DNA from: a virus | IMG/VR virus record: IMGVR_UViG_3300042802_000002 | Reading direction: 5' to 3' (one strand) | DNA: 45,653 nt | Shown: positions 1-45,653 of the stretch, piece by piece | Layout of the letters: each line of letters starts with the position of its first letter | How positions within the stretch are numbered: the first letter of the stretch is position 1 | Translations under genes and position numbers: made by a program | The notes under the pieces: generated by a model | Told to the model about the DNA's origin: nothing | Databases searched by the model: none | What the model saw: the letters and a program-made list of their open reading frames with translations, nothing else

Positions 1-127
1 TACATATATCGTCCTCTACATAGGAATAGTGCAGCTTTTTTACTACAAAATTAGGAGATTGGAGTAAATGCTCGACCACTATCCTGTCAAAGCTAGAAAT
101 ATCCATAGTGCCGTCCTCTGATACTGT
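1..127. repeat. Terminal direct repeat, left copy (identical to 45527..45653)
   Basis: Direct comparison: bases 1..127 read the same as 45527..45653. A minus-strand ORF (45426..45632) runs through the repeat, so the left copy holds a truncated duplicate of its 5' end. Confidence 0.9.
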
Positions 128-207
128 CCTCCTATCAAATACTATTACCGTTTCCTTCTCTGAACTGTCTAAACTACCATCTGACACTATTTCCATACCA
201 TTGTATT

Positions 208-453
208 TCATTTGCTAAAACCGTCCTTTTCTCCTATAAGCCCAAATCCTTCTGCGACTCTATATAATTCGTCGCCTATATATCTTATATTATTAGCAAA
301 TACAATCCCACATTTAGGGCAAATCTTCATTCGTTTTGTTTTCCCATCTTCAAACTCCTGCCAAAATTGCTCGTATTTATCTATTTCATCTGTGTAATGA
401 CAATTTGGACACCTTGCCACCATAATTGGTTGTACAGGATCTAATTTACTCAC
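208..453 (-). CDS. Small zinc-ribbon protein (CPNC...CPKC), hypothetical
   Basis: 81-codon ORF with a GTG start; AGGAGG lies 9 nt upstream on the minus strand; two CxxC pairs. Confidence 0.5.
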   Translation of the reverse strand: MSKLDPVQPIMVARCPNCHYTDEIDKYEQFWQEFEDGKTKRMKICPKCGIVFANNIRYIGDELYRVAEGFGLIGEKDGFSK

Positions 454-767
454 TTGCTAAAACCTCCTATATACTATTATTCTTATTTTTTTACTGCTTA
501 AAGGTATATTTCCTTATGTTAACCCTTTTATAAGGTTATTCTATATAAATACACCCCTTTTAAAAGCTAAAAAATATATATTTGAGTGATTTCAAACCTC
601 CACTTTGTAAAAAAAGCCTTTAGAAATAGCTCATAGGATTATTTGGGGTATATATATTATGTGTGTGAGCGGAGTCGACACCCCTCCCCCCCTACCTTCA
701 TTTATATTGCTGAACTGAAAAACTTCGCAAAACATAGATTTTACGAAACTTTTACCTTCATTATAGC

Positions 768-1226
768 TTATTCTTCTTCTATTTCCTCAACATCAACTGC
801 ATTTTGCCGTTGCTCAATCATATCTACCGCCTTTGATAGCTGTAGAAGGGTATCATCATCCAATTCCTCCAGTTTATCCACTTTATTATGGTCTATTGAT
901 CCAGATACCTGATGCTGATGTTCTACTCTGTCTGCCATTCCTCCAAAGTTTTTAAGCCAGAAGATTGCTCCCGTGGTATTTCGCCCAGGAAGGAATAATT
1001 GTTGCTCCCAAAGACTAATAATAGTATTTTCAGCCTTTTTTACTGCTGTTGAGTAATCGGACTTATTTTTATAATTATAGAAGGTTGTTCTATCTATATC
1101 CAAAAACCTGCAGAGGTCAACAATGCTGACGAAGTTAATTTTTTTATCCTTATCAAGTTTAGCCTGAAAATAATCATCTATAGCTTTTTCTAATTCTTCA
1201 GGAGTATATTTTGGTGGTCTTGCCAT
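768..1226 (-). CDS. Putative terminase small subunit (N-terminal HTH-like region, C-terminal IFWLKN motif)
   Basis: 152-aa ORF; ATG preceded by AGGTGA; N-terminus MARPPKYTPEEL and C-terminal GAIFWLKN resemble small-terminase families as I remember them. Not verified by search. Confidence 0.45.
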   Translation of the reverse strand: MARPPKYTPEELEKAIDDYFQAKLDKDKKINFVSIVDLCRFLDIDRTTFYNYKNKSDYSTAVKKAENTIISLWEQQLFLPGRNTTGAIFWLKNFGGMADRVEHQHQVSGSIDHNKVDKLEELDDDTLLQLSKAVDMIEQRQNAVDVEEIEEE

Positions 1227-1574
1227 AATTTCACCTACTTAATATTAATAAGATAATCTTAATAACTATATTAATCTCTATTTCAAAAGAAAAGAAAATA
1301 TAAAAGAAAAGAAAAGTTCTTTCTCTTTCCGCAAATCTTTTTTGAAGATCTGCTACAAGAGTCAGAGAAAAACCTGCTCAGGTTATCGCTTACCTGAAAT
1401 AATTTTCTGCTTGTTGCTGCAGGTCCTATCTCTACTATTATTATATGCTTTTATATTGTTAATTGCAAAATATAGCTTTATATATGTAATTCAAATAACT
1501 AAGAATAAAAGAGTATTCTGGAGGTTTTACGGCTATAATCTAATCTAATCAGTCTATAAGCTAGAATATAGATG

Positions 1575-1603
1575 TTGAAGAACTGCTCTACTATCTATAT
1601 AAT
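1575..1603 (+). promoter_or_regulatory. Sigma-A-like promoter (TTGAAG, 17-bp spacer, TATAAT) for the plus-strand cassette
   Basis: Hexamers read directly with a 17-bp spacer, about 45 bp upstream of the 1648 start codon. Confidence 0.4.
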
Positions 1604-1647
1604 GAAGTTGCAAGAAGGAAAAAACAAATTTCAAGGAGGAATTAATA

Positions 1648-2028
1648 ATGATTGAAAACAAGCAGAAAATTATTGAATTGGCGGACAGGATAGACAAGGA
1701 ATTAACTTCATTAGTCTATGAAATACAGCAGTTAGACAGCCACGAAGAACAAACAGTATTAAATGTTATTAATGAAATAGGTTTACCTGATTTGGAAGAA
1801 CTAGAATATCAATTCGGCAGACTTGCAGAAATGGCTGACAAAGTAGAAGTAATAGGCGGGTATCAAGTTTGGGTTGACTCTTATCACGAATTGAATGTAA
1901 TTGTTAATAATCAGCATATAAGGACAGAGGGAACTATGGAAAGAGTTTTCGACAGACTACTAATGAAGATTGAGGATAGACAAACCGCAAAAAACATCTT
2001 TAAATGGTACTTTGATAAAACATATTAG
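1648..2028 (+). CDS. Hypothetical protein
   Basis: 126-aa ORF; AAGGAGG 8 nt upstream of the ATG. Confidence 0.6.
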   Translation: MIENKQKIIELADRIDKELTSLVYEIQQLDSHEEQTVLNVINEIGLPDLEELEYQFGRLAEMADKVEVIGGYQVWVDSYHELNVIVNNQHIRTEGTMERVFDRLLMKIEDRQTAKNIFKWYFDKTY

Positions 2029-2070
2029 ACTGAAAGTTAATTCTTGCTGATCTTCACAGGTCAGCAGGTA

Positions 2071-2117
2071 CTAGCTTTTAAGCTAGAAAAAATCTAAAAG
2101 GAGAGTGTTAAATAATG
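2071..2117 (+). repeat. Intergenic repeat copy 1: palindrome CTAGCTTttAAGCTAG followed by a conserved Shine-Dalgarno/start context
   Basis: About 47 nt, nearly identical to 2608..2654, ending at the ATG of the downstream gene. Confidence 0.7.
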
Positions 2118-2564
2118 AAAATTACAAAGTTTGATATCAGGTTAATCAAGGAGAACGAGGTGGATTATCAGGCAATAGATAACGAGAAAATCACAAACCC
2201 AATAGTCGCAGCTGAATTCTTCAACAAGGTACTAGAAATGGATATCAGAGGTCAGGAAGTGTTAGCAATGGCGACATTAGATGTCAAAAATAATATAACT
2301 GGAGTTTTTGAGGTCCACAAAGGCGGCCTTTCTTCTTCAATTGTAGAACCTAGAACAGTTTTTCAGCGGGCAATAATGCAAAATGCTGCAGGTATAGTTT
2401 TGTGCCATAACCATCCAAGTGGCGACCCAATGCCGAGCGGCGATGATGTCAGCATAACAAAAAAATTAGTCAAAGGTGGCGATATATTAGGAATTAATGT
2501 TGTAGATCATATTATTATAGCTGATAGTCAATATATCAGTTTCAAGGAAAAAGGTATAATCTAA
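2115..2564 (+). CDS. RadC-like JAB/MPN domain protein
   Basis: 149-aa ORF; C-terminal region LCHNHPSGDPMPSGDDVSITKKLVKGGDILGINVVDHIII matches the RadC-like JAB signature (HxHPSG ... S..D ... DH). Confidence 0.75.
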   Translation: MKITKFDIRLIKENEVDYQAIDNEKITNPIVAAEFFNKVLEMDIRGQEVLAMATLDVKNNITGVFEVHKGGLSSSIVEPRTVFQRAIMQNAAGIVLCHNHPSGDPMPSGDDVSITKKLVKGGDILGINVVDHIIIADSQYISFKEKGII

Positions 2565-2607
2565 TCTTAACGGTTAACTCTTGCAGGTCCTGAAAGATCT
2601 GCAGGAG

Positions 2608-2654
2608 CTAGCTTTTAAGCTAGAAAAAAATTAAAAGGAGAGTGTTAAATAATG
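2608..2654 (+). repeat. Intergenic repeat copy 2 (same palindrome plus Shine-Dalgarno/start context)
   Basis: Near-identical to 2071..2117; lies immediately upstream of the 2652 start. Confidence 0.7.
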
Positions 2655-3038
2655 ACTACTTATGAAAAGAAATTGGACGGCCACAAAATCACTCAAGAAT
2701 ATAAGGACTTTATGAGTATAGCAAGAACAGAGGACCACCAAATTGATGTATTAACCACTTTAATGGATAAGGTAGAAGTTGAGGAAGGTTATAGGCTTTA
2801 CAGAGGATTTAAGCCTGAATTTCAGGAAAGCAATTGGCCAAAAGTTATGCTACAGCTTTTTGATTTTGAAAGAGTTTGGGAATGGACCACAGCCTACAGG
2901 GAAGTATTTATAAATAAAGATTTAAAAGCAAAGTTCACTTATATTGAAGGAGATTTAATTTTAAAAGTATTTGATAACAAAAAAGACTTTGAAAAAGATT
3001 TAAAAGAAGCAGGCGAATTTTACGCAAAAGGTTATTAG
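2652..3038 (+). CDS. Hypothetical protein
   Basis: 128-aa ORF with the conserved upstream AAGGAGAG element. Confidence 0.6.
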   Translation: MTTYEKKLDGHKITQEYKDFMSIARTEDHQIDVLTTLMDKVEVEEGYRLYRGFKPEFQESNWPKVMLQLFDFERVWEWTTAYREVFINKDLKAKFTYIEGDLILKVFDNKKDFEKDLKEAGEFYAKGY

Positions 3039-3046
3039 AATTTATC

Positions 3047-3080
3047 CAGCTTGTCAGGGTCCCACTACCTGGCAGGCTGC
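3047..3080 (+). terminator. Stem-loop (12-bp stem with two G-U pairs) followed by a T-rich tract; possible attenuator or terminator
   Basis: CAGCTTGTCAGG pairs with CCTGGCAGGCTG; T-rich sequence follows. Confidence 0.35.
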
Positions 3081-3125
3081 ATTAAGTTTTAATTTTTCTC
3101 AAATCAAATGTAAAGGGGTGAAAAA

Positions 3126-3293
3126 ATGCAAGAATACAGCCAAATGTTATTAGAAAAGTTGGTCCGACATATTAACGATTTAGGTAGGACGGGACAAGCT
3201 GCAGAATTAACAGAAGTGCTGCAGGTCCTGGAGGAAATACAGGTCCAGGCCGAAAGCATACAGCCTGAATATTACATTAATAAGGGGGCGTAA
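3126..3293 (+). CDS. Hypothetical small protein (55 aa)
   Basis: ORF below the 60-aa track cutoff; AAAGGGG upstream of the ATG; fills the gap before the next gene. Confidence 0.45.
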   Translation: MQEYSQMLLEKLVRHINDLGRTGQAAELTEVLQVLEEIQVQAESIQPEYYINKGA

Positions 3294-3295
3294 TT

Positions 3296-3490
3296 ATGAA
3301 TATGAAGCGGAATCCATTGTTTGACGAGTTTACAGGTCGCTGCAGGCCACGATATTTCGTAGTTGACAACAAGGGTTTGATATTAGCAAAAGCAGCCACG
3401 AAAGCAGAAGCGGAAAGAAAGCGAATGATCTGCGGAGAGGGTCAGGTTATGCGGCAGGATAATCTATTCCAGGAGGGGGGCAGAATATGA
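3296..3490 (+). CDS. Hypothetical protein
   Basis: 64-aa ORF; GGGGG 6 nt upstream of the ATG. Confidence 0.5.
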   Translation: MNMKRNPLFDEFTGRCRPRYFVVDNKGLILAKAATKAEAERKRMICGEGQVMRQDNLFQEGGRI

Positions 3491-3603
3491 GAAAACTCAA
3501 AGATCTGATTATATACTTGTTGGCTGCAGTTGTCGGTGGCGGGTTTTGGTACTATCTTATAGTAGTTTGGGCTGATTATGTGGCGACTTATCCAAATTAT
3601 TAA
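3486..3603 (+). CDS. Small hydrophobic (single transmembrane segment) protein, 38 aa
   Basis: ATG overlaps the upstream stop (ATGA); hydrophobic core LIIYLLAAVVGGGFWYYLIVVW. Confidence 0.3.
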
Positions 3604-3688
3604 GCAGGAGTTGAGCAGATAATCAAGAATTAATAATTAAGCGGCCAGTTAACCGCTGGCTGCACAAAATCAAAAGGAGGAAATTATA

Positions 3689-4282
3689 ATGACTAAGCGT
3701 GAAAAAACTATGATGGAGAAGGTCCTAGAGGAAGCAAAAGAGCAGGGGTTTGAATGGTATAAAGATAATGCAAGTCCATTATTAAGTATAGACGAATTAT
3801 TAATGCAGGCAGAGGAAGAAGAATGGCAAGAAAGCAACGACCCAGCAACAGCAGAAATGACTATAGCTGATTTTGATAAGGAAATAGGAAAAGCATATAT
3901 CTACAAGGTTGACGACAGAGGTTATCTAAGGGACAGAGTTGCAGCAATATGGAAGCCAAAAAAAGATATAATTATCAATGAATTGGAAGGTCGCAGAATT
4001 ATTTTGACTGCTGATGAATTAGAAGAAATAGACCCTGAGTTATTAGATTGGATTACATCAAGCAAATACTGGGGCAGAGGTTATGACTATACACCCGACC
4101 GCTCAGAAGCTATTGTTGAGTTAAGATTTGATGAAGAAGGCGTCAGATATTACGGAGATTTTGAAGGCAGTAGCACACAACCAGGAGAAGATCCTTCTCA
4201 AAATCAAGGTCCTTGGGGGGGAGATAGTTGGGAAGATTGGACCATTGAACAGCTAAAAAAATATTATGAATTAATAAGATAA
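3689..4282 (+). CDS. Acidic hypothetical protein (D/E-rich)
   Basis: 197-aa ORF; AAGGAGG upstream; strongly acidic composition. Confidence 0.6.
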   Translation: MTKREKTMMEKVLEEAKEQGFEWYKDNASPLLSIDELLMQAEEEEWQESNDPATAEMTIADFDKEIGKAYIYKVDDRGYLRDRVAAIWKPKKDIIINELEGRRIILTADELEEIDPELLDWITSSKYWGRGYDYTPDRSEAIVELRFDEEGVRYYGDFEGSSTQPGEDPSQNQGPWGGDSWEDWTIEQLKKYYELIR

Positions 4283-4387
4283 TAACTCTATCAGCCTGGG
4301 TAAGCTGCAAAACTACCCGCTCTACAAGGTAAAAGTTTTTCTTTAGTGGGTAATTATACCTACTTTTTAATTATAGGAGGTGGAAAA

Positions 4388-4621
4388 ATGAAGGTATTAA
4401 GATATTTTGACGGCGAATATAAAATCGCTATATCAGAATTAACAACAGACCAAGCGGCCAGAATATTAACAGCACTAGATCAGGTAGACAGCGAATTAGC
4501 AGATGAAATCAGAACAGCAATTAAGGAGGGCAAAAATGCACGAAATCACAAAAAAAATCAAAGAATATATGGAGGAAAGAAATCTCAACCAGCAGGAAAT
4601 GGGAAAGTTAATCGGCGTTAG
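4388..4621 (+). CDS. Hypothetical protein (3' end overlaps the next gene)
   Basis: Start chosen at the internal ATG preceded by AGGAGGTGG; the track ORF 4346..4621 extends further upstream. Confidence 0.45.
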   Translation: MKVLRYFDGEYKIAISELTTDQAARILTALDQVDSELADEIRTAIKEGKNARNHKKNQRIYGGKKSQPAGNGKVNRR

Positions 4622-4829
4622 TAAAACTCATATGTCAAAGATAATGAACGGCCACCAGGACCCAGGCAGCAGAATGACCAATAAATATTATAAACTACCA
4701 GGTATCAAAGAAAGAGAAGCTATAGAACAGACAAAACAGGTAATAGATGATTTATGGTTATCAGGCCAGATTGATGAGCCTGCAGCCAAAAAATTGGTTA
4801 AGGCTTTGCAATATGACAGCGATAACTAA
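4536..4829 (+). CDS. XRE-family helix-turn-helix DNA-binding protein
   Basis: Start chosen at the ATG preceded by AAGGAGGG; HTH-like segment NQQEMGKLIGVSKTHMSKIMNG. Confidence 0.6.
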   Translation: MHEITKKIKEYMEERNLNQQEMGKLIGVSKTHMSKIMNGHQDPGSRMTNKYYKLPGIKEREAIEQTKQVIDDLWLSGQIDEPAAKKLVKALQYDSDN

Positions 4830-4883
4830 TTATATAATCATAACTGGCGGGTTGTTGGTGGTGGCTGCTATACTCAAAAAGAA

Positions 4884-4917
4884 AGGACCAGGGGCTTAAT
4901 CCTGGTCTTTTTCTTTG
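4884..4917. terminator. Bidirectional intrinsic terminator between the convergent plus cassette and the minus early block
   Basis: 9-bp stem (AGGACCAGG / CCTGGTCTT) flanked by an A-run upstream and a T-run downstream. Confidence 0.5.
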
Positions 4918-5078
4918 TTCTCCTGTTTTTCTAATAGATCATTAATATTGTCGGCTTCCTTCTTCTCCATTTGGTGCAGCTCCCAAAACCCTTCTAGTCC
5001 TTTCCTGCGGGCTTGTTCTCTAGTTAGGTTATTCCAGCGTGTAATATTAACTACCTCCTTTGCTACCACCTGCAGCAA
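4896..5078 (-). CDS. Hypothetical protein (uncertain)
   Basis: 60-aa ORF whose 3' end overlaps the terminator hairpin. Confidence 0.3.
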   Translation of the reverse strand: MLQVVAKEVVNITRWNNLTREQARRKGLEGFWELHQMEKKEADNINDLLEKQENKEKDQD

Positions 5079-5125
5079 TAAACATTACTATAAAACATAT
5101 CATTACTAACCAGCGGGCTATTTCA

Positions 5126-5686
5126 TTAATCATCTTCTGCTGCTACCTTCTCCGCAGCTTCCTCTGCTATCCTGTCAATCATATAATTAGGCAGTCCTGG
5201 ATATTCTTCTCTCAAATCTTCCTTAATTTTTGTAAGGTCCATTAGTCCTCCTTTGCTAACTTCATCAGGTATCGGATCAACGCCCGCTCTTTTTTCTTGA
5301 GTTCCTGCCTTCTCTTTGCTAACTTTTTGTATTCTTTCAGCTTGATTACTTTTTTGTTCATTTCCCGTAACCTCCTGATATAATACATCATAATATCCAT
5401 TAATACTGTCTATCTGTTCATCAGTAATAACAGTAACCACCGACCAACCTGACCACAATCCGCTGCTATCAGGTGTCAATACTGAAAACACCAGCTTTTC
5501 ATTAATTTCGCCTGTAAAAAATAAGTAAAACGATTGATTTTCTATTACATACGGCTTAATCCCCTGCCTTAACTTAGGGAGAAAGCGGGTAGATATATAA
5601 CCCGCTATTTTTGTTTTCTTCCAAAAAACCTCTACTCTTTCAGTCCATCTATTTTGAGCGTGATTTGTAACTCTGATTTTGAACAT
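5126..5686 (-). CDS. Hypothetical protein
   Basis: 186-aa ORF in the co-directional early block. Confidence 0.6.
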   Translation of the reverse strand: MFKIRVTNHAQNRWTERVEVFWKKTKIAGYISTRFLPKLRQGIKPYVIENQSFYLFFTGEINEKLVFSVLTPDSSGLWSGWSVVTVITDEQIDSINGYYDVLYQEVTGNEQKSNQAERIQKVSKEKAGTQEKRAGVDPIPDEVSKGGLMDLTKIKEDLREEYPGLPNYMIDRIAEEAAEKVAAEDD

Positions 5687-5976
5687 TATTCGTCCTCCCT
5701 GCTCCCGAATAGGCCCCCTTTTCTTGCTTTGATTTTCTCTTTCAAAGATAAATCGTACAGAAGAATAAAAACATCTTCTATTCGTCTTTTCATTTCGATT
5801 GAGATTTTCTCCAGACTATAACCTTCCTCCCACATCTTAATTACCCTTGGTATTTGTTCCTGCCTCCAACTAAAATCTAATTCTACATCATCTAATAAAG
5901 CTATATAGTCATTCTTCATATTTAATTTTTCTGATCTACTTCTGGTTATCTTACTACCTACAATTTTTTCCGCCAC
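5686..5976 (-). CDS. Hypothetical protein
   Basis: 96-aa ORF that abuts the next gene. Confidence 0.55.
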   Translation of the reverse strand: MAEKIVGSKITRSRSEKLNMKNDYIALLDDVELDFSWRQEQIPRVIKMWEEGYSLEKISIEMKRRIEDVFILLYDLSLKEKIKARKGGLFGSREDE

Positions 5977-5990
5977 TTAAATCACCTTTT

Positions 5991-6443
5991 TCAAAATGGG
6001 ACATCAAAATCATCTACATTAAAGTTATCATCAAATTCCTGGTCTTGTTCTTCTCCTTTCAAAGTTTTTTCTACTCTTTCTTTATGCTGATCTGATACTG
6101 ACGGCTGCTTTTCCTGATTATTGTTATTTGCAAAATCAAGAAATCTGACATTATCAGCTTTAACCTCTGGATTAATATAAGTGCGATTATCCTTCTTTGA
6201 TTTTCTAATTTGAAGCGACCCGTCAATGCCTACAAGACGCCCCTTTCCTAAGTGTCTGGCACAATTTTCAGCTAATCCTCGCCAGGTAACTATGTTAATG
6301 AAATCTACATCTCTATCGCCGTCCCGATTGGTATAATTTCTTTCACAGGCTATCCGAAAATTACACACAGGAGTACCATTTCCTGTATATCTAAGTTCAG
6401 GATCTTTTGTCAGCCGGCCAACTAAACAAATTCTATTCAACAT
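5991..6443 (-). CDS. ssb: Single-stranded DNA-binding protein
   Basis: 150 aa; N-terminus MLNRICLVGRLTKDPELRYT and acidic C-terminal tail DDFDVPF are typical of bacterial/phage SSB. Confidence 0.85.
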   Translation of the reverse strand: MLNRICLVGRLTKDPELRYTGNGTPVCNFRIACERNYTNRDGDRDVDFINIVTWRGLAENCARHLGKGRLVGIDGSLQIRKSKKDNRTYINPEVKADNVRFLDFANNNNQEKQPSVSDQHKERVEKTLKGEEQDQEFDDNFNVDDFDVPF

Positions 6444-6756
6444 CTTCTACATTCCTCCATTTTCCATAATTATTGTCAGCTATATCCTTAATATCATCTA
6501 ATAGTTCATTTAAAACTTCCCTTGGTGCATTTTCTGGTGTAAATTCTATCATTTCTGATACACCTTCAAACTCTTTGTCCATTTCTAAATGTTCATCTAA
6601 TACATTTTCGATAAAATCTTCAACTCTTGATAACTCTTTCAATGCCCGTGCTATAGGCTCGTGTTCTTTTCCTGGTGGTAAAGTTAAATCACTACTTGAA
6701 GTCTGCAGCACTTCCCTAATGTCATCTATTAAATCATCAAAGTTTACTTTCATCAT
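6433..6756 (-). CDS. Acidic hypothetical protein
   Basis: 107-aa ORF. Confidence 0.55.
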   Translation of the reverse strand: MMKVNFDDLIDDIREVLQTSSSDLTLPPGKEHEPIARALKELSRVEDFIENVLDEHLEMDKEFEGVSEMIEFTPENAPREVLNELLDDIKDIADNNYGKWRNVEDVE

Positions 6757-7115
6757 TCATCAACTCCTTTAGCTTTATTAATTGCTTTTCTCAATTTTCT
6801 TTCCCACTCATGTTTTTTACATGTGAATCCATTGTAAGAATCACACTCACAAGGTAAGTTTTCAACTATTTTTAAGCTATATTCTGCAACATTCAACAGC
6901 TCAGGTGCAGCTGTCATCAAATCAGCATTAGCAATCGCCTGTTCTTTCTGCTCTTTTTTGTAAGTTTCAATCATATCTACATATTTGAAACTATTATGAG
7001 CTAAATGGTTGCCAGGGCTTTCTATTGCATCCCCCATCCTTATTTCAATATCTCCATCCTCAATAACCCACTTCCATGGTCCTGGTGTGTGTTTACTCAT
7101 AGTTTTCTCCTCCAT
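6753..7115 (-). CDS. Hypothetical phage protein (HTPGPW ... LMTAAPELL motifs)
   Basis: 120-aa ORF; motif pair that I recall as recurring in phage proteins of unknown function. Confidence 0.55.
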   Translation of the reverse strand: MEEKTMSKHTPGPWKWVIEDGDIEIRMGDAIESPGNHLAHNSFKYVDMIETYKKEQKEQAIANADLMTAAPELLNVAEYSLKIVENLPCECDSYNGFTCKKHEWERKLRKAINKAKGVDE

Positions 7116-7299
7116 TCCCCTTCACAATTTTATAATTATTTTCCTGCAGCCATTGGTGAAATTTATATGCTTCACATTCTTTTCTGCAAAAACTCTTAGC
7201 GAAACTTTTGCCTAATTCATTTTCTTTATCATTATCAATTAGTTTTTGCATGCCACAACCAATATCTCTGCAAAATTCTCTACTCTTATATTCAGGCAT
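7093..7299 (-). CDS. Small Cys-rich protein
   Basis: 68-aa ORF containing a CxxxxC pair and a CxxxC pair. Confidence 0.5.
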   Translation of the reverse strand: MPEYKSREFCRDIGCGMQKLIDNDKENELGKSFAKSFCRKECEAYKFHQWLQENNYKIVKGNGGENYE

Positions 7300-7448
7300 T
7301 AACTGACCCCCTTCCCTGTTAATCTTTTCACTTCTTCTAATATCTCGCCTGGCTGCATATTACTAATATCTATTGTCGCCTTAATTTTCTTGCCGCCTTT
7401 TTTATAATTCAACTCTAATGTTTCTTTATTAGTTTTAGCGTGGATCAT
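7299..7448 (-). CDS. Hypothetical small protein (about 49 aa)
   Basis: Below the track cutoff; ATG overlaps the upstream stop and its stop overlaps the next start. Confidence 0.4.
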   Translation of the reverse strand: MIHAKTNKETLELNYKKGGKKIKATIDISNMQPGEILEEVKRLTGKGVS

Positions 7449-7975
7449 AAACCCCACTCCTTCAAAATAATTAGATCATCTTCTGGATAGTCGCAATCTT
7501 CCTCTGATAAAGTACCAGCTATTTTAATGCGATCCCACAAATCAGGCATTATAGTTATAGCTTTTTCATTATTTTTATTAATAAACAACCTAAAACTTTT
7601 GTCATAAGAAAATTCCATTGCCATTTGTTGAACAACTTGAAAATTTTCAACATCTTTAAAGCTGCAGCGTTCATGCAAGGTATAAGTAATACCATCAATA
7701 AGTCCTATCAAACGTTCCAACAAAAACTTGTAATTAGCAGTATAAAGATATATTATAATGTCAGATTTGATTTCTCTAATCCTTATAACTAAATCTATTA
7801 TCTGTTCAGGATAAAGCATTGGCTCTCCGCCAGTTAATATGATCTCGTCATAATCCTCAATAAAATTTAAGTTATCTTCTTCTCTGCCCTGACTAATAAG
7901 ACTTTCATAGTTGTTGCTACAGTAAGGACAATTTCTGTTACACTCAAATGTAGTTATAACTCTTGCTGACTTCAT
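7445..7975 (-). CDS. Small radical SAM (4Fe-4S) protein, NrdG/QueE-like
   Basis: 176 aa; CNRNCPYC (Cx3Cx2C) near the N-terminus and a TGGEP motif. Confidence 0.7.
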   Translation of the reverse strand: MKSARVITTFECNRNCPYCSNNYESLISQGREEDNLNFIEDYDEIILTGGEPMLYPEQIIDLVIRIREIKSDIIIYLYTANYKFLLERLIGLIDGITYTLHERCSFKDVENFQVVQQMAMEFSYDKSFRLFINKNNEKAITIMPDLWDRIKIAGTLSEEDCDYPEDDLIILKEWGL

Positions 7976-8131
7976 TTATTCCCCCTTAATTTGTTCTTTC
8001 AGCCGACTAACTTTCATCTTCAAGTTTTCATAATCCTCTTTTCTGTCGCCACCTATAGAGTGCCTGAGATAATTAACCTTCCTCTCAATATCAGCTAATA
8101 CTGATAATTCAGCTTCTGCCTTATCCCTCAT
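7976..8131 (-). CDS. Hypothetical small coiled-coil protein (about 51 aa)
   Basis: Below the track cutoff; tightly packed between two genes. Confidence 0.4.
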   Translation of the reverse strand: MRDKAEAELSVLADIERKVNYLRHSIGGDRKEDYENLKMKVSRLKEQIKGE

Positions 8132-8471
8132 TTTCTATCAACTCTGAATTTACATATTTGTTGCCGATAACCTCTAAATTATCTTCTTCAAAACAATACT
8201 CAATAAACCAATGATAAAATTCTGGCAATCCATCTTCACCAACTATTCTATAATCAGCGTTTCCTATACCCCACTCTGCTTTTATGAAATCCCCTTCATA
8301 TATTTCTTTGCCATTTTTATCTTTTAAACCGGTTGACTGCATTAATTCTGCCTTTGCTAAACTTTGAATTTCACCAAACTCATTCCACCATATCAAACCT
8401 TGTATATCTTTACCATGATATAACATTTCTTTGCTTATATCATTCCAAGCTCTGAATTTAATTTCTCTCAT
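8121..8471 (-). CDS. YopX-like phage protein
   Basis: 116 aa; N-terminus MREIKFRAW resembles the YopX family as I remember it. Confidence 0.5.
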   Translation of the reverse strand: MREIKFRAWNDISKEMLYHGKDIQGLIWWNEFGEIQSLAKAELMQSTGLKDKNGKEIYEGDFIKAEWGIGNADYRIVGEDGLPEFYHWFIEYCFEEDNLEVIGNKYVNSELIENEG

Positions 8472-8481
8472 TTTAACCTCC

Positions 8482-8661
8482 TTATAAATGAGCTATTAAA
8501 GCTATAATAAATATCAAACCTGCAATTCCTAACGGTATCCAGGTAGGAGATAACACCCACCACCAGGACCATTCAATATAACCTGTTAGCTTTAAAGTTA
8601 TAAATATTAATTCCAATGCTGACAAAAATCCTATTCCTGAACTATTATTGCTATCGCTCAT
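8482..8661 (-). CDS. Small membrane protein
   Basis: Start moved to the internal ATG preceded by GGAGG; hydrophobic segments. Confidence 0.45.
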   Translation of the reverse strand: MSDSNNSSGIGFLSALELIFITLKLTGYIEWSWWWVLSPTWIPLGIAGLIFIIALIAHL

Positions 8662-8926
8662 TTTTAACCTCCTTTTTGTACCTCCTAGTAACTGTCGATA
8701 CAGCAACACCATATATCTTTGCTATCTCTGTAAAGGTTAAATCTAAATCATTATGCAGCCTGACTATTTCACTATTAGTGAAAGGCTTTTTACGGCCACC
8801 ACTTGTTACTTTATGATCGTGCTGCAGAAAATCAAACGCTTCATCAACTGTTACTTCCTCCAGGACAGCGTATATAAGCAAGATTATGTTAATCCTTCTC
8901 TCGTCTGGAAAAGCATAATCTTTCAT
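8651..8926 (-). CDS. HTH regulator (sigma-70 region-4/ArpU-like C-terminus)
   Basis: 91 aa; C-terminal TFTEIAKIYGVAVSTVTRRYKK. Confidence 0.5.
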   Translation of the reverse strand: MKDYAFPDERRINIILLIYAVLEEVTVDEAFDFLQHDHKVTSGGRKKPFTNSEIVRLHNDLDLTFTEIAKIYGVAVSTVTRRYKKEVKNER

Positions 8927-9090
8927 TTGCTACCTCCTAAAATATATTTTTTAAATTTAACATTGAACAACAATTATTTTCCTCGTCCCACCAAGCACAA
9001 TTTTCTTTTTCGCATTTATATTCTTTATTGTTTATAATATTGTCAGCATTTATATTTTTATTATTAAATTTAAGTGGACATAATTTCATC

Positions 9091-9360
9091 TTATCCTCCT
9101 TTTTCTTCCTGTATTTTCACCACTTCCTCCAACGCTTCCAGCGGATCTGTTTTATCAGGACAGTAATCACACGGTAAATTATCATACCTTTTGTTATGCT
9201 TATAACACCATTCAACCGGTATCATAAACCCTTCCTTCTTGTGATAATAGTAAGCACAGGGGCGATCAAGCAAATACCTATGATATAAGCAATATTTGAA
9301 TTTGCTATCGCCAGGTATATGATTGTCGCACCCTGTAATCTCACATATTTTATAACTCAT
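9091..9360 (-). CDS. Cys-rich zinc-binding protein
   Basis: 89 aa with multiple Cys/His pairs. Confidence 0.5.
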   Translation of the reverse strand: MSYKICEITGCDNHIPGDSKFKYCLYHRYLLDRPCAYYYHKKEGFMIPVEWCYKHNKRYDNLPCDYCPDKTDPLEALEEVVKIQEEKGG

Positions 9361-9728
9361 TATCCAACTCCCTTAATAACTATTTCCACTCTCGGATTTT
9401 CTTTATCCACTTTGAATTTGTTGGTCCAGCCTTTATTTTGCTTCCAGCCGTCATTTTTTAGTCTGCCAGCCTTAACTAATCCGTCAAAAATAAACTTAAC
9501 TGCTGCAGCTATGTTATCTGGATCTTTTCTTTTATTTTTGCAGTACCAGGTAACCTCTAACTCTACAGCTTCATAGACTGGCAACTTCTTAGCAGGCCAC
9601 GCTACAGCATTAGTATTATCCTGTTTCATTCTTCTATAAGCCTGATAGTGTGATTTAGCAGCGTCTATTATTTCATTAAGCGAAGGTAACTCACCTTCTA
9701 TTACTAATTTTTCTGGCTCGTTTACCAT
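9360..9728 (-). CDS. rusA: RusA-like Holliday junction resolvase
   Basis: 122 aa; DPDNIAAAVKFIFDGLVKAGRLKNDG matches the RusA catalytic core pattern (DxDN ... K ... DaL.KAG ... DD). Confidence 0.7.
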   Translation of the reverse strand: MVNEPEKLVIEGELPSLNEIIDAAKSHYQAYRRMKQDNTNAVAWPAKKLPVYEAVELEVTWYCKNKRKDPDNIAAAVKFIFDGLVKAGRLKNDGWKQNKGWTNKFKVDKENPRVEIVIKGVG

Positions 9729-10081
9729 CTGCCACTATCCCCTCCCAGTAATATGTATTTAAAGAAATTTTTAACCTTCTCAAAAAAACCTTCTTCTTTA
9801 TCTTCTTGAATATGAATAACTCCGAATTTATTTTTTTGTTCAATAAAAGCCTTTTCTCTATCTTCATAAGCCTGTTTTCTTTCATCACTTAACCTGGCTA
9901 ATTCGGTATCAGGTAGATCAGCTTTAGCTTCTTTATATCTACGCCAAATTGTTGTCCTGCTGCAGCCAAATTCTTTTCCTACTTCCGAATAACTCATACC
10001 TGAAATATCAATAGCATTAACTAAATACGCTAGATCAGACTCTGAAAATTCAATTCTTTTTCCCATTTTGTCCTCCTTCAA
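9722..10081 (-). CDS. HTH DNA-binding protein
   Basis: 119 aa; SYSEVGKEFGCSRTTIWRRYKEA. Confidence 0.55.
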   Translation of the reverse strand: MKEDKMGKRIEFSESDLAYLVNAIDISGMSYSEVGKEFGCSRTTIWRRYKEAKADLPDTELARLSDERKQAYEDREKAFIEQKNKFGVIHIQEDKEEGFFEKVKNFFKYILLGGDSGRW

Positions 10082-10619
10082 TTAAATTACTATAACTATT
10101 TCTTAGCTGCTTAAACTTCTTTTTTAATCCTACGGGCAAATAATTTTCGTTAATTTCCTTATCAGTTATAGCTGCATATTCTTTCTTAAAATCATTTTTC
10201 ATATAAGATAGTTCTTTATCATCAGCTTTTGCTATAGCTGTCAATCCTCCAACCCCTCTGACTGCTAACTTTGTTCTCTTATCTAAACTATTCATAGCCT
10301 TTTCAGTACCGTATAATGCCCCGTGTACTCTTATTGCTCTTAACACCTTATCCCAGGCCTCACCTGGAAGTAATTTATCACCTGCTTTCAATTTCTCTAT
10401 TTCCTGGACCACTTCTCCAGCTGTCGGCGGCCAGGTAGGCTTATTAAGAATAAGTTTATCCACTACTGACTGCACTATTTCATAGTTATAACTGCTCAAA
10501 TAGCGGTGCCAGGCATTGACGGTTAACTTATCATCATCTTTATTTTCGCCAAATTCAAACTTCTTTTGATAAATACTGCTGATTAAAGTTAATACCTTAA
10601 AAGTCTGTTTCTTCTCCAT
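10050..10619 (-). CDS. Hypothetical protein
   Basis: 189-aa ORF. Confidence 0.55.
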   Translation of the reverse strand: MEKKQTFKVLTLISSIYQKKFEFGENKDDDKLTVNAWHRYLSSYNYEIVQSVVDKLILNKPTWPPTAGEVVQEIEKLKAGDKLLPGEAWDKVLRAIRVHGALYGTEKAMNSLDKRTKLAVRGVGGLTAIAKADDKELSYMKNDFKKEYAAITDKEINENYLPVGLKKKFKQLRNSYSNLIEGGQNGKKN

Positions 10620-11040
10620 CTTCTAACTCCCCGTAAAGTTCCTGTAGTCTTTGTGCTTTACTTTCCCCTCGGCTCTTAACGCTGATCTGATTAAGATAAC
10701 TTTCAAACTTTGTCGAAAATAGTGTTACTGGCCGCAAATATTTTTCCATTTCCTTATTACCTATCCATTCGACTGCCTTCTTATCAATCACATCTTTAAA
10801 ATCCTGCAGCCTAAAACCTTCATTCCACCTGGCTTTAATCATCTTTCTAGTTTTTTGAGTGCTGGATCTATACCTCGTACCTAATCGTTCATTGAGATAG
10901 CTGACTATTTCATCATAAGGAATGTTACTTCTGTTATAAGTGCAGCCTTTTTCATCTAATTTGTTGCCACAATAAGGACAATACTCAAAACCTTCAAATT
11001 CTAATCCTTCTAAGTTTTTAGTCCATTCACTACACGCCAT
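10597..11040 (-). CDS. Replication-associated protein with phage conserved C-terminal domain (Phg_2220_C-like) and N-terminal zinc ribbon
   Basis: 147 aa; CPYCGNKL ... C ribbon and the MIKARWNEGF ... YLRPVTLFSTKFESYL pattern. Confidence 0.5.
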   Translation of the reverse strand: MACSEWTKNLEGLEFEGFEYCPYCGNKLDEKGCTYNRSNIPYDEIVSYLNERLGTRYRSSTQKTRKMIKARWNEGFRLQDFKDVIDKKAVEWIGNKEMEKYLRPVTLFSTKFESYLNQISVKSRGESKAQRLQELYGELEDGEETDF

Positions 11041-11306
11041 TAAATACCACCACTTTTATTTAATTTTTTTATTCTTTCATCTAACGCTTTTTCTGCTTCT
11101 TTTGCAAATTCTCCATCTAATATATCTTCCTCTAATGCCTTCCAAATAATATAAGCAGTTGGACTAAAACCTAAATCAATAAACATTTCTTCATCATTAC
11201 CGTTTTGGCTTGGTATATAATCATTTATGAAATATTCAAACCAATCTTTTTCTAAATCTTTTGGCTGCTTCATATTCAATTTATCCATTATTTCAAAATA
11301 TTCCAT
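11040..11306 (-). CDS. Hypothetical acidic protein
   Basis: 88-aa ORF. Confidence 0.5.
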   Translation of the reverse strand: MEYFEIMDKLNMKQPKDLEKDWFEYFINDYIPSQNGNDEEMFIDLGFSPTAYIIWKALEEDILDGEFAKEAEKALDERIKKLNKSGGI

Positions 11307-11449
11307 TATCTACCACCTGCCATATGTTGCCAATATTTTTGAGCCTTTTCATCACTATAAGTTAATTCTCTTTCATAACATTTTCTACACTTACCAGCCC
11401 GACCTTCTTTAATAACTGTTCCACATTCGCATATTTTTTCTTTACTCAC
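11306..11449 (-). CDS. Small zinc-ribbon protein (GTG start, about 47 aa)
   Basis: Below the track cutoff; CxC ... CxxC; the GTG overlaps the upstream stop (GTGA). Confidence 0.35.
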   Translation of the reverse strand: MSKEKICECGTVIKEGRAGKCRKCYERELTYSDEKAQKYWQHMAGGR

Positions 11450-11670
11450 CTGTTCCACTTCCTCTGATAATCGTCATTTGGCTGTTCCATTGAGTTTATA
11501 TACTCGTCATATTCCTCTAAAATAGCAATCACATCATCAGCACTTTTTCCTGTGATTTCATCAGTCGCCAGCATTTCTACATTTTTATTAAGTAGTTTAT
11601 CAAAAATTTTCTGTAAATTCTTATCCATTTTTACCTCCTTGAAGATGAAGCAACACTCAAATATATTCAA
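11446..11670 (-). CDS. Hypothetical protein
   Basis: 74-aa ORF. Confidence 0.5.
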   Translation of the reverse strand: MNIFECCFIFKEVKMDKNLQKIFDKLLNKNVEMLATDEITGKSADDVIAILEEYDEYINSMEQPNDDYQRKWNR

Positions 11671-11698
11671 ATATTACTTCATCTTTATATTTATGAGT

Positions 11699-11977
11699 TT
11701 AAATCATATCAAGTAACCTTTTTATATTTTCGCTAGGATTTGAAGAACGCTTATTATCTATATTCCTATAATTACTATCTAAAAGTTTAGTCATTTCTCT
11801 ATCAAAAATAAATTTCATAAATGCCATTTTCTCAGTTTTTAATTTATCGGCAGTATAACCAAAATCTAACTCATTATTTTCTTTTCTTTCTGCTATATAC
11901 ACAATATTTCTAATATCGTCTTTCAAAACTTTCTTTTCGCCTTCATCATTAACTTTTACAATTTGATATTTACTCAT
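11699..11977 (-). CDS. Hypothetical protein
   Basis: 92-aa ORF. Confidence 0.5.
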   Translation of the reverse strand: MSKYQIVKVNDEGEKKVLKDDIRNIVYIAERKENNELDFGYTADKLKTEKMAFMKFIFDREMTKLLDSNYRNIDNKRSSNPSENIKRLLDMI

Positions 11978-13037
11978 TATCTTCCTCCTCTAAAGTTTTC
12001 TCAAAATCTTCATAGACTTCTGCCATTTCCATATCGTCATATTGATTTAATTCTTCTTCTGTCGGTCCAGCGTCCTTATCTCTCAATGAATTTCTAAGTA
12101 TCAAGTATTCTTCTTCATCTAAAGAATTAATACTTTTTGCATTAAAGCTGGATAATAAATTAAACAACATATTTTTCTTTTTCTGATCGTCCCCAATTAA
12201 CTCTTTAATTTCAGCTTCTCTTTCAGTAGTTTCTCTTTTTTCTTTCTTCTTAGGTTTATCTTTTTTTGCTTTTTTCTTCTTCTTAGTCATTTGATAGCGT
12301 TCCATTGTCAGTTTAGCTGCCTGTTTTAAATCATCTTGTTTCGCATTATCGACTAACCATTTCAGATAACCTGTATTAACTTCTTCAAGTTTCTTTCCTT
12401 GAAACTTACCAAACCATAGTACCGTTTTTTCAGGATTTTCAGAGTTCACCTTGCTATTTGTACCTTTAGGCTTACTAGTACCCCTAGAATTATCAATAAT
12501 TACATCTTCTTCTGGTATATCTTTGATTTCCTGTGTATCTGGATCATACCCTGATATTTCTTCTGCTGATGTAATAGATATATTGTAGGCTAATCTAATT
12601 ACCCTGTTAGTTGCTCTTGTTCTAGCCATAGCTTTGAGGTCTTTATCGCTACCGCTAATCATACGGTTACAATCCTGCGGACTTGCTTCCCCATACTCTA
12701 TATACGGCCTGTTATCTGGTGAACTTTCCTTCCACAACAAGGCTTTGTATTCAAAGTGTCTTTTGTTATAATCCATATTGACTGCTTCCAGCTGAATACT
12801 AACTGGTGGATCATCACTTTCGTGTGCATTTCTCTTTAATCCGCTGCTTGTTACATAAGCATTACTTCCTAATACGGTCAAGTCCCCAAAAAACGGGTCT
12901 AATCCATACTGTGCTGCAATATAAGCTAACTGCTGCTTATCCTGGCTGGATAATTTCTGCGGCCATAATCCTTCGCTTTCTCCTTTTTGTACTAATTCTT
13001 TTGATTTATCAGCAACATTCACAACATCATTTGCCAT
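11970..13037 (-). CDS. Putative recombination/DNA-metabolism protein with C-terminal LWFGKFQGKKL (DUF3820-like) motif
   Basis: 355 aa; C-terminal motif resembles the exonuclease-associated FGKYKG domain; N-terminal family not recognised with certainty. Confidence 0.4.
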   Translation of the reverse strand: MANDVVNVADKSKELVQKGESEGLWPQKLSSQDKQQLAYIAAQYGLDPFFGDLTVLGSNAYVTSSGLKRNAHESDDPPVSIQLEAVNMDYNKRHFEYKALLWKESSPDNRPYIEYGEASPQDCNRMISGSDKDLKAMARTRATNRVIRLAYNISITSAEEISGYDPDTQEIKDIPEEDVIIDNSRGTSKPKGTNSKVNSENPEKTVLWFGKFQGKKLEEVNTGYLKWLVDNAKQDDLKQAAKLTMERYQMTKKKKKAKKDKPKKKEKRETTEREAEIKELIGDDQKKKNMLFNLLSSFNAKSINSLDEEEYLILRNSLRDKDAGPTEEELNQYDDMEMAEVYEDFEKTLEEEDNE

Positions 13038-13450
13038 TAATTAACCTCCTTAGACTGTCTTTTATAATCCATATACTCCATATGTTGTAGCAAGTGTAAA
13101 CACAATTGCTTATAATCATCTACACCATTTGCACCTAATAAAGCGTCGCAAGTTGAACAACTGCCATACCAAACATAAGTCCTTATTAAATTATCTGGCT
13201 CATACCAAAAACCACCCTGACTTATTATATATATGTGTGTTCCTTGATAACTTCCAGTATTAATTGTGTGTATAAGTTTTAAATTTTCATAATCTAAATA
13301 TGGATTAATAACTTCATCAATAACTAATTCCAATAAATCTTTGTATTCAAAAGGGGTAAACCAATCGTCTCGTTCTCCTAATATTTCAACAATTTTATTT
13401 TCCAGTCTTTTTTCATTTTCAGCCCACGCTTTATTAAACTTTTTTATCAT
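13037..13450 (-). CDS. Hypothetical protein
   Basis: 137-aa ORF. Confidence 0.55.
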   Translation of the reverse strand: MIKKFNKAWAENEKRLENKIVEILGERDDWFTPFEYKDLLELVIDEVINPYLDYENLKLIHTINTGSYQGTHIYIISQGGFWYEPDNLIRTYVWYGSCSTCDALLGANGVDDYKQLCLHLLQHMEYMDYKRQSKEVN

Positions 13451-13459
13451 CTGGACCTC

Positions 13460-14011
13460 CTATACTGTTTTAACCTTAAAACTTTCCCCTCGGTCCACTA
13501 CTTTTAAACCTTCCACAAATTCGCCAGTTTCAGTATTAACTACCCTGCCATCATCAAGTATCTTATAGTTTCCGCTATCCTTAACAATTTTCTTGAGTGT
13601 TCGTTTGTCAACATCTTCCTTCACTCTTACAGCGTCGGGTATCTTCTCTTTGACGGTATCCAGCAATTCATCTTCATACTGCCATTTAGGCCGTCTTTTT
13701 CTAAACTGCAGCTTACCGAACGGTAATGAGTGAGTTTTCATTGCAGGATCTTCTTCTCTTAATTGTTGAGCATACTCAAATAACATATTCTTAAAGTTAT
13801 TAATCTTCTTTTCTAATGAAGAAGTTTCATTCTCCAGCCAATTATTAACCTGGTCTATTTGTCTTTGAGCAAGTGCTTCCTTTTCTTCCACCTGATCCTC
13901 TAATTCCTTAATCTTCTGCAAGGCCCAACAGGCCTTATCGTCCGTGTCAACTTTGAATTTTTCCTGTTCTTCTTCCTCCTGGGCTTCCTTTTTAACCAAT
14001 TCTGCTGTCAT
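13460..14011 (-). CDS. Coiled-coil protein (possibly Gam-like; weak)
   Basis: 183 aa; N-terminal heptad-rich region. Confidence 0.5.
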   Translation of the reverse strand: MTAELVKKEAQEEEEQEKFKVDTDDKACWALQKIKELEDQVEEKEALAQRQIDQVNNWLENETSSLEKKINNFKNMLFEYAQQLREEDPAMKTHSLPFGKLQFRKRRPKWQYEDELLDTVKEKIPDAVRVKEDVDKRTLKKIVKDSGNYKILDDGRVVNTETGEFVEGLKVVDRGESFKVKTV

Positions 14012-14031
14012 CTTATTCCTCCTTTTTATAA

Positions 14032-14229
14032 TTACATTAGACTATAAACTTCATATTTCATATTATTCCAATTGCCAAAAACTTTTTGAATTGTAGCTGT
14101 ACAAGGAACTTTGATTTTATTTTCTTTTTTCCATTTCCTATAATAATTCATTGTCATAGTTTCTATTTGAGGATATTTTCTTAATTTTTTTATACACTTT
14201 TCGTAAGTCCAATAAATACTACGACTCAT
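14032..14229 (-). CDS. Hypothetical protein
   Basis: 65 aa; GGAGG upstream. Confidence 0.45.
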   Translation of the reverse strand: MSRSIYWTYEKCIKKLRKYPQIETMTMNYYRKWKKENKIKVPCTATIQKVFGNWNNMKYEVYSLM

Positions 14230-14237
14230 ATTCCTCC

Positions 14238-14393
14238 TTAAAGTTTCTTTACTTTTTCTATATCCCTTTCAGAATATTTTTTACCTCTAGCACCTGCCTG
14301 CTGATAATGCTGGAATACAGAGTGCACTGCCTTATTACTATACTTGTTTCTAATCCTGTTTCTAATAATTTTGCGAGTTAAAACTTTAGGCAT
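14238..14393 (-). CDS. Small basic protein (about 51 aa)
   Basis: Below the track cutoff; GGAGGTG upstream of the ATG; K/R-rich. Confidence 0.4.
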   Translation of the reverse strand: MPKVLTRKIIRNRIRNKYSNKAVHSVFQHYQQAGARGKKYSERDIEKVKKL

Positions 14394-14434
14394 AATTACA
14401 CCTCCTTAATCTACTAAAACAAAACCAATAGGTA

Positions 14435-14638
14435 TTAAAAAATATCTTCATAGGTTACCTCTAGGCCTCTATCCTGTAAGATACTTAATATTTTATTTAT
14501 TTCACTTTGCTTGAAATCAGTTTTGCCATTAATTTTATTCGACATAGTTTTATAATCAATTCCTATCATTTCTGCTGTTTTTCCTTCTGTTAATCCTGCT
14601 TCTACTATTTTACCTTTTAATTTATAATTTGTTCCCAT
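14435..14638 (-). CDS. Cro/CI-type HTH regulator
   Basis: 67 aa; HTH-like TAEMIGIDYKTMSNKINGK. Confidence 0.6.
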   Translation of the reverse strand: MGTNYKLKGKIVEAGLTEGKTAEMIGIDYKTMSNKINGKTDFKQSEINKILSILQDRGLEVTYEDIF

Positions 14639-14700
14639 AAAAGTGTAATTTCACCTCCGATTAATATAATTAATTTCGTTTTTGTGAACTTGTTAAATAC

Positions 14701-14729
14701 ATTTTAATATACTTTTTGGTGGTTGTCAA
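14701..14729 (-). promoter_or_regulatory. Near-consensus sigma-A promoter on the minus strand (TTGACA, 17-bp spacer, TAAAAT)
   Basis: Read as the reverse complement of 14701..14729; sits upstream of the Cro-like gene. Confidence 0.45.
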
Positions 14730-14826
14730 GGGTTTTTTAGGAAAAAATATTACTTTTTGCAGAAAACAGTTAACTTTTTATACATATCTTCTTAAATCAC
14801 TCTAAATTTATGTTATTATTTTTGAA

Positions 14827-15126
14827 TTAATTGTCATTTTCCAATTCATTGTACTTTTTATCTATCTCTTTGAATGTTCTATTTAATATTTTACTAATGT
14901 TTTTTGGAGTTTCTTTTTTGCTGATTAATTCCATTAATAATTCTTCTTCCTCTGGTGTCCAATTAGTTTCCTTGCGATAATATTTACATAATTTCTTTTT
15001 CTTTGGAAAGTGAGCTGCATTATTGTACTTTTCGCAATAGTAACCATATTTGAAGTATTTGCATTGACTGCATAGTGCTTTACCTCGCTTATATCCTTTT
15101 TTAGTTTTTTCTATTCTTCCTTGCAT
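14827..15126 (-). CDS. Cys-rich protein with Myb/SANT-like C-terminal motif; first gene of the early block
   Basis: 99 aa; CSQCKYF ... C and WTPEEEELL ... ILNRT. Confidence 0.5.
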   Translation of the reverse strand: MQGRIEKTKKGYKRGKALCSQCKYFKYGYYCEKYNNAAHFPKKKKLCKYYRKETNWTPEEEELLMELISKKETPKNISKILNRTFKEIDKKYNELENDN

Positions 15127-15239
15127 TGATGTACCGGTATTCTTTTTCGCTATTTTCTACTCTCCTTTCATTAAAAGTGTAAAAGTTATCTAGTTATCCT
15201 TATTATAAAGAACTTTAATACTAATTAATCTTAGTTCAG

Positions 15240-15946
15240 GAAAAGTTGGCATAGAACACCCCTTGTGCTTAAGAAGTGTTCTATGTCTTTGTACTAATTA
15301 ACCTCAGCACGAGGTATCGACATAGTGCCATACGGCAAGTGCTCTGAGGGCTCCGCTTCTGCCTTAACACCCTATAGGAGTTTCACCTATTCACACCAAC
15401 ACCCTACCTTACGGTAACAGGAAAGGGGTGTCCGCTGTATCCCAGTGCCCACACTACAAGAGTGCTACACAATAGATTGCTGAAATTACAATCCCTGGAG
15501 CGGTTTTATTACGGATAATCTGAATTTAAACAGGACGACCAGCCTGCAGTTTTTTATAATAGTGTTATTCCTTTAACCACTAACCTTTTTGTTCTACAAA
15601 CACAAAAAGGACCTGCCAGTTCCCCGACAAGTCCTTAAATTTCTTACAGATTTTATGTAATTCACTTGCTAAGTTAGTACCTATTTGGTATAATTAACTT
15701 AACAAAAAATCTGTTACTTGTGCGAGAAGTAGCAGTCAACCCGCTAGCATTTGTAGTGCTGAGCGGATTTTCTTTTTCTATATGTAATTTTTAATTTTCT
15801 AAATTTTAAGGGGCAAAGATACCAGCTTCACCCCACCGAAAATGTATTCGGTACAAATATATTATTATGTTAAAATTATTATACTACTTTTAAATCTTAA
15901 TTGCAAATGGAAAGCCCCACATTTTTTAAGTGTAGGGCTTTTTTTA
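15240..15946 (+). ncRNA. Candidate large structured noncoding RNA (family unknown; GOLLD/ROOL-like is one hypothesis) in a GC-enriched noncoding island
   Basis: No credible ORF on either strand; local G+C clearly higher than the flanks; several strong hairpins and long-range complementary segments; ends at a plus-strand intrinsic terminator. Strand and boundaries are uncertain. Confidence 0.3.
15913..15946 (+). terminator. Intrinsic terminator (9-bp stem, T7 run on the plus strand; weaker on the minus strand)
   Basis: AGCCCCACA ... TGTAGGGCT followed by TTTTTTT; lies immediately past the stop of the last late gene (15950). Confidence 0.55.
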
Positions 15947-15949
15947 TAT

Positions 15950-16318
15950 CTATTTAACTTGTTCAGGCTTTTTAAGTTCTGTACCCAATCCGACCATAAT
16001 TTCGCCGATAATAGGCTCATACTGTGTGCCAGGTATGGTTTCTTTCATAGCGTCAGCAGCCTTTTTGTAAACTACATCTTCTAAAGTTGTTTCCTCCATC
16101 ACGGTTTTCAAAAAAACTAAAACAGCTTCATTCATGAAATCTTCATCTCCTTTCGTAAATACCCTTATTATTAATTGAGTTAGCCACATAGGCAATTCCT
16201 CACGATCTAAACTATCTGCATAATCTTTGAGTATTCTGTTTGCTTTCGCTATATTTTCTACAACTATTTGCTGCTCTGGTGTCAAATTGCTTAAATCTCT
16301 GCTGATAGATAGGCTCAT
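15950..16318 (-). CDS. Hypothetical protein (last gene of the late operon)
   Basis: 122-aa ORF. Confidence 0.55.
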   Translation of the reverse strand: MSLSISRDLSNLTPEQQIVVENIAKANRILKDYADSLDREELPMWLTQLIIRVFTKGDEDFMNEAVLVFLKTVMEETTLEDVVYKKAADAMKETIPGTQYEPIIGEIMVGLGTELKKPEQVK

Positions 16319-16497
16319 TTCTTTGCTCCTAACTTTTTTACGGCATCACCACCTATTATTACTACCGCTAAAGTAGTAAATGTATTCTCATCAAATATGC
16401 CTGTTATTTTGCCTATAAAAACGATTAGCAAAAACACTAAGTCTTGCTGAAAATCATTATCCATAAATAAATCTAACCAATCCTTAACTAACTTCAT
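16315..16497 (-). CDS. Holin-like small membrane protein
   Basis: 60 aa; two hydrophobic segments and a charged C-terminus (KKLGAKK); overlaps the endolysin stop. Confidence 0.45.
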   Translation of the reverse strand: MKLVKDWLDLFMDNDFQQDLVFLLIVFIGKITGIFDENTFTTLAVVIIGGDAVKKLGAKK

Positions 16498-16865
16498 CTT
16501 CTATTATCCCACTCTGCTGGCCTGTGCCGTACATCTAAGTGGATAAAAGTATTATATAGTCCAATACCCCTAAAACCTATTTGCTTTGCTATACGCTTGA
16601 TTTCTTCAATCTGTAGAGGAATTGTGTGTAAACTAATATCTACTGCTTTTCCATAAAGATGTTGGCTATTTTTAGCACCATTAACCTGCTTATTTCTTTC
16701 AGGACAGCGATAAGCTGAATTGATAATTAAAGGTACTTCTAATCTATCTCTTAACTGCTGCAGCTTATCTAATAATTCTTCATCTATTCTAGTATGCCTG
16801 TGATCTGGGTGAGTACATTCAAACTCTGACATCTTAAAATTTTTGCTTATCTGAATATCATTCAT
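16494..16865 (-). CDS. Endolysin, peptidase M15 (D-Ala-D-Ala carboxypeptidase-like) family
   Basis: 123 aa; SAYRCPERN ... HLYGKAVD ... IHLDVRH matches the M15 zinc-ligand pattern. Confidence 0.75.
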   Translation of the reverse strand: MNDIQISKNFKMSEFECTHPDHRHTRIDEELLDKLQQLRDRLEVPLIINSAYRCPERNKQVNGAKNSQHLYGKAVDISLHTIPLQIEEIKRIAKQIGFRGIGLYNTFIHLDVRHRPAEWDNRR

Positions 16866-16874
16866 AGTTACCTC

Positions 16875-17243
16875 CTAAATAAATCTAGTCGCTACACCAC
16901 CTAAAAATAATAAAACATATATGATCCAGCGTATATTATCTTTCCAGGTGCTATTACTTTTTTCTTTTGTTTGATTTTCAACTTCTAACCTGGCTAATCT
17001 GGCCTTGTTATTTTCCATTAATCTTCTATCTTCCTGTCTTTTTTCGATTAAGCCGTTATATTTAACCATATTCTTATTCATTTCGTCCATCTTAATGCTG
17101 ACTTCTTCGAATTTAGACATCATAGTTTCAAACAGCTGCTTATTATCATACCAATCACCGTGTTTTAGCCTATCTATTTCTTTTTCGTGCTGCTCTATTT
17201 TTTCTTTATAAGGGCAATCCTGCTTTTCTGTCATTAACATCAC
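16875..17243 (-). CDS. Coiled-coil protein with C-terminal transmembrane anchor (holin or spanin-like candidate)
   Basis: 122 aa; hydrophobic C-terminus WIIYVLLFLGGVATRFI. Confidence 0.45.
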   Translation of the reverse strand: MMLMTEKQDCPYKEKIEQHEKEIDRLKHGDWYDNKQLFETMMSKFEEVSIKMDEMNKNMVKYNGLIEKRQEDRRLMENNKARLARLEVENQTKEKSNSTWKDNIRWIIYVLLFLGGVATRFI

Positions 17244-17245
17244 TC

Positions 17246-20200
17246 CTAATCACTAAGCGGCTCTTTGCCATTATATCTGCGAGCCAAATTAATTTTTTGT
17301 CTTTCTAGTTTATCTACTGTTTCTTTTTTACCCTGGCTTTGTGCGTACTTAATTTGCCTGTTGATATTAGCGAAGTGCCTAATCAGCTTATTTAGTTGTG
17401 ATAAATTCCTTTTAGCTTCCATTATTTCTTTTCGCGAGTACCTTAAATCTTCGCCATATCTCCTTGAATTATTATAATTAGCGACCATTTGAGTATATTT
17501 TTTCTGATCCTGGTACACTTTTGTTACATCTTCATAATATCCAGACTCTGAAATACTTATTAGCCGCTTAACTGCATTAAAAGGTATTATATTACTTAGT
17601 GCTTCTAAAGTGCCGTCAGCATAAGCAATAGAAGGATTAACTATTGCACTACCTCCTAAGTTAAAGAACTCATATAATCCAAATTCTTTAAGTTTCTGGC
17701 CGACATTACCTGTCAGCATAGCTTCCTCTGATATTACATTTCTACCCCGCCAGGTATCGTAAATATTCTCTCCAGATGTTAACCTTTGAACATCAGCTGC
17801 GGCCTGCAATAATGGGTTAAGATTACTTGTATTCCACGGTAATTCAGTCCAGACTGTACCTGCAACATCTCCCCATTCTCCACGGGCTGCATTATAGACA
17901 GCAGATGTAACAGCCTGTCCGATAAAGTCCTGTGGAAGTTGTATAGTTATTGCTTTGCCGTTTGCTTTCCATACAGGAACTACTAAATAAGTTTCTTTTT
18001 TATATTCGCTGACGCCTTCCATTGTTTCTGCTATCTTTTTAGCAAATTCACTATTTGGGAATAATTCGTCAGCTTCTTCTGCACCAAGCTGCAGTAATTT
18101 AGGAAGCAAACTAAATAACGCAAGTTTAAATAAGAATGTGCCTGGATTTTGCCTAAAACTTTCAGCTGCAGCAGTCCAACCTGATTTCCTAATTGTTGAG
18201 AAGATAAATAAGTTATTAGTAATTGAGTGTAAAGCACCTCTTTGCTTGAAGTCAGGAGTACCGACTCTGGTCCTTACTCTGTGTGCTAAATCGCCTTCAG
18301 ATAGATTAGTTCTCTTGCTTAACATTCTGTATCCAGCTATTTGACCTGCCATTTCTGCGACCTGACCGAAGTTGTCTAATCCTTCCCAAGCACTACGGAC
18401 TTTATCGGGTATTAATTTTTGTAATCTGCTGTGTTCTTCCCCGCTTTGTTCGTTATAATCAAAGATTTCAGTTAATAACTGTTGAGTATCATCTTCCATA
18501 TAACTGTCAGAAGGTCTATACATTCTGTCTATGGTTAACATTCTATTTCTTCTCATATATGAAATATCTTCTGATCTCTTATTGTGCCTTACATTATTCC
18601 AGGCTTCTGAAAAAGCCTTCTTGTACTCGTGGGCTAATGCTGGAATATCTTTTATACCAATTTCAGGGTTATTCATAACTGTAGCAAAGAAATCTCGTGG
18701 AATGTTAAAAATCATCCAACGTGGGTTGTGAGATACAATTATCGACTTCATACCCTGGACTATTGATAAAATAGTATTTGTAGCTGCATTAGCCTTGTGT
18801 GGAGTATATTCGTATAGGTCAGCTATATCTTTTTCAACTAAATATCCGTCTAATTTGCCGTTAACTGTAAAAGTTATTAATCCTTCATCAGCGTCTGTAG
18901 AGTCTTTAGGTATTATCTTACCGTATATTTCTTTTGTTGGTGCTTGTCTTATTGACTCTGGGGCTATTTTCTTTAATGCTTTTACTGCAGCCACCTTAGA
19001 CTCGTTAATACGGATAGAACTGATTATACTCATATCTTTAAGCATTGTGGCAACAAGTGGATTACTTATTTTCCTACCTGTACCATATTGCCGCATAATT
19101 ATATCGCCAGTACCTTCGCCAAATTCAGTATTAATATAATCTACTACCTCAAAAGTTACATACTCTTTATTATTTTTAACTTTTTCCATAGCTGCTTCTG
19201 TAAACATATTAGATTTTTCCATTATAGGTATAATTCTTTCCTGTCTTAATTGATAATATTTTTCTGCAGCGTTAACTATTTTTTGATATTTTTCTTCTCC
19301 GTATTTATCTAATAAAGCCTGCTGCATTTCTTCTGCTCTAACTGTATTAACAAAAAGTGGGTTAGCATATTTTCTTCTGTCGCCCAAAACTCTTTTATTA
19401 AATAAGAAAGAGTTAAAATCTAAGAAGTCTATATCATAATTTGATAATCCTTCTATTATCTGGCCTATATTGTAGAGGTAATCTTCTACCTCAGAGGACA
19501 TATAAGCTATTTCCTCCATTTTATTTCTTGCTTCCCTGGATAACTTTCCTTTTTCTCCAGTATCGCTGTATTCTCCCCTAAAATATTTGTAGAGGGCTGA
19601 ATTTTTATCAATAAAACTTTCTATTAGCCAATCAAAACCACTTTTTACTCCCCGTTCTCTACGCTGTATCTTCTTTTTAGTCTGTTCTACACCGTCAACC
19701 ATACCTTCTTGTAAATTGTCAAAGGTTTTGTTTATCATTTCAGATCTATTTTCCATTAAGTGCCTTACAGTATTATATGATTTTTTTACTGCTGGCTTTT
19801 CAGATATACTTTTTTGGATAAACTGACTAAATAATGGTGCTTCCTGCTGCAGCATTTCAGGATCCAAAAAGAATACACTCATAGCGTCAGCGTAAAGTTC
19901 CTCTGGGCTAAAGCGGTATTGTCTGTATTTTTTATTGCTTGTATCAAACGGTTTCCATTTTTGAGATAACCTCTGCAGCTCTTTTTTTAGTCTGGGACCT
20001 AACTTTTTACTATCTCTGATAGCGTCTAAGGTTTCGTCTTTTTCTCCTTTGTAAATAAGACTCATATTATCCATTAATTCGCCTTCATCTAACTCACTTC
20101 TAGGAATAAAATCTATTAAGTGGCCTAATTCGTGCGACATTGTCTGTGCTGCAAACTCTGGATCAACTTCTAATACTCTGACCTCTACATAGTTTTTAGT

Positions 20201-23200
20201 AAATTTAGTTTTAAATTCTACTTCGCCAATTTCAGGATCATTTTCTATTCTTGTTCTAATTTCCTGTATTCTTCTGTCATATTGCTTATTTGGTATCTTT
20301 TCCTGGTGGATTGTAGGTCCGATAAATATATCAGGATTAAGGCCTATACTGCCGTCTTTAGGCATATAATAACCCAATGTACCTGTATTACTTAACTTTT
20401 TGATAATACCAGGATATTTGCCCTCTGATAAGGCTAGAATTATATCTAAGAGTTCAGGCATTTCTATTTTTTTATCGTTAAGAGTAAACTTTGCTCTAGC
20501 ATACTTATTCTTCTGGCTAAATTCTACAGCGTTTCTGCTCATTTTAACATTCTTGCCGTTAATATTTATATTTTTAGGCTCTTTACCGAATAAAGTTTTG
20601 TTAGTTTCTATACTTTTTTTAACATTATTATTTTCGTTGCCTACTTCATATCTTATTATTTTGCCCCAGCGTGGTGATATATTACCTTCTTTTATTAAAT
20701 CGTTAACCTTAGATTTTATTGTTTCTACTGGAGTTTTATCAAAACTTTCTTTTAAGTTTTTAGCAGCTTCTTTAATTGTTCTGCCGACTGACATTTTAGC
20801 ACCGCTTTTACCTTCTGTTATAATCCAATAGTTTGGAGGTGTAGTTGTCTTTTTGTTTTTGATTTTACCTACCTGATCTTTAATCCTATATCTAAAAAGG
20901 TCCATATCTTCTGTGCCAGGTATAGATATTGGTTTAGCTTTTAAAACCTGCACAAATTCGCCTTCGTTATCGAATATATAATAGTTGTTAGGCTCTGCTA
21001 ACTGACTTGTATCAATATCAGGCTTACCAGTTTTAACAGTTTCTCCTTTAAATACCCCTGATTGATCTGTTCCTCCTAAAGCCATAATAATATCAGAAAT
21101 AACAAGCGGTCCTCTAGGTGTAACTACCTTGCCTTTTTCTCTTTCACTATATATTGGAGGTTTATTTTCAATTTCAATATATCCTCCAGGAGTATTAATT
21201 TTAATAGTTTGATTAAAGTTTTTAGACTTTTCGATTAAGTCTTTAATCATATCTTTTCTCTCAGTATAACTTCCCATAATATCCCGTGTTTTGCTTCTTT
21301 TAACTATTTTTAGATTATCAAATAATTCATCTGAATTTATATCGCCATTTATATGCTGCCATAATCTATATTCTAAAGTATCTTGCCTAGTTGGACTTGA
21401 TTTACCTTCGATTTCTTCCATTCTTTCCTGTGCTTTTTCTTGTGCAAATTCTTCTACTTGTTCAGATTGATATTTTTCTAATCTTTTTTCTATTTCATCA
21501 ATAGCTTTATTATATTCTCGACCTATATCATCTACAGACGCTTGCGAATTAGGTAAATCAAATTCATCTTTTGAAATTTCTAATCCAGCTTCCCTAGCTT
21601 TATTAAATATTTCTTCAAATTCCGTGGTTTGTTTATCATATAAATCTTGTTTAAATTGCTGATTTTCTGTAGTTTCTACATTATTAAATCTTTCTTTATA
21701 GAAGTTATAAGTAGGCTCATTTAACATTTCTACTTCTCTAGCTTTATCTAAAATTTGATTAACTTTATCTTTAGATATATTACCTTCTTCAATATCAATA
21801 GTAATTCTATCTAAATCACCTTTAACTAAATCATAGATAGCTGTTATAATTTCTCGATCAGCTATTTCCTGTCCCCATTCAGTTAGTGCAGCACTACCAG
21901 TTTTCCTATTTTCATTTTCTGTTTTTCTTTTTTGCTTATCTTCTCTTTTTATTGCATTACTAATTGCTGTTTCTCTTTTTCTACTAATAATTTTTTGTCT
22001 TTCTTCTATTTCAGCTTCTTGTCTTGCTTTTTCAGCCGCTTTATTAATATCTTTAGTAGTAACAACTTTCCCTTTAGTTTCAGAAGTCTTTTTAACATAG
22101 TTATATGCTTTGCGGCCAGCTTCTTTAATCTGTTTTTTATCTTTTGGAGTAAGTTCTATTTCATTTTCTTGCTGTTCTCCTACAACTTCACCTTCTTGTT
22201 TTTTTATTTTTCTACGAATAGATTTTTTAGCTTTTTCCTGCCATTCTACCATAGCTTTTCTTTTGTTTTGTGCCGCTTTGGCTCTTTTATCGTTCTGACG
22301 AGTATTGAAATTAGCAGGCCCAGCTATCATAGGAGAACTTACTCTGCTTTGAGAAGATAAATAATCATTTAATTTTTTAATATAATTTTCTTTATATTTC
22401 TGTAATTCATCAGTTAATACTTTTCTTTGTGTTTCATTTCCGACAATCTCATTTAATTCATTATATAAATCTTTTATATGGTTAATATATGATCTTTTAA
22501 GTAAATCGGCCCTGTCTTTCGGGGTGTGGCTAGTCCCTCTGAAAGCTCTAATTAACAATTCATTATCTAAATCATTTGGAGAAATTTCTATTGGTATATC
22601 AGAAGTATCTATGTCCTCCGCTTTAACCTTTTTAGTAGGCTCTGAAAAAGCTCTCTTTTCTAAATATTCATATCCTGCTTTTTCACCAAATTTATTAGCC
22701 ACTTTATTAGCTGCTCTAATTAAAGCATTAAAACTTTCTTTTTCTCTCCAAAATTCTATTTCTTTTTTACTAAAACCTTCATCTTGATATTTTTTATCTA
22801 AAAAGTATTTTTCATATTTATTTAATTCATATTCTTGTTGTCCTTCATCTTCAACAATACCTTCCTGTTGCTGTTGGCCCTCTTGGATAGGTTGGCCTTC
22901 AATAGCTGCTCTAGTTTTTCTGGCTTCATTGATAGCGTCATCTATCCTCTGATAAGTCCAGGTGTTACCGTTCGTATCTATAACATCAAATTTAGCACCA
23001 TTATGAACTACATAAGATTGTAATTCTTCTGGAATGCCAGGAGTATTCTCTTGCGAAGCCATTTCTCTAAAATTATCTATTTGCTCGTTGCTCTGTTGTA
23101 TATATTGGCCTGTTTCTTCTACTGTTGTATCTGGCTGTGTATTTAGACCTTCATCAGTTTGATTTTCATTTTCTATAGTATTATCCACATTATTTGGCTG

Positions 23201-25069
23201 CTCAATTGGAGTTTGAGCGACATCTCCCTGCTGCTGCGGTTGTGGTGTATAATTTTGTCTAGCTTCTACTAACTGCTTTCTTAAATCTGATAAAACATTT
23301 AGCGATTTTTGTCGAACGGTATCTACATCATCTGCAGCTGTAGGCATATCATATTGACTTAAATCTACCTGGCCGCCATACTGATTAATTCTTCCTACTA
23401 TATCATTAATCATTTTCTGACGGCTGCTAAGTAAATTCTGTGCTGCCTGTGGTTGATTTTCAGCTATTTCTGCCTGCTGCACCTGTTCTCTTGTTGCTGT
23501 TTCAAATGGAGTAACAGTTGATAGATCATATCCGTTGTTAGCAAGTACGGTAAACAATTCTTCCATACTTTCAGCAGTCATAGTACCCTGTCGCTGGTTG
23601 CCCTGGAATACATCAACTAAAATATTATCATTCATATTTCTTACAATAGCATAATTATTGTTATCTATATTAACTGTAAAAGTGTTTAAATCTTGCTGGT
23701 TATTGATTAAGTTTTCTAAAATTCTTTGTTTAGCAACTGCTGCAGCTTTTTGTTCAGCCATTGTTCCCTGAAAACCTTGGAAAGCATTTTGGGTAGCTTC
23801 TCCACTTTGTTGTCTTTGCCTTTCCATTTCTTCTTGTTGCTGCATTTCAGTCTTTTTTTGGTTAAGCTGTCTGCTAATTTTTTCTATCCTTCTTTGTTCT
23901 TTTTGATTTCTTTCATACCGTGCTTCTCTTTTTAAATCTTCCATCATTCTTTCCGCTTTGATTATTTGATTAATGTCGTATCTTAAATTTTGAGCATTGT
24001 TTTGTCTATAATCTCCTACGGAAGAAAGAATAGCACCTGTAGCAATAGCACCTAATCCAGCGTTAGCAACTAAAGAAGTGAATTCGTCTGCATTAAATTG
24101 TTTTCCTTTAATTATTACATCAGAAATATAGTTTGTTGCCTCTGTACCCATTTCCTCGCCAGCTTCTGATAATCCACCTTTAGCACCTGATTTAAGCCAG
24201 TTTGCAAGACCCCACTCTATACCTTTTTGCATTTGGTCGCCAGCTATTTTATTAGTTCTCACAATATCATCTATCATAGGGAGTGTTACTAAACTTTCCC
24301 AAATCACTTCGGAAGTACCTTTTACACCTGCTGATAGTAACTCTTGTTGGTCTGATAGTTCAGGACCACCTTCTGTTTCTCTATATTCGCCACCAGCAGC
24401 TGATAATCCAATAACTGCTTTGGGTAGGGCTTGCGATAGTACATTAGAAGTACCTAACATACTACCTGCTGTGCTTGTAGCACCTAAACCCTGTGCTGCT
24501 GTACCTGCAAAACCGCCCATCATAGCAAGTAATATATTAGGAGCAGTCTGTGCTGTTACGCTAACTAGCTGCTTGCCAAAGTCCATAAATCTGCCTTCTT
24601 TTAGACTTTCTATCATATTATTACCCAACTGCTTACTTTCCATACTCTTGCTATCAAAAATGGTTTCTGCAGCTTGATTAGAAGCGTCAGAATAGCTGTC
24701 TAACCCTTCTTCTATAAGATTAAACCCTGGTATCTTAAAAGCGTCGCTGCTGTCAACTTTCATTTGTTCATTACCTGTTAATTCTGCAAAAGCATTTTGA
24801 GGTTGTGCTGCAGCTGAATAAACGAATTTACCCAGCCATCTAGCACCATTTGCTATATTACCAAATAATCTAGCTGATCCTCCTGCGAAATCTTTGGCAG
24901 TATCAGTAAATATGTTGCCGTCATTATACTGCGGCTGAGGTTGATTAACTGGCTGGCTGATATTTTGTTCTGTATTCATCTGCATATCAGGAAAAGGTAT
25001 TGCTTTAACATTTATATTGTTTTTTGGTTTTTCTTCTTCCATACCTGGAAAAGGTATTGCTTTAGCCAT
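17246..25069 (-). CDS. Giant virion-associated protein (2,607 aa) with HExxH motif; candidate internal/ejection or tail protein
   Basis: Uninterrupted 7,824-nt ORF; duplicated N-terminal KAIPFP(G/D)M motif; Gly/Ala-rich hydrophobic stretches; long Q/E/K-rich regions; HELGH encoded at 20120..20134. Confidence 0.8.
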   Translation of the reverse strand: MAKAIPFPGMEEEKPKNNINVKAIPFPDMQMNTEQNISQPVNQPQPQYNDGNIFTDTAKDFAGGSARLFGNIANGARWLGKFVYSAAAQPQNAFAELTGNEQMKVDSSDAFKIPGFNLIEEGLDSYSDASNQAAETIFDSKSMESKQLGNNMIESLKEGRFMDFGKQLVSVTAQTAPNILLAMMGGFAGTAAQGLGATSTAGSMLGTSNVLSQALPKAVIGLSAAGGEYRETEGGPELSDQQELLSAGVKGTSEVIWESLVTLPMIDDIVRTNKIAGDQMQKGIEWGLANWLKSGAKGGLSEAGEEMGTEATNYISDVIIKGKQFNADEFTSLVANAGLGAIATGAILSSVGDYRQNNAQNLRYDINQIIKAERMMEDLKREARYERNQKEQRRIEKISRQLNQKKTEMQQQEEMERQRQQSGEATQNAFQGFQGTMAEQKAAAVAKQRILENLINNQQDLNTFTVNIDNNNYAIVRNMNDNILVDVFQGNQRQGTMTAESMEELFTVLANNGYDLSTVTPFETATREQVQQAEIAENQPQAAQNLLSSRQKMINDIVGRINQYGGQVDLSQYDMPTAADDVDTVRQKSLNVLSDLRKQLVEARQNYTPQPQQQGDVAQTPIEQPNNVDNTIENENQTDEGLNTQPDTTVEETGQYIQQSNEQIDNFREMASQENTPGIPEELQSYVVHNGAKFDVIDTNGNTWTYQRIDDAINEARKTRAAIEGQPIQEGQQQQEGIVEDEGQQEYELNKYEKYFLDKKYQDEGFSKKEIEFWREKESFNALIRAANKVANKFGEKAGYEYLEKRAFSEPTKKVKAEDIDTSDIPIEISPNDLDNELLIRAFRGTSHTPKDRADLLKRSYINHIKDLYNELNEIVGNETQRKVLTDELQKYKENYIKKLNDYLSSQSRVSSPMIAGPANFNTRQNDKRAKAAQNKRKAMVEWQEKAKKSIRRKIKKQEGEVVGEQQENEIELTPKDKKQIKEAGRKAYNYVKKTSETKGKVVTTKDINKAAEKARQEAEIEERQKIISRKRETAISNAIKREDKQKRKTENENRKTGSAALTEWGQEIADREIITAIYDLVKGDLDRITIDIEEGNISKDKVNQILDKAREVEMLNEPTYNFYKERFNNVETTENQQFKQDLYDKQTTEFEEIFNKAREAGLEISKDEFDLPNSQASVDDIGREYNKAIDEIEKRLEKYQSEQVEEFAQEKAQERMEEIEGKSSPTRQDTLEYRLWQHINGDINSDELFDNLKIVKRSKTRDIMGSYTERKDMIKDLIEKSKNFNQTIKINTPGGYIEIENKPPIYSEREKGKVVTPRGPLVISDIIMALGGTDQSGVFKGETVKTGKPDIDTSQLAEPNNYYIFDNEGEFVQVLKAKPISIPGTEDMDLFRYRIKDQVGKIKNKKTTTPPNYWIITEGKSGAKMSVGRTIKEAAKNLKESFDKTPVETIKSKVNDLIKEGNISPRWGKIIRYEVGNENNNVKKSIETNKTLFGKEPKNININGKNVKMSRNAVEFSQKNKYARAKFTLNDKKIEMPELLDIILALSEGKYPGIIKKLSNTGTLGYYMPKDGSIGLNPDIFIGPTIHQEKIPNKQYDRRIQEIRTRIENDPEIGEVEFKTKFTKNYVEVRVLEVDPEFAAQTMSHELGHLIDFIPRSELDEGELMDNMSLIYKGEKDETLDAIRDSKKLGPRLKKELQRLSQKWKPFDTSNKKYRQYRFSPEELYADAMSVFFLDPEMLQQEAPLFSQFIQKSISEKPAVKKSYNTVRHLMENRSEMINKTFDNLQEGMVDGVEQTKKKIQRRERGVKSGFDWLIESFIDKNSALYKYFRGEYSDTGEKGKLSREARNKMEEIAYMSSEVEDYLYNIGQIIEGLSNYDIDFLDFNSFLFNKRVLGDRRKYANPLFVNTVRAEEMQQALLDKYGEEKYQKIVNAAEKYYQLRQERIIPIMEKSNMFTEAAMEKVKNNKEYVTFEVVDYINTEFGEGTGDIIMRQYGTGRKISNPLVATMLKDMSIISSIRINESKVAAVKALKKIAPESIRQAPTKEIYGKIIPKDSTDADEGLITFTVNGKLDGYLVEKDIADLYEYTPHKANAATNTILSIVQGMKSIIVSHNPRWMIFNIPRDFFATVMNNPEIGIKDIPALAHEYKKAFSEAWNNVRHNKRSEDISYMRRNRMLTIDRMYRPSDSYMEDDTQQLLTEIFDYNEQSGEEHSRLQKLIPDKVRSAWEGLDNFGQVAEMAGQIAGYRMLSKRTNLSEGDLAHRVRTRVGTPDFKQRGALHSITNNLFIFSTIRKSGWTAAAESFRQNPGTFLFKLALFSLLPKLLQLGAEEADELFPNSEFAKKIAETMEGVSEYKKETYLVVPVWKANGKAITIQLPQDFIGQAVTSAVYNAARGEWGDVAGTVWTELPWNTSNLNPLLQAAADVQRLTSGENIYDTWRGRNVISEEAMLTGNVGQKLKEFGLYEFFNLGGSAIVNPSIAYADGTLEALSNIIPFNAVKRLISISESGYYEDVTKVYQDQKKYTQMVANYNNSRRYGEDLRYSRKEIMEAKRNLSQLNKLIRHFANINRQIKYAQSQGKKETVDKLERQKINLARRYNGKEPLSD

Positions 25070-26674
25070 TTAATCCACCCCATTATTACTTAGGTAATTA
25101 ATCATTTCTTCTATAGTAATATTATTTGTATTCTCAAAATCACTTACAAATTGTTCATTATTTCTATTAGCTTTTAAATTTCTTAATAATTCTTCTTCTG
25201 TCATATTAAAGGTATTTTTATAAGCGTCAACAATCGCTTGTTCTGTTAAATTGCCTGCTTTATCATTAAGATAACTATTATATTGCTGATTTATACTGCT
25301 GTCAGTTAATCCAGGTGTTATTGAAGGCTCATCAGTTAATAAATTAAAGACTCCATTCCAAAAACCGCCGGTTTCTTCTCCTCCGCCACCGCCACCACCG
25401 CCTTGTGGTTGTACGAAGGTATCGTGATATTGATATTGGTATCCCATTTCTTCATCGCCAATAGCCTGAACTAATTGGCCATCTTTATTAACATAAGGAA
25501 TAGTAGCGTCCCGCATTAAAAATCCAGTATCAGGGTTTCTTCTTATTGGGCCTTCTTTATCAAAATTAACGATAGGCCATTGGCTTATATCCACACTACC
25601 TGCACCTGGTCCGCCGCCTGGACTGCCGCCGCCATTCATTGCTCTTATTAATGCGGCATAATCGCTTCCATATTTCAATGGTATTTGTCCTTCTACTCCA
25701 AAAGGAGCACCATTAATCATAGGACCATAATCTTGTCCTTGAGGCTGATTAAATTTCCTGTAGTTTAAAGCTGTATTTAAAATACCCATTAATTTATTAG
25801 CGTCATCAATTGGTACTTCACCGCCTGGAAGCCCGAGCTCGCCTAAATTAATTAATCTTTCCTGTTCAGGTTGCATTTGTTCCATATAAGTTCTTACCAT
25901 TTGTGCTGTTATATCATCTGCTGTAGTTTCTCTAGCTGCATTATAATTAGCAACTTCCCCTTCTAAATTATAATTTTCGTCCAAAGCAGCTCGTGCAGCT
26001 AAAAATTCTATTGGATTATTTATATTTTCATAAAAATTTGGTTCTTCTTCTGGCTGTGCAAATATCTCATTTTGTATATAGCTTGCTCTTTCATCAGGAT
26101 TAACAAATTCTTCTGGTACATCAACATAATTCGACAAAAAGTCGCCATATTCTTGAGATACTAAATTTTGTGCAAATTCGTTACCATCAAAAGCAGCTTG
26201 TGTCCAGCGATCATTCAAAAATTTAGTTTTCATATCAGGTTGTTCCTGCATAAAAGCTGAAAGGAAAGGATTATTAGTTAAATCTTCGCCGTATGCTTCA
26301 CTAGCACCAGCCATAATGTTACCAAACTCATTTTCGTCCCACGCCCCGCTGCTTAAAGCCTGTACTGCTGTGTTTAAAAACTGACCTTTGTTCATACCTA
26401 AATAAGTTGGATCTTCTTTACCAAAAAACATTTCAGTAGGAGTTGTACCTTCCTGTGTATCTACATATTGACCGTACTTATCTACAAATTCCTGCTGTGC
26501 TGCAGGAGTACCAATCTGTCTAGCTCGACTATAAGCCTGCATAGCAAAAGGATCTTGAAATACATCATAACTACCACTTTTTTTAGCAGCCCAATTTGAT
26601 ACCCTCTGCATACCACCTGCTTGATTAAACCCCTGCATAAAACCTGTTAAAAAATCACTACCTTTTCTAGCCAT
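25070..26674 (-). CDS. Virion structural protein with poly-Gly linkers
   Basis: 534 aa; GGGGGGGG and GGGSPGGGPGAG tracts; ATG abuts the giant gene. Confidence 0.65.
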   Translation of the reverse strand: MARKGSDFLTGFMQGFNQAGGMQRVSNWAAKKSGSYDVFQDPFAMQAYSRARQIGTPAAQQEFVDKYGQYVDTQEGTTPTEMFFGKEDPTYLGMNKGQFLNTAVQALSSGAWDENEFGNIMAGASEAYGEDLTNNPFLSAFMQEQPDMKTKFLNDRWTQAAFDGNEFAQNLVSQEYGDFLSNYVDVPEEFVNPDERASYIQNEIFAQPEEEPNFYENINNPIEFLAARAALDENYNLEGEVANYNAARETTADDITAQMVRTYMEQMQPEQERLINLGELGLPGGEVPIDDANKLMGILNTALNYRKFNQPQGQDYGPMINGAPFGVEGQIPLKYGSDYAALIRAMNGGGSPGGGPGAGSVDISQWPIVNFDKEGPIRRNPDTGFLMRDATIPYVNKDGQLVQAIGDEEMGYQYQYHDTFVQPQGGGGGGGGEETGGFWNGVFNLLTDEPSITPGLTDSSINQQYNSYLNDKAGNLTEQAIVDAYKNTFNMTEEELLRNLKANRNNEQFVSDFENTNNITIEEMINYLSNNGVD

Positions 26675-26686
26675 ATGCTCACCTCC

Positions 26687-27277
26687 TTAGCCGAATAAGG
26701 CTTTTTTAGCCATCGACAAAGTCGCAGAATTATTCATAAAATTATTACCTGTATTATTATAAAACCCAGTTAATTTTTGTTCATTTTGAAAATCGTTTTG
26801 TGCTAGATTATTCCAATTATAATTACCCCATTGGAAATTATTATACTTTTTATTATATTCATTGTTTTTCTTATTAATATATTGATCGTATTCTGGATTA
26901 GCAGCCTGTCTTTGATAAGTATTGTATTTCTGTCCTATACTCATAACGTCCCTTATAAAAGGATTAGGATTTTCTGCTATTTTATAGCTTTCTGTAATTG
27001 ATTTAGAAGGTGCATTTTCTAAAATATTTTGTTTATCATTTGCATAATTTAAAGTTGGTGTGTTTGATGAATAACGATTACTACTTCCACTTTCCCCTTT
27101 ATGACTAAAAACATTATTTGTACTTGTTGGTGTGTTTGATGAATAGCGATTACTGCTTCCACTTCTGTTGCTTTTACTATAACTGTTATTTGCAGTATCA
27201 TTTCTACTATTACCACTATTATAATTTGTTCTGTCTATAGTCGAGCCTCCATAGCCAAAACCACTTCCTAAGCCCAT
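26687..27277 (-). CDS. Low-complexity N/S/Y-rich protein with internal tandem repeat
   Basis: 196 aa; repeated SGSSNRYSSNTPT units. Confidence 0.55.
   Translation of the reverse strand: MGLGSGFGYGGSTIDRTNYNSGNSRNDTANNSYSKSNRSGSSNRYSSNTPTSTNNVFSHKGESGSSNRYSSNTPTLNYANDKQNILENAPSKSITESYKIAENPNPFIRDVMSIGQKYNTYQRQAANPEYDQYINKKNNEYNKKYNNFQWGNYNWNNLAQNDFQNEQKLTGFYNNTGNNFMNNSATLSMAKKALFG
27054..27197. repeat. 72-nt tandem duplication inside the 26687..27277 CDS
   Basis: GTTGGTGTGTTTGATGAATA occurs at 27054 and again at 27126, giving two adjacent similar units. Confidence 0.6.
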
Positions 27278-27288
27278 AATACACCTCC

Positions 27289-27738
27289 TTATCCTGTTAG
27301 CCAGTTAGCAATCATATTAGAACCGCCTGGGCTGCCTAAAAATCCACCTGCCATTGTTCCTATTGTACTCCAAAACGGATCAGGTTGATTATACTGCTGC
27401 AATTCGTGAGTATATTGCTGATATGCTTCTGCATAATTGCTATTTCTTAAATTCTGTGCATATCTTGATTTTTGTGTCTGATAGTCGTTTTCCATATCAG
27501 TCATAGCGTCCTGTTTTAAATAATCCCCTGGTGCTTGACCGTAAAAACCTTTAGACACCATATTCCTATTAATATCATTTATTACTTGTTCTCTGTTATC
27601 CTGGTAAGGTTGTCTTAAAGCGTCCTCTGCTTGTTTTAATGCTTCATCATAAGACATTTTTTGTGGTGCTTTAGGCTCGCTGCCACCGCCACTCAATGCA
27701 CTACCCAACAACGCCCCTCCTACTAATGCACCTAACAT
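27289..27738 (-). CDS. Hypothetical virion protein (Gly-rich termini)
   Basis: 149-aa ORF. Confidence 0.55.
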   Translation of the reverse strand: MLGALVGGALLGSALSGGGSEPKAPQKMSYDEALKQAEDALRQPYQDNREQVINDINRNMVSKGFYGQAPGDYLKQDAMTDMENDYQTQKSRYAQNLRNSNYAEAYQQYTHELQQYNQPDPFWSTIGTMAGGFLGSPGGSNMIANWLTG

Positions 27739-27750
27739 AATATCCCTCCT

Positions 27751-28086
27751 TTAAGCGTTCTCTAATGCCGTTATTCTAGTTTCTAAATCATCTATCTGCT
27801 GCTGTAAACTTGTTATATCAGTATTACTGGCTGATCCGCTGTGAGGATTACTTTTATCCTCGTGAGTGTCAGTATAACTTTTAGCGGCTGTTTCTGCACT
27901 ATCTGCTTTTGCTTGTGCAGCTTGTGGTGTTTCTGCACCTATAGAAGAAGGAGTAATAGTATCATTACCTCCAGCTGAATGAGTTTCAGCGTGTGGTGCT
28001 GGTTTTTCTGAACTCTGTATAGTTTCCTGCAGCTGCATATCTGCTCTTTTATCTCTAGCCCTTGAAATTCGTCTAGCTTTAGGCAT
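27751..28086 (-). CDS. Hypothetical protein with C-terminal coiled coil
   Basis: 111 aa; QQQIDDLETRITALENA. Confidence 0.55.
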   Translation of the reverse strand: MPKARRISRARDKRADMQLQETIQSSEKPAPHAETHSAGGNDTITPSSIGAETPQAAQAKADSAETAAKSYTDTHEDKSNPHSGSASNTDITSLQQQIDDLETRITALENA

Positions 28087-29572
28087 TTGTTACCTGACCT
28101 CCTCCTGTATTTGCCTCTGAATAGTAGAAGCCTATACCGTAAATTTCAGCTGGTGAATACTGCGTGTTCTCTATTTCAAGTTGAAAATTATTACCTGAAT
28201 ATAAAGTTTTAATTCTCTTAGTTATTGTTTCATTATCACTATTATCGCCATTAAGTATAAATTCGTCCTGTTTTGTATCATCTACATAAAGGCTAACTTT
28301 TAATTCATGTATTTCTCCATAATTCTTAAAAATTATAAATATTTTATGGATATTTTTCTTTAAGAATGGATTACCAAAATTATATTTAGCCGTTCTCATC
28401 TTAAAAGGTATTATAGCAGCTGTGCCGTCTGGTTTTATATCTTCTGTACTATCATCAGTAAATTTAAAGATGAAGTTATCGCTAGCAGCGTACAGGTCGC
28501 CATTTTGAAGCTGACAAAAATCATTTACCTGTATTCCTGTGTATATTGAAAAGGCTGCTGTATCAAAATCAAAAGTTAAAATTTTATTGTTTATTCCATC
28601 TGCAGCGTCAGAATAAGCCATCATAAACCTACCGCTTTCTGAATGGAATACTGTTCTTATAGCTGGTTTGTTAGTGCAATTTTTAATTATACTGCTAACT
28701 CTATCCTTTGTGATATTTGCTATATAATTCTGATCTGCTTCATTTTCCATTGATATACCTATGATAGAAGGTAATAATGCAAATATACCGTCATCTGATA
28801 CCATAGATAAACTGGCTGTAGTTAAAGCAAAGGCGTCCCCGTTTATCGGCCCGTGTGCTGTAGGCAACTTCTCCCAAATAGCGTCTGCTGCAGGGTCTAT
28901 TCCCCTCCATATCCAACTACCGTGTCTATATCCTACTATAATAGCGTCCATTAATACTGATAACCCTAAAATAGGACCTTCTGCTCTAGTCGGATAGACT
29001 ACATTTGTTCCTTTAACAAAAGTCGGATCTAAATACTCACTATAGTATAAAGCGTTTATTTCCTGATGATTTCCCGCAAAAAATATCCTGTTGCTTTCAG
29101 AATGATAATGAGCAAATTGACAATTCTTAATTGGTGCTAAGTTGTTTTCACTATCAGGATTAGGAGTTACCGCTTGTACTGTTGAACCGTCATAAACATA
29201 GTATTCAGTACCAGGGTCAATAAAGTATAGTTTGTCCTGTAAGAAGAAATACGCTACTCTTTCTGAATTTAAAGTTTGAATAGATGTATAAGTACCATCA
29301 CCTGCTAAATCACATAATTCTTTGTTAATAACAGCCATTAAATGAATATTTCCGTCATCTCTAGGCCACTCAAATACCTGTGTTACTCGTCCAGTATAAG
29401 CTGTGGTATTAACATTTTCTAATCCACCTCTTTTGCGTACACCACCTCTATTCATAACCTCTAAGTTTTCAGCTACAGTTAATTCTTCATTAGTTTTCAT
29501 TATATCTGGTATATCAACATTTAATCCCATATTAAAATCAGCGTCAGCAAATTGTTGAATAGTATTAGGCAC
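28079..29572 (-). CDS. Virion/tail structural protein
   Basis: 497-aa ORF in the structural block. Confidence 0.65.
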   Translation of the reverse strand: MPNTIQQFADADFNMGLNVDIPDIMKTNEELTVAENLEVMNRGGVRKRGGLENVNTTAYTGRVTQVFEWPRDDGNIHLMAVINKELCDLAGDGTYTSIQTLNSERVAYFFLQDKLYFIDPGTEYYVYDGSTVQAVTPNPDSENNLAPIKNCQFAHYHSESNRIFFAGNHQEINALYYSEYLDPTFVKGTNVVYPTRAEGPILGLSVLMDAIIVGYRHGSWIWRGIDPAADAIWEKLPTAHGPINGDAFALTTASLSMVSDDGIFALLPSIIGISMENEADQNYIANITKDRVSSIIKNCTNKPAIRTVFHSESGRFMMAYSDAADGINNKILTFDFDTAAFSIYTGIQVNDFCQLQNGDLYAASDNFIFKFTDDSTEDIKPDGTAAIIPFKMRTAKYNFGNPFLKKNIHKIFIIFKNYGEIHELKVSLYVDDTKQDEFILNGDNSDNETITKRIKTLYSGNNFQLEIENTQYSPAEIYGIGFYYSEANTGGGQVTNA

Positions 29573-30098
29573 GGCGGATCACCTGTACTTTAGCTGGTGA
29601 TTTAGTAGAAATCAAACTGCTGGCTGCTCTTTGTACCTTTTCTGTAAACTTCTGATAATATTTTTCTGAAATCTGATCATCTAAATCTTCATTTTCTCTT
29701 ATCCAGCCTAAAACATAATATTTAATTGCATTATTATACATTCTGTGAAGGTTATTGATAGGTTCTGCTATATCAGTAATGTAATCAGGCATTTTTCTAG
29801 CGACTATTTTAAAACTGCCAGCGTCAGGTATTCTTATACTGCCATTCCTGTAGATCCACCCTTCATAAAAATGTTCTCCTTCGCTATCATAAATAATTAA
29901 ATGCTCGATTGTGGAAAAATCTTCGGGTAAAGAATACCATTGAGTGCCGTCGGTTACATCTAAATCTATTGTAGCATACAGTAAAGCTAAATCTGCTATT
30001 TCATCTAAACATTCATTGATAGCAAGTAAAATATCATCAGGACTAAATGTCCTCCCTAATCTGCTTTCTACATAACTCTGTATTTCTGTACCTGTCAT
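29565..30098 (-). CDS. Hypothetical structural protein
   Basis: 177-aa ORF. Confidence 0.6.
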   Translation of the reverse strand: MTGTEIQSYVESRLGRTFSPDDILLAINECLDEIADLALLYATIDLDVTDGTQWYSLPEDFSTIEHLIIYDSEGEHFYEGWIYRNGSIRIPDAGSFKIVARKMPDYITDIAEPINNLHRMYNNAIKYYVLGWIRENEDLDDQISEKYYQKFTEKVQRAASSLISTKSPAKVQVIRRA

Positions 30099-30539
30099 TT
30101 AACTCACCTCATTCCACTTTAATGGTATTTCTACCTTCTTATCCCAGCTGTTCTGTTCTTTATCGCTTAAAGTTATTACAACTGAATACACTTTAGGACT
30201 GTTTTCGGGTATTATCATAGATATATAACTCCTGATAACATATCGTAATTTGATAAAAGGGTCGTCATTTAACCGCTTAACATTCTGTATATACTGCCCG
30301 TTAATCATCTTATCCCAGTTGCTACCGTTATCCATAGAAGTAAGTATTTCTATCTCATTCCCCTGAATAGGACGGCTAAACCAACTTACCTTGCCCGAAT
30401 TGACTACATCTAAAGTATTAAACACATCTGATAAATCTATGTCAGGACTTTCTCGTGTGCCTAATGCTAATGTACGGAAATTATTAACATCAGGCATATT
30501 TTCATCACCGTAAACTCCTTTTTTATGAAATATACTCAT
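30099..30539 (-). CDS. Hypothetical structural protein
   Basis: 146-aa ORF. Confidence 0.6.
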   Translation of the reverse strand: MSIFHKKGVYGDENMPDVNNFRTLALGTRESPDIDLSDVFNTLDVVNSGKVSWFSRPIQGNEIEILTSMDNGSNWDKMINGQYIQNVKRLNDDPFIKLRYVIRSYISMIIPENSPKVYSVVITLSDKEQNSWDKKVEIPLKWNEVS

Positions 30540-30549
30540 ATAATCACCC

Positions 30550-32391
30550 TTATGCTGGGTTTAATGAAAATGTAAAATCTAAATATAATCTAAAAGTATT
30601 TATTTTTTCTAATTTAGGAGTAAATGTTATTCTAAAAGCTGAGTTTCCATTACTATCTTTAAAAATTATTTCACCTATACCATCAGTAATATTTAACTGG
30701 TCTGTATTAAAACCGACTGTAAAACTTCGTTCCAAACTATCTGCAACATACGAACTTGGTGTTACTTCATAAGGTACTACATACCCTTCTGAATTCCCAA
30801 TAACTACAGCGTCTAATGATAAATCACTATCGGCGTTAGATGTTCCTCCAGCTGCACTAGCGTTACCAGATACCCCAAAATAAGGCATTAAGGAACGCTT
30901 GTTAACTATCCCCGCAAAACTCATATTGCCTATAAATATTTTATAATCAATATTAGTAGCACCATCTCTACCACCACCAGTAATTGTACCCGAATATACA
31001 CCAGTAGGGTTTTGTGCTTTAATAGTCCATTCAAATTCTAGTTGATGATAACTTTCTTTAACTATAGTTGTATCTAAAACTTGTCGTGCTACAGCCGCAT
31101 TATAATAAGGGCCCAAATCAGAAGCGTCAACAAAGACTTCATTTATATTACCAGTCCCAACGCCTGGCTCTACTATCCATTTAGCCGTTATTTTCTTTTC
31201 GGTTATTAAATCAATAGGCGATTTATAAACTTTAAAAGAATTAGAATTTTCTGTAGCTCCAAAAAATCTTCCGCCAGAAGAAAATTCAATAGAATTAATA
31301 GAAGAATTATTTATTTCATTTATCAAACTACCTGTCCCTATTTCCCAAATTTTAATTCCTTCGCTAGTGCCACAAAATAAAAATTTATTATTTGGAGAAT
31401 ATTTAACAGCGTTACCGTTAGAATAAAGTTGAAAATCATAAATTATATTGCCAGTATCATATTCCCAAATCTTTGCAGTTTGGTCATTACTTATTGTCGC
31501 TATATAATTCCCATCTGCCGACCAATCAATAGAATTTATATCATTTGTATGTGCTGTGAAATCAGTTAAAACATTACCAGAACTAACTTCAATAACTTTT
31601 GCAGTATCATCAATCCCACCTGTTGCTATATAAATATCATCAGGACTAAAACAACCTGAATTAACATTCCCTGAATGACCTTGATAATCTAAAATTATAT
31701 TACCTGTAGAAACTTCCCAAACCTTTACACCTTCGCCAGCACCCCCACTAACAACTTTTGTACCATCTGAATTAAATCTAGCAAAATAACTATAATAAGT
31801 ATGTCCTGTAAATTCTCTAATTATATTGCCAGTATCATATTCCCAAACAATTACTTCATTACCTTGTCCCGCACTTACTATATAAAGACCATCAGGACTA
31901 AAATCCAAACTATTAGCCCAAAATTGGTGTCCTGTAAAAGTATTAATTAAAGTGTATGTGCTTGTTTCATAAACCTTTACAGAATAATCTTCGCTTGCTA
32001 CAGCAAAATAAGCACCATCTGGGCTAAAAGCGATTGCTGTCAAATTATCTGTGCCTAATGTTTCATCTAAATATTTAGTACCATAAGGTACTTCTCCTAA
32101 AGTATCAAATTCTTGTACCATACTATCTTTATTTACTGTTGCTAAAGATGTACCTTGTAAACCTGTTTGCGTTATATCAGCAGGGGCAGTTCCATCTCCC
32201 AAATGTAAAACATCTAATATATCGTTACTTAACAACGGAGTCCCGTATGAAAAAAAATTATTTAAATAACCATAAAGCAAAGTATTCTTTTTCTCGCCTT
32301 CTTGTTCTACATTTCCGTTTCTAGTGTCGATTAATTTATATTTTATTTTGCCCTCAACATTTGTTTGTATTTTAGTATTATTATTTTTCAT
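30550..32391 (-). CDS. WD40-repeat (beta-propeller) virion protein
   Basis: 613 aa; about six tandem ~40-aa repeats of the form GH ... FSPDG ... [VA]K[VI]WE. Confidence 0.8.
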   Translation of the reverse strand: MKNNNTKIQTNVEGKIKYKLIDTRNGNVEQEGEKKNTLLYGYLNNFFSYGTPLLSNDILDVLHLGDGTAPADITQTGLQGTSLATVNKDSMVQEFDTLGEVPYGTKYLDETLGTDNLTAIAFSPDGAYFAVASEDYSVKVYETSTYTLINTFTGHQFWANSLDFSPDGLYIVSAGQGNEVIVWEYDTGNIIREFTGHTYYSYFARFNSDGTKVVSGGAGEGVKVWEVSTGNIILDYQGHSGNVNSGCFSPDDIYIATGGIDDTAKVIEVSSGNVLTDFTAHTNDINSIDWSADGNYIATISNDQTAKIWEYDTGNIIYDFQLYSNGNAVKYSPNNKFLFCGTSEGIKIWEIGTGSLINEINNSSINSIEFSSGGRFFGATENSNSFKVYKSPIDLITEKKITAKWIVEPGVGTGNINEVFVDASDLGPYYNAAVARQVLDTTIVKESYHQLEFEWTIKAQNPTGVYSGTITGGGRDGATNIDYKIFIGNMSFAGIVNKRSLMPYFGVSGNASAAGGTSNADSDLSLDAVVIGNSEGYVVPYEVTPSSYVADSLERSFTVGFNTDQLNITDGIGEIIFKDSNGNSAFRITFTPKLEKINTFRLYLDFTFSLNPA

Positions 32392-32394
32392 CTT

Positions 32395-33984
32395 TTACAC
32401 CTCTACCCATAATATTGAGTTTAAATTATTTCCTAAAGAATTTGTGTCTATTACAGATTTATATATATATTCAGTAGGGTCTTCATAATACCATTCAATA
32501 GATCTTAAATTGCTATTTAAACTTGTTATTTCATCTTCAAAAGGATTGATATAAAATAAATTTATATTCATACTGTAAGTATCGTCATTGTTATCAACAA
32601 GTATTTCAAAATCATATTCACCTAAAGTTGGGTGAGATAAATTAACATTATAAGGAGTTTCATAAGGAAGTAAATCAAGACTCGCTTCACCGTTAACATC
32701 ACTTATAACACTCTTTTCTTCCTGGCTTCTTTGCCCTTCAAAAGTTACTGTTACATCACTTTGGATATTCATATCAGCATTTAAAGTTGTTAAATATAAA
32801 TTATAAGTTGCCGCCTCCCATATCATATTTTCTAATGAATTGTTAAGAATAATATTTTCATTAAATTTGTTAACACTATTTAAGTGAGGTATATTTATAT
32901 CCATTTCTTTAACGGAGTCATAGCCATCTACAAGTATGCCCCAAGAATTTTCATAACCTAAACTGTCGCTGTATAAAACGACATCATAAACAGTCGAATA
33001 TGGTATTAATCGCAAAGAAGTTTCGCCATTTGAATTTAAGTCTTGTGTTTTTTCTTCCTGACCTGTATTAGCTTTAAAAGTTATACTGCTATCGGTCAAC
33101 GCTTCACCAGAAGATAAATAATATCCAAATACATTAACTAAATATCTCATATCTATCCAATTAATATTTCCTAAATCATTATTGACCTCTAATTCTTCTA
33201 AAATAACAGCAATATCTCTTTTAATATATTTATACGGTTTATAATCATCATCACGCTTATAAAATACTATCTGCTCAATATATTTGCTTTTTTTATTTAA
33301 TGCTTTAGTAGATTTCAAAACTTGCTGAAAATGCAAAGTTCTTTCTGGTGTAAAAATTTCATCTATTAAATAACCCGTATTGTAGTTATCATCTTCTTTC
33401 CTATAAAAAACATTATACTGCTCATTATCTGTGTGAAATAGCCACATTTTTTGATGATTGTCTATATAAAGTTGCGGCTCTGTACCATCACATATTTTTT
33501 TGATACCAATATTTTTATAAGGATAACTTAAAAGCCATATCTCATAGGTTTCACTACCAGCAGGTATAAATTCAACTGCTATTTCATAATGACCGTCAGA
33601 ATTAAATTCTATACTTGCTCTCCTGCTGCCAGAAGGTACAAAAGTTAAGAGTTCATGTCTTTCCCAATTAGTTAAATCCTCATTAGCTTTTAAAAGATAT
33701 ATTTCGCCTGCTGTTTTGGTATATACTCCCCACAATCTACCATTATCGGGAGTATATTCATTCTCCCCTTCTGCTAATGCTTGACCTTCTATTTCAGCAC
33801 CCCAACAAAAGTCATAATCATCTGTAAAGCCTAAATAATCATTATCTGCTTCAAATGCTTTAGTAACAATATGCTCGCCTGTTGCAAATTGAGAAAACAT
33901 TTTCTCTATATAATTCCAATAATGGACTGGAAAATCTAAATTTTGTTTGTTATCGTTATTCCAGTTTAATTCCTGCATACTCAC
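32395..33984 (-). CDS. Virion/tail structural protein
   Basis: 529-aa ORF. Confidence 0.65.
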   Translation of the reverse strand: MSMQELNWNNDNKQNLDFPVHYWNYIEKMFSQFATGEHIVTKAFEADNDYLGFTDDYDFCWGAEIEGQALAEGENEYTPDNGRLWGVYTKTAGEIYLLKANEDLTNWERHELLTFVPSGSRRASIEFNSDGHYEIAVEFIPAGSETYEIWLLSYPYKNIGIKKICDGTEPQLYIDNHQKMWLFHTDNEQYNVFYRKEDDNYNTGYLIDEIFTPERTLHFQQVLKSTKALNKKSKYIEQIVFYKRDDDYKPYKYIKRDIAVILEELEVNNDLGNINWIDMRYLVNVFGYYLSSGEALTDSSITFKANTGQEEKTQDLNSNGETSLRLIPYSTVYDVVLYSDSLGYENSWGILVDGYDSVKEMDINIPHLNSVNKFNENIILNNSLENMIWEAATYNLYLTTLNADMNIQSDVTVTFEGQRSQEEKSVISDVNGEASLDLLPYETPYNVNLSHPTLGEYDFEILVDNNDDTYSMNINLFYINPFEDEITSLNSNLRSIEWYYEDPTEYIYKSVIDTNSLGNNLNSILWVEV

Positions 33985-33991
33985 CAGCCCT

Positions 33992-34189
33992 TTATACCGC
34001 TTCCCAAACTATATTATTTAAACTGTTTTCAATGCTATTGACTACATCACCAGCAGAAACAAATATAATATCATTGACATCATCATAACTAACCTCTAAA
34101 TATGGAGTAGGAGTTACAACTTCATCACCGCCACCACCAACACTAATTTTTATAAAGCTGCCTATAGTTATTGAGTTTGTTATTCTCAT
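33992..34189 (-). CDS. Hypothetical small protein
   Basis: 65-aa ORF. Confidence 0.45.
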   Translation of the reverse strand: MRITNSITIGSFIKISVGGGGDEVVTPTPYLEVSYDDVNDIIFVSAGDVVNSIENSLNNIVWEAV

Positions 34190-34197
34190 AAAATCAC

Positions 34198-34452
34198 CTA
34201 ATATACTGCTATAATATCTGTCGCTGTAGTATTAGCAGTCCAAATTCTTTTTGCTCTGATAGGGTGTATCATACCTGCAACTAAACCTTTAAATACAATG
34301 CTTTCCCCGTCAGCCATATTTTCTAAAGTTATTTCTAAATCGCCAGCAGCACCAACATAAATACCGTTTGTAGGCACTATATTCTCTGTATCAGAAGGAG
34401 TAACAGCAGCAGCTTTGCCAGCCTTATCTCCCTGGACCGTTACTTTAGCCAT
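34198..34452 (-). CDS. Hypothetical small virion protein
   Basis: 84-aa ORF. Confidence 0.5.
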   Translation of the reverse strand: MAKVTVQGDKAGKAAAVTPSDTENIVPTNGIYVGAAGDLEITLENMADGESIVFKGLVAGMIHPIRAKRIWTANTTATDIIAVY

Positions 34453-34466
34453 TTATATTCACCTTC

Positions 34467-34817
34467 TTATTTCTTTTTAGATTTTGATTTAAATTTATCT
34501 TTTTCTTTATCTTCTTCTTCGCCTTCGTAAACTTCTTCTTGAATTTTAGTGATCCGACTAAAAGGAGAAGGATGTTTTACTTTCCATTCTAAAAATGAGA
34601 TAACTTCTGTTTCTGCAGTTTCTAATTTACCGTCAGGTCCAAATTCTAAACGCCTGCCACGCTTATTCTCAACATTCGGGTCTTTACTTGTTACTGCTGT
34701 ATCCATAACTAAAACTAAATTTCTAAAGCCGCAAGTTCCTTTTCCTACACTTGCAAATACTGCTGGTTTTTCTGCCATAGCTGGTCTAAATTTACCATTA
34801 GGTCCTCTTTTAGCCAT
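34467..34817 (-). CDS. Hypothetical protein with Lys/Glu-rich tail
   Basis: 116-aa ORF immediately downstream of the capsid gene. Confidence 0.5.
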   Translation of the reverse strand: MAKRGPNGKFRPAMAEKPAVFASVGKGTCGFRNLVLVMDTAVTSKDPNVENKRGRRLEFGPDGKLETAETEVISFLEWKVKHPSPFSRITKIQEEVYEGEEEDKEKDKFKSKSKKK

Positions 34818-34878
34818 CTTAATTTCCTCCTTGATATAATTAAAAGGGAGGAATTACCCTCCCTTATTCTATTGTATA

Positions 34879-36087
34879 TTAGCCTGTAACACCAGTTAAA
34901 ATACTGTGTGTTTTTTCCAGTCTTACTCTTAATCCAGCCATTGTTAGGTACTCGTCTTTCCAGCCTAACTTGTCATTCTCCTGGATATTCTTTCTTAGCT
35001 TAGAGTCATTACCGCCAGCTGGACGATAGTCGATATTCTCAATATCAAGCATTAAGCCTGTATGAGCATAATCTTTCTCGAATAGCTTAGTTGTTGCGAT
35101 AATAACATCACCGTGGAAGGAGATTAATCGTCTTAATCTCATACCGTAGGTTTCCTCGCCAGATGTAGTTTCAATTCTGCTTGCACCAAATTGATTAATA
35201 ATACTACCAATTCTAGGTGAAGTCAGGAATAACTTACGCTTACTACCCCAATCGAAAGCCATTTCGCAGAAGTTTTCAAATTCAGCTTCTGACAATGTAC
35301 CTCCGTTTGTAGTTCCTACATCATAAGCATTGGACTTGATAAACTGAATAAGTCCACCAGTCATTCTCACTTTATTAGATACATCTTCGTATCTTTCACC
35401 AAACATCATTTGCTTTTCAATATCAATTCGGTGTTCTACTGCTTTTATCTTACTAAGTCTAGTTCTAGTGTCAGTTCCTGCTCTTTTACCTTCAATTTGA
35501 TTAGCCATTGAAGCGTCAAAAGGTGTACGGAAGGTTTGAACATAGTTAAATAGCTTATTAGGCTGTGTAGCGTGTGTTTCAGGTGCATTAGAGTTTTCTT
35601 CCATAGCATTTGACATTCTCATAATGTTATCATCTGTACCAGTTGAAGCTACAGCGTCAGTACCACTAGAAGCCTGAGCGTCATAACCATAACCTCTCTC
35701 AACTGTTACATCATTACCAGCTTTAGACTTAACATACATAATCTCGCCTGTTGATCCGTTTTTCAGCAAGTCTTTAGGTCTGATAAATGAAGCGTCAGCT
35801 AAAGAGATAACTTCTTCTGTATGTGCTGTTCCTGCTAAATAACTGGCAGTTAGCTTAGTCCACCAAACTTGTTCTTCTTCATCATACCAAATAAATTCCA
35901 TTGAATTTACAGGTACTTTTCTAGCCCTCATTAAAATACTTAAAAATGGTGTTGCTTCTGGCATTAATTGGGCTATATCATTCGATACATCAATATCCCT
36001 GCGGTCAGAGTCAATATTGTAAGTAGTAACAGGAGTTCCATCTGTTCCTGTCCAAATATTGCGACCGTTATAATCTAATACTGCCAT
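34879..36087 (-). CDS. Major capsid protein (candidate)
   Basis: 402 aa; follows portal and scaffold-like genes in the canonical order; called by synteny and size, not by a verified motif. Confidence 0.6.
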   Translation of the reverse strand: MAVLDYNGRNIWTGTDGTPVTTYNIDSDRRDIDVSNDIAQLMPEATPFLSILMRARKVPVNSMEFIWYDEEEQVWWTKLTASYLAGTAHTEEVISLADASFIRPKDLLKNGSTGEIMYVKSKAGNDVTVERGYGYDAQASSGTDAVASTGTDDNIMRMSNAMEENSNAPETHATQPNKLFNYVQTFRTPFDASMANQIEGKRAGTDTRTRLSKIKAVEHRIDIEKQMMFGERYEDVSNKVRMTGGLIQFIKSNAYDVGTTNGGTLSEAEFENFCEMAFDWGSKRKLFLTSPRIGSIINQFGASRIETTSGEETYGMRLRRLISFHGDVIIATTKLFEKDYAHTGLMLDIENIDYRPAGGNDSKLRKNIQENDKLGWKDEYLTMAGLRVRLEKTHSILTGVTG

Positions 36088-36148
36088 TTTAATTACACTC
36101 CTTTATATTTTATTGGCTGCCGCAGGGTGTTCCTAAAATTCCTGTCAG

Positions 36149-37363
36149 CTAGCCAAATATCCCTTGTCTTTTATCATTCGTGTGGAAGATGTTTTGCCTA
36201 ATTTCTTCCTCGGGACTCATATTATTTTGAAATCTCAATTTATTATTATGTTGAGATTGTGGTATTCTAGCAGCTTGTTTTTGAGCATTATTATACTGCT
36301 GTTGCTGTTGCATATTCTGCTGTTGCTGCTGATACTGGTTATTCATAGTTCGGACATTATTAAAAGCTATCTCAAAGCCGTTCGGAAACATTTGAGGATC
36401 TAAATACATAGGATATTGTTGGAAAAAGTTAAGCATATCGTCTTTATGCTGTTCAAATTCCTGTTCCCCATACTGCTGTTTGATAGTATCTACCTGGCTA
36501 CGATAACTATTGTTAAGCTGCTGTGCCTGTTGCAATCTCTGTTGTTCTTCCTGTTTTTTCTGCTGTTCTTGTTGCTGCATTTCATTAAATTTCTGTTCAA
36601 CTAATTTTTCAGCTGTCTTTAGAGAAGTTTCTGCTACAACTTTTTTGAAAACATCAGAATTATAGCCTTTCTCATAAAGTTCATTAATTGCTTCATCAGC
36701 TGATACATCAAAGTTAAGGTCTGCCATTACATCTTCTAAAGTTAAACCTGTATTTTCCTGTGGCTGTTGTGGTTGCTGCTGTTGTTGATTAAAATTCCGC
36801 TGATTATTTACCTGTTGTTGACTGACAAATCGGCCGGTTTGAGGGTCCCTTCTAGGCTGCTGCATATTTTGCGGGTTTTGCATAGCCTGCTGTTGTTGCA
36901 TTAAATACATCTGTCTTAGTCTTTGGTTTTCCTGTTCTAATTGGCTTAATTGTTGTCTGGTCTGATCTACATTAGAAGTTTGGCCTAAACGCTGCTCTAA
37001 TTCCATATAATAATTAATTGCTTCTTCCGGATTGGAAATTTGCTTTTGTTCAGTAACGCCTAACTTTTGTTCTAATTCATTGATACTTCTTTCAAATTCT
37101 TTTGCTGGATCTTCCGCTGACTTAAACTTTTCTCTTACATAATCAACTTTTCTGTCATAGTCTGTCGATTTTTGCTGGTTAACTGGTTGTTTTCCATCTG
37201 CCTGCTGTGCTAATTCTTCTAAATTTATCTGCTGACTTTGATTTTCGCCTTCAAATTCTTCACCATTTGCAGGTTGTCCAGGCTGATCCTGGGCCTGCTC
37301 AATGCCTAAAGGGTTTTCTGCACTAACATTACCCTCTTGAGCATTTTCACCGAATAATCCCAT
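36149..37363 (-). CDS. Scaffolding-like Q-rich coiled-coil protein
   Basis: 404 aa; extensive poly-Q and helical low-complexity sequence; sits between portal and capsid. Confidence 0.5.
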   Translation of the reverse strand: MGLFGENAQEGNVSAENPLGIEQAQDQPGQPANGEEFEGENQSQQINLEELAQQADGKQPVNQQKSTDYDRKVDYVREKFKSAEDPAKEFERSINELEQKLGVTEQKQISNPEEAINYYMELEQRLGQTSNVDQTRQQLSQLEQENQRLRQMYLMQQQQAMQNPQNMQQPRRDPQTGRFVSQQQVNNQRNFNQQQQQPQQPQENTGLTLEDVMADLNFDVSADEAINELYEKGYNSDVFKKVVAETSLKTAEKLVEQKFNEMQQQEQQKKQEEQQRLQQAQQLNNSYRSQVDTIKQQYGEQEFEQHKDDMLNFFQQYPMYLDPQMFPNGFEIAFNNVRTMNNQYQQQQQNMQQQQQYNNAQKQAARIPQSQHNNKLRFQNNMSPEEEIRQNIFHTNDKRQGIFG

Positions 37364-37374
37364 TTATTGACCTC

Positions 37375-37605
37375 CTAAGTTTCTAACGCCTTATTAAATC
37401 GTTTCTCAACATACTGCAAGACTGATTTCAACGATTTTCTTTCCTTCTGCAACGCTATTCTTTCCACCAATTCCAGTTCTTCCATTTCTAAAAGGTCAGT
37501 TTCAATAACGCCTATACGCTTTTCAATAAATTTTTTGACATATTCCCAACCTGTTGACTGTGCCAATGTCGCAACTTCTCTTAATTCACGCTGTTTATCG
37601 TCCAT
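37375..37605 (-). CDS. Hypothetical small protein
   Basis: 76-aa ORF. Confidence 0.5.
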   Translation of the reverse strand: MDDKQRELREVATLAQSTGWEYVKKFIEKRIGVIETDLLEMEELELVERIALQKERKSLKSVLQYVEKRFNKALET

Positions 37606-39536
37606 TATCTCACCTGTCCTGACGCTTGTTGACTAGGGTTTCTTTCAGTCTGTGGCCTTCTTCCTCTTGCTCTACCTGTACTTGCATTATCAGCCTGCTG
37701 GGCAGCTGTTGGTCTATTACCTCCCTGCTCTGCAGCAGCCTGTTGTTGCTGTTGCATTTGCTGTATAGCCATTTCCTGGTCTGACAACAAGAATTTTTCT
37801 GCATTTTCTATATCAAAAGCCTTCAACCATTCCTGGAATAATTCTTTGTAATTAACGAATGGTACTCCAGACTGTAATAACATTTGAAGCATATGAGTTA
37901 ATTGTTCTCGTCTTACATCTTTATTAGCTGCAGGATCAACATTAGTTCCTGCTGGCCTGTAATCAAATTCACCTATTAAATCACCTGTATCAATAGCACG
38001 CCAAGCGTTACCCTGTTCAAACGGAATATTAATTAACCTTTCGCTATCAATAAATTGCTGGTTATTCATATCCATTAAGTGTGATAAACGCTTAATTCCC
38101 AATTCCTCGAATATCTTTTGCTTAACTTCAAATCTCATTCCAGCGTTAGATGTCTGCTTCATAGTTTCTGTTGCTGTTTGGTCGCCTGTGCTTTCAGCAC
38201 CCTGCATAACAGGTGGTGTCGCAAGTGCATTTTCAGCTAAACCTTTCAACATACCCTGCTGATTAAAAGCAGAAGAAGCTACATCTGTCATATCAAATTC
38301 TTGTACATCTTCTGGGCGATCAACATAGATAATTCCGTGTGGTCTTGATACCAATTCGGACTCGTCAATGTCTGCCCCTCGTCTAACTTTCCACATCTTA
38401 TTTAAGATAAAGTTGATATTATCTGTACGCTGATTATGGAGAGTATTTTCTTCTTCCTGAATATCAGAAATGACCTGTACTGCACTCATTCCGTAAAATT
38501 CAGAAGGTAATCTGTCATATTTGCCTACAACAAAAGGTTTTTTCCTGTGTCGCCAGTAAGGAGAAGGTCCGTCATAAATAGTTTTCTGCCTGTTGACTGT
38601 GATACAATGCCTGTTATCTTCCCAATAGTGCAATAATTCTAACTCTGAATTTTTGTTAGACTTATAATCGTTATTGCTGAAAATATCAACATCACCAGAA
38701 GAAAAACCTATCTCTGACATTCTTTTATCTCGGCCGTGTTCTAAGTTGGCTGCACCTTGTAATTCCTGTAATTCTTTAAGATCTCTTAGATAAATTCTTC
38801 CTTCATCTAAATAATCTAAAAATTCTAATCGACTTTTTAACTGATCTAAAGTAACAAATTCTCTTTGGAATACTCCTCGGCAATCGTCTAAGTTAGTACC
38901 TTTAGGGTCAGGCCAAAAATCAAAATAATCTATATTAGTTATCTCGTTATCGTCCCAAACAGCTTCTCTGGTCTGCCTGGTCTGATATATGTGCCTGCCT
39001 GTATATTGAGGTACTCCAAATTGATTTCTGATGATCTCGGGTACTGGTACTTTCTTCTTTACAAAATCTTCCTCGTATCGCCACCCAACGCCCATAATTC
39101 CTAAAGGAAAGATTAATAGAGAAGTTATATAATCATAGTATTTAGAAACTATGTTGTTTTTATCCAACTGCTCATTAACTAAAGAAGCAGCCACCTTTGC
39201 TTTATCTTCTGCCATATTCATAGGAAATCTGTCAAAATTTGTCGGCTTAGGCAGAAAATCTATATAAGGTGGAGATTTAAATAATCCCATTACATACCTT
39301 GCCCGAATAGTATCTACAATCTGATAGGCTCTAGGTATATGGATATTAGAGCGGGTATTTTCTTCCTCGTCCTTTTCCCTAAATTTTTCTTTATAGCCAA
39401 CAACCTGCTTATACCATCTAACCGCCATATCGTCCCATTGACTACGATAACTGTCAAAATGATTAAATAGCGATATTTGTTCCTGGAATAAGTCGCTTGC
39501 TTCCTGCTGTAATGTAGTTGGTCGGTTAAAAATCAT
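37605..39536 (-). CDS. Portal protein (candidate)
   Basis: 643 aa; sits between the terminase and scaffold/capsid genes; called by synteny and size. Confidence 0.6.
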   Translation of the reverse strand: MIFNRPTTLQQEASDLFQEQISLFNHFDSYRSQWDDMAVRWYKQVVGYKEKFREKDEEENTRSNIHIPRAYQIVDTIRARYVMGLFKSPPYIDFLPKPTNFDRFPMNMAEDKAKVAASLVNEQLDKNNIVSKYYDYITSLLIFPLGIMGVGWRYEEDFVKKKVPVPEIIRNQFGVPQYTGRHIYQTRQTREAVWDDNEITNIDYFDFWPDPKGTNLDDCRGVFQREFVTLDQLKSRLEFLDYLDEGRIYLRDLKELQELQGAANLEHGRDKRMSEIGFSSGDVDIFSNNDYKSNKNSELELLHYWEDNRHCITVNRQKTIYDGPSPYWRHRKKPFVVGKYDRLPSEFYGMSAVQVISDIQEEENTLHNQRTDNINFILNKMWKVRRGADIDESELVSRPHGIIYVDRPEDVQEFDMTDVASSAFNQQGMLKGLAENALATPPVMQGAESTGDQTATETMKQTSNAGMRFEVKQKIFEELGIKRLSHLMDMNNQQFIDSERLINIPFEQGNAWRAIDTGDLIGEFDYRPAGTNVDPAANKDVRREQLTHMLQMLLQSGVPFVNYKELFQEWLKAFDIENAEKFLLSDQEMAIQQMQQQQQAAAEQGGNRPTAAQQADNASTGRARGRRPQTERNPSQQASGQVR

Positions 39537-39540
39537 TTAA

Positions 39541-39768
39541 TCACCTTCTCGGCTGCTGTGGTTGTTGTGGTGGTGCTTGTGGTCCTGCCCCTGCTTGTTC
39601 TACCTGCTGCAATCTAGTAATCAGCTGCATAGCTAACATTACTAATTGCTGTTGATCCATTTGAGATAATCTTTGCTGCAACTGCTGCATTTGTCCTCCG
39701 TTTTGAGGACCTGCCGCCATTCCTGGACCTCCAGGTTGTTGTGGTGGTTGTCCCATACCCATTGGCAT
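39541..39768 (-). CDS. Q/P/G-rich low-complexity small protein
   Basis: 75-aa ORF immediately upstream of the portal gene. Confidence 0.4.
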   Translation of the reverse strand: MPMGMGQPPQQPGGPGMAAGPQNGGQMQQLQQRLSQMDQQQLVMLAMQLITRLQQVEQAGAGPQAPPQQPQQPRR

Positions 39769-39848
39769 AATAACCCTCCTTAAAACAATACTGTATAAAT
39801 AGAAAAAGCCCCCACCACCAGTTATTACCTGATAGTAGGGGCTGCTTG

Positions 39849-40022
39849 AGCCGCTTGATTATTTTTCTTTATGTTCCAAAAATGAGTAAACTTCTCCTCC
39901 TAAACGCTGAAAGTATATGTTCATACTGCTACATCTAGGACATTTTTTCTTTATGACACCTTCAAAATCGGCTTCTCCCAATACTTTATTACAATTTTTA
40001 CATCTTAATTCTTCTATTGTCT
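39849..40022 (-). CDS. Small zinc-ribbon protein (GTG start, 57 aa)
   Basis: Below the track cutoff; CKNC ... CPRC; GGTGG upstream of the GTG. Confidence 0.35.
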
Positions 40023-40262
40023 TCCACCTCACTTTAAGAATACCACCAAATTAAATAATTTGCAAACTGCAAACTTTAGTTTACAACCTTTTATGCAGGG
40101 CTTCAACTAGCCTTACACCTTCGGCAGCTGTCAAATCAAAGATAACTGAACACCACATAGCCATATATCCGTCATCTTCGGGAGTCTTACAGCATTTAGC
40201 ATATTCAACAAGTATTTTGGCTGTATCTCTGTCATAATCATCATACATAATAGACCTTTCTT

Positions 40263-40520
40263 TTAATCAAGTTTTTTTTCAATTTTTTCAACAAAACCGT
40301 TAAATCTGTAATTTCTGAAACAATCTATTATATCAAACAATTCTTCGAAGCCAATATCCATTTTCTTATCTAGCATTTCGTCATTCATTTCTGTATATTC
40401 ACAATAATGGTCATACATTCTTGCAAAGTTATCTAAATAATCTTCCATTTCTAGTTCCATTTTCCTCAATTTTCTTTGCTCTTTTTTAACAAATTCTTTT
40501 TTGCTTAAAATTGGGATCAA
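40263..40520 (-). CDS. Hypothetical acidic protein
   Basis: 85-aa ORF. Confidence 0.5.
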   Translation of the reverse strand: MIPILSKKEFVKKEQRKLRKMELEMEDYLDNFARMYDHYCEYTEMNDEMLDKKMDIGFEELFDIIDCFRNYRFNGFVEKIEKKLD

Positions 40521-40525
40521 CCTCC

Positions 40526-40954
40526 TTAATCATCTTTCAAGTGTTTTGTGGCCCAATGTTCTTTTCTAACTATATAACCAACTAGACTCATACTGATATT
40601 ATACTTTTTAGATAACTCTTTATATTTTATATTGCTATTATTGTATTCATTAAAAACATCAATAGCTTGTTTTTTTGATATTTTTTGAGTAGGTCTTTTA
40701 CCTCTATTATTTCTCCAAAAATTAGGGTTATCTTTTAGCCATTCTTTTTGCTGACTACTTATTATTTCTTTTGTAGTATCAACCATACATTCACCATTTT
40801 CTCGTTTTCTAATATCAATATTGTATTTTTTCAAATAATTATATATTGTTTGAGGTGTACAACCTACTATTTTTGATATTTGGTAACTCCCCATTTCAGT
40901 TCCAGGCTCACCCCAATACATTTCTTCCAATTCTTCTTTACTAATTAGAGCCAT
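40526..40954 (-). CDS. HTH DNA-binding protein (two HTH-like segments)
   Basis: 142 aa; ISKIVGCTPQTIYNYL and LSKKYNISMSLVGYIV. Confidence 0.5.
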   Translation of the reverse strand: MALISKEELEEMYWGEPGTEMGSYQISKIVGCTPQTIYNYLKKYNIDIRKRENGECMVDTTKEIISSQQKEWLKDNPNFWRNNRGKRPTQKISKKQAIDVFNEYNNSNIKYKELSKKYNISMSLVGYIVRKEHWATKHLKDD

Positions 40955-40963
40955 TTTTCCTCC

Positions 40964-42577
40964 TTAATAGCCTGTAGAAGATGATATAGGCTTAATTCTA
41001 CGTTTTCTAGCTTCTCTTAACTTCTTTCTAGTCTTATTATTCATCTTCGGCCGTGGTCTTGACAGGCAGTAGTAGCGTAAAGAGTCGTGAATATGGTCCT
41101 CTTGTCCGCTATCTAAATCGTCTGGTTTTTGAGGGTGTACTTTAAGTCCTGGGAAAATACGGATAGTGTTACTACAGCTTTGAGTAAATCTCAACTTGCA
41201 TAAAGGTTTACCATTCCTATCAAGTACATATTCTCCCTGCTCGTCCTTAATAGGAGTAATAAACTCGTGAAATCTTCGCCAACCCATAATCCTGTCTTTG
41301 TCAGCCTGTCGCCAAGGTCTTAGCCCGTGTTCTTCCATAATATCTATTGTAGTTTTACCTGTGTCCTTATTTTTAGCCCAACAAGATGTATCAGCTACAA
41401 TATAATCTATCTGTTCAGGTACACCGTTAGGATCTCTTGATAACATTCGTATATCTTCGGCCTGTTCTGGATCAGTTTTGTGGAAAGGATAATATTCTCT
41501 ATACATAATAGCCCAACCATCAGGAGAAATAGCATACCAGCAAGCAGCTGCTCTATTATATCCACCATCATAAGACATAACTATACGCCAGCTAGAAGGC
41601 GGATACCAGTCCTGTCCGTAAGGTATGTGAATATCTGGTCGCCATTCGTGAAACATAGCCCCAGCACCAGCAGAAAACGCTTCGGCAGGTGAAGCAGGAT
41701 ACTCTTTCTTAACTGAATTAGGAATATCTGCAGCTGTCCTGTCATACCATTCCTGATTACGGTCAGGGTGAGCATACCAGGGTATAAACATACCAGTAAA
41801 AGAGTTTTTACCGCTACCTTTTTCCCCTTTAAACTCCCATTTAGCGTTCTGCCATATATCTTCGTGCAAAGTTCCTTTATCAGCAGTAGAAATACCGATA
41901 ACTTTACCACCAGTTGCACGGTTAATGGTAGGATAAGCCGCTTCCCATATTTCTTCTGCAAAAGGGTGGAAAGCCCACTCGTCCATTATTACCTTATTTG
42001 CTGTAAATGATCTAGCAGCACCAGGAGAAGATGTAAAACCTTTAAAAACAGAAGGCTCTTTATCGCCTGGGTGATGAATAATTATATCCAGCTTATGCTG
42101 CTCGTACATAATACCAGTAATATTCTGTTTTTTATCCTCTTTTTCGCCTTTTTTATCGACAATTAACCAATTAGGCATATATTTGAAGATAAAACCCATT
42201 CTTCTTACTAATTCCTTAACATCACCTTCGGTCTGTGAGATAGTATTAGCTGAAAAGCCAGGGTTATAAATTAAATCGTGAGAAGTATCAGCTAAGGCTA
42301 ACCAGGTTATACCAAGCTGCCTGGCTTTCAAGGTAACCACTCGGTCCTCTTTGATAAATAAATCTAATAATTCCTTTTGAGCGTCCCACAATTTGAAAGG
42401 AATAACTATATCTTCGGAGTCTTTATCCTCGATATGCACAAATTCCTCGATAAAATCAGCTTTATTTTTCTTATAAGCTATATATTTAACCATTTTCCTG
42501 TCGGTAGGATCTCTTAAATCAAAACCCAATTCTTCAAATTTTTGCTGTATTTCATTAGCATTAGCCATATTAACCAC
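40964..42577 (-). CDS. Terminase large subunit
   Basis: 537 aa; N-terminal ATPase-like region (ARQLGITW, VIMDEW) and Asp-rich C-terminal nuclease-like region; next to the portal block. Confidence 0.7.
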   Translation of the reverse strand: MVNMANANEIQQKFEELGFDLRDPTDRKMVKYIAYKKNKADFIEEFVHIEDKDSEDIVIPFKLWDAQKELLDLFIKEDRVVTLKARQLGITWLALADTSHDLIYNPGFSANTISQTEGDVKELVRRMGFIFKYMPNWLIVDKKGEKEDKKQNITGIMYEQHKLDIIIHHPGDKEPSVFKGFTSSPGAARSFTANKVIMDEWAFHPFAEEIWEAAYPTINRATGGKVIGISTADKGTLHEDIWQNAKWEFKGEKGSGKNSFTGMFIPWYAHPDRNQEWYDRTAADIPNSVKKEYPASPAEAFSAGAGAMFHEWRPDIHIPYGQDWYPPSSWRIVMSYDGGYNRAAACWYAISPDGWAIMYREYYPFHKTDPEQAEDIRMLSRDPNGVPEQIDYIVADTSCWAKNKDTGKTTIDIMEEHGLRPWRQADKDRIMGWRRFHEFITPIKDEQGEYVLDRNGKPLCKLRFTQSCSNTIRIFPGLKVHPQKPDDLDSGQEDHIHDSLRYYCLSRPRPKMNNKTRKKLREARKRRIKPISSSTGY

Positions 42578-43015
42578 CTAAAATATAGAAAAATCTATAT
42601 CATCTTTGTATTTTTCGCCCTCTAATATAACTACTGGTATTCCTCTATAACTTTTTAAAACTTTATTTTCTAATTTGCCATCACCTACACCGTGTATAAA
42701 AAAATCTTCCGCTGCTAAAAGTTTTTCGTGAACATTCTTACCTAAAAATAATCTATCTATTACTATATCGTTTAACTCAGCTTCCTCTATTTCTAAGTCA
42801 ATTTCTTCTAATATTTCGATAACTTCTGATATATCTTCGCCGTTTTTAACAAATTCCTCCACAGTAAACCTCCTTCTTGAAGAAAAAAGAGTCCTATAAT
42901 AACTTCTAATACATACTTCGCAAATATTACCTTCAAGCATTGTGTCGGTTGCGGTGCCTGAAAAGAAATTGCCGCCACAAATAGAACAAACTTTATCTCC
43001 TACCCTATATTTCAC
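42578..43015 (-). CDS. Hypothetical protein with N-terminal zinc ribbon (alternative small-terminase candidate by position)
   Basis: 145 aa; GTG start; CSICGG ... CEVC; directly upstream of the large terminase. Confidence 0.5.
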   Translation of the reverse strand: MKYRVGDKVCSICGGNFFSGTATDTMLEGNICEVCIRSYYRTLFSSRRRFTVEEFVKNGEDISEVIEILEEIDLEIEEAELNDIVIDRLFLGKNVHEKLLAAEDFFIHGVGDGKLENKVLKSYRGIPVVILEGEKYKDDIDFSIF

Positions 43016-43019
43016 TTAA

Positions 43020-43181
43020 TCACTCCAAATCGTTATCTATTCTTTTTTCTATAATACCTATAGCTTCGCTTTTTGCTATATTTTCACGCTCAAACTGCTT
43101 TAATTGTGGATAATTACCTGCATTATACTTCTGTTTAAGTAATTTTTTCTGCAAATTCTCTATTTTACGCTGTTTACTCAT
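43020..43181 (-). CDS. Small coiled-coil protein (about 53 aa)
   Basis: Below the track cutoff; ATG overlaps the upstream stop. Confidence 0.4.
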   Translation of the reverse strand: MSKQRKIENLQKKLLKQKYNAGNYPQLKQFERENIAKSEAIGIIEKRIDNDLE

Positions 43182-43497
43182 TTTTTTCACCCTTTAAACT
43201 ATCAAAAACTTTTTCTTTATCTTCAAAATCTAACGGAAGCATTGTCAAATCTATCCTGTGTTCTTCTGTTGGCATTTCTCTAATAAATTCCCAACCTGGT
43301 GCTGATATATTAATAATAAACCAATTATTATTTGTTGATTTCAAATAGTTAATTAATTCCCTACCAATCCTTGCCGCTTGTTTGTCTGTTAAATAATCCT
43401 TTTCATTTTTGTTAATATCAATTGGAAAAGCAGAAGTAGAAATTATATCGTGTAATGTTTCTGATTTATCAAGCAATTTTCTAAAATTTTTACTCAT
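43174..43497 (-). CDS. Hypothetical protein
   Basis: 107-aa ORF. Confidence 0.55.
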   Translation of the reverse strand: MSKNFRKLLDKSETLHDIISTSAFPIDINKNEKDYLTDKQAARIGRELINYLKSTNNNWFIINISAPGWEFIREMPTEEHRIDLTMLPLDFEDKEKVFDSLKGEKNE

Positions 43498-43499
43498 AT

Positions 43500-43727
43500 T
43501 TATACCTCTTTCAGCATTTTAATTTCACGCTGTAGCTGTTTATATGCCCCAGCTCTAAATAAATTCTTAATATTGACTAAATGACCGAATTTTGTGTCGG
43601 CTTTACCTACTAATTTTGGTCTGTATCTACCCATTTTAACCCTTCTTTCTGCTGGCTTTTCGCCAAAATATTCATCATAATTCATCAAAATATCATAAAT
43701 TTTTGGTGATACTATTAAACTCTGCAT
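43500..43727 (-). CDS. Hypothetical protein (75 aa; start corrected to avoid the tRNA)
   Basis: The track ORF (43500..43787) extends into the tRNA; the internal ATG at 43727 is preceded by AGGAGG. Confidence 0.55.
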   Translation of the reverse strand: MQSLIVSPKIYDILMNYDEYFGEKPAERRVKMGRYRPKLVGKADTKFGHLVNIKNLFRAGAYKQLQREIKMLKEV

Positions 43728-43744
43728 TTTACCTCCTAAAAAAA

Positions 43745-43833
43745 TGGTCCGTAGGGCAGGACTCGAACCTGCAAGTGCCTCCCACACAGTCGGATTTACA
43801 GTCCGCCGCCATCACCATTTCGGCCACCTACGG
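43745..43833 (-). tRNA. tRNA-Tyr (anticodon GTA), type II with long variable arm
   Basis: Manual cloverleaf: 7-bp acceptor stem (CCGTAGG/CCTACGG), anticodon loop CTGTAAA, T-arm GCAGG-TTCGAGT-CCTGC, discriminator A and encoded CCA. Confidence 0.8.
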
Positions 43834-43914
43834 ATAATCTATATAAAGAGGGCAGCCTTATACGGAGAGTTTGCGACACTTAATGCAACGCCTTCTCACT
43901 ACCCTCTTTATTGC

Positions 43915-44208
43915 TTAAAGTTTCTTAAAATGTATTTCAGCTCTATAATTTTCTAAATCTAATTCAGTATAATATTTTGCTATAGGTCTTTTATCCAAAT
44001 ATAGCACAAAATAATCCTCATAGATTTCCCAGGAATTTTCAACCATTATCTGCAGCCTGTTTAAATCTAATTCATCAGCTTTTATCTTATGTTCTACTAA
44101 ATCATCTAATTCAGCTGCAAATTCCACATCATAATCGGCTACAACATCTATGATCTTATCCTGGATAGCTTTGTTTTCAGCTATAGCCATTTCTAAACTA
44201 TTCATCAT
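43915..44208 (-). CDS. Hypothetical acidic protein
   Basis: 97-aa ORF. Confidence 0.55.
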   Translation of the reverse strand: MMNSLEMAIAENKAIQDKIIDVVADYDVEFAAELDDLVEHKIKADELDLNRLQIMVENSWEIYEDYFVLYLDKRPIAKYYTELDLENYRAEIHFKKL

Positions 44209-44719
44209 CTTTAACTGGTTTAACTGTCGCCAAACGATCGCAAATTACCGTTATTTTTGTATTATCGAAGTTATTTCTTTCAAGCATAGTATTAACTCCA
44301 GCCAAACCTTTAGCGTGTTCAGCGTTTTTAGCCACTACTTTAGTGTCAATTTTAGGAATACCTTCGCCACAATTCTCTTTTTCAATAGCAATTACCTGAT
44401 AAATACTCCACATTTCTCTTGGCTCACTTGCACTCATACCCACTGTTGGCATATTACCTTCCTCCTTTGTTGGTCCCATAAAATTAGCAATACCTCCACA
44501 AGTATATCTTAAAGCGTCAACCTGATGTTCTCTTTCCATTTGAGATGTATCAGTTACAAATGCTTTTTGCTTTGCTTCTTTATACATTCGCATTAAAGGA
44601 CTATCATCTGGCTCAATTACTGGTATATCTTCTATTGGCGACGGTCCACAATCTCCAACTAATATTTCCCTACTTTTAGCTTCTTTCATAACCATTTTGG
44701 CATATTCCTCGTTGTCCAT
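44198..44719 (-). CDS. Hypothetical protein
   Basis: 173-aa ORF. Confidence 0.6.
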   Translation of the reverse strand: MDNEEYAKMVMKEAKSREILVGDCGPSPIEDIPVIEPDDSPLMRMYKEAKQKAFVTDTSQMEREHQVDALRYTCGGIANFMGPTKEEGNMPTVGMSASEPREMWSIYQVIAIEKENCGEGIPKIDTKVVAKNAEHAKGLAGVNTMLERNNFDNTKITVICDRLATVKPVKDDE

Positions 44720-44799
44720 ATTTACCTCCTAAACACTAATCCACATGACTATACCTGCTAACAACCCAGCTATTAATAAAGCATTTAATAGTCTTAACA

Positions 44800-45102
44800 T
44801 CATTTCACCTTCTCATAAGTCTTATGGAATATATCAGGTTTGCAAGGATAAAATTCGCCATTAACACCTTTAATGATGTAATCGCCTACACTAGCTATCA
44901 TTGTTCCTTCTAAAGTTTCAATTTCAATTTTTCCCTCTGAACTTCCATTTGGTATAGTTTTAACTCTTATAGCTTTATCCATAAATTCTGCTATTTCTAA
45001 ATCATTATATTTTTTTGCTATTCCGTGTTTACAAGGTATTTTTTCTATCAACTTAAATTGTATAGCTTCAATAACAACTGGTTTTTTACGATATTTTGCC
45101 AT
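44800..45102 (-). CDS. Hypothetical phage protein (KKPVVIEAIQF ... PCKPDIF motifs)
   Basis: 100-aa ORF; motif pair that I recall as recurring in small phage proteins; adjacent to the DUF2829-like gene. Confidence 0.55.
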   Translation of the reverse strand: MAKYRKKPVVIEAIQFKLIEKIPCKHGIAKKYNDLEIAEFMDKAIRVKTIPNGSSEGKIEIETLEGTMIASVGDYIIKGVNGEFYPCKPDIFHKTYEKVK

Positions 45103-45142
45103 TTTATCTCCTTAAAATTGCTTTGATAAGACAAAACTAACA

Positions 45143-45415
45143 TTATTCAACAACTTCCCAATCGTTTGATAGCATATCAGGTTGTGAAGCTAACCACCCT
45201 GGCTGCCATTTCTCGCCAGCGGTCCACATAACTATATACCCCTGACATTCTAAATCTTTCCCTTCTGGTAAAAATTTTCTGCTTCTACCATTAACCATGC
45301 TTTCTTCAATAGTTACAGGTGGCATATAGCACAGCCACATATTTTTACCATTCCAACCTTTTCGTGCAATTTTTTTGCCTTTTTTTAATTCTTCTAATGC
45401 TTTACCAAAATTCAT
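45143..45415 (-). CDS. DUF2829-like protein (Tad2-like anti-defence candidate)
   Basis: Start set at the internal ATG preceded by GGAGGG; MNFGKALEELKKGKKIARKGWNGK ... WLASQPDMLSNDWEVV matches the DUF2829 pattern as I remember it. Confidence 0.55.
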   Translation of the reverse strand: MNFGKALEELKKGKKIARKGWNGKNMWLCYMPPVTIEESMVNGRSRKFLPEGKDLECQGYIVMWTAGEKWQPGWLASQPDMLSNDWEVVE

Positions 45416-45425
45416 ATTGCCCTCC

Positions 45426-45632
45426 TTAAAACTGCTTTGAAAGTGTAAAACTAACATTATTCGGAGTCTTACAATCCTGCTTTATTCTTAAATGGCCTAA
45501 AGGAAGTCTACCATCAACACCAACTATACATATATCGTCCTCTACATAGGAATAGTGCAGCTTTTTTACTACAAAATTAGGAGATTGGAGTAAATGCTCG
45601 ACCACTATCCTGTCAAAGCTAGAAATATCCAT
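45426..45632 (-). CDS. Hypothetical protein spanning the terminal repeat
   Basis: 68-aa ORF; its 5' part lies inside 45527..45653 and is therefore duplicated at 1..106. Confidence 0.45.
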   Translation of the reverse strand: MDISSFDRIVVEHLLQSPNFVVKKLHYSYVEDDICIVGVDGRLPLGHLRIKQDCKTPNNVSFTLSKQF

Positions 45633-45653
45633 AGTGCCGTCCTCTGATACTGT
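45527..45653. repeat. Terminal direct repeat, right copy (identical to 1..127)
   Basis: Direct sequence identity with the first 127 bases. Confidence 0.9.

Follow-up and report, generated by a model that had tools for sequence, protein, structure and literature searches.

A 127-nt terminal duplication that very probably marks the assembly closure of a complete 45,526-bp tailed-phage genome

The viral record IMGVR_UViG_3300042802_000002 was analysed over its whole length of 45,653 nt (hereafter the window), and all phage modules were found to be present, namely terminase, portal, capsid, tail, lysis and replication (Table 1). The genes lie mostly on the minus strand, and the unit that is left after one copy of a terminal duplication has been trimmed measures 45,526 bp with a GC content of 34.6%. 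Along the minus strand the small terminase gene (1226..768) is followed by a 315-nt gap, an 81-aa zinc-ribbon-like ORF (453..208) and a 103-aa gene that spans the junction of the two window ends. Then come a gene resembling Thoeris anti-defence 2 (Tad2-like, 45457..45143), small ORFs together with a tRNA-Tyr (43833..43745), a 145-aa ORF (43015..42578) and the large terminase gene. Beyond the large terminase lie the genes for the portal (SU10_portal), the major capsid protein (SU10_MCP in the gene tables of relatives), the adaptor and the tail, and these are followed by an ORF of 2607 aa, an M15 peptidase that is taken to be the endolysin, and replication and recombination genes (Mu Gam, G39P, SSB).

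Several features of this gene set were recorded in their own right. The portal, major capsid and adaptor proteins (34879..39536 and 29565..30098, minus strand) match families of SU10, a Kuravirus-type podovirus, in a genome of only 45.5 kb. The giant ORF is located between the tail and lysis genes and gave no PHROG match and no Pfam family in the gene tables; the versions of 2494 and 2360 aa in other strains match PF18763 (ddrB-ParB). A 613-aa protein (30550..32391) matches many beta-propeller/WD40 families and a tail-fibre PHROG. Additionally, an 83-nt direct repeat on the plus strand (2036..2118 and 2573..2655, 86% identity) carries an inverted repeat and a ribosome-binding site in each copy and ends at the start codons of a RadC-like gene (2115..2564) and of the next gene (2652..3038); it is probably a duplicated regulatory leader. 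At the DNA level no cultured-phage relatives were found beyond patches of 131-280 nt. A contig identical to the window over 30 kb comes from JGI sample 3300006633, which is one of a series of metagenomes from hydraulically fractured shale in which Halanaerobium dominates (PMC5497025); Halanaerobium is a possible host.

Table 1. Coordinates of the features discussed, given as positions in the 45,653-nt window.
Feature	Position	Strand	Remarks
Left overlap copy	1..127		single-copy sequence in the genome; identical to 45527..45653
Right overlap copy	45527..45653		redundant; trimming gives a 45,526-bp circle
103-aa gene, 5' part	1..211	-	start codon at 211; circular ORF
103-aa gene, 3' part	45426..45526	-	includes the stop codon; circular ORF
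Polymorphic site	128		C in the window, T in strains of samples 3300013016 and 3300013018
Small terminase candidate (P22 gp3-like)	768..1226	-	PF16677 GP3_package 1e-13, 51.7 bits, cut-off 29.4
Giant ORF, 2607 aa	17246..25069	-	no PHROG match, no Pfam family in gene tables
Cut site of k141_11122, a 141-nt terminal overlap	19793..19933		within the 2607-aa gene
Large terminase	40964..42577	-	phrog_2 2.9e-29; PF03237 Terminase_6N 1.7e-07
tRNA-Tyr (anticodon GTA)	43745..43833	-	in the variable inter-terminase stretch
Thoeris anti-defence 2-like (Tad2-like) gene	45143..45457	-	PF11195 1.2e-24, above cut-off
41-nt leader repeat	45422..45462, second copy 45108..45148		85% identity; motif search 2 matches vs 0.02 expected

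The stretch between the two terminase genes (42578..45526 plus 1..767, minus strand) holds about ten small genes and the tRNA, and is mosaic between strains. The Tad2-like gene lies directly downstream of the junction gene, and the gene callers on other contigs use a start that gives 90 aa (45415). Together with its neighbouring genes it is replaced in five related contigs (L010, L012, L021, L025 and L026). Similarly, the 81-aa ORF (208..453) is replaced in L012, and an extra PDDEXK_5 gene is found within the 454..767 gap of L027. The inter-terminase stretch looks like a hypervariable island of accessory and anti-defence genes within the packaging module. The 315-nt non-coding gap itself, which follows the small terminase gene, has a GC-rich element, GGGGTATATATATTATGTGTGTGAGCGGAGTCGACACCCCTCCCCCCC, although the genome is otherwise AT-rich, and the alignments of several relatives break within the gap at 615..679. 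An ORF at 43500..43787 overlaps the tRNA-Tyr, and gene callers prefer a shorter version of 75 aa. Two small genes in succession are immediately preceded by the 41-nt leader repeat, which on the minus strand has an AAGGAG ribosome-binding site at its end. The repeat falls where the alignments of relatives break (45413/45421), beside the junction gene, and may be a shared leader that acts as a recombination boundary for gene cassettes.

The small terminase had been proposed in the initial annotation as a candidate lying upstream of the genes at 43.0-45.6 kb, and this proposal held in both respects. Its Pfam match is above the curated cut-off and is joined by matches to two terminase small subunit PHROGs (phrog_606, 2.6e-18; phrog_309, 1.5e-15), and the gene is located upstream, and on the same strand, of those genes and of the large terminase. 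A search of the candidate against solved structures gave no match. Among solved structures, the large terminase matched T4 gp17 only weakly by sequence (E about 1e-3); over part of its length it is 28-34% identical to the nearest records of cultured or deposited phages. In one related contig (L028 2940..4967; JGI 3300036940, Ga0377182_002450) the large terminase is a 675-aa protein with intein and Hint matches (PF14890, PF07591, PF13403); the large terminase of the window (534-537 aa) has no intein.

The two ends of the window form a direct repeat that is 100% identical over 127 nt. This agrees exactly with what had been annotated, and the duplication is the sole large repeat in the window. 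When prefixes and suffixes of the window were compared at all lengths, 127 was the only length at which they agreed besides the trivial case of a single base. Outside the two ends the 127-mer occurs nowhere in the window, on either strand, and a repeat scan of the window revealed no internal duplication and no other direct repeat longer than 83 nt. An exact match of this length in 45 kb cannot be due to chance. The duplication counts as a DTR by the CheckV-type criterion (PMC8116208), with a length of 127 nt, two copies only and normal complexity.

After circularisation the junction is covered by one intact ORF of 103 aa on the minus strand, which starts with the ATG at 211, runs through base 1 to base 45526 and stops at 45426, so that the 127-mer sits wholly within it. 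The initial annotation had described a gene at 45426..45632 running through the repeat. That ORF does exist in the linear window (minus strand, 68 aa), but it is the 3' part of the 103-aa gene, read from an internal ATG. The complete gene was called by gene callers at internal positions of two other contigs (L027 9721..10032 and L029 11016..11327), and the ORF was intact in all eight relatives with full coverage. In most relatives the substitutions within it fall mostly at the third codon position (e.g. 0/0/4, 0/1/5, 1/1/6 and 1/1/6 for the three positions), which indicates a protein-coding gene under purifying selection. Searches of Pfam and PHROG gave no match for the 103-aa product. The gene forms a conserved island between strain-variable segments, the alignments of relatives breaking at 45413/45421 on one side and at 238/459 on the other.

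We used contigs from IMG/VR, JGI metagenomes, ENA and Logan to follow the sequence through the junction, and mapped the fetched loci on the doubled genome. A 170-nt string in which the whole 127-mer is flanked by 20 unique bases on one side and 23 on the other was matched exactly inside the IMG/VR contigs L001 and L002. In total, 13 distinct contigs were collinear through the junction, and in each of them (k141_11122, described below, and 12 others) the 127-mer was single and interior. In all loci that contain the start of the 127-mer the preceding 16 bases are those of window 45511..45526, and in all loci that contain its end the next bases are those of the window from 128 onwards; none of the 13 crossing contigs leads from the 127-mer into foreign DNA. 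The near-full-length relatives measure 44.8-45.2 kb, and those of 44,885 and 44,807 bp carry the junction at a distance of about 9.6 and 13 kb, respectively, from an end. The 44,885-bp relative showed no terminal overlap of its own and is a linear, near-complete contig. A second strain, approximately 93-94% identical to the window, is represented by two full-length contigs, Ga0373124_0093 (45,171 bp) and k141_44203 (45,213 bp). Their lengths differ by 42, which equals 141 - 99, and both would fit a single circle of 45,072 bp if the former assembly had closed it with k=99 and the latter with k=141.

An independent assembly of the same genome was found via the exact small terminase protein. This contig, k141_11122 (ENA ERZ27245766), has a MEGAHIT-style name with k=141 and a total length of 45,667 bp, i.e. 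45,526 + 141. By arithmetic, its end was expected at window 19793 and its start at 19933, in the gene of 2607 aa, and both positions were confirmed: the 3' end of the contig cuts this gene after 1759 codons, and the cut product at position 1 corresponds to the last 895 residues of the giant protein of the window. When the contig was rebuilt from the overlapping loci L048, L029 and L045, with 0 conflicts, its prefix equalled its suffix over exactly 141 nt, leaving a unit of 45,526 bp. After reverse complementation and rotation this unit differed from the window by 1 mismatch in 45,526 bases (window 31450). The mismatch falls in the gene for the 613-aa beta-propeller/tail-fibre protein. The junction-spanning 170-nt string of the window occurs once in k141_11122, at contig position 19784. 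The comparison of the two assemblies thus indicates that the length of the overlap tracks the k of the assembler (141 vs 127) and that its position is not fixed. The earlier view of the window as a closed genome of 45,526 bp was borne out by this contig and by the 13 collinear ones, and the same two lines of evidence support the advice to read its features on a circular map.

The length of the repeat equals a k of a common assembler. The largest k of SPAdes and metaSPAdes is 127. Terminal repeat lengths peak at assembler k values (PMC8116208, legend of Extended Data Fig. 3), and contigs from circular templates are described in the same paper as broken at a random location, leaving a repeat of length k. 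This k-length overlap of circular contigs has been described repeatedly (PMC8116208, PMC5923482, PMC7969357), and in one case a bacterial genome from SPAdes was circularised via trimming of its identical 127-bp ends (PMC7969357).

The position of the cut is probably not random, as it abuts a polymorphic site. The base at window 128 was read from the 12 bases that follow the anchor 90..127 in 17 loci, and was T in L005, L006, L011, L022 and L027 and C in the rest. In an alignment of 14 relatives over 45400..260, the segment 45511..45653 was nearly invariant among strains, and polymorphic sites were found to its left at 45465, 45486, 45495, 45508 and 45510. An assembler that builds de Bruijn graphs up to k=127 would follow the circular path and print its starting k-mer again at the end. 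With window 128 polymorphic, the preceding 127-mer would be a branch vertex in the k=127 graph, and the circular path would be cut there. We infer that the window was made by such an assembler at k=127 and that the SNP at 128 segregates in the window's own sample; position 128 is the probable branch point that fixed the cut. This reading as a whole, i.e. a k=127 closure overlap at the ends of a complete 45,526-bp tailed-phage genome that was cut at SNP 128, is in our judgement very likely to be correct.

Contig ends were also mapped around the genome. Some are far from the junction, at 8418, at 19793/19933 and at about 32 kb. Others are near it, at 45487 (L006), about 45392 (L012), 239 (L013), window 86 (L025) and window 105 (L026). 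None of the related contigs examined ends at the borders of the repeat (1/45527 or 127/45653). The end of L005 at window 155 was set aside, as it is a storage boundary only and the contig continues in L011, L022 and L027. Within the exact strain, a JGI contig of 45,646 bp, Ga0079285_100014, matches the window at 100% identity over 30 kb, shifted throughout by 47 bases. A look-up of the cut gene confirmed that it ends at 45599; its start at 45480, and hence an overlap of 120 nt, was extrapolated from its length and this fixed shift. An overlap of 120 nt is even and matches no standard k, and a merged assembly is one possible origin. A Logan contig of the identical strain, SRR5690627_61, ends at the polymorphic site 45465; run SRR5690579 contains the strain as well. 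With these, three of the four break points in the exact strain lie within about 190 bp (45465; 45599/45480; 45527/45653), one of them extrapolated. This clustering is not chance.

The cluster could mean that, although the overlap itself is an artefact, 45465..45653 marks a real physical discontinuity of the DNA, either a pac cleavage region, a short terminal repeat embedded in coding sequence or another terminus. Apart from the clustering in the identical strain, the location of the region about 0.6-1.2 kb downstream of the small terminase gene would suit this explanation. However, branches in a de Bruijn graph are not created by physical ends, and the polymorphic sites (the five listed above and 128) and the hypervariable boundary at 45413/45421 lie exactly there. 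Moreover, branching is demonstrated by a co-occurring variant contig from the same metagenome: the first 104 and the last 126 nt of L025 are exactly identical to L021, which is the signature of an alternative graph branch. Similarly, L006 starts directly after the polymorphic site 45486. A physical discontinuity is therefore judged very unlikely, and the evidence favours branching of the graph through strain variation, caused by dense polymorphism next to a hypervariable boundary. The ends of L006, L012, L013, L025 and L026 were likewise rejected as a physical terminus in favour of strain-variation branching. A branch caused by an attP site was also considered and is unlikely, as integrase families are absent from the gene tables covering the genome. 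A search of 185,579 species genomes with the large terminase returned no prophage copies.

Even less probable, and in our view extremely so, is that the window carries true short direct terminal repeats of 127 bp at these coordinates, of the T7, N4 or phiEco32 type, with both copies assembled. SU10 and phiEco32-like podoviruses have short terminal repeats. The matches of the portal, major capsid and adaptor to SU10-type families (PF23899, PF17236 and PF24175) speak for such repeats, as do the several contig ends within about 190 bp of the junction. Against them stands a length exactly equal to the top k of SPAdes. Both borders of the repeat are inside a conserved coding gene and not at a module boundary, and it would be very unusual for a true short terminal repeat to start and end within a conserved gene. 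None of the related contigs examined has an end at the borders and 13 cross them, and the nearby ends are accounted for by graph branching, as seen for L025/L021, L006, the Logan contig and SNP 128. In addition, MEGAHIT closed this genome at another place, with 141 nt. If a true terminal repeat had been collapsed, the MEGAHIT circle would likewise contain it once, and k141_11122 alone is thus not decisive against such a repeat. A false closure, in which a partial genome or a piece of a larger replicon is bounded by two copies of a dispersed 127-bp repeat or a concatemer was mis-assembled, is a general pitfall of completeness calls from terminal repeats (PMC9610469, discussion) but is scarcely conceivable here, given an independent assembly with the identical unit length, window flanks kept on either side of the 127-mer in 13/13 crossing contigs, relatives of 44.8-45.2 kb, the lack of internal duplication and the complete set of phage modules.

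Under the preferred explanation, a closure overlap of length k, the repeat has nothing to say on packaging. The initial annotation had regarded the duplication as the appearance of a circularly permuted or terminally redundant genome once assembled. The circular closure in that description stands; the type of packaging is not revealed by the repeat, since its length matches an assembler k, its position is that of a graph cut and any circular graph gives such an overlap. A circular graph arises from circular replicative DNA, concatemers, headful DNA, ligated cos ends or collapsed terminal repeats. As all these forms of DNA give the same k-length overlap, the repeat is silent on the real ends of the virion DNA. 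The terminases offer a separate and weak hint: a small subunit like P22 gp3 and a large subunit of putative T4 type point towards headful (pac) packaging, and DNA packaged in this way would be circularly permuted and terminally redundant. Judged from these protein similarities we give headful packaging about an even chance, and go no higher because the large terminase has no match above 34% identity in the phage collection and its gp17 matches are weak.

Very probably, then, the duplication arose in assembly as an artefact of a familiar type, and it marks a complete genome. Taken as a complete 45,526-bp genome, the window is useful for completeness calls and for comparisons of gene order. Annotation should start from a sequence without the last 127 bases, since the untrimmed window splits and truncates the 103-aa gene and counts part of it twice. 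The features at the two ends have to be read together, from the small terminase, the zinc-ribbon gene, the 103-aa gene and the Tad2-like gene on to the large terminase. The 127-nt repeat should not be cited as evidence of terminal repeats or of any packaging mode, and in itself it represents no new biology.

In comparison with known systems, the duplication resembles the closure overlaps of de Bruijn assemblers (127 for SPAdes, 141 for MEGAHIT) in its exact ends, its length equal to the final k, its single-copy sequence and a cut that varies between assemblies. Unlike the random closure cuts described in the CheckV paper, the cut is probably not random here: it abuts a SNP and lies within about 190 bp of the break points in two further assemblies of the strain. 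With the podoviruses T7, N4, phiEco32 and SU10 the window shares a direct end repeat in the range of about 100-200 bp and, for SU10, similar structural proteins; however, here the repeat lies within a conserved gene, relatives end elsewhere and the other assembly closes elsewhere. The circular assembly graph and the small terminase, which resembles P22 gp3, are reminiscent of pac phages such as P22 and SPP1, as would be a large terminase of putative T4 type (Terminase_6N), whereas the terminase genes are 3.7 kb apart here and the large terminase is very distant from the characterised enzymes.

Follow-up and report, generated by a model that had tools for sequence, protein, structure and literature searches.

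The window, by which we mean the whole stretch of DNA analysed here (45,653 nucleotides; IMG/VR virus record IMGVR_UViG_3300042802_000002), is the complete circular genome of a tailed phage, as its positions 1-127 are equal to 45527-45653. The genes for the small and large terminase, the portal, the major head protein, a Mu Gam-like protein, a G39P-like protein and SSB are located on the minus strand. The element described in this work sits in the sole plus-strand block (1648-4829), which is composed of nine to ten small genes, mostly without a family match; among them a RadC-like gene is enclosed by the two copies of the element, and the last gene of the block encodes an HTH protein. All the features discussed below are collected in Table 1. 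A low-GC Gram-positive host is suggested by the base composition (~34% G+C), by the strong AAAGGAGG-type ribosome-binding sites and by the G39P-like protein. A search for a host or prophage among 185,579 reference genomes gave no hit with either the element or the large terminase, and close relatives among cultured phages were sought without success.

Table 1. Positions in the window of the genes, linker parts and signals considered in this work
Feature	Position	Strand	Remarks
Best sigma-70-like promoter of the cluster	1575..1603	+	TTGAAG-17-TATAAT; consensus match only
126-aa gene, no known function (family f4)	1648..2028	+	First gene of the plus-strand cluster; upstream of linker copy 1
Linker copy 1	2036..2118	+	Spacer between the 126-aa and RadC-like genes; repeat family D4; covariance model 85.1 bits
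Hairpin 1, copy 1	2041..2070	+	TTCTTGCTGATC / loop TTCACA / GGTCAGCAGGTA; from folds and pair counts
Palindrome/hairpin 2, copy 1	2071..2086	+	CTAGCT-TTTA-AGCTAG; abuts hairpin 1; exact match, invariant
A-run and translation-initiation block, copy 1	2087..2117	+	AAAAAATCT AAAAGGAGAGTGTTAAATA ATG
RadC-like JAB-domain gene	2115..2564	+	Pfam PF04002, E 1.7e-38; enclosed by both linker copies
Linker copy 2	2573..2655	+	Spacer between the RadC-like and 128-aa genes; repeat family D4; covariance model 87.9 bits
Hairpin 1, copy 2	2578..2607	+	CTCTTGCAGGTC / loop CTGAAA / GATCTGCAGGAG; 12-bp stem; weakly terminator-like
Palindrome/hairpin 2, copy 2	2608..2623	+	Exact match, invariant among variants
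A-run and translation-initiation block, copy 2	2624..2654	+	Other ribosome-binding regions instead in L006, L043 and L100
128-aa gene, no known function (family f5)	2652..3038	+	Downstream of linker copy 2
Related hairpin in the next, 87-nt spacer	3047..3079	+	CTTGTCAGG...CCTGGCAGG; from fold and sequence comparison
97-aa HTH protein gene	4536..4829	+	Last gene of the block
Terminator-like hairpin with T-run	4881..4912	+	End of the plus-strand cluster
41-nt repeat, downstream copy	45108..45148	-	Repeat family D11
Tad2-like gene	45143..45415	-	PF11195, 7.3e-25
41-nt repeat, upstream copy	45422..45462	-	Repeat family D11; 85% identical

Extent and composition of the repeated spacer

In the preliminary description of this DNA, the stretches 2071-2117 and 2608-2654 were called nearly identical, and in fact 45 of their 47 nt match, the sole differences being two adjacent bases of the A-run (AAAAAATCT vs AAAAAAATT). 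The 16-bp inverted repeat noticed there is also real: CTAGCTTTTAAGCTAG consists of two 7-nt arms and a central TT, and the genome-wide search that had been proposed for it, now carried out on the 45.5-kb genome, finds it only at 2071 and 2608, in both cases on the plus strand. A 22-mer of the ribosome-binding block, AAAAGGAGAGTGTTAAATAATG, has two exact occurrences in the window, against 0.01 expected from shuffles. The repeat therefore exists as described, but its extent, given as ~47 nt, was under-called, because it covers 83 nt with 86% identity between the copies (the linker copies of Table 1). Each copy starts 8-9 nt past the upstream stop codon and extends one base beyond the downstream ATG, so that the repeat fills the intergenic spacer completely (86 and 87 nt); it is hereafter called the linker. 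Its upstream half is occupied by a G+C-rich hairpin, hairpin 1, which was absent from the earlier account. From 5' to 3', each copy is composed of GTTAAY, the 12-bp G+C-rich hairpin, the palindrome CTAGCT-TTTA-AGCTAG, the A-run and AAAAGGAGAGTGTTAAATA-ATG; 11 of the 12 differences between the copies fall in the hairpin or in the A-run.

A search of Rfam with 1200-5200, on both strands and at E values up to 1, gave zero matches. A covariance model of the 59-nt hairpin module (R1) found nothing in the window beyond the two copies and had no match in 47 loci of more distant RadC-encoding phages, and searches with the flanking proteins for more distant copies led to the same lineage only. Pattern and protein searches of viral and metagenome collections provided ~20 contigs, all belonging to one narrow phage lineage in which the RadC proteins are 93-100% identical. 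The copy number of the element is 0, 1 or 2 among phages that are ~90-100% identical in RadC.

Comparison of these relatives divides the linker into two modules. Module A (~59 nt) begins just past the upstream stop codon and contains the 12-bp hairpin, the CTAGCT/AGCTAG hairpin of 6 bp with its 4-nt loop, and the A-run; module B, AAAAGGAGAGTGTTAAATA-ATG, is where translation of the downstream gene is initiated. Module B precedes RadC without the hairpins in L039, L041 and L043, and module A is joined to different genes, with three different ribosome-binding regions, in L006, L043, L099 and L100. Moreover, three unrelated viral contigs (L034-L036) carry the exact 21-nt ribosome-binding block, without hairpins. 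Conservation beyond the ribosome-binding site had been pointed out from the start, and it stands, the 83-nt repeat including the hairpin module as well; it is explained by the adjacency of the two modules, one being the 3' flank of the upstream gene and the other the 5' flank of the downstream gene. The repeat is not a duplicated gene start or coding sequence, because the proteins encoded downstream (MKITKF... for the RadC-like protein, MTTYEK... for the 128-aa protein) are unrelated; each copy type, besides, adjoins different genes in different phages. A recent local duplication of the gene start, which had been put forward as what might by itself account for the similarity, is rejected as sole explanation by the compensatory differences described below, by the separability of the modules and by the differing neighbour genes. 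Another candidate motif, CTGCAGG, was discarded: it occurs 15 times against 3 expected from dinucleotide shuffles, but a Markov expectation fits its frequency (8 vs 8.6 per strand).

Base pairing and rate of change of the linker

The linker can be compared with the coding sequence next to it. The RadC coding sequence of L043 and L044 is 88.9% identical to that of the window (74-75% at third codon positions) and its mismatches reach the last codons; the 67 nt of spacer that come next, by contrast, match throughout (67/67). Single relatives have 0-3 mismatches in these 67 nt vs a RadC divergence of ~11%; when five relatives are pooled, 6 of 335 spacer nt are mismatched, four of the six being the A-run swap, against 225 of 2250 nt in RadC. 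The comparison shows a linker that evolves much more slowly than the adjacent coding sequence, a uniformity that may be due either to purifying selection or to frequent conversion.

Pairing within the linker was followed in the 12 distinct versions of the element, whose hairpin 1 variants comprise three main forms and two single-base variants, that is, about three independent haplotypes. In the alignment of hairpin 1, 97.8% of the cells are paired, whereas in a control where the 3' partners were slid by 1-3 columns pairing is only 24-46%. Three pairs show compensatory double changes by which pairing is kept; one U·G is invariant, and one C-to-U change makes a G-C pair into G·U. The variable positions cluster in the upper part of the stem and in the loop; the base of the stem, the palindrome and the ribosome-binding block are fixed. 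RNAalifold recovered both hairpins independently. Folding energies are -25.9 and -28.9 kcal/mol for RNA of the plus strand (z -3.6 and -4.4) and -18.2 and -19.2 kcal/mol for that of the minus strand (z -2.0 and -2.2). Since the wobble pairs correspond to A·C mismatches on the opposite strand, the structure has been selected on the plus strand. Comparison of the variants thus shows hairpin 1 as a maintained RNA structure of the plus strand, most simply of the mRNA.

An RNA processing or stability hairpin was one of the two functions suggested for the palindrome in the preliminary description. Covariation and strand-specific folding speak for this reading mainly in the case of hairpin 1, which lies beside the palindrome; the palindrome itself is neutral, being identical in 12/12 distinct variants of a set that is biased, as the palindrome itself was the query that retrieved most relatives. 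Hairpin 2 is accordingly without covariation support because the palindrome never varies. The two stems, of 12 and 6 bp, abut and form two independent hairpins. A long-range helix that would close them, between the GTTAAC flank and GTGTTAAAT of the ribosome-binding block, appears in the fold of copy 2 and was rejected, as it is missing from copy 1 and from the variants with other ribosome-binding regions. Nor do the hairpins seem to keep the ribosome-binding site unpaired: its accessibility is 0.54 and 0.56 vs 0.45±0.10 and 0.52±0.07 with shuffled hairpins, and deletion of the hairpins likewise makes no significant difference. The next spacer contains a related hairpin (3047-3079), where a short AT palindrome follows in place of CTAGCT...AGCTAG; the version of this hairpin in L042 and L045 is CTTGTCAGGTCCTGATGACTGGCAGG.

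Gene gain, loss and replacement at the linker

The gene orders of the cluster are mosaic among the relatives. The window has the order f4 - linker - RadC - linker - f5, where f4 and f5 are the families of the 126-aa and 128-aa proteins. L094 and L096 have f4 - single linker - f5, without RadC, an arrangement that would be expected as the product of recombination between the two copies. In L042 the order is promoter - RadC - linker - f5, f4 and copy 1 being missing and RadC coming directly after the promoter. L045 is without copy 2 and f5, with a junction exactly at the stop codon, so that it has zero copies of the linker, while RadC, the HTH gene and the other parts of the operon are retained. 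The place of the 128-aa gene is taken by other families in L020, L044, L097, L006, L043 and L100, and unrelated downstream proteins have their first five codons in common, ATGACTACTTATGAA. The RadC of L020 is 100% identical to that of the window, but the top of the hairpin and the downstream gene are different, which indicates a crossover inside hairpin 1. The two A-run variants reassort between two hairpin types, each being found with either type, and crossover or gene conversion has therefore taken place at the palindrome too.

The junctions of gains, losses and replacements are located within the linker or at its edges; for this reason the two copies are regarded as acting as homology patches. 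Comparison of the relatives shows the linker as a homology patch for the gain, loss and replacement of single accessory genes.

A second case is found in the same genome. The Tad2-like gene is flanked by 41-nt direct repeats, which are composed of stop codon, spacer and ribosome-binding site; in L093 and L045 this gene is precisely missing and one hybrid repeat remains. The 41-nt repeat has no G+C-rich hairpin, so that homology alone is sufficient for gain and loss. As recombination does not require hairpins, those of the RadC linker need a separate explanation.

We lean on balance towards the view that the element, found between small accessory genes in a hypervariable operon, is a portable intercistronic linker, which works both as a homology patch and in RNA punctuation and ribosome loading. 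Recombination between the copies, or with the linker of a co-infecting relative, would remove, insert or swap a gene together with one copy of the linker; between neighbouring repeats, circles of 537 bp (RadC) and 314 bp (Tad2-like gene) are predicted. On the polycistronic mRNA, the hairpin pair would be a punctuation mark, i.e. an exonuclease barrier and/or a processing site. An endonucleolytic cut could fall either within the AU-rich bases behind the stop codon or within the A-run, the hairpins could shield the new 5' or 3' end, and the flanking cistrons would thereby get their own stability. Finally, the A-rich tract and the strong Shine-Dalgarno would load ribosomes on whichever gene follows. 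This putative RNA role of the linker joins hairpins for stability or processing to a strong ribosome-binding site.

Known counterparts and competing explanations

Promoter-early stem-loops (PeSLs) of T4-type phages are repeated motifs, composed of a promoter and a stem-loop, in hyperplastic regions (Arbiol et al. 2010, PMC2839356, with a follow-up in PMC4122927); recombination between PeSLs shuffles orphan genes and forms mini-circles (PMC2839356). The linker is likewise a short repeated intergenic motif with a stable stem-loop, placed where small genes without known function form a hypervariable region. The indel and replacement junctions of close relatives are at the repeats, and the gene between two repeats is lost or gained as a unit. 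The stem-loop too has its equivalent, in the 12-bp G+C-rich hairpin with its z values of -3.6 and -4.4 and its covariation, any terminator activity being here a prediction. However, the defining feature of PeSLs is a strong sigma-70-like early promoter, with an AT-rich upstream region, beside the stem-loop, and the scan of the linker finds no promoter; the conserved part of the linker outside the hairpins is a ribosome-binding region; the linker has two copies per genome vs dozens of PeSLs; and its host genome is that of a ~45-kb phage that is not T4-like. The linker is closest to PeSLs: it has the same behaviour at the DNA level and is without the promoter that defines them, and it is a variant of a known behaviour and not a new kind of system.

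Current views are not overturned by these results, whose value is incremental. They provide a sequence-level example, outside T4-like phages, of small phages exchanging single accessory genes, in this case those of the RadC-like JAB protein and of the Tad2-like, anti-Thoeris-type protein, with flanking spacers that supply both expression signals and homology. Such linkers could serve as landmarks when metagenomic phage genomes are searched for mobile genes with accessory or anti-defence roles, and for a portable mRNA punctuation element the 59-nt double hairpin offers a compact candidate.

Transcription termination has been shown for PeSL stem-loops at the equivalent position (PMC2839356), and hairpin 1 together with CUAGCUUUU might similarly be an attenuator or leaky terminator, which halts a fraction of the polymerases, grades expression and insulates the cassettes. 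A permissive terminator scan flags copy 2 (12 pairs, 6 G-C, tail CTAGCTTTTA) but leaves copy 1 unflagged, and the four U begin 5-7 nt past the stem, inside the loop of hairpin 2. The related hairpin of the next spacer also has a T-rich stretch ~8 nt on, whereas the spacer hairpin at 3641-3664 is entirely without a U-tract. Moreover, at least six downstream genes depend on read-through and no restart promoter follows the element. Attenuation is thus unlikely to be the function of the linker.

It also seems improbable that the element has no function of its own, being a by-product of cassette joining in which spacers are carried along with the genes of donor phages and conservation results from repeated gene conversion. 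Selection on pairing is indicated by the compensatory and wobble-preserving changes of hairpin 1, which would be unexpected on this account, while the location of the junctions in the linkers agrees with it, as does the Tad2-like repeat, which behaves alike without hairpins. The element is restricted to one narrow lineage (0/47 loci of distant RadC-encoding phages) and L045 does without it, two facts that would fit a spacer without function; on the other hand, variation is found mainly in the upper stem and loop, with the stem base, the palindrome and the ribosome-binding block fixed, and a related hairpin is retained in the third spacer.

The other function suggested in the preliminary description was that of a shared operator. 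In this case a dimeric regulator, for example the HTH protein, would bind the CTAGCTT-TT-AAGCTAG duplex, as an operator or roadblock, and modulate transcription or direct recombination. The perfect 7+2+7 dyad symmetry slightly exceeds the need of an RNA stem, because an RNA hairpin cannot contain the innermost T-A pair, and the palindrome is invariant in every copy, although this invariance is in part a retrieval bias. The authors of the PeSL study likewise speculated on a protein binding their conserved stem (PMC2839356). The dyad, however, neither adjoins nor overlaps a promoter: the consensus promoter scan is negative in 2029-2114 and 2565-2651, where manual inspection finds at best TAGAAA-16-TTAAAT, whose start would fall after the ATG. 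The 10-mer TAAGCTAGAA is present again at 1557-1566, shortly before the -35 box of the cluster promoter and within the imperfect palindrome CTATAAGCTAGAATATAG, but this is a half-site only, with a different symmetry, and the full palindrome occurs neither in the promoter region (1227-1647) nor in the rest of the genome. Site and regulator do not co-occur across the relatives either, as zero copies accompany the HTH gene and the operon of L045, and a single copy is present in each of L042, L094 and L096. The operators of Cro/CI-type HTH proteins resemble the linker in its 16-bp dyad, its two copies and its closeness to an HTH gene; they differ from it since the copies of the linker are off-promoter, both inside one operon and flanking a single gene, and since the linker is dispensable in L045, a close relative with the HTH gene. 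The lack of a promoter at the element, its copy number of 0-2 and the HTH gene without a site in L045 make the shared operator very unlikely.

It is just as doubtful that the palindrome is the recognition site of a dedicated protein (the HTH protein or an unannotated small one) that controls the expression of single anti-defence-type cassettes inside the operon or actively promotes the excision and insertion of linker-flanked genes, which, if true, would mean a targeted gene-cassette system in a small phage vs passive homologous recombination.

The RNA role that we favour for the linker has its counterparts in intercistronic processing sites. Phage T7 has RNase III sites between its early genes. 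In the early RNA of phage SP82, RNase III sites and a polypurine 5' stabiliser were reportedly described by Hue et al. in 1995. In the cggR-gapA and glnRA operons of Bacillus subtilis, cleavage is intercistronic and the product owes its stability to a hairpin on the downstream side of the cut (PMC11780869); strong Shine-Dalgarno and polypurine 5' stabilisers are the subject of works referred to in PMC3997798. The linker resembles the processing sites of cggR-gapA, glnRA, T7 and SP82 in its position between cistrons and in the context of a phage early or accessory operon; as in these sites, the stop codon is followed by a short AU-rich unpaired segment, a stable hairpin and, last, a strong purine-rich Shine-Dalgarno. 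It differs in that the described sites show no sequence similarity to it, Rfam being empty as well. Sites of the T7 and SP82 type have about two helical turns, 20 bp or more, of mostly paired RNA, which is cleaved in a staggered manner, and classical RNase III substrates are longer than the stems of the linker, with their 12 and 6 bp.

Two more distant parallels were discarded. Integron attC sites, at the boundaries of cassettes, have the core RYYYAAC...GTTRRRY with the imperfect inverted repeats R''/L''-L'/R'; the 5' end of the linker, GTTAAYT, misfits the inverse core RYYYAAC, an apparent closing helix between the 5' flank and GTTAAAT of the ribosome-binding block is lost in the variants with other ribosome-binding regions, and the linker forms two independent hairpins vs one long bulged stem. 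A virion RNA polymerase with hairpin promoters, in the style of N4 and crAss, was considered on account of a 2607-aa open reading frame on the minus strand (17246-25069) and then dropped: sequence comparison with PHROG, Pfam and PDB gave no match for this frame, which is without a DxDxD motif and carries a metalloprotease-type motif, HELGH.

Gene gain and loss and cassette junctions

The Tad2-like gene (Table) is bounded on both sides by 41-nt direct repeats, each of which comprises a stop codon, a spacer and a ribosome-binding site; two contigs of the comparison set, L093 and L045, are without the gene and retain a single hybrid 41-nt repeat. A further single-gene presence/absence difference among the relatives is a gene of about 136 aa with a PDDEXK_5 domain, which is extra in some of them (L004, L037 and L103) and has the small terminase gene on one side and the 81-aa zinc-ribbon gene on the other; the corresponding interval of the window (615-679) is purely non-coding. 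The first 3-5 codons (ATGACTACT[TATGAA]) are common to unrelated proteins, namely members of the 128-aa family and of a family of 147-149 aa (window 2652-2667 compared with the contigs L044, L097 and L020), so cassette junctions can fall just within the ORF.

Features located in the window
Feature	Position	Strand	Remarks
Tad2-like gene (Thoeris anti-defence 2-like) and flanking repeats	45108-45462	-	PF11195, 7.3e-25
2607-aa ORF	17246-25069	-	adjoins structural genes
Imperfect palindrome CTATAAGCTAGAATATAG	1551-1568		shortly before the cluster promoter's -35 element

Spacers and putative control sites of the + strand cluster

The real spacers of the + strand cluster of small genes (2029-4387) measure 86, 87, 87, 85 and then 105 nt; the four of 85-87 nt each contain a G+C-rich hairpin, and the hairpin at 3047-3079 is visibly akin to hairpin 1, the G+C-rich stem of the intergenic repeat element. 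An exact 21-nt ribosome-binding block, AAAGGAGAGTGTTAAATAATG, is also present in three otherwise unrelated viral contigs (L034, L035 and L036), which is more than a uniform-chance estimate gives; there it precedes different genes and the hairpins are absent. The imperfect palindrome at the cluster promoter, a candidate site for a regulator, is also kept in the contig L042; it and the element share the 10-mer TAAGCTAGAA.

Genome form, giant ORF and word composition

The ends of the window overlap exactly over 127 bp (1-127 = 45527-45653), which is the pattern that an assembler leaves where a circular contig begins and ends; the genome size is about 45,526 bp. A giant virion protein, internal or ejected, is a possible product of the 2607-aa ORF; the ORF has a HELGH motif around residue 1645, lacks a DxDxD motif and has no sequence match in PHROG, Pfam or PDB.

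In the whole window the HindIII site AAGCTT has no copies, against 13.5 expected under a Markov model, an absence which suggests that a restriction enzyme of the host is being avoided; mild depletion is seen for CTAG and GATC (ratios 0.65 and 0.72, respectively). CTGCAGG, with 15 copies (for example at 1417, 2386, 2599, 3219 and 3340) against 3 expected from dinucleotide shuffles, was rejected as a special motif: its excess is a composition effect, because a higher-order Markov expectation accounts for the count (8 vs 8.6 per strand). Three + strand copies of TGCAGGTCCT lie inside 1418-3229.

Follow-up and report, generated by a model that had tools for sequence, protein, structure and literature searches.

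It is normally a partner gene or an accessory domain that reveals the function of a radical-SAM enzyme, and the gene considered here raises the question of what such an enzyme does in a phage when neither is at hand. The gene lies in a window of 45,653 nucleotides (the whole stretch of DNA that was analysed, IMG/VR virus record IMGVR_UViG_3300042802_000002), which is the complete, approximately 45.5-kb genome of an SU10-like podophage; 127 nt are identical at both ends of the window, indicating a complete circular assembly. It sits on the minus strand between YopX and SSB in the early/replication operon, in surroundings that comprise Gam, the G39P loader, RusA, YopX, and SSB, and its product belongs to a family that has neither a partner nor an accessory domain, yet is abundant and strongly conserved. 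The relevant features are the following:

7445..7975, minus strand: radical-SAM gene with an ATG start, encoding 176 aa, phrog_31524 / crAss001 gp56 family
7919..7942, minus strand: codons of C12-x3-C16-x2-C19, the predicted [4Fe-4S] ligands as read from the sequence
7820..7834, minus strand: codons of T48-G-G-E-P52, the 'GGE' motif, with a predicted role in SAM binding
7493..7495, minus strand: codon of C161, a conserved C-terminal Cys outside the cluster motif, part of the C-P-x-P-x-x-E motif
7976..8131, minus strand: upstream 51-aa ORF, whose stop abuts the radical-SAM start, without a Pfam match
7299..7448, minus strand: downstream 49-aa ORF, in an ATGA start/stop overlap with the radical-SAM TGA
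7981..7987, minus strand: Shine-Dalgarno-like AAGGGGG, within the 3' end of the upstream ORF and 5 nt ahead of the radical-SAM ATG
14701..14729, minus strand: best promoter-like site, TTGACA-17-TAAAAT, with an 11/12 consensus match (weak evidence)

Judged by its motifs and its predicted fold, the 176-aa protein is a genuine and intact member of the radical-SAM superfamily, displaying the CX3CX2C triad, the GGE motif, and a partial (beta/alpha) TIM-barrel fold. Specifically, the cluster motif reads C12-N-R-N-C16-P-Y-C19, T48-G-G-E-P52 is intact, and the Pfam models Radical_SAM and Fer4_12 reach 32.4 bits (cut-off 29.5) and 27.2 bits (cut-off 22), respectively, in agreement with the first-pass annotation, which had described a small radical-SAM protein with Cx3Cx2C and GGEP motifs. 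The AlphaFold (AF2) model, with a pLDDT of 91.6, is a radical-SAM half-barrel without an accessory domain. Outside the cluster motif, C161 is a candidate hydrogen-atom donor or substrate-side residue. Moreover, the pI of the protein is 4.45 and the family is mostly acidic (median 5.9), a property that does not favour direct nucleic-acid binding.

Homology searches place this protein in a large, sharply delimited, and phage-specific family that corresponds to phrog_31524 (E 1.4e-24 over residues 2-170 of 176). Homologs number 62 in a database of 5.8 billion proteins, and an exhaustive search at E<=1e-30 returns at least 663 representative clusters at 50% identity, which together rule out a reading frame that is open by chance. 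The family HMM gives 203.6 bits for the window protein, at least 113 for the 79 member loci, 140 for crAss001 gp56, and 145 for a LoVEphage gene, against no more than 39 for all other radical-SAM genes; on E. coli proteins it gives 24 bits for NrdG, 9.5 for PflA, and 5.6 for QueE. Members are unusually small (around 175 aa, mostly 165-190), and the window protein, within the 160-195 aa expected of a member, carries the hallmarks of the family, namely YLYTA, DGxTxTLH, KSFRL, the W, and the C-terminal C-P-x-P-x-x-E. The complete Cys triad, whose absence from an alignment had been named beforehand as telling against the assignment, is kept in 51 of the 52 aligned members, the sole exception being truncated at its N-terminus. 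In the same alignment G49, G50, and E51, as well as Y78, A80, G95, H101, and R129, are invariant, T48, P52, W147, P164, and E167 are at least 90% conserved, and position 161 is Cys in 44/52 members. Several members have heterogeneous, Cys-rich, zinc-ribbon-like N-terminal extensions, and in a single case (L063) the radical-SAM domain is fused to a class-I methyltransferase-like domain with sub-threshold Pfam scores.

Wherever a host could be identified, it is a strict anaerobe: the carrier phages that have been isolated have Bacteroides or Phocaeicola as hosts, and the cellular matches are limited to Thermotogae, Faecalimonas, Lachnoclostridium, Clostridiales, Bacteroidaceae/Bacteroidales, and Ruminococcus. 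By megablast the region has no match among GenBank phages, and the function of the phrog_31524 / crAss001 gp56 family is discussed in no paper found by a literature search. JGI names some members 'organic radical activating enzyme', and crAss001 gp56 and LoVEphage QVQ57117.1 bear the automatic annotation 'HxsC-like radical SAM'.

Within the window, the promoter-like site at 14701..14729 stands at the head of the long minus-strand early/replication operon to which the gene belongs, and no terminator-like site is present in 5000..15500; promoter-like counts overall are not above the shuffled expectation. The same genome also carries a Tad2-like anti-defence gene. At the 5' side of the radical-SAM gene, the TAA of the upstream ORF (7978..7976) abuts the ATG at 7975, the junction reading GAAAGAACAAATTAAGGGGGAATAAATGAAG, and at the 3' side GAAGGAG, again Shine-Dalgarno-like, precedes the 7448 start of the downstream ORF. 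These abutting or overlapping starts, each with its own Shine-Dalgarno-like site, confirm at the sequence level the translational coupling proposed earlier for the flanking mini-ORFs; however, the linkage itself is not conserved. Homologs of the upstream ORF occur only in groups 3 and 7 of the 38 groups compared, the downstream ORF is conserved only in groups 2, 3, and 7, which are the closest relatives, and in L002 the homolog of the latter is found 1.4 kb away, on the upstream side of the radical-SAM gene. The downstream 49-aa ORF is a real small gene and not a conserved partner; likewise, this restriction to the three closest groups and the different order in L002 led to the rejection of the mini-ORFs as partner or substrate peptide.

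The gene had been described as an orphan in a genome devoid of anaerobic ribonucleotide reductase and 7-deazaguanine genes, and the searches bear this out: Pfam scans of the window ORFs of about 100 aa or more detect neither class III RNR nor 7-deazaguanine genes, and E. coli NrdD and PflB used as phmmer queries find nothing in the window, and no other glycyl-radical enzyme is encoded in the genome. NrdD/PflB homologs are likewise absent from the 79 family loci, crAss001, and LoVEphage, while the same search finds NrdD adjoining NrdG-like genes in the positive controls (L096, L121, L128, L132). Within ±4 kb of the gene, no neighbour family recurs in more than 3 of the 38 groups by BLASTP clustering (E<1e-4) or phmmer (E<0.01, one representative per group). 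A conserved partner located elsewhere in the genome was also considered and rejected, since the complete genomes of the window phage, crAss001, and LoVEphage have only the radical-SAM family in common. Small zinc-ribbon proteins show no enrichment as neighbours (2/70 vs 19/573, p=0.69) and were set aside; the RVxG[FWY] signature, sought near family genes, has 10 matches among 6592 ORFs, which are scattered and look like chance. As far as phmmer and BLASTP detect, there appears to be no conserved phage-encoded partner, and hence the substrate must come from the host cell. The gene itself has spread horizontally, as a single gene, between unrelated phages.

Classification by HMM, the check proposed in the first-pass annotation, reaches no curated threshold among NrdG, NrdG2, PflA, QueE, viperin, HxsC, and MoaA. 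Specifically, the window protein scores 30.1 bits with NrdG2 (TIGR02495, cut-off 131.15), 17.3 with NrdG (TIGR02491, cut-off 126.1), 24 with QueE (TIGR03963, cut-off 260.1), 31.2 with HxsC (TIGR03977, cut-off 267.9), and 23.7 with viperin (NF038283, cut-off 180). Across the family, the NrdG models match 19/52 members (best E 8e-8) and the PflA model TIGR02493 matches 4/52 (best E 3.5e-5), HxsC being the commonest weak NCBIfam match (41/52 members, best E 2.3e-10). The HxsC match lies in the N-terminal radical-SAM core, covering profile positions 27-117 of 292 in the window protein, and accounts for the public 'HxsC-like' annotation, which is misleading. HHalign aligns the family with E. coli NrdG at 95.8% probability over 90 columns, with PflA at 59%, and with E. 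coli QueE at 51% over only 16 columns around the cluster motif; the match to phrog_2076 is also weak. The unrelated MoaA, included as a control, reaches 95.1%, so the similarity to NrdG reflects only the N-terminal cluster/TGGEP module, and NrdG was consequently downgraded as the specific nearest relative.

The glycine-rich (D/N)GPG loop of PflA contacts the glycyl-radical loop of its substrate. In the window protein the corresponding (D/N)G(P/E)GxR loop is missing, because the protein (M-K-S-A-R5) starts 4 residues before the Arg; of NGPGTR in NrdG and DGPGIR in PflA, only this Arg has a counterpart. The cluster motif itself aligns with those of E. coli NrdG and PflA, whose flanking Arg and Asn correspond to R5 and N21 of the window protein. 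Foldseek ranks viperins first, with TM-scores normalised to the target of 0.33-0.44. The C-terminal region of viperins, enzymes that act on nucleotides, helps to bind the nucleotide; the window protein matches under half of a viperin and cannot contain this region, and the pVip core matches returned by PADLOC are weak only. The enzyme is therefore not a canonical NrdG, PflA, QueE, viperin, or HxsC. The earlier suggestion of an NrdG-type activase or QueE is not supported, given the widely missed curated cut-offs, the missing GPG loop, and a QueE match limited to the cluster motif; moreover, no QueC, QueD, FolE, or DpdA/Tgt is found in the Pfam scans of the window ORFs or annotated in crAss001 or LoVEphage.

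The reading that we favour, with a rough probability of 0.4, is that of a functional stand-alone radical-SAM enzyme, partnerless and mobile, that acts early in infection on a host-supplied macromolecule, most likely a protein. By analogy with radical-SAM enzymology, a [4Fe-4S]+ cluster on C12/C16/C19 would reductively cleave SAM to generate the 5'-deoxyadenosyl radical, which, in turn, would abstract a hydrogen atom from the substrate. The barrel would be minimal and open, like that of NrdG, and such a barrel, combined with the lack of an encoded partner, points to a host-supplied macromolecule, most likely a protein, as the substrate. A host protein may dock onto the open barrel face, with its radical-based modification or activation early in infection as the presumed outcome. 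This guess draws on the 176-aa length with no additional domain, on the R5 and N21 that have counterparts in NrdG and PflA, and on the mostly acidic character of the family. Against this reading stand the absence of the PflA-type substrate-contacting loop, a similarity to NrdG that is no better than that to MoaA, and the top Foldseek ranks of the nucleotide-acting viperins. In addition, the neighbourhoods rich in DNA/nucleotide genes and the methyltransferase-like fusion of one member are just as compatible with a nucleotide or nucleic-acid substrate, and homodimerisation, which occurs in QueE, could also offset the small size. By extension, the family may represent a new functional class of radical-SAM enzyme, a self-sufficient early effector that performs an undescribed radical reaction on a host target and is no divergent glycyl-radical activase; this proposal is tentative and held at well below even odds, and its candidate roles are the disabling of defence or the hijacking of a host protein, of host nucleic acid, or of the SAM pool.

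The substrate might instead be a nucleotide or a nucleic acid, the radical acting on a free (d)NTP, in a viperin-like manner, or on DNA, tRNA, or rRNA, and giving rise to modified bases or sugars that aid phage replication or shield phage DNA. The gene content around the family makes this conceivable, with DNA polymerase A/UDG, RNA ligase, gp32, and RecA as neighbours in some phages, PNK, a phosphoribosyltransferase, and ThyX near the gene in crAss001, a resolvase and a C5-cytosine methyltransferase in LoVEphage, and dCTP deaminase/dUTPase and SSB in further neighbourhoods; the L063 fusion and the zinc-ribbon-like N-terminal extensions point the same way. We nevertheless consider it somewhat less likely than the favoured reading: the protein scores 24 bits with the viperin HMM, far under the cut-off of 180, and matches under half of a viperin, the family is mostly acidic, no nucleotide kinase, transferase, or glycosylase module co-occurs with the gene in a conserved manner, the fusion was seen only once and with Pfam scores under threshold, and zinc-ribbon neighbours show no enrichment. 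Conversely, a counter-defence or host-takeover effector that works through SAM or a small signalling molecule would account for a single-gene module in an early operon that is partnerless, patchy, and horizontally spread, which is the typical profile of anti-defence genes. Such an effector could starve SAM-dependent restriction or BREX by reductive SAM consumption, with C161 quenching the radical, as an analogue of the T3 SAM lyase, or it could destroy a defence signal; the minimal architecture that needs only SAM, the non-cluster Cys conserved in 44/52 members, and the Tad2-like gene of the same genome are all compatible with it. However, radical-SAM enzymes turn over slowly and spend one low-potential electron on every SAM, which leaves such an enzyme well behind a lyase as a SAM sink, and the conserved W147, C161, P164, and E167 suggest a specific substrate site. 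The case is, moreover, purely inferential, with homology to known anti-defence proteins absent and the PADLOC pVip core matches weak, so this possibility appears improbable.

A canonical enzyme, either an NrdG/PflA activase of the host class III RNR or PFL or a QueE that makes 7-carboxy-7-deazaguanine, is more improbable still, in spite of the size near that of NrdG, the Fer4_12 match, the JGI label, the HHalign probability with E. coli NrdG, the R5 and N21 common to NrdG and PflA, and the anaerobic hosts, which normally possess NrdD and PFL. Every curated cut-off is missed several-fold, the (D/N)GPG loop is absent, E. coli NrdG obtains 24 bits on the family HMM against at least 113 for members, MoaA reaches the same HHalign probability, and the QueE match is confined to the cluster motif, with QueC, QueD, FolE, and Tgt not found. 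Furthermore, a glycyl-radical enzyme is encoded in 0/79 loci and 0/3 complete genomes, although the control NrdG-NrdD pairs were detected, and crAss001, a carrier of the gene, possesses a B12-dependent (class II) RNR of its own. The broader earlier proposal, that the protein activates a host glycyl-radical enzyme, retains some room but is weakened by the 79 loci and the class II RNR of crAss001. Lastly, a decaying or non-functional remnant might be suspected from the very short protein and a Pfam score barely above the cut-off (32.4 vs 29.5). The conservation data effectively refute it, its probability being negligible: full-length conservation extends across 663 clusters at 50% identity, the catalytic motifs are invariant, the compact fold is confidently predicted, and a 99%-identical copy of the gene is found on independent contigs.

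Returning to a stand-alone enzyme with a host-supplied substrate, the search for its target is narrowed by the exclusion of NrdG, QueE, viperin, and HxsC, by the mobility of the single gene, and by the restriction to anaerobes among identifiable hosts. The target is tractable in that one 20-kDa protein is involved and its substrate must pre-exist in the host cell. The family is present in a cultured crAss-like gut phage (crAss001 gp56), crAss-like phages rank with the most abundant viruses of the human gut, and the crAss001 / Bacteroides intestinalis pair provides an experimental system. Identification of the substrate would reveal a new phage manipulation of anaerobic hosts or extend minimal radical-SAM chemistry and, if the family does form a new class, it would be the smallest known radical-SAM class apart from NrdG.

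Among known systems, NrdG and PflA are likewise very small radical-SAM half-barrels without accessory domains, NrdG (154 aa) being, to our knowledge, the only characterised enzyme of such size, and they share with the window protein CX3CX2C-x-N, an Arg placed seven residues ahead of the first Cys, and SGG(D/E)P. In contrast, the C-terminal region with W...C-P-x-P-x-x-E is conserved in the phrog_31524 family and not in NrdG, and a glycyl-radical enzyme lies near the true NrdG genes of the control loci and near none of the 79 family genes. QueE is also a small radical-SAM enzyme that is found in some phages, and viperin, with its approximately 280 aa, exceeds the window protein by about 100 residues. 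HxsC, which serves the bacterial HXS anti-phage system as its radical-SAM maturase, contains two Fe-S cluster domains, with the Cys of the second cluster at 342/345, and acts with HxsA, HxsB, and HxsD from a fixed four-gene operon (PMC13128918). The position of these Cys makes HxsC longer than 340 aa, whereas the window protein has one cluster motif in 176 aa, none of these operon genes lies nearby, and Pfam scans of the window reveal neither a His-Xaa-Ser repeat protein nor another radical-SAM gene; length, cluster number, score, and operon context rule out HxsC membership. The known proteins that do match the family profile over their full length are crAss001 gp56 (AXQ62699.1) and LoVEphage QVQ57117.1, which, at only about 29-31% identity to the window protein, are 178-180 aa long, carry the same motifs, and are likewise encoded among early/replication genes.

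The radical-SAM gene encodes a 176-aa protein in which a CX3CX2C motif (C12-N-R-N-C16-P-Y-C19) and T48-G-G-E-P52 are read directly from the sequence, and which scores only just above the gathering thresholds of Pfam Radical_SAM (32.4 vs. 29.5 bits) and Fer4_12 (27.2 vs. 22 bits). The position of the ORF, these motifs, and the compact "coupled" layout with two mini-ORFs, as described in the first-pass annotation, are confirmed at the sequence level:

7445..7975, minus strand: radical-SAM gene, ATG start, 176 aa
7976..8131, minus strand: upstream 51-aa ORF, its stop codon directly abutting the radical-SAM ATG
7987..7981, minus strand: Shine-Dalgarno-like AAGGGGG preceding the radical-SAM start
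7299..7448, minus strand: downstream 49-aa ORF, its start overlapping the radical-SAM stop codon (ATGA)

None of the curated subfamily models reaches its cut-off for the window protein (HxsC, 31 vs. 268 bits; NrdG2, 30 vs. 131; NrdG, 17 vs. 126; QueE, 24 vs. 260; viperin, 24 vs. 180; MoaA, 20 vs. 325), and the sub-cut-off matches are confined to the N-terminal 60-115 residues. The same models match many of the 52 aligned members scanned (HxsC 41, NrdG 19, NrdG2 18, viperin 17, and MoaA 15), in no case near the cut-off. A profile search of PDB sequences yields matches limited to the first ~60 residues, and the sole full-length match is the functionally unannotated PHROG phrog_31524 (E 1.4e-24). 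With the curated cut-offs missed and partner genes lacking, the proposed identity as an NrdG-type activase or QueE is unsupported; the gene belongs, with crAss001 gp56, to an uncharacterised variant of the radical-SAM superfamily that is specific to phages.

This variant is a distinct and widespread phage family. A word-indexed search retrieves 62 homologs, all metagenomic and mostly of 165-190 aa, and an exhaustive profile search retrieves 663 representative clusters (50% identity) at E<=1e-30 and 1237 at E<=1e-10. The family HMM provides a sharp separation: the window protein and those of 78 fetched loci reach 113 bits or more and one fragment 76 bits, against at most 39 bits for all other radical-SAM genes in the fetched loci and 24, 9.5, and 5.6 bits for E. 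coli NrdG, PflA, and QueE, respectively; crAss001 gp56 (140 bits) and QVQ57117 of LoVEphage (145 bits) are full-length members. Conserved elements include the Cys triad, N21, TGGEPMLYP, YLYTA, DGxTxTLH, KSFRL, W147, and a C-terminal C-P-x-P-x-x-E, with C161 being Cys in 44 of 52 members. Bacteroides or Phocaeicola are the hosts of the isolated phages that carry the gene, and every cellular genome with a true member comes from a strict anaerobe (a Thermotogae MAG, Faecalimonas umbilicata, Lachnoclostridium, Clostridiales CCNA10, Bacteroidaceae/Bacteroidales MAGs, and Ruminococcus), a distribution that fits an oxygen-labile enzyme and is also sampling-biased.

Modelled by AlphaFold from the family alignment, the protein is predicted with confidence (pLDDT 91.6, pTM 0.88) to have the strand/helix alternation of a radical-SAM half-barrel, with no extra domain. 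Foldseek ranks viperins first among PDB structures (TM-score normalised to the target 0.33-0.44, less than half of the target covered), and in the viral structure set the good matches are only two uncharacterised ~179-aa phage proteins. N-terminal extensions of 40-195 aa occur in ~12% of the best 150 family representatives (P0069, P0099, P0123, P0172, P0182, P0006, P0050, and others) and are mutually heterogeneous, several being Cys-rich or zinc-ribbon-like and others devoid of cysteine. Moreover, a 104-kb IMG/VR contig encodes a member joined to a C-terminal class-I SAM-methyltransferase-like domain in one 446-aa ORF (L063:3953-5293); the domain carries a VDFGCADG motif and is matched by several agreeing Pfam methyltransferase models at E ~1e-5, all sub-threshold, and a near-identical gene is unfused in the 735-kb phage LR756501.

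The identity of window positions 1..127 with 45527..45653 (127 nt at each end) indicates a complete circular assembly of ~45,526 bp, and a 99%-identical copy of the radical-SAM gene is present on three IMG/VR contigs of ~44.8 kb. The genome is of the SU10-like podophage type: its major capsid, portal, and adaptor proteins are SU10-type, and it also contains genes for a large terminase and an M15 peptidase as well as a 2607-aa ORF. The radical-SAM gene is located in a long minus-strand early/replication operon ordered as Gam, a 355-aa exonuclease-like protein, Phg_2220_C, the G39P helicase loader, an HTH protein, RusA, YopX, the radical-SAM gene, a phrog_1273 protein, and SSB; no terminator-like site is found between 5000 and 15500, and the best promoter-like site lies at 14729..14701 (minus strand). 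The same operon contains small Cys-rich ORFs of 50-89 aa, and other loci of the window display further features:

7093..7299, minus strand: 68-aa Cys-rich ORF, conserved among the closest relatives; in two fetched loci (L004/L015) its product and that of the next gene are fused
8937..9089 and 9091..9360, minus strand: further small Cys-rich ORFs
45143..45457, minus strand: 104-aa ORF with a Tad2-like (Thoeris anti-defence 2) domain (PF11195, 87 vs. 25-bit cut-off), through which, judging from sequence, the phage probably counters Thoeris-type defence
30550..32391, minus strand: 613-aa protein whose WD40 beta-propeller repeats score 141 bits with PF00400 and match many propeller families; its gene is placed amid the SU10-like structural genes, with the adaptor on one side and a 529-aa tail-like protein on the other, which is uncommon in the virion module of a phage
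17246..25069, minus strand: the 2607-aa ORF, which follows immediately after the structural genes and has no Pfam match and no DxDGD-type RNA polymerase motif; its product is possibly an internal protein of the virion that is ejected
43745..43833, minus strand: single tRNA-Tyr (GTA), amid small ORFs upstream of the terminase genes
2115..2564, plus strand: RadC-like JAB domain protein
4503..4829, plus strand: Cro/CI-type HTH protein

The last two, on the strand opposite to nearly all genes, form a small divergent module; no integrase is present among the window ORFs scanned.

Pfam scans of essentially all window ORFs of at least 100 aa detect neither a class III ribonucleotide reductase or other glycyl-radical enzyme nor FolE, QueC, QueD, or Tgt, and phmmer with E. 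coli NrdD and PflB finds no match in the window, so that the earlier description of the gene as an orphan is correct. No conserved phage-encoded partner emerges elsewhere in the family either. The 79 family genes were condensed into 38 groups at 70% identity and all ORFs within ±4 kb were clustered: no neighbour family occurs in more than three of the 38 groups, by BLASTP (E<1e-4) or by phmmer (E<0.01, one representative per group), and the three groups with common neighbours are merely the closest relatives of the window. The downstream mini-ORF is kept only in these three groups, and in one fetched locus (L002) its homolog sits 1.4 kb upstream of the radical-SAM gene; the coupling is thus ordinary phage gene packing, and the flanking mini-ORFs are rejected as partners for want of a conserved functional link across groups. 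Zinc-ribbon genes are not enriched beside the radical-SAM gene (p=0.69). When NrdD and PflB were searched against every ORF of all fetched loci, no family locus gave a match; NrdD was matched only in four bacterial loci fetched solely for the TGGEPML motif, which serve as a positive control because canonical NrdG-sized, non-family radical-SAM genes adjoin nrdD in genuine pairs (L121:5956-9033, L096, L128, and L132, from Oscillospiraceae, Clostridiales, Saccharibacteria, and Eubacteriales MAGs). Comparison of all ORFs of the window, crAss001, and LoVEphage (MW660583.1), which are complete and unrelated, leaves the radical-SAM family as the only one common to the three, and the gene has spread horizontally. 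In LoVEphage (L163 30321..40532) and in a different phage (L008:4557-10353), the family gene has within ~9 kb of it both an RtcB RNA ligase and another radical-SAM gene of larger size (305-320 aa), either by chance or perhaps through a connection with the repair or modification of RNA.

By superfamily chemistry, a [4Fe-4S] cluster on C12/C16/C19 would reductively cleave SAM, and the resulting 5'-deoxyadenosyl radical would abstract a hydrogen atom from the substrate. A 176-aa half-barrel without an accessory domain would be unable to enclose a small substrate alone, and a host-supplied macromolecule would therefore be the most likely substrate. A protein would be favoured (probability of about 0.4) on account of the acidity of the surface and a minimal design resembling that of NrdG; most family members are acidic (median pI 5.9), and the window protein has a pI of 4.45. 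A nucleotide or nucleic-acid substrate is somewhat less likely; genes for DNA and nucleotide metabolism abound around family members. Counter-defence directed at SAM or at a signal is unlikely. The literature search found no paper on the function of the family. The catalytic core is intact, and a non-functional remnant is hardly credible. A canonical NrdG or QueE role is improbable: neither a glycyl-radical enzyme nor Que genes are annotated in LoVEphage or in crAss001, which encodes a B12-dependent class II RNR, ThyX, and dUTPase. The family profile aligns by HHalign with E. coli NrdG at 95.8% (E 7e-9, 90 columns), PflA at 59%, and QueE at 51% (16 columns). In calibration, the unrelated MoaA reaches 95.1% (E 3e-8, 71 columns) and BioB 7.8%; as MoaA nearly equals NrdG, the likeness to NrdG mostly reflects the shared cluster/TGGEP module.

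The gene does not represent a novel type of system; it encodes an enzyme that is well defined, abundant, and amenable to experiment, and whose substrate is expected in the host. In PflA, the (D/N)GPGxR loop touches the glycyl-radical loop of the substrate. Direct alignment equates R5 with the Arg of this loop and N21 with the Asn after the third Cys in both NrdG and PflA; the window protein starts four residues ahead of R5 and thus, unlike these enzymes, lacks the glycine-rich part of the loop. By size and architecture NrdG is taken as the nearest analogue, but the window protein is not assigned to its family. The public "HxsC-like" annotation stems from HxsC, which has two Fe-S cluster domains, exceeds 340 aa, and works with HxsA, HxsB, and HxsD in a fixed operon (PMC13128918); in contrast, neither the two clusters, nor that size, nor the operon applies to the window protein.

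Follow-up and report, generated by a model that had tools for sequence, protein, structure and literature searches.

The EGFOA motif (Rfam RF02955) was described by Weinberg et al. in 2017 (PMC5737381), and EGFOA RNAs are viewed as putative small RNAs that reside in unusually long gene-free regions and assemble into RNA-only trimers or dimers, as visualized by cryo-EM (bioRxiv 10.64898/2026.07.01.735769). GOLLD and ROOL RNAs are large and frequently adjoin tRNA genes (PMC5737381); like the RNA described here, which we refer to as W, they are structured, GC-enriched non-coding RNAs borne by phages and prophages, with several helices and GNRA-type loops (PMC12286853). The locus that encodes W also invites a comparison with countertranscript modules. 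These are represented, from general knowledge, by pIP501/pT181, by prgQ/prgX of pCF10, and by RNA I/RNA II of ColE1; conserved promoters face each other in them, a short and terminated antisense RNA lies over a longer leader, and a terminator precedes the downstream cargo.

The entire stretch of viral DNA analyzed here (the window; 45,653 nt) is a closed circle, and its large terminase is only 34% identical to the best match among isolates. The ORF-free gap at positions 15127-15949 comprises 823 nt, or about 797 nt if it is taken to end at the ancestral start codon of the downstream gene. No gap in the genome is longer, as the first-pass annotation had stated; the other two long gaps (3038-3689 and 39536-40263) carry small genes with ribosome-binding sites, and the GC-rich segments 3149-3590 and 39449-39877, considered as additional RNAs, likewise turned out to be such genes. 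EGFOA RNAs are typically found at unusually long gene-free intergenic locations of this kind. Stop codons of all three kinds occur throughout the gap in each of the six frames, and only one ORF of at least 30 amino acids, a 30-aa ORF with a GTG start, lies wholly within it. Hidden coding via a reassigned stop codon is ruled out, since each frame contains all three stops. The gap is indeed positioned at the junction of late and early genes, with endolysin and holin genes upstream and genes for a Cro-like protein, a replisome organizer, Mu Gam and the G39P loader downstream. Helix-turn-helix proteins of the phage comprise a DUF739 (Cro-like), a Myb-like and an HTH_3 protein. The minus strand encodes both flanking gene blocks as well as the structured RNA, and it is from this strand that the gap, a non-coding RNA locus, is read.

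The G+C enrichment originally ascribed to the region as a whole does not hold (36.1% versus 34.6% for the genome). It is confined to 15240-15545, whose G+C content of 46.1% ranks among the top 96 of 45,347 segments of 306 nt. The folding energy of the whole region is exceptional (z of -4.1 on the plus and -4.7 on the minus strand), a property caused by its terminators and long hairpins; the GC-rich block folded alone is not unusually stable (z of -0.96). Instead of the single RNA of about 820 nt that had been envisioned, the gap is a mosaic of separate elements (Table 1), with a structured RNA of about 300 nt on the minus strand.

Table 1. Predicted features of the non-coding locus, listed along the minus strand
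Feature	Position	Strand	Remarks
T_late, bidirectional intrinsic terminator	15911..15941	.	Terminates the late operon (minus strand); stops plus-strand transcription from entering the late genes
P1, predicted promoter	15878..15906	-	TTGCAA, 17-nt spacer, TATAAT; directed at leader and W
Two adjacent hairpins	15811..15854	-	5' part of leader; lineage-specific insertion
Predicted antisense small RNA, about 75 nt	15701..15778	+	Start site inferred from the position of P_as
P_as, predicted convergent promoter	15666..15694	+	TTGCTA, 17-nt spacer, TGgTATAAT; extended -10 element
T1, predicted terminator	15597..15636	-	Closes the leader (about 270 nt)
H5, small hairpin (AGUG...CACU)	15556..15581	-	Abuts the -10-like box TATTAT (15561-15556)
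W, candidate structured RNA, about 300 nt	15245..15550	-	16 helices, 46% GC; RNAalifold, 10 variants
R1, direct repeat GGTTAATTAGTA	15292..15303	-	Within W, directly upstream of H3
R2, direct repeat GATTAATTAGTA	15219..15230	-	Downstream of W; at the -35 position for TATAAT (15207-15202)
Putative ribosome-binding site GAAAGGAGAG	15169-15160	-	Serves the next gene; element span 15151..15169
Ancestral start codon of the next gene	15153-15151	-	ATA in the window

T_late begins 9 nt past the stop codon of the last late gene (15950-16318, minus strand). Its hairpin has a predicted energy of -15.8 kcal/mol on the plus strand, where it is followed by U7, and of -15.2 kcal/mol on the minus strand, where it is followed by UUUCCAUUU. 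The terminator is kept in all relatives, and in L011 the stem is altered on both sides (from GCCC/GGGC to GUCC/GGAC). The first-pass annotation had recorded a plus-strand intrinsic terminator near 15913..15946 at the end of its proposed RNA; this is a good terminator, but it is bidirectional and does not form the 3' end of the structured RNA.

By its sequence, P1 is a conserved sigma-70-type promoter; it matches 10 of the 12 consensus positions, and its hexamers and their 17-nt spacing are constant in all relatives (TTGCAT...TATAAT in L009; also L055, L011 and L003), while the sequence of the spacer varies. Transcription from P1 is predicted to run to T1, giving a minus-strand leader about 270 nt in length. 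Hairpins noted at the outset near 15811..15850 are present in the 5' part of this leader (15811-15854; -19.4 kcal/mol, z of -4.05); L009 and L055 lack them and possess an A-rich sequence instead. P_as faces P1 at a distance of about 185 bp, also matches 10 of the 12 positions, and has a TG upstream of its -10 box; its hexamers are invariant in L001, L009 and L055, whose spacers diverge. The RNA predicted to start there would be complementary to the minus-strand leader over its full length and would end in a hairpin (15741-15766; -13.9 kcal/mol) and a U-tract, AUUUUCUUUUUC. The stem of this terminator is altered on both sides in L009 (AGCA/UGCU to GACA/UGUC), and a U-run follows it there too. 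T1 consists of a 13-bp stem (-20.1 kcal/mol, z of -5.78) followed by UUUUUGUGUUUG, and is nearly invariant across every relative, the distant L009 included.

H5 and its -10-like box follow T1 and belong to a frame common to loci with different cassettes. Between cassette types, the H5 stem shows covariation (GUGUA/UACAC in L017, GUGCA/UGCAC in L009, GUGG/CCAC in L055), and it could be either an RNA hairpin or a palindromic operator. The box reads TATAAT in the E-type loci, L055 and L058, and TTAAAT in L002 and L056; it is degenerate in some variants, and inspection of the sequence revealed no -35 element for it. With two conserved convergent promoters and more promoter-like boxes, the early promoter/operator region that had been offered as an alternative explanation of the gap is in part borne out, but an RNA shares the gap with it.

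A structured non-coding RNA had been suspected inside the region, and the alignment of W provides comparative support for it. RNAalifold, applied to 10 distinct variants, yielded a consensus fold with 16 helices and 81 pairs. In the 5' part of W, a short hairpin is accompanied by a three-way junction formed by P2-P6 (15503-15432) and by the P7/P8 hairpin. Long-range helix P9 (15398-15394 with 15251-15247) closes the 3' domain, in which P10-P15 and H3, a hairpin of 12-13 bp (15283-15252), are found. Standard pairs account for 99.9% of the 780 pair cells, and changes on both sides occur at six pairs, three of them in long-range helices, with one-sided, G-U-compatible changes at seven others. When the partners were slid by 1-3 columns, only 36-45% of the cells were paired and there were no two-sided changes, a comparison that favors the W fold because the structure was derived from these very sequences. 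Read on the plus strand, the helices are 87.2% paired versus 99.9% on the minus strand, since 99 G-U cells turn into A-C. The long-range complementarity between GTCCGCT and AGCGG that had been spotted by eye corresponds to P2 (15503-15499 with 15436-15432), which covaries: its arms lie about 65 nt apart and occur in the states C-G/U-A, U-A/C-G and U-G/C-G. P5 alternates between G-C and C-G, and P9, with arms about 145 nt apart, between G-C, G-U and A-U. Variable columns number 50 of 150 among unpaired and 20 of 162 among paired positions, and the hairpin loops alternate between GUAU, GUAA and GAAA and between GUAA, GCAA and GUUA, which are GNRA-type tetraloops.

W is 86-96% identical between phages whose flanking genes share 66-68% identity at the nucleotide and about 53% at the protein level. 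There are about 10-12 distinct W sequences, which derive from a few recombining haplotype blocks, and the number of independent covariation events is consequently small. Compensatory pairing is kept on one strand in this set of few and closely related sequences, and we regard W as a candidate for a new structured RNA, without a match among known families.

At gathering thresholds, Rfam 15 found nothing but a tRNA in the whole window, and searches at E<=10 with permissive filters of 14600-16400 and of the 351-nt block 15235-15585 returned nothing relevant; a match to PK-repZ (10.7 bits, E of 7) is noise. The EGFOA model stayed below its gathering score (37.7 bits) in the window and gave no match at E<=10 in either of these two segments. 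Since Rfam 15 has no match to it, W is neither a GOLLD, a ROOL nor an EGFOA RNA. Neither the region nor the EGFOA-type block had a blastn match among INPHARED phages and PLSDB plasmids, and the W pattern had none in GTDB representative genomes; in IMG/VR, exact and degenerate W patterns retrieved only the same 3-5 contigs. When 192 kb of sequence from phage loci of the EGFOA type, from bacterial EGFOA loci and from the window were searched with a covariance model of the W 5' domain, the only copy recovered was the window's own. Hence, as covered by IMG/VR, GTDB representatives, INPHARED and PLSDB, W is known from one phage clade.

The closest relationship of W is one of position. At the syntenic site, sibling phages carry an EGFOA RNA (L009, 69.7 bits; L017, 59.3 bits; gathering score, 37.7). 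It is contained in an unrelated structured block, about 330 nt long, that occupies the position of W within the same flanking regulatory frame. This frame (leader, antisense RNA and terminator) is common to W and EGFOA siblings at up to near-identity, and the leader of L017, L074 and related loci equals that of the window almost base for base. Both blocks start directly after H5 and the -10-like box, and both contain near their 3' end a homologous long hairpin (CAUAG...CUAUG), which is directly followed by the 3' arm of a closing long-range helix. Homology with the window restarts directly past the 99-aa gene that follows W, and each of 20 further loci spanning the slot (20/20) carries either W or EGFOA. 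Comparison of the loci shows that W is a self-contained cassette that has been exchanged with the EGFOA block.

W and EGFOA share, besides the slot behind the same promoter/antisense/terminator frame, a location in an unusually long gene-free gap of a mobile element. They have no detectable sequence similarity, and the EGFOA model does not match W at E<=10. Inspection against the model alignment revealed that W lacks the conserved pseudoknot-type elements of EGFOA, in which a 5' single-stranded CCGUCCUAG is complementary to the hairpin loop GUAAAGCUAGACCUGGG. While EGFOA ranges across Bacillota and Actinomycetota, W is confined to one phage clade.

The explanation that we favor, and hold to be probable, is a minus-strand non-coding RNA locus in which a frame of leader, antisense RNA and T1 precedes an exchangeable W that acts as a folded RNA. 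Its anatomy and strand, the conservation, the covariation and the exchange of cassettes are established through the comparison of relatives at the sequence level. P1 would make the leader of about 270 nt stopping at T1, and P_as an antisense RNA of about 75 nt directed against this leader. W would most likely be produced by read-through of T1, and the weak -10-like box directly upstream of it represents a second possible source. The convergent promoter pair and T1 would set the dosage of W, with the antisense RNA acting as a gate; both the gating and the start and end points of the transcripts are predictions. W itself may act through its tertiary structure or possibly through self-assembly, as reported for EGFOA, and may do the same job for the phage as EGFOA does.

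The predicted P_as transcript overlaps a leader that ends in a terminator, the arrangement known from countertranscript attenuation, and the locus resembles the modules of pIP501/pT181, pCF10 and ColE1 in its conserved face-to-face promoters, its short terminated antisense RNA, and a terminator that precedes the downstream cargo. It differs from them in that the cargo is a structured RNA cassette and not a rep or conjugation gene, and there is no sequence or Rfam relationship. Furthermore, no antisense-dependent alternative fold of T1 was found: the terminator is present in the minimum-energy fold both with and without the target sequestered, and only a 6-bp alternative pairing with its 5' arm was discerned by eye. 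An antisense-controlled T1 switch was not seen in these minimum-energy folds, and this strong T1 counts against our explanation.

We suggest tentatively, at somewhat less than even chances, that W represents a class of folded phage RNA not described before, that W and EGFOA are functionally interchangeable RNA cargoes of a dedicated, antisense- and terminator-gated slot at the start of the early region in a phage and phage-plasmid lineage, swapped as whole folds in the manner of accessory or counter-defence genes, and that W might self-assemble.

Among the competing explanations, the one that survives best, although we consider it unlikely, takes W for a cis-acting 5' leader (a riboswitch, a sensor or an RNA polymerase-modifying element) of the early gene or genes directly downstream. 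W does lie upstream of the first early ORF, and at every W locus a spacer of about 80 nt and a ribosome-binding region, conserved up to the ATG, separate it from an ORF. A helix proposed by RNAalifold pairs UUCUUU with GAAAGG of the ribosome-binding site, and structured RNAs that act on RNA polymerase are known from early phage transcripts, the put RNA of HK022 being a precedent. However, the ORF behind the slot is one of two unrelated genes, encoding either a Myb-like protein of 99/108 aa or a 143-aa protein, with the junction exactly at the ATG; relatives with the 143-aa gene have the same untranslated region up to this codon. L015 and L028 possess an ATG at the ancestral start position, from which the gene caller predicts a 108-aa product, and the putative ribosome-binding site and this ancestral codon mark the real 3' limit of the non-coding region. 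The EGFOA blocks of L017, L074 and L078 have no ORF before the next promoter, and not a single ORF intervenes between the EGFOA block and the Cro-like gene of L017. W is also closed by its own helix P9, is separated from the ribosome-binding site by R2 and a promoter-like TATAAT box, and matches no riboswitch or leader family of Rfam.

ColE1-like or countertranscript control of the replication or maintenance of a phage-plasmid, in which a short antisense RNA would hold in check a long structured RNA (a pre-primer or a regulatory RNA), with W and EGFOA as replicon-specific blocks, is very improbable. The RNA II/RNA I-like geometry of convergent promoters, with a short antisense RNA over the 5' part, would fit such a role, and structured RNA reaches about 600 nt downstream. 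The EGFOA block of L009, L060 and L061 lies directly upstream of parA, a small gene and cI-like repressors, and that of Ureibacillus adjoins an Alp7A-like segregation actin. This reading is opposed by the strong T1 between the antisense target and W, by the absence of par genes from the slot in the genome of the window and in L017/L074, and by the presence of SPP1-type replication genes elsewhere (a Phg_2220_C organizer, a G39P loader and SSB). Origins are usually located within the organizer gene. A replication origin within the gap, raised by the first-pass annotation, is likewise disfavored, as the region contains no iteron family, nor the organization of iterons with an AT-rich unwinding element, and the organizer and loader genes are 4-5 kb away; the PK-repZ match lends no weight.

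Conservation that stems from sites in the DNA itself, such as operators for lineage-specific regulators or a packaging or recombination site, is very improbable as an explanation of the locus. H5 and H3 are local palindromes beside -10-like boxes. R1 and R2, which occur in only these two copies in the window at <=1 mismatch, vary together from lineage to lineage; R2 lies where a -35 element would be expected (TTGACT, close to the consensus, in L058) and the TATAAT box at 15207-15202 is conserved. By inspection, the lineages do not conserve a pairing of R1 with R2 or with the leader. The ends of three independent contigs fall at about 15434-15437, which raised the possibility of a genome end or att site at 15434. 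This was dismissed, as the window is circular and closed and the site is spanned by further contigs; an assembly break is more likely because this position is the junction of recombining haplotype blocks, a typical cause of such breaks. The strand-specific covariation with G-U intermediates in helices whose arms lie 65-145 nt apart has no rationale at the DNA level, and the small terminase gene and the likely pac region are distant (768-1226). DNA-level sites may nevertheless exist at H5, H3 and R1/R2 alongside the RNA explanation.

Membership in the GOLLD or ROOL class, as first entertained, has next to no chance of being correct: only the context speaks for it (a phage genome with a long stretch free of ORFs and with a tRNA gene at another site), neither covariance model matches at gathering thresholds or even at E<=10, W with its roughly 300 nt is about half the size or less of RNAs that comprise several hundred nucleotides or more, and the sole tRNA gene (tRNA-Tyr, 43745-43833) is not adjacent but 28 kb away from W.

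The minus-strand RNA locus with its exchangeable cassette has consequences beyond this phage. EGFOA is an orphan RNA whose fold is conserved across phyla, and the locus provides it with a defined setting, a slot in the early region of a phage that is equipped with its own predicted promoter, antisense RNA and terminator. As W resides exactly in the position of EGFOA in sister phages, the two RNAs can be compared directly, and since their natural swap occurs in otherwise near-identical genomes, their function is directly testable. W extends the short list of large, structured, phage-borne RNAs by a candidate family, and the locus suggests that RNA folds are exchanged between phages as modules.

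The best-supported reading of the gap at 15127-15949 is that of an RNA locus, in which W, a candidate RNA of ~300 nt on the minus strand (~15550-15245), forms a stand-alone structured cassette. The first-pass annotation had viewed this gap as a GC-enriched, noncoding island of ~820 bp and a candidate large structured RNA, an observation that is partly confirmed and an idea that proved partly right. The gap is noncoding, with TAA, TAG and TGA stops in all frames, and is indeed the longest gene-free stretch, as the two other long gaps hold small genes with good ribosome-binding sites. GC enrichment does not extend over the whole gap (36.1%) but is confined to 15240-15545 (46.1%), with 31% at 15546-15949. 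The named hairpins and the GTCCGCT/AGCGG complementarity are all present; the terminator is present as well, but is bidirectional and not restricted to the plus strand. The placement at the late/early junction stands, except that everything there reads from the minus strand, and a structured RNA is found, though of different size and strand. The folding energy of the whole gap lies far below that of shuffled controls (z -4.1 and -4.7 for the two strands), while that of the GC-rich block is ordinary (z -0.96), and thermodynamics alone therefore says little about W.

The window represents a complete, circularly closed phage assembly of ~45.5 kb, since its ends (1-127 and 45527-45653) are identical over 127 bp. 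Its GC content is 34.6%, and the minus strand holds nearly all genes. Beyond the gap lie, besides a Myb-like ORF, genes for a DUF739 Cro-like protein, Mu Gam, an SPP1-type replisome organizer, a G39P loader, RusA and SSB. The ancestral start of the Myb-like gene (15151-15153, minus) is ATA in the window, and ATG with a 108-aa product in the related loci L015 and L028; the 99-aa ORF as listed begins 27 nt downstream of it, and the ATG there lacks its own ribosome-binding site. In this genome, the gene may be weakly translated or use an AUA start.

Several further observations concern the remainder of the genome. Close relatives have exchanged the endolysin module (M15 peptidase in the window versus a Phage_lysozyme glycoside hydrolase, PF00959, in L009, L024 and L055), with the holin-like and 122-aa genes beside it unchanged in position. 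Directly upstream of the lysis genes lies one ORF of 2607 aa (17246-25069, minus); in relatives, its homologues are 1604-2612 aa long and have a ddrB-ParB domain (PF18763). A 104-aa protein (45143-45457, minus) matches the Tad2-like domain (Thoeris anti-defence 2; PF11195, E 1e-24). An 83-nt direct repeat with 86% identity (2036-2118 and 2573-2655, plus) includes a hairpin and a ribosome-binding site; one copy directly precedes a RadC-like gene (2115), and the other is upstream of the next gene (2652).

Features of the gap and its flanks; promoters, leader and antisense RNA are predictions, and W helices are from RNAalifold
Feature	Position	Strand	Remarks
M15 endolysin	16494-16865	minus	end of late block, with holin-like gene
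122-aa gene	15950-16318	minus	end of late block
T_late, terminator	15941-15911	both	9 nt past last late gene
P1, promoter	15906-15878	minus	TTGCAA, 17-nt spacer, TATAAT
Leader		minus	~270 nt, after P1
Two leader hairpins	15854-15811	minus	lineage-specific
Long imperfect leader hairpin	15714-15646	minus	
T1, terminator	15636-15607	minus	13 bp, -20.1 kcal/mol, then U-tract
P_as, promoter	15666-15694	plus	TTGCTA, 17 nt, TGgTATAAT; faces P1
Antisense RNA		plus	~75 nt, from P_as, ending at hairpin + U-tract 15741-15778
-10-like box	15561-15556	minus	TATTAT; with small hairpin H5, downstream of T1, before GC-rich block
W 5' hairpin		minus	short
W three-way junction P2-P6	15503-15432	minus	
W hairpin P7/P8		minus	
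W 3' domain		minus	closed by P9 (15398-15394 with 15251-15247); inside, P10-P15 and long hairpin H3
Myb-like ORF	14827-15126	minus	99 aa; other side of gap
Promoter TTGACA/TAAAAT	14729-14701	minus	strong; in front of DUF739 Cro-like gene

For comparison, ~80 loci were gathered from IMG/VR, JGI, ENA and Logan assemblies; the queries were three proteins encoded beside the gap (122-aa, 143-aa and DUF739) and a single DNA pattern. The best match of the large terminase among isolates has 34% identity, and blastn of the gap region against isolated phages and plasmids found no similar sequence. In close relatives, the noncoding region is 94-96% conserved with the adjoining gene replaced. The hexamers and spacing of P1 and P_as are constant while the spacer sequence varies between lineages, and the antisense terminator stem shows a two-sided change in the distant relative L009. 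We take this promoter/antisense/T1 module, predicted from sequence, to be real. Minimum-energy folding yielded T1 with the antisense target either blocked or free, and no attenuation switch was seen in these folds.

W exists in 10-12 distinct variants, and RNAalifold predicted 16 helices between 15546 and 15247. All but one of the 780 pair cells are standard pairs. Among the 81 pairs, 13 show variation, seven of them in a G-U-compatible manner and six on both sides, in an alignment of few, closely related sequences from a handful of recombining blocks on which the structure itself was inferred. When partners were slid by 1-3 columns, 36-45% remained paired and two-sided changes vanished. Long-range pairs are the most telling: P2 occurs as C-G/U-A, U-A/C-G and U-G/C-G, one pair of P5 alternates between G-C and C-G, and one pair of P9, whose sides are ~145 nt apart, is G-C, G-U or A-U. 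Variable positions are concentrated in unpaired columns, and loops alternate (GUAU/GUAA/GAAA and GUAA/GCAA/GUUA). W identity stays at 86-96% between phages with ~53% protein identity in the adjacent genes, and mosaic exchange contributes to this. Read as plus strand, 99 cells become A-C mismatches and pairing drops to 87.2%; W therefore belongs to the minus strand, which also counts against a purely DNA-level reading. Three independent metagenome contigs (L003, L004, L030) stop within 3 nt of each other at ~15434-15437, where the two W domains join and haplotype blocks recombine; this is likely an assembly break.

Against Rfam 15, the entire window yielded tRNA-Tyr only, and searches at permissive thresholds, run on 14600-16400 and on the 351-nt block, gave only noise (all E >0.3). 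The suggested GOLLD or ROOL class thus found no covariance-model match, and membership in these and every other curated Rfam model is ruled out.

In some relatives, the position after T1 is occupied by a known RNA. L009 retains the late terminator, P1, P_as, the antisense hairpin and T1, and its 122-aa homologue is 69% identical, yet T1 is followed by an unrelated GC-rich block of ~330 nt with a true EGFOA RNA (RF02955, 69.7 bits; gathering score 37.7). The same EGFOA-type block (59.3 bits) also follows a leader matching that of the window nearly base for base in L017, L019, L020, L042, L072, L074, L078 and L081, and every locus spanning this slot holds either W or EGFOA. The two share the frame only: both start with H5 and the -10-like box, and near the end their long hairpins (CAUAG...CUAUG) are homologous, with the 3' strand of a long-range closing helix coming next. 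A covariance model of the W 5' domain had zero matches in EGFOA-type and bacterial EGFOA loci. The EGFOA-bearing block measures ~330 nt in L009 (6670-7075) and L017 (404-800) versus 108 nt in the Rfam model, and its additional helices (5' and long-range) show covariation between these two variants.

True EGFOA also occurs in the cultured Bacillota Ureibacillus xyleni (L043 1640-2640), in a ~1-kb noncoding gap whose neighbours are a MazF toxin and an Alp7A-like segregation actin, and Halalkalibacter akibai (L054 6313-6438), beside a Tn7-like TnsD; EGFOA was also detected in Solirubrobacterales and Patulibacter; it is therefore a mobile-element RNA spread across phyla. These neighbours, together with parA in L009, hint at a link to partition or mobile-element modules.

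Among other explanations, DNA-level operator sites may account for H5, H3 and the direct repeats R1 (15292-15303) and R2 (15219-15230, both minus), but the strand-specific, long-distance covariation is beyond their reach. R1 and R2 (GRTTAATTAGTA) lie on either side of H3 and vary together from lineage to lineage (TTAATTAG twice; TTAAGATG with TTAAGCTG; TTGACTAA twice), as does an analogous pair in EGFOA-type blocks. R1 and R2 could serve as operators or as alternative partners for RNA pairing. A ColE1-like or countertranscript control of a replicon would suit the geometry of the locus and its par neighbours: in L009, L060 and L061, parA, a small gene and two cI-like repressors come next after the EGFOA-type block. 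This view is weakened by the presence of T1, by replication genes sited elsewhere and by loci devoid of par genes, including the window genome, in which neither these nor an integrase were found. That W is a cis-acting leader is weakened by a downstream ORF swapped exactly at its ATG and by loci without one, since L017 and L074 have zero ORFs from the EGFOA-type block to the Cro-like gene, homology to the window restarting directly past the 99-aa gene.

We suggest that W, as a stand-alone RNA, would be a functional counterpart of EGFOA. Its expression would be driven by host-type promoters where the early region begins, at a level that the convergent P1/P_as pair and T1 would set. EGFOA RNA forms RNA-only trimers and dimers (bioRxiv 10.64898/2026.07.01.735769); by analogy, our preferred guess is that W may act through tertiary structure or self-assembly. 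The result of interest is a candidate for a new RNA fold, in alternation with EGFOA within a conserved regulatory frame.

What the first reader, a model, noticed from the sequence alone, without database searches (positions are those of the whole stretch)
17246..25069. Giant 2,607-aa protein occupying about 17% of the genome, with an HExxH metallopeptidase-like motif
A single uninterrupted ORF sits at the end of the virion block. It has a duplicated N-terminal KAIPFP(G/D)M motif, Gly/Ala-rich hydrophobic segments, long helical Q/E/K-rich regions and an HELGHLIDF motif (20120..20134). This pattern suggests an internal/ejection or tail-associated multidomain protein that may cross or remodel the host envelope. 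Neither a giant protein of this size in a 45-kb phage nor its domain composition can be explained from sequence alone.
Basis: partly seen in the sequence, partly recalled or inferred. Interest (0 to 1): 0.65.

Follow-up and report, generated by a model that had tools for sequence, protein, structure and literature searches.

The report
Giant virion-delivered polyvalent phage protein
The 2,607-residue gene is real and is a divergent member of a large, already described class of giant "polyvalent" proteins that short-tailed phages pack into the capsid and probably eject into the host with the DNA, so it is ordinary for its class though poorly understood.

Summary
An uninterrupted 2,607-aa ORF lies at 17246..25069 on the minus strand. 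It takes 17% of a complete circular ~45.5-kb podovirus genome and sits between the virion genes and the lysis genes.

It is neither an oddity nor an artefact. Its last ~1,080 residues form a conserved C-terminal module. A profile of this module finds 6,685 protein clusters, always at the C-terminus of 1,100-4,000-aa proteins. In IMG/VR contigs of 32-68 kb such genes take a median 16% of the contig.

The module contains three parts:
- a long helical region;
- the LPD38 region, with a conserved hydrophobic helix.

Profile or fold matches link it to 933W L0134 (phi24B gp47 is the giant LPD38 protein of a related Stx phage), Bcep22 gp75 and PTXU04 gp25. The phi24B, Bcep22-like (JC1 gp69) and PTXU04 proteins are virion-associated or essential in published work.

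Near-identical relatives swap in-frame cassettes in the middle of the protein. Family-wide, the N-terminal motif is duplicated and cysteine is almost absent.

Verdict: a new, divergent member of the phage-type polyvalent/ejection proteins. Interest is moderate to low.

The parts
17246..25069 (-). Whole gene, 2,607 aa, no cysteine. Its start codon directly abuts the stop codon of the upstream 534-aa gene.
25040..25063 (-). N-terminal motif copy 1, KAIPFPGM (aa 3-10)
24983..25006 (-). N-terminal motif copy 2, KAIPFPDM (aa 22-29). A duplicated N-terminal 8-mer is a family-wide trait.
23990..25069 (-). N-terminal leader region, aa 1-360, acidic (pI 4.5). It has Gly/Ala-rich hydrophobic segments at aa 168-197 (24479..24568) and aa 329-352 (24014..24085). 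It is conserved only in close relatives.
22832..23989 (-). aa 361-746: charged and Q-rich helical stretch plus a small unassigned region. Relatives carry a ~215-aa insertion at about aa 631 (window 23176).
22202..22831 (-). Cassette M1, aa 747-956: basic, confidently helical module. It is present here and absent from the relatives in L009, L010 and L012. An 8-nt direct repeat AACAAGAA flanks it. Homologous modules occur in unrelated giant proteins P0012, P0013 and P0034. It is not in Pfam.
20597..22201 (-). Cassette M2, aa 957-1491: 35% identical to part of a Halanaerobiales LPD38 protein (P0009). Relatives P0006/P0007 (L007, L008) have other content in its place, including a ddrB-ParB domain in P0006/P0007. 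Function unknown; the structure model is poor.
17258..20497 (-). Conserved C-terminal module ('chassis'), aa 1525-2604, about 1,050 profile positions
19850..20392 (-). Zincin-like metallopeptidase domain, about aa 1560-1740. Key residues: HELGH 1646-1650 (20120..20134), Asp1653, and Glu1724 in the ELYAD helix (19898..19900).
18173..19849 (-). Helical middle of the chassis, aa 1741-2299. It aligns with 933W L0134 residues 1902-2431 and Bacillus phage Pony gp20 residues 929-1420.
17540..18172 (-). LPD38-equivalent region, about aa 2300-2510, with a conserved hydrophobic helix at aa 2310-2331 (18077..18142)
25070..27738 (-). Three upstream same-strand genes of 534, 196 and 149 aa. They are cysteine-free and Gly-rich or low-complexity. 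They are positional counterparts of JC1 gp67/gp68 and are candidate co-ejected proteins.
16494..17243 (-). Downstream lysis genes: a 122-aa protein with a C-terminal transmembrane segment (16875..17243) and an M15 peptidase endolysin (16494..16865)

Best explanation
The gene encodes a phage-type polyvalent protein: a giant virion-packaged protein that a short-tailed phage, probably of Halanaerobium, delivers into the cell with its DNA.

Shown here:
- The protein is modular. It has an N-terminal leader with a duplicated 8-residue motif and hydrophobic Gly/Ala-rich helices.
- The central region consists of in-frame cassettes that differ between phages 92-98% identical elsewhere.
- The last ~1,080 residues form a conserved module made of an intact gluzincin peptidase, a long helical region and the LPD38 region with a conserved hydrophobic helix.

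Inferred:
- The conserved ends are the vehicle. They get the protein into the procapsid and then out through the portal and tail channel at infection.
- The near-total absence of cysteine across the family suggests passage in an unfolded or extended state.
- The hydrophobic helices, together with the three small upstream proteins, help bridge the envelope.
- The middle cassettes are exchangeable cargo. In relatives the cargo is a methylase plus SNF2 helicase, RadC, ParB, ART or RelA/SpoT. Here it is two modules of unknown function.
- The built-in peptidase most likely cuts the polyprotein, or host proteins, after delivery rather than digesting peptidoglycan.
For: Family:
- A profile of the C-terminal module finds 6,685 clusters at E<=1e-3 and 1,988 at E<=1e-30. 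All of the top 150 span almost the whole module, at the C-terminus of 1,100-3,900-aa proteins.
- Long members carry an Eco57I-type methylase plus an SNF2 helicase (7 of 15), RadC, DNA methylases, DnaJ and LPD38. Others carry ddrB-ParB, ART-PolyVal and Zeta toxin.
- BFVD gives 49 near-full-length fold matches. The named ones include 'Large polyvalent protein associated domain' proteins such as that of Escherichia phage PTXU04 at E 4.7e-17.

Link to experiments:
- The profile hits 933W L0134 at E 1.4e-21, Bcep22 gp75 at E 1.9e-13 and Bacillus phage Pony gp20 at E 9e-23.
- phi24B gp47 is abundant in virions but invisible in cryo-EM.
- JC1 gp69 gave 51 unique peptides in purified virions, with gene order 196 aa, 510 aa, giant gene, then (after two small reverse-strand genes) lysis, close to the order here.
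- Knockdown of PTXU04 gp25 abolishes plating.

Peptidase:
- The motif HE[IL]GHxxD[FY] is conserved.
- H146, E147, H150, D153 and E224 of the model are invariant in 27 sequences.
- The model has pLDDT 70 and pTM 0.62.

Cassettes: junctions lie at aa ~631, 746, 957, 1137 and 1491, and an 8-nt repeat flanks M1.

Cysteine:
- This protein has none (P = 3e-6 given 0.49% in the other virion genes).
- 153 of 164 family members have none.
- Bcep22 gp75 (4,602 aa) also has none. So does N4 vRNAP (3,500 aa), which is virion-packaged (PMC5512222) and, from general knowledge not checked here, injected into the host.

Hydrophobic helix: it sits at relative position 0.7 of the module in 91 of 138 members.

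Context: podovirus virion genes upstream, including an SU10-type adaptor, and lysis genes downstream.
Against: - Nothing was measured on this phage. Packaging, ejection and processing are all inferred from relatives that share only the C-terminal module at about 20-28% identity or at profile level.
- Pfam, PHROGs and NCBIfam give no hit to the protein itself. The LPD38 assignment is therefore transitive.
- Only one enzymatic domain is recognised here, so 'polyvalent' in the strict sense of several disparate activities is not shown for this member.
- The two cargo modules have no inferred function, and their model is poor (pLDDT 60).
- PTXU04 gp25 is essential, which fits a structural ejection role at least as well as an effector-carrier role.
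Confidence: 0.7

Rival explanations
1. It is purely a structural ejection protein. It extends the short tail into a trans-envelope conduit, and the peptidase opens the cell wall, as proposed for phi24B gp47. The central region is only a spacer, not cargo.
For: - The phi24B authors make this proposal.
- PTXU04 gp25 is essential.
- The protein has hydrophobic helices and a long helical content.
- No recognisable effector domain is present in this member.
- Its position matches that of the T7 gp14-16 and Bcep22 internal proteins.
Against: - The same module carries methylase-helicase, RadC, ParB, ART, RelA/SpoT and Zeta-toxin domains in relatives. Those are cytoplasmic effectors, not spacers.
- Near-identical phages swap or delete whole cassettes in frame. 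That is hard to reconcile with a length-critical conduit.
- The peptidase fold matches protein endopeptidases (lethal factor, PPEP), not peptidoglycan peptidases.
Confidence: 0.17
2. It is an external tail component, such as a tail fibre, a tail-tip or a tape-measure-like protein.
For: It is the last gene of the virion block, next to tail-fibre-like genes. It is a very long helical protein.
Against: - The phage is a podovirus by gene content, with no tail tube or tape-measure context.
- phi24B gp47, the giant LPD38 protein of a related Stx phage, is not seen in the tail reconstruction although abundant in virions.
- It has no beta-rich fibre or receptor-binding domain. The fold matches are to C-terminal parts of polyvalent proteins.
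Confidence: 0.05
3. It is a functional equivalent of a known giant virion enzyme: the N4-type virion RNA polymerase or the DarB-type antirestriction methylase-helicase.
For: - It is a giant virion-block gene preceded by ~150-aa and ~500-650-aa genes, as in N4.
- Bcep22 gp75, annotated 'DarB-like', shares the C-terminal module.
- It is cysteine-free like N4 vRNAP.
Against: - There are no vRNAP, methylase or helicase domains.
- There is no BLAST, phmmer or HMM hit to N4 gp50.
- hhalign of the module against nine N4-like C-terminal regions gives probability <1%.
Confidence: 0.03
4. It is an assembly or gene-calling artefact that fuses separate genes.
For: None beyond the unusual length.
Against: - The identical ORF is on 6 contigs.
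- Uninterrupted orthologues occur in at least five other samples.
- The family-wide architecture has the module at the C-terminus of one long ORF.
- All cassette differences are in frame.
Confidence: 0.01

Closest known systems
Phage-type polyvalent proteins with a C-terminal LPD38 domain (Iyer, Burroughs, Anand, de Souza and Aravind 2017, PMC5512222)
   Same: - It is a giant late-gene product.
- It carries the phage-type zincin with an Asp three residues after HExxH, as that paper describes.
- It has an LPD38-equivalent region near the C-terminus.
- Relatives carry the typical hub domains: SNF2-methylase, ParB, ART and RadC.
   Different: - Pfam's own LPD38 and peptidase models do not score this protein.
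- Only one enzymatic domain is recognisable.
- The conserved unit found here is about 1,050 residues, far larger than the 189-position LPD38 model.
- RadC, which the paper lists as specific to conjugative elements, occurs in phage-borne relatives of this module.
phi24B gp47 (2,811 aa), the giant LPD38 protein of a Stx phage related to 933W; 933W L0134 (2,806 aa) was the sequence tested here
   Same: - It is the last virion gene of a podovirus, preceded by small virion genes.
- The profile hits 933W L0134 at residues 1902-2052 and 2186-2431, at E 1.4e-21, followed by LPD38.
- phi24B gp47 is found in virions and proposed to be an ejection protein.
   Different: - 933W L0134 has LPD5, LPD1 and MuF_C domains, and its HExxH motifs lie elsewhere.
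- There is no detectable similarity outside the C-terminal half of the module.
- The host is a Gammaproteobacterium.
Bcep22 gp75 / JC1 gp69 / Ralstonia GP4 'DarB-like antirestriction protein' (4,500-4,600 aa)
   Same: - The gene order matches: 196 aa, ~510-532 aa, giant gene, then lysis genes nearby.
- It is virion-associated by mass spectrometry.
- LPD38 lies near the C-terminus, and the profile hits at E 1.9e-13.
- Bcep22 gp75 has zero cysteines.
   Different: Those proteins carry lytic transglycosylase, methylase, helicase and LPD3 domains that are absent here, and they are nearly twice as long.
Escherichia phage PTXU04 gp25 (2,198-aa putative polyvalent protein)
   Same: Its C-terminal part matches the model over about 1,240 alignment columns (Foldseek E 4.7e-17, TM 0.49). 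It is the only relative with a loss-of-function phenotype: knockdown abolishes plating.
   Different: The relationship was tested only at the level of predicted fold. Its N-terminal content was not compared.
T7 gp14/gp15/gp16 ejectosome and N4 gp50 virion RNA polymerase
   Same: It works like these in outline. They are internal proteins encoded at the end of the virion block and ejected ahead of or with the DNA. N4 gp50 is also giant and cysteine-free, and has an HExxH region.
   Different: - There is no sequence or profile similarity to N4 gp50.
- There is no transglycosylase or RNA polymerase domain.
- This is a functional analogy only, not membership.

Membership tests
Phage-type polyvalent proteins (Iyer et al. 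2017) | Very large single polypeptide encoded among phage late (virion) genes | tested here: met
   It is 2,607 aa and lies between the tail genes and the lysis genes of a podovirus genome.
Phage-type polyvalent proteins (Iyer et al. 2017) | Zincin-like metallopeptidase hub domain: HExxH helix plus a downstream Glu helix. The phage-type variant has an Asp three residues after the motif. | tested here: met
Phage-type polyvalent proteins (Iyer et al. 2017) | Several domains of unrelated biochemical activity in one polypeptide | tested here: inconclusive
   Only the peptidase is recognised. Cassettes M1 and M2 are shared with other giant proteins but have no assigned activity. Relatives with the same module do combine methylase, helicase, RadC, ParB and ART domains.
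LPD38 (PF18857) proteins | Match to the LPD38 model near the C-terminus | tested here: inconclusive
   Pfam LPD38 does not hit this protein at E<=1. However, the profile built from it and five homologues hits Pfam-annotated LPD38 proteins (E 7.6e-10 to 4.2e-7 against the full database; 2e-15 to 4e-18 in the local re-scoring) and also 933W L0134. The LPD38 region maps to aa ~2300-2510. P0010, a full-length homologue, scores LPD38 weakly.
Virion-packaged ejection proteins | Present inside the virion and released into the host at infection | not testable with these tools
   This is known only for relatives. Indirect support comes from zero cysteines and the conserved gene order.
N4-like virion RNA polymerase | vRNAP catalytic domains, and homology of the C-terminal encapsidation region | tested here: not met
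   Pfam finds vRNAP domains in N4 gp50 but not in this protein. The HMM and hhalign comparisons are negative.
DarB-type antirestriction proteins | N6-adenine methyltransferase plus helicase domains | tested here: not met
   No such domains are found in this protein. They are present in longer relatives.
T7 gp16-type internal core protein | N-terminal lytic transglycosylase and the gp16 fold | tested here: not met

The most novel reading that the evidence does not exclude
The conserved ends may together form a general phage protein-delivery vehicle, with any cassette placed between them packaged and injected. The ends are a short N-terminal peptide repeated about 30 residues later and the ~1,050-residue peptidase-helical-LPD38 module. 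On this reading the duplicated N-terminal peptide acts as the packaging or ejection signal (or as the peptidase's cleavage site), comparable to a secretion signal. The cysteine-free composition would be the signature of passage through the tail channel. The cassette swaps seen among 92-98% identical Halanaerobium phages would then be effector exchange in an ongoing arms race.
Probability: 0.3. Interest if true: 0.65.

Novelty: new member of a known kind. Interest (0 to 1): 0.35.

Why it matters
For annotation: three standard libraries leave this 297-kDa protein blank, yet it can be assigned to the polyvalent/ejection class. The profile built here would also label thousands of giant 'hypothetical' genes in 30-70-kb phage genomes.

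For biology, three family-wide regularities are cheap, testable handles on an open question raised for phi24B gp47, namely how such a huge protein is packaged and ejected:
- the duplicated N-terminal peptide;
- the near absence of cysteine;
- the fixed hydrophobic helix.

I did not find these regularities in the papers read. The natural cassette series in near-identical phages shows where foreign cargo can be inserted in frame. That matters if these proteins are to be used to deliver payloads into bacteria.

Tried and rejected
- Library scans of the whole protein: Pfam, PHROGs and NCBIfam gave nothing usable. The same was true for the middle segment alone.
- phmmer of the protein, and profiles A1 and A5, against PDB sequences found no relatives.
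- tblastn against 50,697 phage records found only Pelagibacter phage Baldr, 22% identity over aa 1694-2497.
- N4 hypothesis: the similar gene sizes and order prompted BLAST/phmmer, an HMM of 185 family members, and hhalign against an alignment of nine N4-like C-terminal regions. All were negative. The best hhalign alignment merely superposes the two HExxH motifs at probability 0.26%.
- Internal repeats: self-BLAST found none.
- The N-terminal 370 residues have no detectable homologues outside close relatives.
- The three upstream genes are conserved only in close relatives, so the synteny with JC1 and 933W rests on size and order only.
- The cargo model (aa 747-1525) was too poor (pLDDT 60) to justify a fold search.
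Full report
**1. The observation**

The ORF at 17246..25069 is real, but it lies on the minus strand. The plus strand is full of stops. It encodes 2,607 aa, 296.8 kDa.

The window carries a 127-bp exact terminal repeat. It is therefore a complete circular assembly of about 45.5 kb, and the gene takes 17% of it.

- KAIPFPGM and KAIPFPDM at aa 3 and 22.
- HELGH at aa 1646, window 20120..20134.
- Hydrophobic Gly/Ala-rich segments at aa 168-197 and 329-352, plus a third hydrophobic helix at aa 2310-2331.
- K/E/Q-rich stretches.

With only 16 histidines in the protein, an HExxH is expected 0.009 times by chance.

The identical protein occurs on six contigs. Uninterrupted orthologues occur in several other samples. 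It is not an assembly fusion.

**2. Context**

All genes from about 45.6 kb down to 5 kb run on the minus strand. In order they are:
- terminase, portal, a 404-aa scaffold-sized gene and the major capsid protein;
- tail-fibre-like genes and a protein with the SU10 podovirus adaptor domain;
- a conserved 497-aa virion protein;
- small genes of 111, 149, 196 and 534 aa;
- the giant gene;
- a 122-aa protein with a C-terminal transmembrane segment and an M15 endolysin.

The giant gene starts directly after the stop codon of the 534-aa gene.

A 92%-identical fragment sits in a Halanaerobium MAG. One distant homologue comes from a Halanaerobiales MAG. With 34% GC this makes Halanaerobium the likely host. 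The evidence is weak, because the MAG contig is only 1.4 kb.

**3. What the protein is made of**

Pfam, PHROGs and NCBIfam are silent on the protein itself. Homology searches show that it is modular.

*The C-terminal module.*
- The last ~1,080 residues (aa 1525-2604) form a conserved unit.
- A six-sequence profile of this unit found 6,685 clusters at E<=1e-3 and 1,988 at E<=1e-30 among 1.84 billion representatives.
- The top 150 all align over nearly the full 1,056 positions, at the C-terminus of proteins of 1,100-3,900 aa.
- In IMG/VR, two peptide patterns alone recovered 213 loci.
- In 38 contigs of 32-68 kb the corresponding ORF has a median of 2,282 aa and takes a median 16% of the contig.
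- A giant gene of this size in a 45-kb phage is therefore normal for this group.

*The peptidase.*
- All homologues keep HE[IL]GHxxD[FY].
- In a 27-sequence alignment with 17% mean column identity, H146, E147, G149, H150, D153 and E224 are invariant. In protein numbering these are 1646, 1647, 1649, 1650, 1653 and 1724.
- The AlphaFold model of aa 1501-2607 has pLDDT 70.3 and pTM 0.62. It places HELGH in a helix that follows three strands and a helix, and places Glu1724 in a later helix.
- These structural relatives cut proteins. They are not peptidoglycan hydrolases.

*The rest of the module.*
- It is helical and has no PDB relative by sequence or fold.
- The region around aa 2300-2510 corresponds to Pfam LPD38. 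The profile hits Pfam-annotated LPD38 proteins, and in 933W L0134 the LPD38 match follows directly after the profile-matched part.
- A hydrophobic 19-mer sits at relative position 0.7 of the module in 91 of 138 members. Here it is aa 2310-2331.

*The middle of the protein varies even among close relatives.*
- Against six relatives that are 92-98% identical at the DNA level in shared parts, the junctions lie at aa ~631, 746, 957, 1137 and 1491.
- Whole cassettes are present, absent or replaced, always in frame.
- Cassette M1 (aa 747-956) is flanked by the 8-nt direct repeat AACAAGAA. It recurs in unrelated giant proteins next to a methyltransferase or an ART domain.
- In P0006 and P0007 a ddrB-ParB domain lies in the replaced region.
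- Neither cassette of this phage matches a Pfam family or a solved structure by sequence. The structure model of the cassette region is mostly helical and poor outside M1.

**4. Link to known proteins**

Long family members carry the classic polyvalent repertoire:
- Eco57I-type methylase plus SNF2 helicase (7 of 15);
- RadC, DNA methylases, DnaJ and DnaN-like domains.

A Foldseek search of BFVD gave 49 near-full-length matches at E<=1e-3. The named ones are 'Large polyvalent protein associated domain' proteins, including Escherichia phage PTXU04 and Ralstonia phage Alix. Others carry LT_GEWL, RelA/SpoT or methylase domains.

A 185-sequence HMM of the module hits three proteins of cultivated phages:
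- 933W L0134 at E 1.4e-21;
- Bcep22 gp75 at E 1.9e-13;
- Bacillus phage Pony gp20 at E 9e-23. This is 1,679 aa in a 39.8-kb genome, followed by a holin and an L-Ala-D-Glu peptidase.

The 933W-type C-terminus alone occurs in 355 GenBank phage records.

Published data on relatives:
- phi24B gp47 (2,811 aa) is the giant LPD38 protein of a related Stx phage. It is abundant in virions but invisible in the cryo-EM map, and is proposed to be an ejection protein.
- JC1 gp69 is virion-associated with 51 unique peptides. It follows 196-aa and 510-aa virion proteins, as the giant gene does here.
- Knockdown of PTXU04 gp25 abolishes plating.

**5. Family-wide regularities**

I did not find these in the papers read.

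- In 147 non-redundant members, an 8-mer starting within the first 12 residues recurs downstream, at a median spacing of about 30 residues.
- The repeat scores p<=0.01 in 64-68 members and p<=0.05 in 95-96.
- At internal control offsets the counts are 0-3 and 4-13.
- The motif sequence differs between lineages: IYDDLIP, DPAFEARR, IFDFSDY and KAIPFP.

(b) Cysteine is almost absent.
- This protein has none. P = 3e-6 given 0.49% in the other virion genes.
- Its four upstream neighbours have none.
- 153 of 164 family members have none, and none has more than two.
- Bcep22 gp75 (4,602 aa) has none.
- N4 vRNAP (3,500 aa) also has none. It is virion-packaged (PMC5512222) and, from general knowledge not checked here, injected into the host.

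(c) The hydrophobic helix in the LPD38 region keeps a fixed position.

**6. Mechanism**

Shown:
- the modular anatomy;
- an intact zincin;
- a conserved C-terminal module;
- exchangeable in-frame cassettes;
- the virion-gene context.

Inferred from relatives: the protein is packaged in the capsid and leaves with the DNA.

Inferred from composition: it passes through the portal and tail channel unfolded.

Inferred from the hydrophobic helices and the small Gly-rich upstream proteins: it helps to span the envelope.

The peptidase, being part of the conserved unit and resembling protein endopeptidases, most likely processes the polyprotein or host proteins, as Iyer et al. proposed. The alternative is the phi24B authors' proposal of cell-wall digestion.

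I put 0.7 on 'virion-delivered polyvalent/ejection protein'. Confidence in any single mechanistic step is much lower.

**7. Rivals**

- A purely structural conduit is not excluded (0.17). It is partly compatible with the main reading.
- An external tail protein is unlikely (0.05).
- N4-type polymerase or DarB-type enzyme is rejected on domain content and negative profile comparisons.
- An assembly artefact is rejected.

**8. Verdict**

This is a new, strongly divergent member of a known kind. The feature is typical of a very large family, not an anomaly. Interest is 0.35.

Noticed in passing
window 30550-32391 (-): A 613-aa tail-fibre-like protein carries a strong WD40 beta-propeller (Pfam WD40 E 4.9e-42, residues ~114-392). 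It also has a C-terminal match to a PHROG tail-fibre family. This is an unusual domain for a phage receptor-binding protein.
   Followed up: no
window 2115-2564 (+): A stand-alone RadC-like JAB domain gene (E 1.7e-38) lies on the opposite strand. In distant homologues (P0011, P0021) the same domain is fused inside the giant protein.
   Followed up: no
window 1-127 and 45527-45653: There is a 127-bp exact terminal direct repeat. The window is a circular, complete genome of about 45.5 kb.
   Followed up: yes
window 25070-28086 (-): The four genes upstream of the giant gene (534, 196, 149 and 111 aa) contain no cysteine, like the giant protein. The 149-aa protein has Gly-rich hydrophobic ends. 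The 196-aa protein is N/S-rich low complexity with GSSNRYSSNTPT repeated twice.
   Followed up: partly
window 20598, 21658, 22200, 22832, 23176 (junctions inside the giant gene); loci L007-L012: These are recurrent in-frame recombination junctions between this phage and relatives that are 92-98% identical elsewhere. Cassette M1 is flanked by the 8-nt direct repeat AACAAGAA. GC falls to 0.30 across about 20-23 kb, roughly the cassette region and the start of the C-terminal module.
   Followed up: partly
L006 (QBLP01000407.1, Halanaerobium sp. MAG) and P0009 (Halanaerobiales MAG): A 92%-identical 1.4-kb fragment of the giant gene is binned with a Halanaerobium MAG. This is a host lead that fits the 34% GC, but it rests on a very short contig.
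   Followed up: partly
window 43745-43833 (-): A tRNA-Tyr (anticodon GTA) lies near the start of the late operon and overlaps mechanically listed ORFs.
   Followed up: no
window 5991-6443, 7445-7975, 10050-10619, 13460-14011 (all -): The replication and recombination block contains four recognisable genes. They are an SSB with a DDFDVPF tail, a small radical-SAM/4Fe-4S protein, a G39P-like helicase loader and a Mu Gam-like end-protection protein. No integrase was seen among the ten genes from 1648-13037 that were scanned.
   Followed up: no
L002 (phage N4 gp50, N-terminus) versus family members P0083, P0137, P0172: N4 vRNAP begins MSVFDRLAGF. This resembles the leader motifs MS[IV][YF]D[DR][LF] of many family members, although no homology to N4 could be shown anywhere else. 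It is a lead only.
   Followed up: no
L001 (Pelagibacter phage Baldr, 8002-14991): The only GenBank phage hit by tblastn is a 2,329-aa hypothetical protein of a 39.5-kb pelagiphage. It sits in the position of T7 gp16, after tail tubular proteins A and B and before the tail fibre, and has the same HELGHLIDF motif. Pfam gives it no domain.
   Followed up: partly
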